Assembly: GCA_963787445.1 (NCBI GenBank)
Contig: CAWBCT010000001.1
Location: 1 to 19,982, forward strand
Direction: 5' to 3'
DNA length: 19,982 bases
From: an uncultured archaeon
Lineage (GTDB): Archaea; Micrarchaeota; Micrarchaeia; Micrarchaeales; CABMGC01
This document shows positions 1 to 19,982 of this stretch, in pieces. The notes beneath the pieces were generated by a model. The model was given only the letters and a program-made list of their open reading frames with translations, did no database searches and was not told the origin of the DNA. Each line of letters starts with the position of its first letter. Within the stretch, counting starts at the first letter, position 1. Both the position numbers and the translations under genes were made by a program.

Positions 1-21
1 CTTAGTTTTGAGATAATTCCT

Positions 22-29
22 TTTATATT
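22..29 (+). promoter_or_regulatory. putative archaeal TATA box for hjc
   Basis: TTTATATT about 30 nt upstream of the inferred CTG start at 59. Confidence 0.4.
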
Positions 30-58
30 TATCCAGAGCAGATAAGCCTGGCGATTCA

Positions 59-508
59 CTGCACAGGTACGTCAAAGGCGCGAGGAGCAAAAGGGAACTC
101 CTGAACAGACTATACGAGAACGGCTATTCTGTAATCCGGGCGGCCGGCTCCGGAGTAAATGCTCTTGGGCCCGACATAGTCGCGATAAAGGATCAGTTCT
201 GCATGGCGTTCGAGTGCAAGGCCTGGGAGAAAAACAGGCTGAGCATAGACCCTGAGGCATATCTAAAAGCTACGGGAGTGGGCCGACAATACGAGTTTCC
301 TACCTATATCGCCTGGCGAATGAACAACAAGGGCTGGTTCTTCGTTACCCTTGACGAGCTGAAGCACGGGGAGAAGGATCACAGCATCACCAAGATAAGG
401 ACGCTTGAGATAAACCGCCTCTACGAGCATGTCATCTCCAGGACAGAACCACAACAGGCGCAGAACGAAAAATCTGTATTAACTAATCTTAAATCATTAA
501 GTCCTTAA
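59..508 (+). CDS. hjc: archaeal Holliday junction resolvase Hjc (PD-(D/E)xK nuclease)
   Basis: The frame of ORF 203..508 is open back to a TAA at 14-16. From CTG at 59 it reads (M)HRYVKGARSKRELLNRLYENGYSVIRAAGSGVNALGPDIVAIKDQFCMAFECK, matching the Hjc pattern KG..-ERE L...G..V.R.AGS...PD.VA...E.K. There is no upstream in-frame ATG/GTG/TTG. A compensated +1/-1 indel pair is likely at ~265-295. Confidence 0.85.
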   Translation: MHRYVKGARSKRELLNRLYENGYSVIRAAGSGVNALGPDIVAIKDQFCMAFECKAWEKNRLSIDPEAYLKATGVGRQYEFPTYIAWRMNNKGWFFVTLDELKHGEKDHSITKIRTLEINRLYEHVISRTEPQQAQNEKSVLTNLKSLSP

Positions 509-512
509 TATT

Positions 513-1898
513 TTAATCTTTCTTATCTTTGGTATATTTTGAAGAGCGTCCGCTTCCAATTTTCTTGAGAATCATTTGCAAAACTAAATCATTCAAGTAC
601 TTTATGGCTGTGGGATGGGATACACCGATGATTTGGGCATAATGTGGTGCTGTTAGAAATTCGTGTTTTTCCAGATATGCTAATGCTTTTTGTTGCATGT
701 TGCTAATATTGCCGTAGGGCTTTGCTACTCGATCTGAAAGCGGACCATAGAGTACTATACGGAAGAACCCGCCAAGATCATCAAATACAGGGTCTGGCAT
801 TCCATTATCGCGCATTATTCCGATAATGGCTCTAACACCAAGATTGAGCCCATCGCCCCAGCCTGCATCGTTTAGGATGCGATGTAGTATTGGATTGCGA
901 TGTCGGCGCAAATCAGCAAAATTTTTGAGCGTCTGGCCCGAAAGCAGGGTACCTGGATTAGTTAGCGTGATGCGATCGTCAAATATTTCTACCAAAATTC
1001 CGTTAGGGTCAAAATAATCACGATGGCCCACAGCGTTGGTGAGGGCTTCGCGTAAAACCTTGTCTGGAACCATTGGCATCTCGACGCGTCTTCCATTGAT
1101 TATGCGGGCTGCGATTCCTGCCTTTTCTTTGATTATAGAGAATGCTTTTTCTAACAATTCGGGGCATGTATCTATTAGGCGTTGATCATATTCCCTAGAT
1201 TCGATTGATGGGGTTCGGCCTTTGTATTTGACGATACGTATTTCGCAGTTTGAGAAGAAGCGGGTAATATCCTTTGCAAAAGCTAACAGGCCAACATTTT
1301 TTATATAGAATTCTCCGATTGCATTGGCAACTCCGAGAGATTGCAGGAGCGCTTCTGCCGGAACCTCACCAATCTTTGGTTTTTTGTCTGTTCGATTAAC
1401 TAAATGTTTACCGATCTTCTCTTCAGAAAGATCTTTTAATTTGGCGGCCGATCTGCCTTCCTCAAATGAGATAATACCGCGTGCTTTAAGAAACTCTATA
1501 AGTTGTTTATGGGAGACTTCCACGTTAACAGATCCTTGTCTTACGTAAACTCGATTCCCAAAAAAACAGACGTCCCCAGGGGATAATGCCGAGATATTAA
1601 CAAGGATGACAAGTTTACCATCTATATTGTGTTCTTCATAGCTGACCAATGGCCTTGGTTCAAGCTGAGGTAGAATAGCCGCCATTTTCTGGTAAGCTTC
1701 ATCCTTTTTCTGAATTCCGATAGCGGCTGCTTTTCCGTTTACTGACTCTATTCCAAGCACTAACAGTCCGCCTCCAGCATTGGCGAAGGCACATACAGTC
1801 TGTCCAATTCTATCGGCAAAATGGACAGACTTCTTGAATTCTAACCTTGATCCCTCTTCCTGGGAAAGGAGGTATTGTACTTCTTCCTTCGAAAGCAT
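513..1898 (-). CDS. Schlafen/AlbA_2 domain + HATPase_c_4 (RecG-C-like) + C-terminal winged HTH protein
   Basis: N-terminal EEGSRLEFKKS...CAFANAGGGLLVLGI (AlbA_2); central LREALTNAVGHRDY...VEIFDDRITLTNPG (HATPase_c_4); C-terminal YAQIIGVSHPTAIKYLNDLV...KKIGSGRSSKY (wHTH). Visibly AT-richer than the genes to its right. Confidence 0.85.
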   Translation of the reverse strand: MLSKEEVQYLLSQEEGSRLEFKKSVHFADRIGQTVCAFANAGGGLLVLGIESVNGKAAAIGIQKKDEAYQKMAAILPQLEPRPLVSYEEHNIDGKLVILVNISALSPGDVCFFGNRVYVRQGSVNVEVSHKQLIEFLKARGIISFEEGRSAAKLKDLSEEKIGKHLVNRTDKKPKIGEVPAEALLQSLGVANAIGEFYIKNVGLLAFAKDITRFFSNCEIRIVKYKGRTPSIESREYDQRLIDTCPELLEKAFSIIKEKAGIAARIINGRRVEMPMVPDKVLREALTNAVGHRDYFDPNGILVEIFDDRITLTNPGTLLSGQTLKNFADLRRHRNPILHRILNDAGWGDGLNLGVRAIIGIMRDNGMPDPVFDDLGGFFRIVLYGPLSDRVAKPYGNISNMQQKALAYLEKHEFLTAPHYAQIIGVSHPTAIKYLNDLVLQMILKKIGSGRSSKYTKDKKD

Positions 1899-1940
1899 AT
1901 TAAAATATTAAACAATAACATATTTAATACTATTTAATAC
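1897..1940 (-). promoter_or_regulatory. TATA region with repeated TATTAAA half-sites upstream of the AlbA_2 gene
   Basis: ATATTAAA x2 tandem (1897-1912) and TATTTAATAC x2 tandem (1921-1940). The two pairs are inverted relative to each other, and the minus strand reads TTAAATA at TATA spacing. Confidence 0.45.
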
Positions 1941-1974
1941 AAAACTTGCATAATTAGGGGATAATTTTAGCAGT

Positions 1975-2742
1975 TTATACTCCCGCGTCAAGGATCTCCT
2001 GAAGGATCCCTTTTGCCTGCTCCGGGCTTGAGACCGCTATGCAGTCCACCTGCAGGGTCAGGACGGGATAGTCGTTTCCGCCCTCGAAGAGGGCGTCGCC
2101 TATGAAGAGCATCTCATCAATGCTGAAGCCAAGCCTCTCCTGTATCTTCTTTATCCCGTAGGCCTTGTCTATTCCGGCCAGGGTTACGTCTATCGAGGTG
2201 GTCCCGCCAATCTTTGCCTGGGTCCCCTCCGGCAGATATTTATTGAGGTGCTCCACTATCTTCAGGCGCTTGCTTGCATCGGGATCATAGGCGCTTTTTA
2301 TCTCCAATGGCGCGGTCTGGCCGTTGGCCGAGAAGGTTATCTGGGTGCCCCTGTCCTCGATAAGTTCACCGTATATCTTCTCCGGTTTCTGGAACCCCGC
2401 ATCTGCGAGCGCCTTATCGAAAGCCTCGAAGATCTGCTTCTTCTTTTCATCGGGAAGGCTCTCGGTGTAGACGTTCTGCCACTCGTTGCCGTTGTTAACG
2501 TACATCGAGGTTGCACAGGTCGGGAAGAGGTAAAGATGGGAGAGGTCGGCGCCATCGGCAGGAATGGACTTCACGAACTGGGTGAGGAACTGGTTGTAGG
2601 AGCCTCCGGAGATTACCGCAAAGTGCTTGAACCTGAGCAGGCGCGCGATTATGCCGGCCATCTCCGGATCCATGGGCGACTTGCTCTCCGCAAGGGTCCC
2701 GTCGAGGTCAGCTATTATTATCTTTTTTGAAGCGTAGTCCAT
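1975..2742 (-). CDS. HAD-IIB family hydrolase, phosphomannomutase-like
   Basis: Motif I DLDGTL, motif II ISGG, cap IEDRGTQITFS, GGTTSIDV...IDKAYG, motif IV FIGDALFEGGNDYP, typical of eukaryote-type PMM/HAD-IIB. Confidence 0.85.
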   Translation of the reverse strand: MDYASKKIIIADLDGTLAESKSPMDPEMAGIIARLLRFKHFAVISGGSYNQFLTQFVKSIPADGADLSHLYLFPTCATSMYVNNGNEWQNVYTESLPDEKKKQIFEAFDKALADAGFQKPEKIYGELIEDRGTQITFSANGQTAPLEIKSAYDPDASKRLKIVEHLNKYLPEGTQAKIGGTTSIDVTLAGIDKAYGIKKIQERLGFSIDEMLFIGDALFEGGNDYPVLTLQVDCIAVSSPEQAKGILQEILDAGV

Positions 2743-2746
2743 GTTT

Positions 2747-3511
2747 TCATCTTATGGTGATTCCGAGTTTTCCTCCGTTCTCACGCAGCCATTTCCGCCT
2801 CTCCTTGTAGTCTGGCACAGCCTTCGCCACCAACGCCCAAAACGCGGGAGAGTGGTTGTGCTGGCCGAGGTGCGAGAGTTCGTGCGCCATCACGTACTCA
2901 AGAATCGGGTAGGGCGCAAAGAGTAGTCTAACGTTCAGATTTATAGTCTTTCTCGGATGCGTAGTGCTGCCCCAGAGCCTTCGCTGCGATTTTATCTTGA
3001 GGTCGTTGAACTTGAATCCGTAGAACCGCTCGTTCAGTGCGTCAAGCCTGGAGCGCACTTCCGGCAACATCGCCTTTGACAGTCCAAGAGTGGTGAGCCT
3101 TGATATTGTTTCCCTGCGCGCATCCTCATCGTAGGCAAGAGGGGTCCTTATCTTCAGCAGGCCCGGCTCGAGGCGCACCGTGGAACGCTGGGCAAGGCTC
3201 TGCTCATCGACTTCTATCCTTACCGGGCTCCCAAGAATATTGATCACATCGCCGTTCGCGAACGCCGGAGCCTTTTTGTCGTCGAGAGCGGAGAAGCCGT
3301 CGCGGGAGAGCTTCTCTAGCCTCTTTACCACCTTCTGCGTCAGGCCGTTTATCAGGTCGATGCGGGTGGAACGGCTGATCCACCTGGGAAGGCGTATGGT
3401 GACGCTGTTCGAGTCGAAGCGCGCCACCGCCGTCCTCCTTCTCTCCTGTATCACAAACAGGTCGAAGCGCCTGCCCTGCACTTCTATCTGTCGTTCATCC
3501 AAATAAAGCAC
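2747..3511 (-). CDS. YgjP/DUF45-like (M48/SprT-like) zinc metallohydrolase
   Basis: KIKSQRRLWGS...INLNVRLL...EYVMAHELSHL...NHSPAFWALV...PDYKERRKWL with HExxH; GTG start 1 bp after the upstream stop. Confidence 0.85.
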   Translation of the reverse strand: MLYLDERQIEVQGRRFDLFVIQERRRTAVARFDSNSVTIRLPRWISRSTRIDLINGLTQKVVKRLEKLSRDGFSALDDKKAPAFANGDVINILGSPVRIEVDEQSLAQRSTVRLEPGLLKIRTPLAYDEDARRETISRLTTLGLSKAMLPEVRSRLDALNERFYGFKFNDLKIKSQRRLWGSTTHPRKTINLNVRLLFAPYPILEYVMAHELSHLGQHNHSPAFWALVAKAVPDYKERRKWLRENGGKLGITIR

Positions 3512-3512
3512 C

Positions 3513-4094
3513 TTAGCTCAGGTCCACCGCAAGCGGGCACTGTGCCCAGTAGTTTGCATTTCCGTTCTGGTACAGCTGCTGCGCGTTTATCGTGCTGCTG
3601 TTATAATTGTTGTAATTGAGCACTAGGCCCGGCTCTGCGCCAGCCTCGCTGGTGCAGGTTGCCGCCGAGGCATTCTGCGGGATGACCTGATGGCCCAGGC
3701 CGTTGGGCGAGTAGGTGCAGCTGGTGGCGTTGGCCTCGTAGAAGTCTATGGTGCTTGGGCTGCGCTGGTTGGAGAGAATCTCAATAAGATATGTGACGCA
3801 GGGCTCCTCCGAGTTGAACTGGGTCAGGTTGTTATAATTGACAAGCAGGGAGATGCGGGGCGCTGCGGAGAGGCTGGCCTTGAACGCCGAGAATGAGGCG
3901 GTGCTTACCTGGACAGGACCCTCCTGGCTCACAAAGAAAAGCGCTATTGCTGCAAGTATGATTATGCCTGCCGCGACGAAGAGTAGGTTCCTATTCCTGC
4001 TTGAGGGGGCCTTCTGCGGCTCGCCGGCTGCCCTCTTTTGAGAGGATGCCTTGGTGGTTGCCTTTGTGGTCTGTTCCTTCTTTGCCGATGCCAT
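3513..4094 (-). CDS. membrane-anchored extracellular protein with four Cys (hypothetical)
   Basis: Real start taken as ATG 4094 (MASAKKEQ...), because the track's first 55 aa overlap the upstream gene out of frame. Basic cytoplasmic N-terminus, one TM helix (LLFVAAGIIILAAIALFFV), then an Asn/Ser/Thr-rich domain with NxS/T sequons. Confidence 0.75.
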   Translation of the reverse strand: MASAKKEQTTKATTKASSQKRAAGEPQKAPSSRNRNLLFVAAGIIILAAIALFFVSQEGPVQVSTASFSAFKASLSAAPRISLLVNYNNLTQFNSEEPCVTYLIEILSNQRSPSTIDFYEANATSCTYSPNGLGHQVIPQNASAATCTSEAGAEPGLVLNYNNYNSSTINAQQLYQNGNANYWAQCPLAVDLS

Positions 4095-4099
4095 AATTA

Positions 4100-6159
4100 T
4101 TACCTTATGAAGAAAGCCGGATAGCAGGCGTTGATGAACGCGGAGTCGCCGTTCGCCGTCATCACCGTCCCGTAGAACGAGTAGACGCCTATGCTCGGCG
4201 TGCCCGAGATGCTGAGCGCCACAACCGGCGTCCTGGAGCGCGCGTACTGGTTCATGCACTGGCTGACGTTCATGTCGACTATGCCCGGGCCTGAGCAGAC
4301 GTTGCCGGAGGTGTAGACGGTGGTTACAGTGTAGTTGTATTGCGTGGCGTAGGTGGTTATCTCGCCTGCGCAGGTGGAGAGCGCGGAGCTCGTCCCGTTG
4401 AGCGCGATCACCAGGCTTCGCGAGGAGTGCACCGCATCGGTGAACAGGTTCGCCGGGGCGCTGGAGTTCGCAATGGAGGCGACCTCATAGGTCGCAAAGA
4501 CGAAGATCAGCACTATGGCTATCACTATTAGGAACAGCCAGAGCCAGGCGCGGCTCGTCCTGTGGCTCACCTTGAGCTTCCTGCGCGCCTTCAGGCGCAG
4601 GTGGTAGACGAAGAGCAGCGCCAGGACGATCAGGCCGATTATAAGGGAAAGTATGGAGGAGAGGAATGGCGCCGCTGCGATGGTGGACTGGTAGATAGTC
4701 CCTCGACTGATGACATGGACGAGACGAACGGCTCATTTATCGCGCGTGAGATTCCCTCAAGGCTGAAGTCTATGGTGAGGCCGTAGTCCGGGGTGAGGTT
4801 GTCTATGTGGAACAGCTCTGACAGCAATGCAGGCGGATTCTGCACCTGGCCTCCCAGCTGGCCGTTGGCCTGGGACTCCTGGAATGCGAGGGCAGAGGTC
4901 TTGTTTGAGGTGTCGCCGTTGAGCTGCGCGGCAATCAGCACCACCGTGTTGTTACGTGCCTCTCCGAGTAATGAAGAGTAGGTTGCATTTACCTTCAGGT
5001 ACGTGGCCCGAAGCTGCGTGAGAGAGGTCTTCAGCGCATTGGCGTAGGAGGTTATGTTTATCTGGGCGTAGTTGGTCTTCAGGTAGGCATAATCGGAACC
5101 GACAAGGGCGGTCTCGGTCTGGAGCGTTGCGTTCAAGATGTGCTGCCCGAGAAGGGTGCTCGCATTCGTCGTCGTGGAGATGCCCTTGAGCGTGGTGTTC
5201 AGCACCACCGCCAGCTGGGCCGACTTCTGCGCCACGAGAGTGGGAACTATGTAGGCGTTCTCGGATGCGTTGACGCTCTGCGCCAGCACCGCGATCTTCG
5301 CAGAGGTGGGCAGGGAGGAGGCTATCCCGTTCAGCTGCACGGTGACATTGGTCAGCTGCTGCGGCTGGTAGGTAAGGAGGCCGCAGTAGCCTATGGCATT
5401 GCAGTACCAGGGCCCTGAGCTGGAGGTGAGGTTGAAGCTGATGTTGCCGCCGAGCCCGCCGCAGAGCGAGAGGTCTGAGCTGGCGAGCGGAGGGAAGATC
5501 GGGTTCTGGCCAATGGTCTGGGTTATGGTAGAGACGTTGGCGAGCGCATTGAGCAGCTTCTGTATTGCGACGAACGGGCTGGCGGTGCTCTTGGAAGAGC
5601 TGTAGTTGTTGAATATGGTTAGGTTGCTCTCCAGCTGGTTGTACTGGATCTCAAAGCTCGCTATCCCTGTGCCGAGGGTGCCCCCGGGGCCGTCTGTCGC
5701 GTATAACGCCTCATTGCAGGAAGGCACCGAGGCGCAGGACTGACAGAGGTTGGCGTAGGTACAGGTGCCGCGGTCAATTCCCGTCTCTATCAGGCAGTCG
5801 GTAAGGTTGTATGAGGAGCCGTTGAGATAGACGCCTAGTGCCTGGGCGGCTGGTGCGAAGTTGACGGCCTTCAGGCTTGCGCCTTGTATTGTCGGCGTTA
5901 TGATCGTTGCTATGGTGGCTGCATTGAGGATGAAGTGGTAGTCGCTGGTTGAGGTGTTTATCAGGAATACTGGTGAGCTTCCGCTGTAGACCAGAACGTA
6001 GCTGTGGCTGCCGTATGAGATGTTGGTGAACGTTGCGCCGCTTATCAGGGTGCTCGAGACATTATAGCTCTTCAGCAGTGCGGTTACGCCCGCGTTTGAG
6101 GCGCTTAGGACGCCGATAAACAGGACAGCAAAGAGTAAAGAGGTAATTTTACTCGACAT
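4100..6159 (-). CDS. large Cys-rich surface/membrane protein (~686 aa), split by one frameshift at ~4694
   Basis: ORFs 4639..6174 and 4100..4570 join if one base is restored at 4694 (cta tc[n] tac). The stop-free joined frame reads GLSYQSTIAAAPFLSSILSLIIGLIVLALLFVYHLRLKARRKLKVSHRTSRAWLWLFLIV..., i.e. TM-basic loop-TM. Signal peptide from ATG 6159 and many NxS/T sequons. Confidence 0.8.
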
Positions 6160-6185
6160 TAAATCAGTATTCAATATGCAAGTAA

Positions 6186-6193
6186 TATTTAAA
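6186..6193 (-). promoter_or_regulatory. TATA box, probable leaderless transcript
   Basis: TTTAAATA on the minus strand ending ~27 nt before ATG 6159. Confidence 0.55.
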
Positions 6194-6309
6194 TACTCAA
6201 CGCTTCTTTGCGGGAGTCAAAAGACACCGGGAATTTCCAGATGTCGACTGGAATCTCTAAAATATTTGGAATGGGGGATTTTGCTGATGCTCCACGCTGA
6301 AGGGCGGAT

Positions 6310-6367
6310 AAAAGATTAGGGCCCCGATGAGGGGCCCAGAAAAAGGACGAGGCCAAAAAGAAAGGCC
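6310..6367 (-). terminator. U-rich tracts and GC hairpin downstream of the S-layer gene
   Basis: Minus strand: GGCC-TTTCTTTTT-GGCC (6351-6367), CCTTTTTC, then a perfect 7-bp stem GGGCCCC-TCATC-GGGGCCC (6319-6337) followed by TAATCTTTT. Confidence 0.6.
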
Positions 6368-6401
6368 AATAAACTGGGTTCGCGTTAGGCTGCTAGTCCA
6401 C

Positions 6402-9400
6402 TTAGACTGTCGCGTTTGCGAGCAAGTCCTGTATGAACTGGTTTCCTGCCTGTACGGTCTGCGCTGCAGAGTATCCTGCGACCAGGACTCGGTTCGTACC
6501 AAATGCCTGAACCACTACTGAAGAGGTTCCGAATGTCTGGTTGAACGACGGGTTCTGTCCGAAGATCTGTCCTGCTACGGAGTTGACGTACTTGCTTCCA
6601 ACTACGATCAAGGTCGATGCCGAGTTCGCGTTCGAGTCTAGCACTGCCAAAGGCGTTACAGCCGTGTTCAGGGTCGTTGGGACCACTGCCTGGCTCACTG
6701 ACGGAACAGCAGTCAGGTTGCTCAATCCGGAGACACTGCAGCTTGTGGTCGAGAACGCACATGTCGCGTTTACCTTTGCTATGGTCACGTTAGGGATGTT
6801 TGTCGACTGTCCCACCGTGTATGGACCATCTGTCGCAGAGGTCGAGATGCTGTTCGAGGCCGTGCTTGCAGGACCAATTACGAAGGTCAAGCCGTCGATC
6901 GTCTTAGGCTCGTCGTACACAATCGAAGTTGTGGAGATCGAGGCTAGTTCGCCGCCGCGCTCTGTCCTGAAGCCCTGCACTGCCTTCACTATGCTACCCT
7001 GCGAAGACTGGTACTGCACAGCGTTGTTGTTGCCGACTGTTTCGTTTAGCCAGTACAACGGAGTTGAGTCAACTGTCGAGCTGTTCGTGAGACCTATTAT
7101 CACGTTTGAGCCCGGCGTTGTTAGCCCAGGTACGTCTATTTCGTTAACCGTGTACGTGAAGTACTGGTTCCTTGGACCTGCACCTGCAACTGAAGGCGAG
7201 ATCACGAAGTTGACGTTGTTCTGCTCTCCCGTGTATGTTACGGTCGAGACAGTAGGCGCAACCTTGTAGGTGTACTGAGGCACAGAGTACAACAGTGTAG
7301 GCGCAGCAGATACGTATGTGAGCCGCCCTAACATAATGCTGTTCGCGGATACGAGGGACTGAGCGATCAGAGCCGCGTTTGTGGTCAGATAGTTACCAGC
7401 AAGACCGTTTGCTCCAACTGATTGGAACAGAACTGTGTTGGCTGTGTCCCAAACGTCTACCGAAACACCAGGGTTAGGTATCGCATAGCTGACCTGTATG
7501 TTCGTCAGGTTTGCAAGCACTAGGCCGTTTATCGTCTGCCAAACAGGCGAGGTCGAGATTCCGTTAGTGTTGAAGGTAACGGTGTAAGTCGTAGCAGAGG
7601 TCTGCCCGTACTTATAACCAGTTAGCTGCACGTTCAACGGATTGTTTGTCGAAATCGTGTTTGCAGGCAGGCCAGAGTTACCCCAAAGTCCAACAGCTAT
7701 TCCGCCGTTTACCAACGTGAGTACGTTGGATGCGTCTGATGTTGCAACCAAGGCGTTAGGCACGAAGCCGTTGTCCAACTGGTAAGGGTCGAGGTTGTAC
7801 GTCAATGTACCAACGTTTGAGGTCGGTGCAGCCAACGTTCCTGAGCTTACCTGGAAGGCCGTAGGTATCGTGCTTGCCACTGTCAGCAAGTTAACAGGCT
7901 CTGTGACGGTTGTCAAGTTGACCAGCTTTGCCGTAGAGGTGGTTACGATAACTGTCCCAAGTGCGTTAAAGGACACAGAGTTGGGCGTTACAACGGTCTG
8001 CTTTGTCGGGTTCGAGTACGTTACGCCGGCCTGGTATGACGTAGTGAACGTCAGAGGGTCGTAGTTCGCGTTTCCGCTGCTAGGCGCTCCCAGAGAGTCT
8101 CCTGCGAAGCTTACCTTCCAAGCCGCCGGGCTTGTTACGAAGTTAAAGCTGGATCCAGGAGTCATAGTTAACTGGTTCGTTTGGTTCGAGTACAGGATTA
8201 TTCCCTGAAGCGCTGCGTTCGCATTGAATGCAAGCTGTGATACAGCAGCTGTCGACTGGTTCGTTGTCCACCTCAAAGCAGCCAGCCAGCCATTGCCGTT
8301 GGCGCTGTTGAAGTTCTTGCCGCTCGTCACGTTAACCGTGTTTGAGAACAGCTGGATCTTTGCCCACTTCTGGTATGCGTACAAACCTGGGAAGGTCTGG
8401 GATACCTTGATGAACAGCTTCGTTCCAGATGAGTTCACGGTTATGGACTGCTGGTTAGATGCAGGCCCTGCGGACGTTACGTTTGTCAATACACCATTGT
8501 TGTATACAGACAAAGCAGCGTTGGAGAGTCCGTTAGAGTTCGGGTAGGACAGGTCGTTCAAGACTACTGTGAAAGGTCCGCTTGTCACGTTGTGGCCAAC
8601 GTACACGGTCTGGATAGGCGTTGAAGCCTGTGCGAGTGTGACGTTACCACCAACTATGAAGTTGGCAGAGGTTACACCGATGTAGCCGCTTGTCGGAGGC
8701 GTCATTCCATAGACCGTCCAGTTCTGACCGAGCAACTTGAGGTTTGCGTTTGTTGCGCTTCCTCCAGAAGTCACCGGAATCGGCTTACCAAATACTATCT
8801 GGTAGGCGCCGTTCGTGTCGAGCACTGAGATCGAGCCTGTGTTCTGGTTGTATACTGGGAATCCAGCCAGCCAAAGCGACTCGGTTTCCTGATATGTTCC
8901 AGAGCTTGATTGTAGGCCCGGTACCTGCGTTGATGTCAACTGCAGGATGTTATCGTATCCAGAAGAGGTGAATCTCGTGAATGCAACACCGCCGCCGTTT
9001 GTGGAGGCGCTTACTGAGGTTGCAGGCGAGATGCCTATTCCAGCGTACACGGATGTGGCCGTTGGGTTGCTCGTTATTGCGTATGGAGCAGAGCTAGGGT
9101 TCGGGTAGTCGTAGCTGCTTGAGGACGACTGAATCGACTTGGTGTTCGTCAGCGTTCCGGAAGTCAGTACGCCAGGGTTGAGAACTGAACCTATCAACGC
9201 CTGGAATGAGTAAGATCCCGTAGGAACTACTACTCCCTTCTCTCCTAGCCAGACCTGCTGGTTCGAAAGAGTACAGGTAGGTGTGGTTACAACACAGGTC
9301 ACAGAGCTCCTCCCGTTTACCGTTGCGGTAACGTTCTGAGATGTGTGCGCAAGGCTTCCGATGACTGCCGCAATGTTTGCAGCAACGACACCGTCGCTTG

Positions 9401-9557
9401 GTTGTGCTGTAGATCCGACTACAATCTGCACGACTGGTTGACCCTGGCTGTTTATGATTGGTATGTTACCAAAGGTCACTCCCTGTCCTGCAGCTGCAAG
9501 ACCTACTAACAAAGTTGCAGCAACTGCTGCTATTCGCTTCGCGTTTATGCTTTTCAT
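6402..9557 (-). CDS. S-layer protein (S_layer_N/S_layer_C type)
   Basis: Signal peptide MKSINAKRIAAVAA...; N-domain QIVVGSTAQPSDGVVAANIAAVIG; FRTERGG motif; C-domain LIVVGSKYVNSVA...VLVAGYSAAQTVQA. Strongly Thr/Ser/Asn/Val-rich, with about 18 NxS/T sequons by manual count. Confidence 0.9.
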   Translation of the reverse strand: MKSINAKRIAAVAATLLVGLAAAGQGVTFGNIPIINSQGQPVVQIVVGSTAQPSDGVVAANIAAVIGSLAHTSQNVTATVNGRSSVTCVVTTPTCTLSNQQVWLGEKGVVVPTGSYSFQALIGSVLNPGVLTSGTLTNTKSIQSSSSSYDYPNPSSAPYAITSNPTATSVYAGIGISPATSVSASTNGGGVAFTRFTSSGYDNILQLTSTQVPGLQSSSGTYQETESLWLAGFPVYNQNTGSISVLDTNGAYQIVFGKPIPVTSGGSATNANLKLLGQNWTVYGMTPPTSGYIGVTSANFIVGGNVTLAQASTPIQTVYVGHNVTSGPFTVVLNDLSYPNSNGLSNAALSVYNNGVLTNVTSAGPASNQQSITVNSSGTKLFIKVSQTFPGLYAYQKWAKIQLFSNTVNVTSGKNFNSANGNGWLAALRWTTNQSTAAVSQLAFNANAALQGIILYSNQTNQLTMTPGSSFNFVTSPAAWKVSFAGDSLGAPSSGNANYDPLTFTTSYQAGVTYSNPTKQTVVTPNSVSFNALGTVIVTTSTAKLVNLTTVTEPVNLLTVASTIPTAFQVSSGTLAAPTSNVGTLTYNLDPYQLDNGFVPNALVATSDASNVLTLVNGGIAVGLWGNSGLPANTISTNNPLNVQLTGYKYGQTSATTYTVTFNTNGISTSPVWQTINGLVLANLTNIQVSYAIPNPGVSVDVWDTANTVLFQSVGANGLAGNYLTTNAALIAQSLVSANSIMLGRLTYVSAAPTLLYSVPQYTYKVAPTVSTVTYTGEQNNVNFVISPSVAGAGPRNQYFTYTVNEIDVPGLTTPGSNVIIGLTNSSTVDSTPLYWLNETVGNNNAVQYQSSQGSIVKAVQGFRTERGGELASISTTSIVYDEPKTIDGLTFVIGPASTASNSISTSATDGPYTVGQSTNIPNVTIAKVNATCAFSTTSCSVSGLSNLTAVPSVSQAVVPTTLNTAVTPLAVLDSNANSASTLIVVGSKYVNSVAGQIFGQNPSFNQTFGTSSVVVQAFGTNRVLVAGYSAAQTVQAGNQFIQDLLANATV

Positions 9558-9560
9558 GAC

Positions 9561-9605
9561 ATCACTTAATATTTGTGAAAGTAGTTAGAAAGGAAAGTAT
9601 TTAAA
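9561..9605 (-). promoter_or_regulatory. S-layer promoter (TATA) and SD-like element
   Basis: TTTAAATA at 9605-9598; AGTGAT at 9566-9561 just before ATG 9557. Confidence 0.55.
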
Positions 9606-9704
9606 TGCTTGGGTTTGATTTAACATTCTGTTTATACGTTGTTTGGCGTTAACGTCTTTTGCAGTAGTATCATTCTACGATAGACGAACACTACCGACGA
9701 CAGA

Positions 9705-10952
9705 CTATTTTCCATTATTACCGCGTTTTGCCAGTTTGGTGAGAAGCGCATCCCATTTATCCCCTATGGCATCATAGGAGAAGTAGGCACAGAGCCTGCC
9801 GGCGTTGAGGCCGAGGGTGTTCCTCAGCTCCGGGTCCCGCTCCAGGCGCAGGATCTGGGTGACATAACCGTCGGGGCTGTCCTCTACAACACCGTTCACG
9901 TTGTCCTTCACGGCGTACCCCTCAAAGGCGAGGGAGCTGGCTAGGACCGGCTTGCAGCGCATGAAGTAGTCGAGCATCTTCACCTTGATCCCGCTGCCCT
10001 TCATGAGGGGCGCGATGCACAGGTCAGCCTCGTCGATGATCCTGAACTTCTCCTCCTCTGAGACAAATCCCTTGTACTCAACGTTCCCAACGATGTGCGC
10101 GCCCATGCCTGAGCCGACGATTATAAAGCGTTTGTTCTTGAGGCGCGGGGCGATCCTCTGCTCTATTATCTCCATCGCCTGAAGGTTGGGCTCGTGGCGG
10201 GCGTTCCCTATGAAGAGTATCGTACTTATCTTCCTCGCAGGCCTGCGGGCCGGCTTCTTGAGCAGATACTCGGGAGGGCAGGAGGCTGCAGGGACTACGA
10301 ACAGCTTTCCCGAGGCGCCCCTGAAGCGCGAGAGGGCGAGCCTTTTGTCGGCATCCGTCAGGAGGGCTATGGCGTCGAAGCCGTTCACCATGCGGGAGTA
10401 GACCCCCCAGGAGAAGTCGTGGAAGCGCGCGCTCCCGAAGGAGACCGCGGAGCGCTTCAGCGGGTTGTCCCTCCGGGCCGAAGCCTCGAGGCGTATCTTC
10501 AGCGAGTTCTCCACCACCCTGAAGTCATCGGTTATGGCTATGCAAAGGGTGTCATGGGTGCTCTTGTACCTTAGGATGAAATCGGTCAGGAGCCGGCCCA
10601 GGGTGATGATGGAATCCGGGGCGTACTCGTCCAGGGCCTCCTCCAGCTCCCTACTATTATTCATTATATAATAGGAGTACTGACTGCCGAAGGCTGCAAG
10701 GGAGAGGTAGTCAAGCGCCCTTACCGATGGGGTCCTGCTGTCAGAGGAGACGTTGCTCTGAACGACCTCCTCTTCGTACCTGCCTTCTGAGATCTCCTGC
10801 GCCTCCCTTCCCAGGGAGAAGACCTTGATCTCATAGCCCCTGGCGCTGAGTATCGGGGCCAGGTGGACAAGTATGTGGGTCCCGCCGACCTTGCCGGGAT
10901 GGACCTGCTCGGGAAATAGTATGGCGATGCGCTGCTTTTGGGGTTTGGTCAA
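9705..10952 (-). CDS. glycosyltransferase family 4 (GT-B)
   Basis: N-terminal VGG motif; C-terminal ILFIGNARHEPN...DLCIAPLMKGSGIKVKMLDYFMRCKPVLASSLAFEG; TTG start. Confidence 0.85.
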   Translation of the reverse strand: MTKPQKQRIAILFPEQVHPGKVGGTHILVHLAPILSARGYEIKVFSLGREAQEISEGRYEEEVVQSNVSSDSRTPSVRALDYLSLAAFGSQYSYYIMNNSRELEEALDEYAPDSIITLGRLLTDFILRYKSTHDTLCIAITDDFRVVENSLKIRLEASARRDNPLKRSAVSFGSARFHDFSWGVYSRMVNGFDAIALLTDADKRLALSRFRGASGKLFVVPAASCPPEYLLKKPARRPARKISTILFIGNARHEPNLQAMEIIEQRIAPRLKNKRFIIVGSGMGAHIVGNVEYKGFVSEEEKFRIIDEADLCIAPLMKGSGIKVKMLDYFMRCKPVLASSLAFEGYAVKDNVNGVVEDSPDGYVTQILRLERDPELRNTLGLNAGRLCAYFSYDAIGDKWDALLTKLAKRGNNGK

Positions 10953-10962
10953 GTGATCATCA

Positions 10963-11685
10963 TTATCGGTGCTGCTCCGAGGCCTTCAGCCTTTCCAGCA
11001 CCTCGTTGTACTGCTCCATGTTGTTTACGGTGTGGAACTCGTCTATGAAGTAAAAGCAGAGGCGCCCGGTGCCGGCGATCTTGGCGAGGAACTCCCGCTC
11101 GAACGAGAAGCTCTCCAGGTCGGGCATCTTTCCCGCCGCCTCGCGGCTTACGATGTACATCCCGGCGTTTATCGTCCCCGCGACCGGCGTAGGCGTCTGC
11201 GGCTTCTCCACAAAGCTGGTCACGAACACGCCCTCGGTCTTGATGAACCCCCAGCTGGAGACGTCCTCCATCCTGACCGCGCCGATGGTCACGAGGGCCT
11301 TCTCCCTCCTGTGCAGCTCGTACATCGCGTCGAGGTCGAAGGCGTAGAGCGTGTCCGCGTTGAGCACCAGCACGTCCGGCTTGTCGCGCAGGGAGAGCAT
11401 GGCCCGCTTTATCGCGCCGCCGGTCCCGAGCGGCTTGTCTTCGTTGGAGAAAGTTATGCTGGATGAGAAGGAGCCGCGGTTCGACTCGAAGTACCCGGTT
11501 ATCTTGTCGGCCATGTAGCCCGTGGAGAGGATTATGTTCTTTATCCCGTAGCGCTCAAGGCTGCGCACCAGGTGCTCGAGAAGCGGCCTGCCGTTTATCG
11601 GGATCATCGCCTTGGGCAGGTTATCGGTGAGCGGACGAAGCCGCGTGCCCTGGCCCCCGGCCAATATTATAGCTGTGTCTAGCAT
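10963..11685 (-). CDS. NDP-sugar pyrophosphorylase / nucleotidyltransferase (NTP_transferase)
   Basis: AIILAGGQGTRLRPLTDNLPKAMIPING, PLGTGGA, LNAD, FVEKP, INAGMY; ATG 11685 preferred to the track start at 11709. Confidence 0.9.
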   Translation of the reverse strand: MLDTAIILAGGQGTRLRPLTDNLPKAMIPINGRPLLEHLVRSLERYGIKNIILSTGYMADKITGYFESNRGSFSSSITFSNEDKPLGTGGAIKRAMLSLRDKPDVLVLNADTLYAFDLDAMYELHRREKALVTIGAVRMEDVSSWGFIKTEGVFVTSFVEKPQTPTPVAGTINAGMYIVSREAAGKMPDLESFSFEREFLAKIAGTGRLCFYFIDEFHTVNNMEQYNEVLERLKASEQHR

Positions 11686-11799
11686 GAATACACGTTTGAA
11701 GCAACGCACAAAGCGCGTTGCGCTCCTCCATTACGTAAAAATACGTAACAACCTATAAAAATGTATTTATGTCATTAAACCATATAGGCTGGGAGAGCA

Positions 11800-12519
11800 A
11801 TGAGGAACCGCGTTAAGACCGGCATCGCCGGCATAGACAACATGCTGGACGGCGGCATACCGGATGGGAGCCAGGTGATACTCGCTGGCGGTCCGGGCTC
11901 GGGAAAGACCCTCATAAGCTTTGAATTCCTGTACAAGGGCGCGAAGGAGGGCCAGGTGGGAGTGCTCTTTTCCTTTGAGGAGGAGTCGCACCGCCTCATA
12001 GAAAATGCGAAGGACGCGTTCACAGATTTCAACGACATAGACCAGCTCATCGCGGACAAGAAGCTAGTCATCTTCGGCTCGGAGGAGACAAAGCCGTTCA
12101 TCCAGAAGGACAACGAGCAGGTCGCCTACGCATTCGGGAAGATCATCTCCGAGCTGCAGAACAGGATCGAGGCGGCGGGCGCGAAGCGGGTGGTGATAGA
12201 CTCAATCTCGTTCGTCAAGCTGTTCATAAAGGACGAGTTCGACTACCGCGCTCTCTCCATAAGCCTGCTTACCGTGCTCAACAGGGCCAACGTCACGACG
12301 ATAGTCACCATGGAGATGGAGAGCCAGGAGAAGATGAGCGTCAGGTTCCCGCAGGAGTTCTTCGTCTACGACGGTCTGCTGATGCTCTACTTCGGCGGGA
12401 AGGACGCGGAGAACAGGATGCCCATGATAGAAGTTATGAAGATGCGCGGCACGCGCCACAACTACCTCGCCATTCCCTACGAGGTCACATCGCGCGGGAT
12501 CAACGTTCTTGCAGTCTGA
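11800..12519 (+). CDS. single-domain KaiC-like RecA-superfamily ATPase
   Basis: RVKTGIAGIDNMLDGGIP, Walker A GGPGSGKT, SFEE, Walker B VVIDS, KMRG arginine-finger motif. Confidence 0.9.
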   Translation: MRNRVKTGIAGIDNMLDGGIPDGSQVILAGGPGSGKTLISFEFLYKGAKEGQVGVLFSFEEESHRLIENAKDAFTDFNDIDQLIADKKLVIFGSEETKPFIQKDNEQVAYAFGKIISELQNRIEAAGAKRVVIDSISFVKLFIKDEFDYRALSISLLTVLNRANVTTIVTMEMESQEKMSVRFPQEFFVYDGLLMLYFGGKDAENRMPMIEVMKMRGTRHNYLAIPYEVTSRGINVLAV

Positions 12520-12538
12520 AGCCTTGCGAGGAACAGGG

Positions 12539-14140
12539 TTAGCTGTTTATCTTATACAAGTCCACTTCGACGTTCATGCCGTTGTAGCTACTGTTTAGGG
12601 AGGCGTTGTCCCTTATCGTTTCAATCTCGGTAAGGTTGCAGTAGGGTCTTACCCAATTGTCAAATACTGTTTCGTACAATGACCGGGAGTGGTTGGCGTA
12701 GATTAAGGCAAAATATGCATTTGGCGCGCCCGAATTGCAAGTTGCATTTGCCCAGCCCGCAACGTTGGCCTTCTCCGAGAAGTCCAATGGGCTTAGGCTG
12801 AGGTTCCTGTTGTACGAGGAGATAAACCTCAGCATCGAAAGTGCTGTTCCGTTGTCCGTTATGAATAAATTGGTCCTGCCGTTCGCCGAACTTGTAAAGT
12901 AGTTGAGCAGTTTAGAAAATGTGTTGAGGTCTCCCCTTATTGAAATGTTGTAGTTGTACAGCGTGGAGTATAGGGGTATGTTGGTTAGGATTATTGCCAG
13001 CACGAACAGGGCGGCTATGTAAACGGGCAGCGCCCTTGACCTGGACCCGATGGCTCTGGAGATCTTTAATATTGAATAGGAGGCCAGCACCGCGGTCGGC
13101 ACAGACACCAGTATGAAATAGCGTGAAATAACTGTTATGAAACTGTAGGTTGCCAGAGTGACCGTTCCAAAGAACAGGTACAGAAAGACGCCCCAAAGAA
13201 TTACTGAGAGGAAAATAACATTCATCTCCTTTCTAATTAGTCCGATGGCACTACCGAGAATAGCGAACAACGTTATCAACCCAAGCGGGAATACTTGCGG
13301 ATCCATGAACGGCGCGAACGGACTGGTTGGACTTGAATAGCCAAGTAGGACAGTTGCGAGGGAGCCGATATTCTTACTCAGATTCGTCGGAGAGATCACG
13401 TTCTGGTTTTGACCGTAGGAGACAATCGCAGTGGTGGGGCTGCTGCCTGCAAGATAAAAGATTGCTGCGTAAATAAGCATGAAGGCAATCAGGCCGTAAA
13501 TGGCGTACGCCAGCGCAAACGTTTTTTCCGTGTGTCTTTTTCGTTTGTACTCAAGCACTCCATGAATTCCGATGCAGCATAGGAAGAACAGGACGTACAA
13601 GAACCCTATCATCTTGACATACACTATGAGCGCGGCGGAAGCTCCTGAGAGGAAATAAAATAACCTCTTGCTCTTTTCATGCTGCGCGTAGACGAAGAAC
13701 AGGATGGAGAAGCCGGCAAGCATCCCGACTGCCATGTCCGGAAGGACCCGGGTCGAATAACCTACGACAAAAGGCGCAGTGGCGAGAAGAAACGCGGAGA
13801 GGAGCCCCGCGTACTCCCCGTAAAGCTTCCTGCCCACCAGGAATGCAAGAAGTATGAGTATGACGTACTCGATAAGCGCCGGGAGTACGCTTGCAAATAT
13901 GCTGGTTCCGAGCAGCTCAAACGACAGGGCGAGGGAGGCCGGGAGCAAAAACCCATAGGCGTACGGGCTTTCTGCCAGAGTGAAGTTTCCTTGCAGTAGC
14001 TGATGCCCGTAGGTGAGGTAGGCTCCATCATCAAAAGAGTAAAAGGGACCGGAATACAGCAAACAAGCTAGGCCCGATCCGCCGATTATAATCGCTGCCA
14101 GTATTAGGTAGGTCAGCTGGGCCTTCTTCATCTTCCACAC
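12539..14140 (-). CDS. GT-C fold polytopic glycosyltransferase (GT39/GT83, PMT/ArnT-like)
   Basis: First-loop FDDGAY acidic motif, many TM helices, TRVLPD, YVK, SRYFI, and a soluble C-terminal domain with sequons; alternative ATG at 14131. Confidence 0.8.
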   Translation of the reverse strand: MWKMKKAQLTYLILAAIIIGGSGLACLLYSGPFYSFDDGAYLTYGHQLLQGNFTLAESPYAYGFLLPASLALSFELLGTSIFASVLPALIEYVILILLAFLVGRKLYGEYAGLLSAFLLATAPFVVGYSTRVLPDMAVGMLAGFSILFFVYAQHEKSKRLFYFLSGASAALIVYVKMIGFLYVLFFLCCIGIHGVLEYKRKRHTEKTFALAYAIYGLIAFMLIYAAIFYLAGSSPTTAIVSYGQNQNVISPTNLSKNIGSLATVLLGYSSPTSPFAPFMDPQVFPLGLITLFAILGSAIGLIRKEMNVIFLSVILWGVFLYLFFGTVTLATYSFITVISRYFILVSVPTAVLASYSILKISRAIGSRSRALPVYIAALFVLAIILTNIPLYSTLYNYNISIRGDLNTFSKLLNYFTSSANGRTNLFITDNGTALSMLRFISSYNRNLSLSPLDFSEKANVAGWANATCNSGAPNAYFALIYANHSRSLYETVFDNWVRPYCNLTEIETIRDNASLNSSYNGMNVEVDLYKINS

Positions 14141-14201
14141 TGCTTTAGGAAACCAAGTTAAAGTCTAAAAACCTAGTTTAAATTGATTGGCCCGGGCAGG
14201 A

Positions 14202-14891
14202 TCAGATGTTGTTCAGCCGCAGCTTTATCTCCTCTCCGCTGAGCTTTGTTGTGAGGAGGGGAATGCGCTCGATCTGCGAGATCTTTATCGCAAGCTTGTC
14301 CACCTGGTCAAGGTTCTGTATGACGACAAGCTTGGGCTTTATCGGCGCGACCCTTACGACCACCATGGGCGACCGGCCGGTGCTCACCTGGTCGAAGATG
14401 AAGGCGCGTTCGCTTGTCGAGCCGAACAGCCGCGGGTACTCCGCTGGAGAGATCTCAAGTATTATCCGGAGGCTGTCAAGAAGCGTGTAGCCGAAGAGCT
14501 TCATGTTGTCCAGAACGCCCGGGTTCGTGACTATCTTGGCGTCGATCAGCCTGGCCAGGTCGGTCCCGCTTATGGGCGAGCCGAAATCGTGAATGTAGTA
14601 GAATGAGCCCTGGTCGTCCTTCTTGCTGAACTTGTCCAGGTTTCTGGCAACCTCCCCGCCGCGCTTCTCGTCTATGGAGAAGAGTGCGTTTATGAAGCGC
14701 TTGATCACGCCCACGCCCGGGCTTGCCCGCCGGTTGCCTTCGTAGTCGCTGATGGTTGAGGTGGAGATCTTCAGGTACTTGGCAAGCTCGACCTGGGAGA
14801 TCCCGAACAGCTCCCGCCACTTCTTCATCGTGCTGCCCGGTGTTTCCGATAAAGTAATCTCGCCGGCGATGCGCTCCTGGAGTGTGTCCAT
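14202..14891 (-). CDS. archaeal XRE-family HTH transcriptional regulator (COG1709-like)
   Basis: RIAGEITLSETPGSTMKKWRELFGISQVELAKYLKISTSTISDYEGNRRASPG and C-terminal ERAFIFDQVSTGRSPMVVVRV. Confidence 0.88.
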   Translation of the reverse strand: MDTLQERIAGEITLSETPGSTMKKWRELFGISQVELAKYLKISTSTISDYEGNRRASPGVGVIKRFINALFSIDEKRGGEVARNLDKFSKKDDQGSFYYIHDFGSPISGTDLARLIDAKIVTNPGVLDNMKLFGYTLLDSLRIILEISPAEYPRLFGSTSERAFIFDQVSTGRSPMVVVRVAPIKPKLVVIQNLDQVDKLAIKISQIERIPLLTTKLSGEEIKLRLNNI

Positions 14892-14918
14892 GTAAACAAT
14901 TAATAATGGAGGGCGGAG

Positions 14919-14926
14919 TTTATAAA
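14919..14926 (-). promoter_or_regulatory. TATA box
   Basis: TTTATAAA ending ~28 nt before ATG 14891. Confidence 0.55.
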
Positions 14927-14960
14927 TACGATTGGAAAACTTCTTGAAAATAAGCAGTTA

Positions 14961-15379
14961 TTATTTTTCTTTGTTGTATGCATTGAAGTAATGCTTTCCG
15001 CGGAGTATGAACTGCTGCTCTATCTTCTTAGGCGAGAAGTACCTATTAGTGAACTCCACCACCTTCTCCCTGCTGTAGGCCTTGCAGCTGTATACGTCTA
15101 TGCTTATGAAATTCTTCCTTGATAGGGTGTGAATAACTATCGATGAATCTGCGAGAGGCACCCACCCGCTGAGACCAGCCTTGTCTGGGAAGGATTTCCT
15201 GTCGGTCCTGAAGATTGAGGGAGGGGCCTGCTTCTTCATGCCTATGAAGTCGACTAGGTTGTCCAGATAGCTGTAGCAGTGGTCGAGCTCGCCGCACACC
15301 TCGGGCTTGCAGTCGTAGCAGTCGAGCAGCAGCTCGTAGCCGAACACCCTCAACTGCTTAGCTTTCTTGGCCGTGCCAT
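14961..15379 (-). CDS. pyruvoyl-dependent AdoMetDC/SpeD-family decarboxylase, divergent
   Basis: FGYELLLDCYDC, GLSG...LAD/SSIVIHT, ISIDVYSCK, RG. The track start is TTG 15353. ATG 15379 gives MATAKKAKQLRVFG if one base is restored at ~15375, and it sits 24 nt after TTTAAGTT. Confidence 0.8.
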
Positions 15380-15435
15380 CACAGAAAGAATAGAGAGCCC
15401 TAAACTTAAATAGCTTGGGCTTTCCTTTCGGATCC

Positions 15436-15657
15436 CTAACCCAATATTTCTATTACCTTGTCCCTGCTAGTGGTGCCTTTTATTATCTTTATGTTCGCCT
15501 TTTTCACATTGAAATGTGATGAGAGGGTGGCGATAACGGCAATGTTTGCTCGACCCTCCATCGCTTTTTCTCTAATTTTGAGTTTGTAGCTTACAGGGGT
15601 CAGCTTCTCCAGCGTTTCGACTTTGGAATTGGGAACTACTCTTAAGTTTATTATCAT
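15436..15657 (-). CDS. DUF167 / UPF0235 (YggU-like) protein
   Basis: RVVPNSK...KAMEGRANIAVIATLSSHFNVKKANIKIIKGTTSRDKVIEI. Confidence 0.88.
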   Translation of the reverse strand: MIINLRVVPNSKVETLEKLTPVSYKLKIREKAMEGRANIAVIATLSSHFNVKKANIKIIKGTTSRDKVIEILG

Positions 15658-15711
15658 CTCAGCATCTTGTGTGTAGTTTTACTAAACTTTAAGACCTGCA
15701 AGAGATATAAG

Positions 15712-16512
15712 TCAAGGAAGCATTTTCTCCCTTCGTATCAGCCTGTCTGAGAGCGCAAGGAGCAGCAGCGCCACGAAGAGTATTATGACTGCCTGGCCAA
15801 ACTCCACGAGTATCGCAGTGCCAAAGGAGAACACGAATGGGATGAAGTATCCGGGTATCACTCCGACCAACCCGAGGCTCACGGCAAGCGGCTGGTTGCC
15901 TCCGGCCCTGTTCTTCTGAAGTACGCTGAACGTCATCATCATTGTTATGATGAAGGCCACCGTTGATACTGCTATAAGCGCGCCGATGCCCAGGATAATC
16001 AGCATTATTGGCAGGTAGGTTGTTCCGAAGCTCGCAAAGGAGTACAGCAGGTTCAGAGCCCCGAAAGTCAGCAAATAAGACGCCGCTATCAACAGGGCGG
16101 CCTTCAGGTATCGTGCGTATATGTCACGCTGGCTCATCCCCAACGAGATGAGATACTCAAGGACACCGTTGTTCTTGTCATAAACGAACAAGATCACCAT
16201 CGGGGTTGTCAGCATCAGCATCGGCATCACGGTGAACGGGACTGCGAGCAAAGGCAGGCCCAGGCTGCTGTTGGCGCCTGTCTCGGCGCTCATGATCGCG
16301 CCGATATTTACGCCATGGCTTGAAGAGTTTGTAGAGTTTGAAGGGTTTGAAAGGTTGGTGTAAGTGGGGCTGAGAAAAAGGAGCACTCCGAGCCCTATGA
16401 TTATCGCTATTGCAATGTAGAACTTATTGATGCCCACGGCCCTCTTTGCAGTGACTATTATCTGGTTTTCCTTGAGCTCTACGCCCTTGCCCTCATTTTG
16501 TGGTTTTGCCAT
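15712..16512 (-). CDS. ABC exporter permease subunit (ABC-2-like)
   Basis: About six TM helices; YDKNNGVLEYLISLGMSQRDIY loop typical of ABC-2 permeases; TAATG overlap with the ATPase stop. Confidence 0.75.
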   Translation of the reverse strand: MAKPQNEGKGVELKENQIIVTAKRAVGINKFYIAIAIIIGLGVLLFLSPTYTNLSNPSNSTNSSSHGVNIGAIMSAETGANSSLGLPLLAVPFTVMPMLMLTTPMVILFVYDKNNGVLEYLISLGMSQRDIYARYLKAALLIAASYLLTFGALNLLYSFASFGTTYLPIMLIILGIGALIAVSTVAFIITMMMTFSVLQKNRAGGNQPLAVSLGLVGVIPGYFIPFVFSFGTAILVEFGQAVIILFVALLLLALSDRLIRREKMLP

Positions 16513-17381
16513 TACTTACCACCATCACCAAACAGTTCCTGAAGGGGATTGTCGAGCTCCTTCATCTCCGTAACAAGTATGCCCTTTTCAATTATCTTTC
16601 TTAGGGCAAGGCCTGCCTCTTCTGGCTTCGATACGTTGAGCACGTAGTAGCCGCTGCTGTCCTTCTTCGCGTCAACGATCTTCGTGATGTCCTTGGAGGC
16701 CTTTATCCCCACTCTATAATCCTTCGACCGGACGTTCGCAATCTTGTCAAACAGAGCCAGCTTGCCATCCTTTATCAGTATAAGATTCATGCCTATGTCA
16801 GTGGCTTCGTAAAGATTGTGCGAAGAGTAAAGTACCAGCTTATCTTTGCTAAGTTTCAGTATGAGATCCCTTATCTCCTTGGAAAGGCCGGGATCGAGGT
16901 TTGCAGTCGGTTCGTCAAGCAGGTAGACGTCCCTGTCCTTGAGGAAGACCTTTGCTATGGACACCCTCTTCTTCTGGCCCTGCGAAAGATCTATCACCCT
17001 CTTGTCCCGCAGTTCATTGAGGCCTAGCAGATCGATTGCCTTCTCCGGATCTCCCCCTTCCATCCCGGCATAGAACCTAAGTGCATTATATACTGTCATC
17101 TCCTCCGGGAGCGCATTGTAGTGCGAGAGGTAGTTTATGTTGCTTCTAAAATCATTTGAGGATTTTATGTCCTTTCCATCAAGAAGTATCCTGCCCGAGA
17201 TGGGCTCCAGTATGCCCGCTATTGTCCTGAAAAGCGTAGTCTTTCCCGCACCGTTAGGTCCAAGTACAACATATACGGATGATTCCTTTGCAGTGAAGCT
17301 GATGTTATGCAATACTGGCTTGCCATTGTAGCCCGAGTCAACGTTATCCAATTCAAGCGTATGCAAAAAGACACCAGACAC
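16512..17381 (-). CDS. ABC transporter ATP-binding protein (exporter type)
   Basis: Walker A GPNGAGKTT, signature LSQGQKKR, Walker B YLLDEPT, H-loop SSH. Confidence 0.93.
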   Translation of the reverse strand: MSGVFLHTLELDNVDSGYNGKPVLHNISFTAKESSVYVVLGPNGAGKTTLFRTIAGILEPISGRILLDGKDIKSSNDFRSNINYLSHYNALPEEMTVYNALRFYAGMEGGDPEKAIDLLGLNELRDKRVIDLSQGQKKRVSIAKVFLKDRDVYLLDEPTANLDPGLSKEIRDLILKLSKDKLVLYSSHNLYEATDIGMNLILIKDGKLALFDKIANVRSKDYRVGIKASKDITKIVDAKKDSSGYYVLNVSKPEEAGLALRKIIEKGILVTEMKELDNPLQELFGDGGK

Positions 17382-17463
17382 GATACATGCTCGTTTAAAG
17401 CTTTTAGTTGCATGCTAAAGATGCATGTCTGCCAGCCACGTGATAAATGAGGAGAAGGTGAAC

Positions 17464-17502
17464 AGTGGACTCGGCGGACTTCCGTATTTGAGTACGTTGT
17501 AC
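17464..17502. repeat. 39-bp degenerate direct repeat, copy 1 (tRNA-Ala 3'-end-like core)
   Basis: AGTGGACTCGGCG-N12-TGAGT-N4-TGTAC; the minus-strand core reads CGC CGAGTCC A CT. Confidence 0.7.
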
Positions 17503-17573
17503 TAACACGTGCATAAACGGACAAACACCATTAGAATATAGTTTTCATTCGGGGTACCACACAAAAATATATT

Positions 17574-17924
17574 CTATCTGCTTTTATAGCCAAAACGTCT
17601 TTCATATTCTTTATGAGAGAACCATTCTAATAGAATGGAAACAATTTCTACATCAGAACCTTGAAGAGTATAAATCAAACGCCATCCATTTGGCAAGTCG
17701 TATTTCCTAAGGTTTGTAATGGAAAACTGTTGTAAGTATGTCTTAGGCCAGAGTTTACTTGGTAACTTTATTCCTATTAGAGGATTTTCCTTTAAGTCGT
17801 CTATAGCCCTCTGTATGTAAGATGCCAGTTCCTTCTCTTCGAACTTGCCAGACTTTAACTCTAAGAAAGAGTTGTAGAGTGATTGGTCTATAAATACAAC
17901 TTTCTTTATTCTATCACTTTTCAC
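17574..17924 (-). CDS. RelE/ParE-superfamily-like putative toxin
   Basis: 116 aa; AIDDLKENPLIG...NLRKYDLPNGWRLIYTL...ILLEWFSHKEYERRFGY fits the RelE-fold pattern (L..NP..G, R.IY, C-terminal H..Y). Confidence 0.65.
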   Translation of the reverse strand: MKSDRIKKVVFIDQSLYNSFLELKSGKFEEKELASYIQRAIDDLKENPLIGIKLPSKLWPKTYLQQFSITNLRKYDLPNGWRLIYTLQGSDVEIVSILLEWFSHKEYERRFGYKSR

Positions 17925-18204
17925 ACAATCACGCCTTCCTTCCTTATCTTTTCGGCAAGTTTAGGGTTCCAGAGCCATGTGATTGTTTATCCTCTTCGAC
18001 TATTATCTTGCCTGAATATTCTAGATAATCAAGAATGGTTACAAAGGTAGTCCACATAACTTTCTTAGGAAGTAGATGCCATATTTGCGTTATTGTCTTG
18101 TCGCTTTTATATTTGTACAGTGCCTTTTCCACCATTAATATGGTGTCCAATCGTGGCAATCTATCTAAGTTCCTAGGTTTGAATTCCATTAGTTCCTTTT
18201 CCAC
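17921..18204 (-). CDS. small winged-helix-like protein, putative antitoxin (~94 aa after correcting one frameshift)
   Basis: PRLDTILMVEKAL...TQIWHLLPKKVMWTTFVTILDYLEYSGKI. Restoring one A at 17986-17988 gives DKTITWLWNPKLAEKIRKEGVIV*, whose TGA overlaps the toxin GTG (GTGA). Confidence 0.65.
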
Positions 18205-18212
18205 TTAATCAA

Positions 18213-18251
18213 CTGATAAATATATCAGATGATAAATATATAAACTTTTGG
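18213..18251 (-). promoter_or_regulatory. BRE/TATA plus palindromic operator of the TA-like pair
   Basis: CCAAAAG-TTTATATA (18251-18237); inverted repeat CTGATA-N4-TATCAG (18213-18228); TGATAAATATAT repeated at 18214 and 18230. Confidence 0.6.
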
Positions 18252-18285
18252 TTGGAGAGTCAGAACCGCTTCTTCGTAAAATAAA

Positions 18286-18324
18286 AGTGGACTCGGCGTA
18301 TGTATCCAACTGAGTTCACTGTAC
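18286..18324. repeat. 39-bp degenerate direct repeat, copy 2
   Basis: Same consensus and spacing as copy 1 (27/39 identical); 18286-18296 pairs with 18310-18320 as an 11-bp stem with two G-T pairs. Confidence 0.7.
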
Positions 18325-18520
18325 AAGATTATGGTGGCTTTCTTATGTTAATTTAGCTTTTAACGAAAGATAAAAAGGCCCTGCAGTAAGACGACGGTTA
18401 TATATTTGATTTCGGTTTAAGAACATTATGGACTATGGGGCAAAGTTTGAACCAAAAGGTAACAGAATTATTCATGGTACAGGATTACTTAATTAACATG
18501 CCTCTAAAGTTCTTATCAGA

Positions 18521-19848
18521 GTGTTGCCGATGGAGAAGAACAAATTAATCAGTATTCCAGTAGCAACTGCTGTGGGGCTAGGAGCCATAATCGGCGCAGG
18601 GATATTCGTACTTAGCGGCACTACTATAGCATTAGCCGGAGCCGATGCCCTCTTCGCATTCGTAATAGTAGGGATTGTGGCTCTGATACTTGCCTTTGAG
18701 CTTGGCGAACTCAGCTCCCTCATGCCTAATGAAAAGGGTGCATCATATTCGTACACGTATAAGGCATTCGGAAGCAGGGTGGGGTTCATAACAGGTATAT
18801 TCAGGTACCTCAGCCTTGCCATTTCTATCTCCGTGGTCTCGTTGGGTTTCGGGGCCTATCTTGGAGCATTCTTGGAATGTCCGTAAACGCCTATTCGATA
18901 CCATTCGGAATAGTTCTTATAGGGATACTTTCAGCTGTAAACCTTATTGGAGTTAAAAAAGCCGCCGAAGCTGATTCAGTCCTTGTTGTGATAAAAATAT
19001 TGATTCTCTTAATATTCATAGGCTTTGCAATCGTGGTTGCGCTGGCGGATCTATCGTCTATTGCGTCGCATTTCGCTTTCAGTGCATCCACGGGAAATCT
19101 CAGTGACATCTTCGTGGCAGGCATTGCCATAATCTTCGCCTATTCGGGCTTCCAGTCCATAGCCAGCATATCTGGAAGGATAGAGGGAGGTGCGACTGGG
19201 GCTTCAAAAGCCCTAATCGCGGCTGTGTTGATAAGCTTAGTGCTATACGTGCTGGTAGTGTTTGGATTGCTGCTGCTTCAACCGGCATCGGCATACACGA
19301 TCTCGGCAGACCGTTGACTTCCGCATTGGCCGGCAATAGCTCATCCTCATGGCTTTTGATCCTTGTAGGCATTGGTGCACTCATAGCGACAGCATCAGCA
19401 ACACTTGCTTCAATATTGACCGCTTCAAGATCAATCTACCAGATGAGTGCTGATGGTCTGCTCCCAAAGATACTGATGAAATTCAACAAGGATAAGGGCA
19501 CTGCAGAAAACGGTGTAATCATATCTGCAGTGATAGGGGTTGCCATGTTATTTGCAGGAAACATATACATCGTCGTCTCCATAGTTACTTTCGACCTTAA
19601 TGTTCGACTATCTGCTTTTAGGATTTGATATCATTCACTTCAGGAGGCAGGGCCGCAAACCAAGCTTCAGAATGCCATTCTACCCATACCTGCCGGTGAT
19701 AGGCGTAATAATTCTGATAATCTTCTTCGTAAGCCTGCCAACTGAGGTGCTTGCGGTAGGCATAGCGATGACCGTAGCCTTAGTGCTATTATACCAGTTT
19801 CTCAGTAGGTCAAAGAGCAAGAATGGCAAATTTGTAAAGCTGTTTTGA
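18521..19848 (+). CDS. APC-family amino acid permease, interrupted by three frameshifts (sequencing error or recent pseudogene)
   Basis: GAIIGAGIF, ELSSLMPNEKGASYSY, FAYSGFQS, SRSIYQMSADGLLP, FRMPFYPYLP spread collinearly over four ORFs; shifts at ~18872, ~19311 (restores ADPL) and ~19595. Confidence 0.85.
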
Positions 19849-19851
19849 TAA

Positions 19852-19887
19852 CCTTTCTTTGCTTTCCAAAACCTACGTTTACGTAGG
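19852..19887 (+). terminator. T-rich tract and palindrome after the permease
   Basis: CCTTTCTTTGCTTTCC followed by CCTACGT-TT-ACGTAGG (19872-19887). Confidence 0.4.
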
Positions 19888-19906
19888 GATTCAGACTTAT
19901 TTGGTG

Positions 19907-19982
19907 ATGGACGTCGAGATCATTGGATTATTCTCCATTCATGATAACGGTCAGACGACACGTGAGCGTGGGTTCGGGTTCA
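19907..19982 (+). CDS. possible 5' end of a gene running out of the window
   Basis: ATG 19907 with an open frame MDVEIIGLFSIHDNGQTTRERGFGF to the window end; too short to identify. Confidence 0.2.
   Translation, partial: MDVEIIGLFSIHDNGQTTRERGFGF

Follow-up and report, generated by a model that had tools for sequence, protein, structure and literature searches.

Two short repeats near the right-hand end of the window (the whole 19,982-nucleotide stretch of DNA analysed, which is the entire contig C1 of a 19-contig, 1.05-Mb micrarchaeal assembly) probably represent attL-type junctions, formed as a tRNA-Ala(TGC) gene received two site-specific insertions in turn at its 3' end, and the units that the repeats delimit are probably non-autonomous integrative cassettes lying in tandem. 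The core of the repeats originates from the tRNA; the sites lie next to tRNA genes, recur in other genomes and form arrays; the units have no integrase, their arms are common to an element that does have one, and the cassettes are reused as modules. Catalysis would be provided in trans by a family of 390-400-aa integrases, and the units may be mobile still.

Two repeats, two units and a tRNA-Ala gene

Read on the plus strand, the right-hand part of the window consists of flank, core, P arm, toxin-antitoxin pair, P' arm, core, P arm, permease and P' arm, followed by tRNA-Ala. Its features are as follows.

16512..17381, minus strand: ABC-transporter ATPase gene, in the left flank beyond the array
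17464..17515, plus strand: copy 1, the distal attL-type junction (core and P arm)
17466-17477, plus strand: core of copy 1, TGGACTCGGCGG, the last 12 nt of tRNA-Ala
17574..17924, minus strand: gene of a predicted RelE/ParE-fold toxin, 116 aa, from Pfam and fold search
17944..18204, minus strand: antitoxin-like gene, 86 aa in the window, upstream of the toxin gene
18205..18249, minus strand: AT-rich region upstream of the pair that contains, at 18208-18239, a tandem direct repeat of 16 nt; candidate promoter and operator of the pair
18250..18287, plus strand: P' arm of the toxin-antitoxin cassette, tRNA-proximal, of 'alpha' type, ...GCTTCTTCGTAAAATAAAAG
18286..18333, plus strand: copy 2, the second attL-type junction (core and P arm of the next unit)
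18288-18298, plus strand: core of copy 2, 11 nt of the tRNA end
18521..19848, plus strand: amino-acid permease gene carried by the second unit, split into 4 ORFs in the window
19955..19982, plus strand: right terminus of the second unit, ...GTGGGTTCGGGTTCA, which adjoins the tRNA-Ala(TGC) 3' end

The window has exactly two occurrences of the 13-mer AGTGGACTCGGCG, which start on the plus strand at 17464 and 18286, and TGAGT and TGTAC come after it at equal offsets in both copies, 27 of 39 positions being identical. This bears out the earlier sequence-only reading, which had described repeat blocks at matching offsets 822 bp apart, and its observation that the copies enclose exactly one two-gene unit (ORFs of 116 and 86 aa) holds as well. 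Judged on the window alone the repeat pair is not compelling. By our own arithmetic 20 kb should contain about three exact 13-mer pairs, and a further one (D11) is present in the same 4 kb; of the 26 bases that come next, 14 agree between the copies (binomial p ~0.003). The weight of the pair comes from outside the window. G+C content is 0.34-0.39 between the copies, against about 0.45-0.55 on the left, and no terminal inverted repeats were found in the units.

The 'AG' preceding the tRNA-derived part of the repeat varies in other genomes, and the true core is therefore TGGACTCGGCG(G). The TGAGT and TGTAC blocks of copy 1 fall inside a conserved element-side arm, the P arm, and may represent an integrase-binding sequence. 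The P arm of copy 2 is more diverged than that of copy 1, and this copy agrees less with the consensus although it ought to be the younger of the two, which counts against the reading given above. Model R1 (see below), in whose training set both copies were included, gives copy 2 35.4 bits (18288-18333), as against 50.3 bits for copy 1 (17466-17515). Blocks resembling TGAGTAnGnnnTAC are present on both sides of the core.

Contig C2 of the assembly opens with a minus-strand tRNA-Ala(TGC) gene, identified with ARAGORN, whose plus strand reads A-TGGACTCGGCGGGATTCGAACCC; the minus-strand tRNA-Ala ending CGCCGAGTCCA that the earlier reading had suggested seeking thus lies immediately to the right of the window. 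C1 ends ...GGGTTCGGGTTCA and C2 starts ATGGACTCGGCGGGATTCG... (also given as ATGGACTCGG...), and the two ends joined make a stretch that runs unbroken on contig C9 at 5013-5041. C2 would then follow C1 directly, a junction deduced from the matching ends and from C9 rather than from a spanning read. Elsewhere in the assembly the 11-mer TGGACTCGGCG is confined to the window copies and to three places on C9, namely duplicates of both window copies and a third fragment. In both window copies the displaced tRNA 3' fragment (17466, 18288) is in direct orientation with the nearby intact gene, as befits att junctions.

Positions 1-5026 of C9 correspond to 14959-19982 of C1 at 99.56% identity. Beyond TGGACTCGGCGGGA at C9 5028 there is a 12.3-kb element encoding a 393-aa tyrosine integrase (PF00589, 7e-23), the start of its gene being 94 bp from the contig end, so that the order on C9 is window sequence, third tRNA fragment, integrase element; the tyrosine recombinase that had been looked for to the right is thus found in this strain variant. 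Since the C2 and C9 continuations differ, the assembly contains two variants, one in which the window sequence leads to the tRNA and one in which it leads to a tRNA fragment and the integrase element. C1 also overlaps C13 (96.5%) and C12 (94.4%), which makes the assembly multi-strain. Both window units are present in both variants. The extra 12.3-kb element, sitting exactly at the tRNA on the 99.6%-identical C9, indicates that the site was used recently.

The 116-aa product of the first unit matches PF05016 (ParE_toxin) with an E value of 6.6e-5 and 23.8 bits, the cut-off being 23. An AlphaFold model of it was built from a 5-sequence alignment (pLDDT 75), and in a fold search of the PDB all the matches listed are chains of toxin-antitoxin entries or RelE/ParE/YoeB/HigB-type toxins (best E 3.8e-4); this predicted model is the only source of the fold assignment. 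No sequence match to the pair was found in solved structures or NCBIfam, nor to the antitoxin-like protein in Pfam. The antitoxin-like gene encodes 87-99 aa in relatives and on C9, where it overlaps the toxin start; in the window a 1-base deletion near 17985, at which position public contigs have an inserted T, alters the C-terminal tail of the protein. A toxin homologue and the upstream gene are adjacent at all four of the further loci matched to both (in G015, G028, G036 and G037). The two genes are accordingly predicted to form a type II toxin-antitoxin pair of the RelE/ParE superfamily. The G028 pair adjoins a tRNA-Asp fragment of ~35 nt, 2.9 kb from the intact tRNA-Asp gene; a homologous toxin gene is also present, with no att site, on a 781-bp contig of G012 (L007).

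The permease of the second unit is whole on C9 (442 aa; PF13520, 6.4e-46), and its region in the window shows indels relative to public contigs at 18863, 19310 and 19597. The right end of this unit weakly resembles the 'GGTTCAATGGACGTAG' type of P' arm. Neither window unit contains a PF00589 match, and no N- or C-terminal integrase fragments were found flanking them, so that the units do not have the layout of SSV-type (type I, 'suicidal') insertions; lacking an integrase within the unit, they are not autonomous. The integrase-less mini-cassette of the earlier reading is borne out as far as the missing integrase gene goes, while its mobilization would have to take place in trans.

The site and its units in other Micrarchaeota

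We searched for the spaced pattern TGGACTCGGCG-N12-TGAGT-N4-TGTAC, the 21 fixed bases of which were taken from the two window copies; about 0.3 chance matches would be expected in the 596 Gb searched (our own arithmetic). Five loci were found in genome_contigs, four of them in assemblies of 'Candidatus Micrarchaeota' and the fifth on a duplicate contig (2.5 kb, same sequence, labelled Planctomycetota), and one contig was found in metagenomes. The site consensus is TGGACTCGGCGG-ACGTCAGTnnTTGAGTAyGaTGTACAAACA, and similarity extends over ~50 nt. Of 118 genomes of the family, 18 (in 8 of 30 genera) have a match to R1, a 51-position model based on sequence only, as does one of the 16 genomes taken from two other families; the model finds no site in the 10 other genomes of the window's own genus, another point against the main reading. 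The window's assembly contains a second, weaker site at 86964 of contig C5, 849 bp from a tRNA-Ala(CGC) gene and separated from it by a PIN-domain gene. Further copies of core and arm, which the earlier reading had proposed as a check, thus exist in other genomes, as tandem arrays at tRNA-Ala genes, and the conserved non-tRNA arm is real: ~50 nt long and common to cassette sites and an integrase-bearing element.

Two other ideas about the site were dropped. The viral_contigs collection yielded no match to the spaced pattern or to a 20-nt arm consensus, and a free viral or plasmid form was set aside. A structured RNA or DNA element was likewise abandoned: RNAalifold on nine copies gave just a 4-bp ACTC/GAGT helix (-0.42 kcal/mol), with no compensatory pair or covariation.

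At the 24 loci that we oriented and analysed for layout, most sites lie 0.7-1.9 kb to the left of a minus-strand tRNA-Ala gene (CGC, TGC or GGC) or of the next site. The tRNA end deviates from TGGACTCGGCGG at four of these loci, and at three (L055, L063, L067) the site core has the same change; the exception, L064, has a core without the tRNA's deviation, a one-base difference. Because the core follows the local tRNA in three of the four cases while the arm stays conserved, the core is host sequence and the arm element sequence, as in att junctions.

Between the boundaries of these loci we extracted 31 units, 16 of them of 720-1104 bp; another four, at 242-287 bp, are short and non-coding. The 106 ORFs located inside or beside the units were scanned with Pfam: 14 have PIN or PIN_2, eight have Fic and one has MazF, three units encode DUF4258 and/or DUF2283, and no ORF matches an integrase (PF00589). 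Other products are a pyroglutamyl peptidase, a low-molecular-weight phosphatase, PfkB and an SLOG protein, and array L056 carries one IS200-type Y1 transposase gene. Most genes point toward the tRNA, so that the site lies 3' of them.

All-against-all comparison showed the same units, at 83-93% identity, in differing order between genomes. One PIN_2 unit recurs in L021, L057, L072 and part of L056, a second in L066, L070 and L071; a PIN unit, a RelE/ParE-like unit and a Fic unit recur also. The Fic unit directly adjoins tRNA-Ala(CGC) in L060 and L132 and a TGC-type gene in L059, and occupies an internal position in an array at tRNA-Ala(GGC) in L063. In G021 the distal junction of the Fic unit has decayed, the core being gone and just the ...GATGTACAAACA arm end left. 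Two candidate features were rejected. The left-flank sequence '...GACCCGCTTGCGG...CCCAAGAAGTTTTA' had been taken for a cassette end; it encodes the N-terminal part of a second integrase family (described below) and is a remnant of an older insertion. The alpha P' arm had been considered as a copy of the tRNA T-arm; in alignment it matches the stretch between core and integrase start in integrase elements.

Integrases, mobility and alternative origins

The clearest link between the cassettes and an integrase is provided by an element of 8.8 kb and 32-43% G+C in genome G096 (locus L076), which is arranged in the order R1-type junction, element, integrase, alpha P' arm and 3' part of tRNA-Ala.

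903: R1-type junction, 26.6 bits
8449-9633, minus strand: 394-aa tyrosine integrase
9709: core; the 3' part of the tRNA-Ala gene reads TGGACTCGGCGGGAGTCGCACCC...

The 75-nt arm that leads from the integrase to the tRNA, ending ...CTTCCTCGTAAAGCGAAAA, aligns with the stretch on the left of the following core in Fic, PIN and DUF4258 units that have no integrase, and with 18250-18287 of the window; the latter also aligns with the P' arm of an integrase element in G082. G096 is the single example in which an integrase element is enclosed by the same arms, the R1-type arm being demonstrable there only: the distal ends visible in the C9 element and in that of G114 have arms that differ from the R1 type, and the other integrase-element contigs stop before the distal end.

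The integrases of G096 and C9 are 40% identical over 383 residues and belong to the 390-400-aa family, which is present in 36 of 118 genomes. At 22 of 30 loci a same-strand tRNA gene, or a tRNA-Ala 3' part missed by ARAGORN, lies ~65-115 nt past the matched integrase start; at the others the contig ended early, the match fell short of the gene start, or no tRNA was found. The tRNAs concerned are Ala, Gly, Pro, Thr, Val, Gln, Asn or Ser. An integrase gene beside a tRNA is the layout of classical, non-split archaeal integrases, according to the available part of a review (PMC8371274). The family is not enriched in site-bearing genomes, being present in 5 of 18 as compared with 31 of 100 others among assemblies that are 50-97% complete, and most arrays therefore lack a detectable cognate integrase. 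The second integrase family, of ~300-350 aa, is found in 63 of 118 genomes (a tally that includes the unpublished genome G062), often beside tRNA-Ala, with a tRNA overlap of ~45 nt or more and different flanks. Relatives do have an integrase family with the SSV-type property, attP inside the gene, at tRNA-Ala.

The picture that we favour would be as follows. Each junction would combine the displaced last 11-12 tRNA bases, from the host, with an arm of ~50 nt from the inserted element. Because their arms are homologous to the ends of integrase-bearing elements, the window units would be non-autonomous relatives of such larger elements, in which a 390-400-aa classical (non-split) tyrosine integrase sits directly beside the tRNA; an integrase of this kind, supplied in trans, would most likely insert the units and might excise them. 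New insertions would enter the regenerated tRNA, and units would therefore accumulate in tandem, the youngest nearest the tRNA. The modular reuse of units appears to argue for mobility, and the missing co-occurrence with the integrase would argue against current dependence on it.

Part of the window stretch is contained in seven public runs, four of which were compared as assembled contigs. These contigs bridge both copies in the integrated form, and they contain no excision joints or circles of the window units; such absence from contigs is no evidence against mobility. No empty site or presence-absence difference was seen for either window unit, and the other genomes of the window's genus gave no match to the ABC-ATPase or to the toxin-antitoxin DNA (the tally of this search, and a match to the ABC-ATPase, include the unpublished genome G038; neither G038 nor G062 carries any central conclusion). 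A genus-level search around another array revealed no clean empty site; it turned up the G021 Fic unit with its decayed distal junction, and contigs broken off at the tRNA.

These results bear on an alternative that we consider unlikely though worth weighing: the units could be immobile fossils of full-length integrase elements, shortened by internal deletion, with no transposition of small units, their toxin-antitoxin and Fic genes being kept because loss is counter-selected and cassettes being shared through vertical descent and homologous recombination between arrays. Such a history would suit the silence of the assembled contigs as to excision or circles, the want of an integrase excess in site-bearing genomes and the single integrase element with a demonstrable R1-type arm, as well as the decayed junction of the G021 Fic unit, the frameshifts in the antitoxin and permease of the window and the presence of both units in both strain variants. 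It sits poorly with the clustering of 16 of the 31 units at 720-1104 bp and with the retention of both arms in most units, which random internal deletions would not be expected to produce; nor does it readily accommodate homologous arms around unrelated cargos, one Fic unit at three tRNA-Ala isoacceptor loci, or a unit order that varies by genome.

Two further explanations would dispense with the 390-400-aa integrases. An integron-like platform, with the tRNA-Ala 3' end in the role of attI and the ~110-nt P'-core-P sequence in that of attC, would be served by a dedicated recombinase, for which the ~300-350-aa integrase family or host XerA would be candidates. The cassettes do have a suitable character, being short, mostly single-function, promoter-carrying and toxin-rich, with the site 3' of the genes, and the second integrase family is widespread and often placed beside tRNA-Ala. 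That family, however, overlaps the tRNA for longer and has other flanks, no recombinase gene accompanies the arrays with any consistency, and the site forms no conserved hairpin beyond the 4-bp helix; both arms match the element of the 394-aa integrase family, and the element integrases score far under the cut-off of the integron-integrase model (31-39 bits for TIGR02249, cut-off 265). We regard this platform as improbable. Least credible of all, and barely to be entertained, is that a transposase or casposase-like enzyme aimed at the tRNA end generated the 11-12-base repeats as target-site duplications. Covariation of the core with the local tRNA in three of four informative loci would be expected of it too, and L056 does contain its Y1 transposase gene, but that IS200-type gene is the only exception to the absence of transposase and Cas1 from the units, the units lack terminal inverted repeats, and the same ends bound an element whose only recombinase is the tRNA-adjacent tyrosine integrase; the one-base difference between core and tRNA at L064 also speaks against it.

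Successive tRNA-targeted insertion of non-autonomous cassettes thus remains our preferred explanation. A broader and more tentative possibility, which we hold less likely than not to be correct in full, is that Micrarchaeota carry a tRNA-anchored counterpart of the integron, in which classical tyrosine integrases of passing elements shuffle mini-cassettes. The tRNA-Ala 3' ends would be the fixed landing pad and P' arm, 12-nt core and P arm together a bipartite, portable signal of ~110 nt, at which promoter-carrying cassettes (toxin-antitoxin, Fic, transporters, small enzymes) would be inserted, excised and reshuffled, with exchange between genomes and from one to another of the three tRNA-Ala isoacceptor loci. 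If this is true, tiny, host-dependent archaea would have an exchangeable pool of defence and addiction genes. More generally, units that still move would amount to a simple system for capturing genes, in a group of which hardly any mobile elements are known, and would supply a compact att site of ~110 nt together with the 394-aa integrase that matches it; fossil units would still record precisely how reduced genomes acquire toxin-antitoxin and Fic genes and retain them.

Comparison with known systems

Integration at tRNA genes, and the tandem islands that result, are textbook matters, and the mechanism by which the units originated is ordinary tRNA-targeted site-specific integration with tandem accretion. 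DPANN is the archaeal group that includes Micrarchaeota. The window array and its relatives resemble the tRNA-borne islands and integrative elements of classical (type II, non-split) archaeal integrases in having the displaced 3' fragment distal and the regenerated target gene proximal, in the integrase gene that lies beside the regenerated tRNA, and in the direct-repeat arrays produced by repeated use of one gene, as far as the available portions of the sources describe them (PMC4383910, PMC3146451, PMC8371274). Tandem islands at one tRNA or tmRNA gene appear there in Islander-type mapping and in the ssrA islands of Dehalococcoides (PMC4383910, PMC3146451). The present arrays differ from them in that most units are of 0.7-2 kb and without integrase, that the identity segment is of 11-14 bp, and that the hosts are Micrarchaeota. 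In the literature that our search returned and in the accessible part of the 2021 review of archaeal tyrosine recombinases, in which the term DPANN occurs 0 times, no such arrays are described in Micrarchaeota or other DPANN (PMC8371274).

The CIMEs (cis-mobilizable elements) of Streptococcus, in the accessible parts of their descriptions, are likewise att-bounded units without recombination genes whose att sites are related to those of an autonomous element, and they undergo site-specific tandem accretion with an integrase-bearing element, an integrative conjugative element, which is exactly the layout of the C9 variant (PMC5704250, PMC7563491). They are bacterial, usually measure several kb and are regarded as conjugative elements that have decayed, whereas the units described here are cassette-sized modules that recur in several genera, with conjugation genes not involved.

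The resemblance to integron cassettes lies in the tandem arrangement of 1-2-gene cassettes, the 3' site, the many toxin modules and the shuffled order; the units differ in having neither an attC-like hairpin nor a linked integron integrase, and in a tRNA-end anchor with a site conserved in sequence rather than in structure. Chromosomal integron arrays are themselves rich in toxin-antitoxin cassettes. The pdif modules of Acinetobacter plasmids, which belong with other elements that use the host Xer recombinases, are small, integrase-less and often of toxin-antitoxin type, and lie in series between XerC/D sites. They share with the present units this small, integrase-less format, short recombinase sites and the serial arrangement; here, in contrast to XerC/D sites, a tRNA end forms the core, and the arms are matched by those of integrase-bearing elements. 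The distinctive feature here is a recurring, sequence-defined family of cassette-sized, integrase-less and toxin-rich units, arrayed at tRNA-Ala genes in very small archaeal genomes of 0.5-1.2 Mb.

Strain variants in assembly G000

The left half of the window (1-10477) is found again in the same assembly on contigs C13 (96.5% identity) and C12 (94.4% identity), and the bin is therefore a mix of several strains. A 99.6%-identical strain variant of the window, on contig C9, carries an integrase element at its tRNA-Ala site:

C9 (locus L001) 5028-17354: 12.3-kb element

Besides its 393-aa integrase, the element contains another, short integrase-like ORF (9032-9745), an endonuclease resembling Holliday-junction resolvases (PF10107) and numerous ORFs without family assignment; its distal arm differs from that of the window. 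Comparison of the window with C9 and with the public contigs covering each place reveals four single-base indels, all of them within the two cassettes: one (17985) alters the tail of the antitoxin, and the other three (18863, 19310 and 19597) break the permease into four ORFs. Mistakes in the consensus of a mixed-strain assembly, or true decay in one strain, could account for these indels.

Cassettes and elements at other tRNA loci

A second, weaker cassette site of G000 adjoins tRNA-Ala(CGC):

C5 86964-87885 (locus L055): 849-bp unit with a PIN-domain gene

The core of this site has the variant of its own tRNA-Ala(CGC), TCTGCGG. Elsewhere on C5, at about 400633, lies a tRNA-Ala-like 3' end in which TGGACTCCGCGGGATTT... 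is followed by about 17 extra bases and then TTCGAACCCGC; ARAGORN made no call there, and the place may be a pseudogene, or a tRNA-Ala gene whose T-arm region carries an intron.

One locus, L020 (JAGWZR010000317.1), is a 2.5-kb contig assigned to a Planctomycetota assembly. Around the site it is identical over 160 bases to the Micrarchaeota contig L022, and its spacing to tRNA-Ala(CGC) is the same; the contig was probably misbinned. Locus L015 (G028, contig C2, 4867-7830), from another family of the same order, has a homologue of the toxin-antitoxin pair found in the window. The homologous pair adjoins a tRNA-Asp 3' fragment of about 35 nt, the intact tRNA-Asp being 2.9 kb away; elements targeting a different tRNA carry the pair as well.

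Fic and DUF4258 cassettes have in common a long inverted repeat, ACCCCTACA ... TGTAGGGGTA, which flanks an AT-rich spacer upstream of the cassette genes and may be an operator:

L060, L059, L064, L069 and L074: inverted repeat, immediately left of the alpha arm (one type of tRNA-proximal P' arm)

A second tyrosine-integrase family

Besides the integrases of 390-400 aa, a second tyrosine-integrase family, whose complete open frames measure about 290-370 aa, is present in 63 of the 118 family genomes:

L108-L125 (e.g. G098:C31, G119:C9, G015:C22): second-family loci
L076 372-962: second-family locus

Fragments of tRNA-Ala of about 45 nt, followed by remnants of this family of about 250 nt, alternate in arrays with cassettes of the R1 type, the site model of tRNA-Ala core and P arm (L072, on G085:C3, 6940-9133; L021, 4825-5112); two integrase systems therefore alternate at one tRNA. 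Twenty loci were examined, and in most of them the second-family open frame continues through the adjoining tRNA gene (Ala, Val, Leu or Glu). Such a read-through is the hallmark of split ('suicidal', type I) integrases, a class described as a development of hyperthermophilic archaea (PMC8371274).
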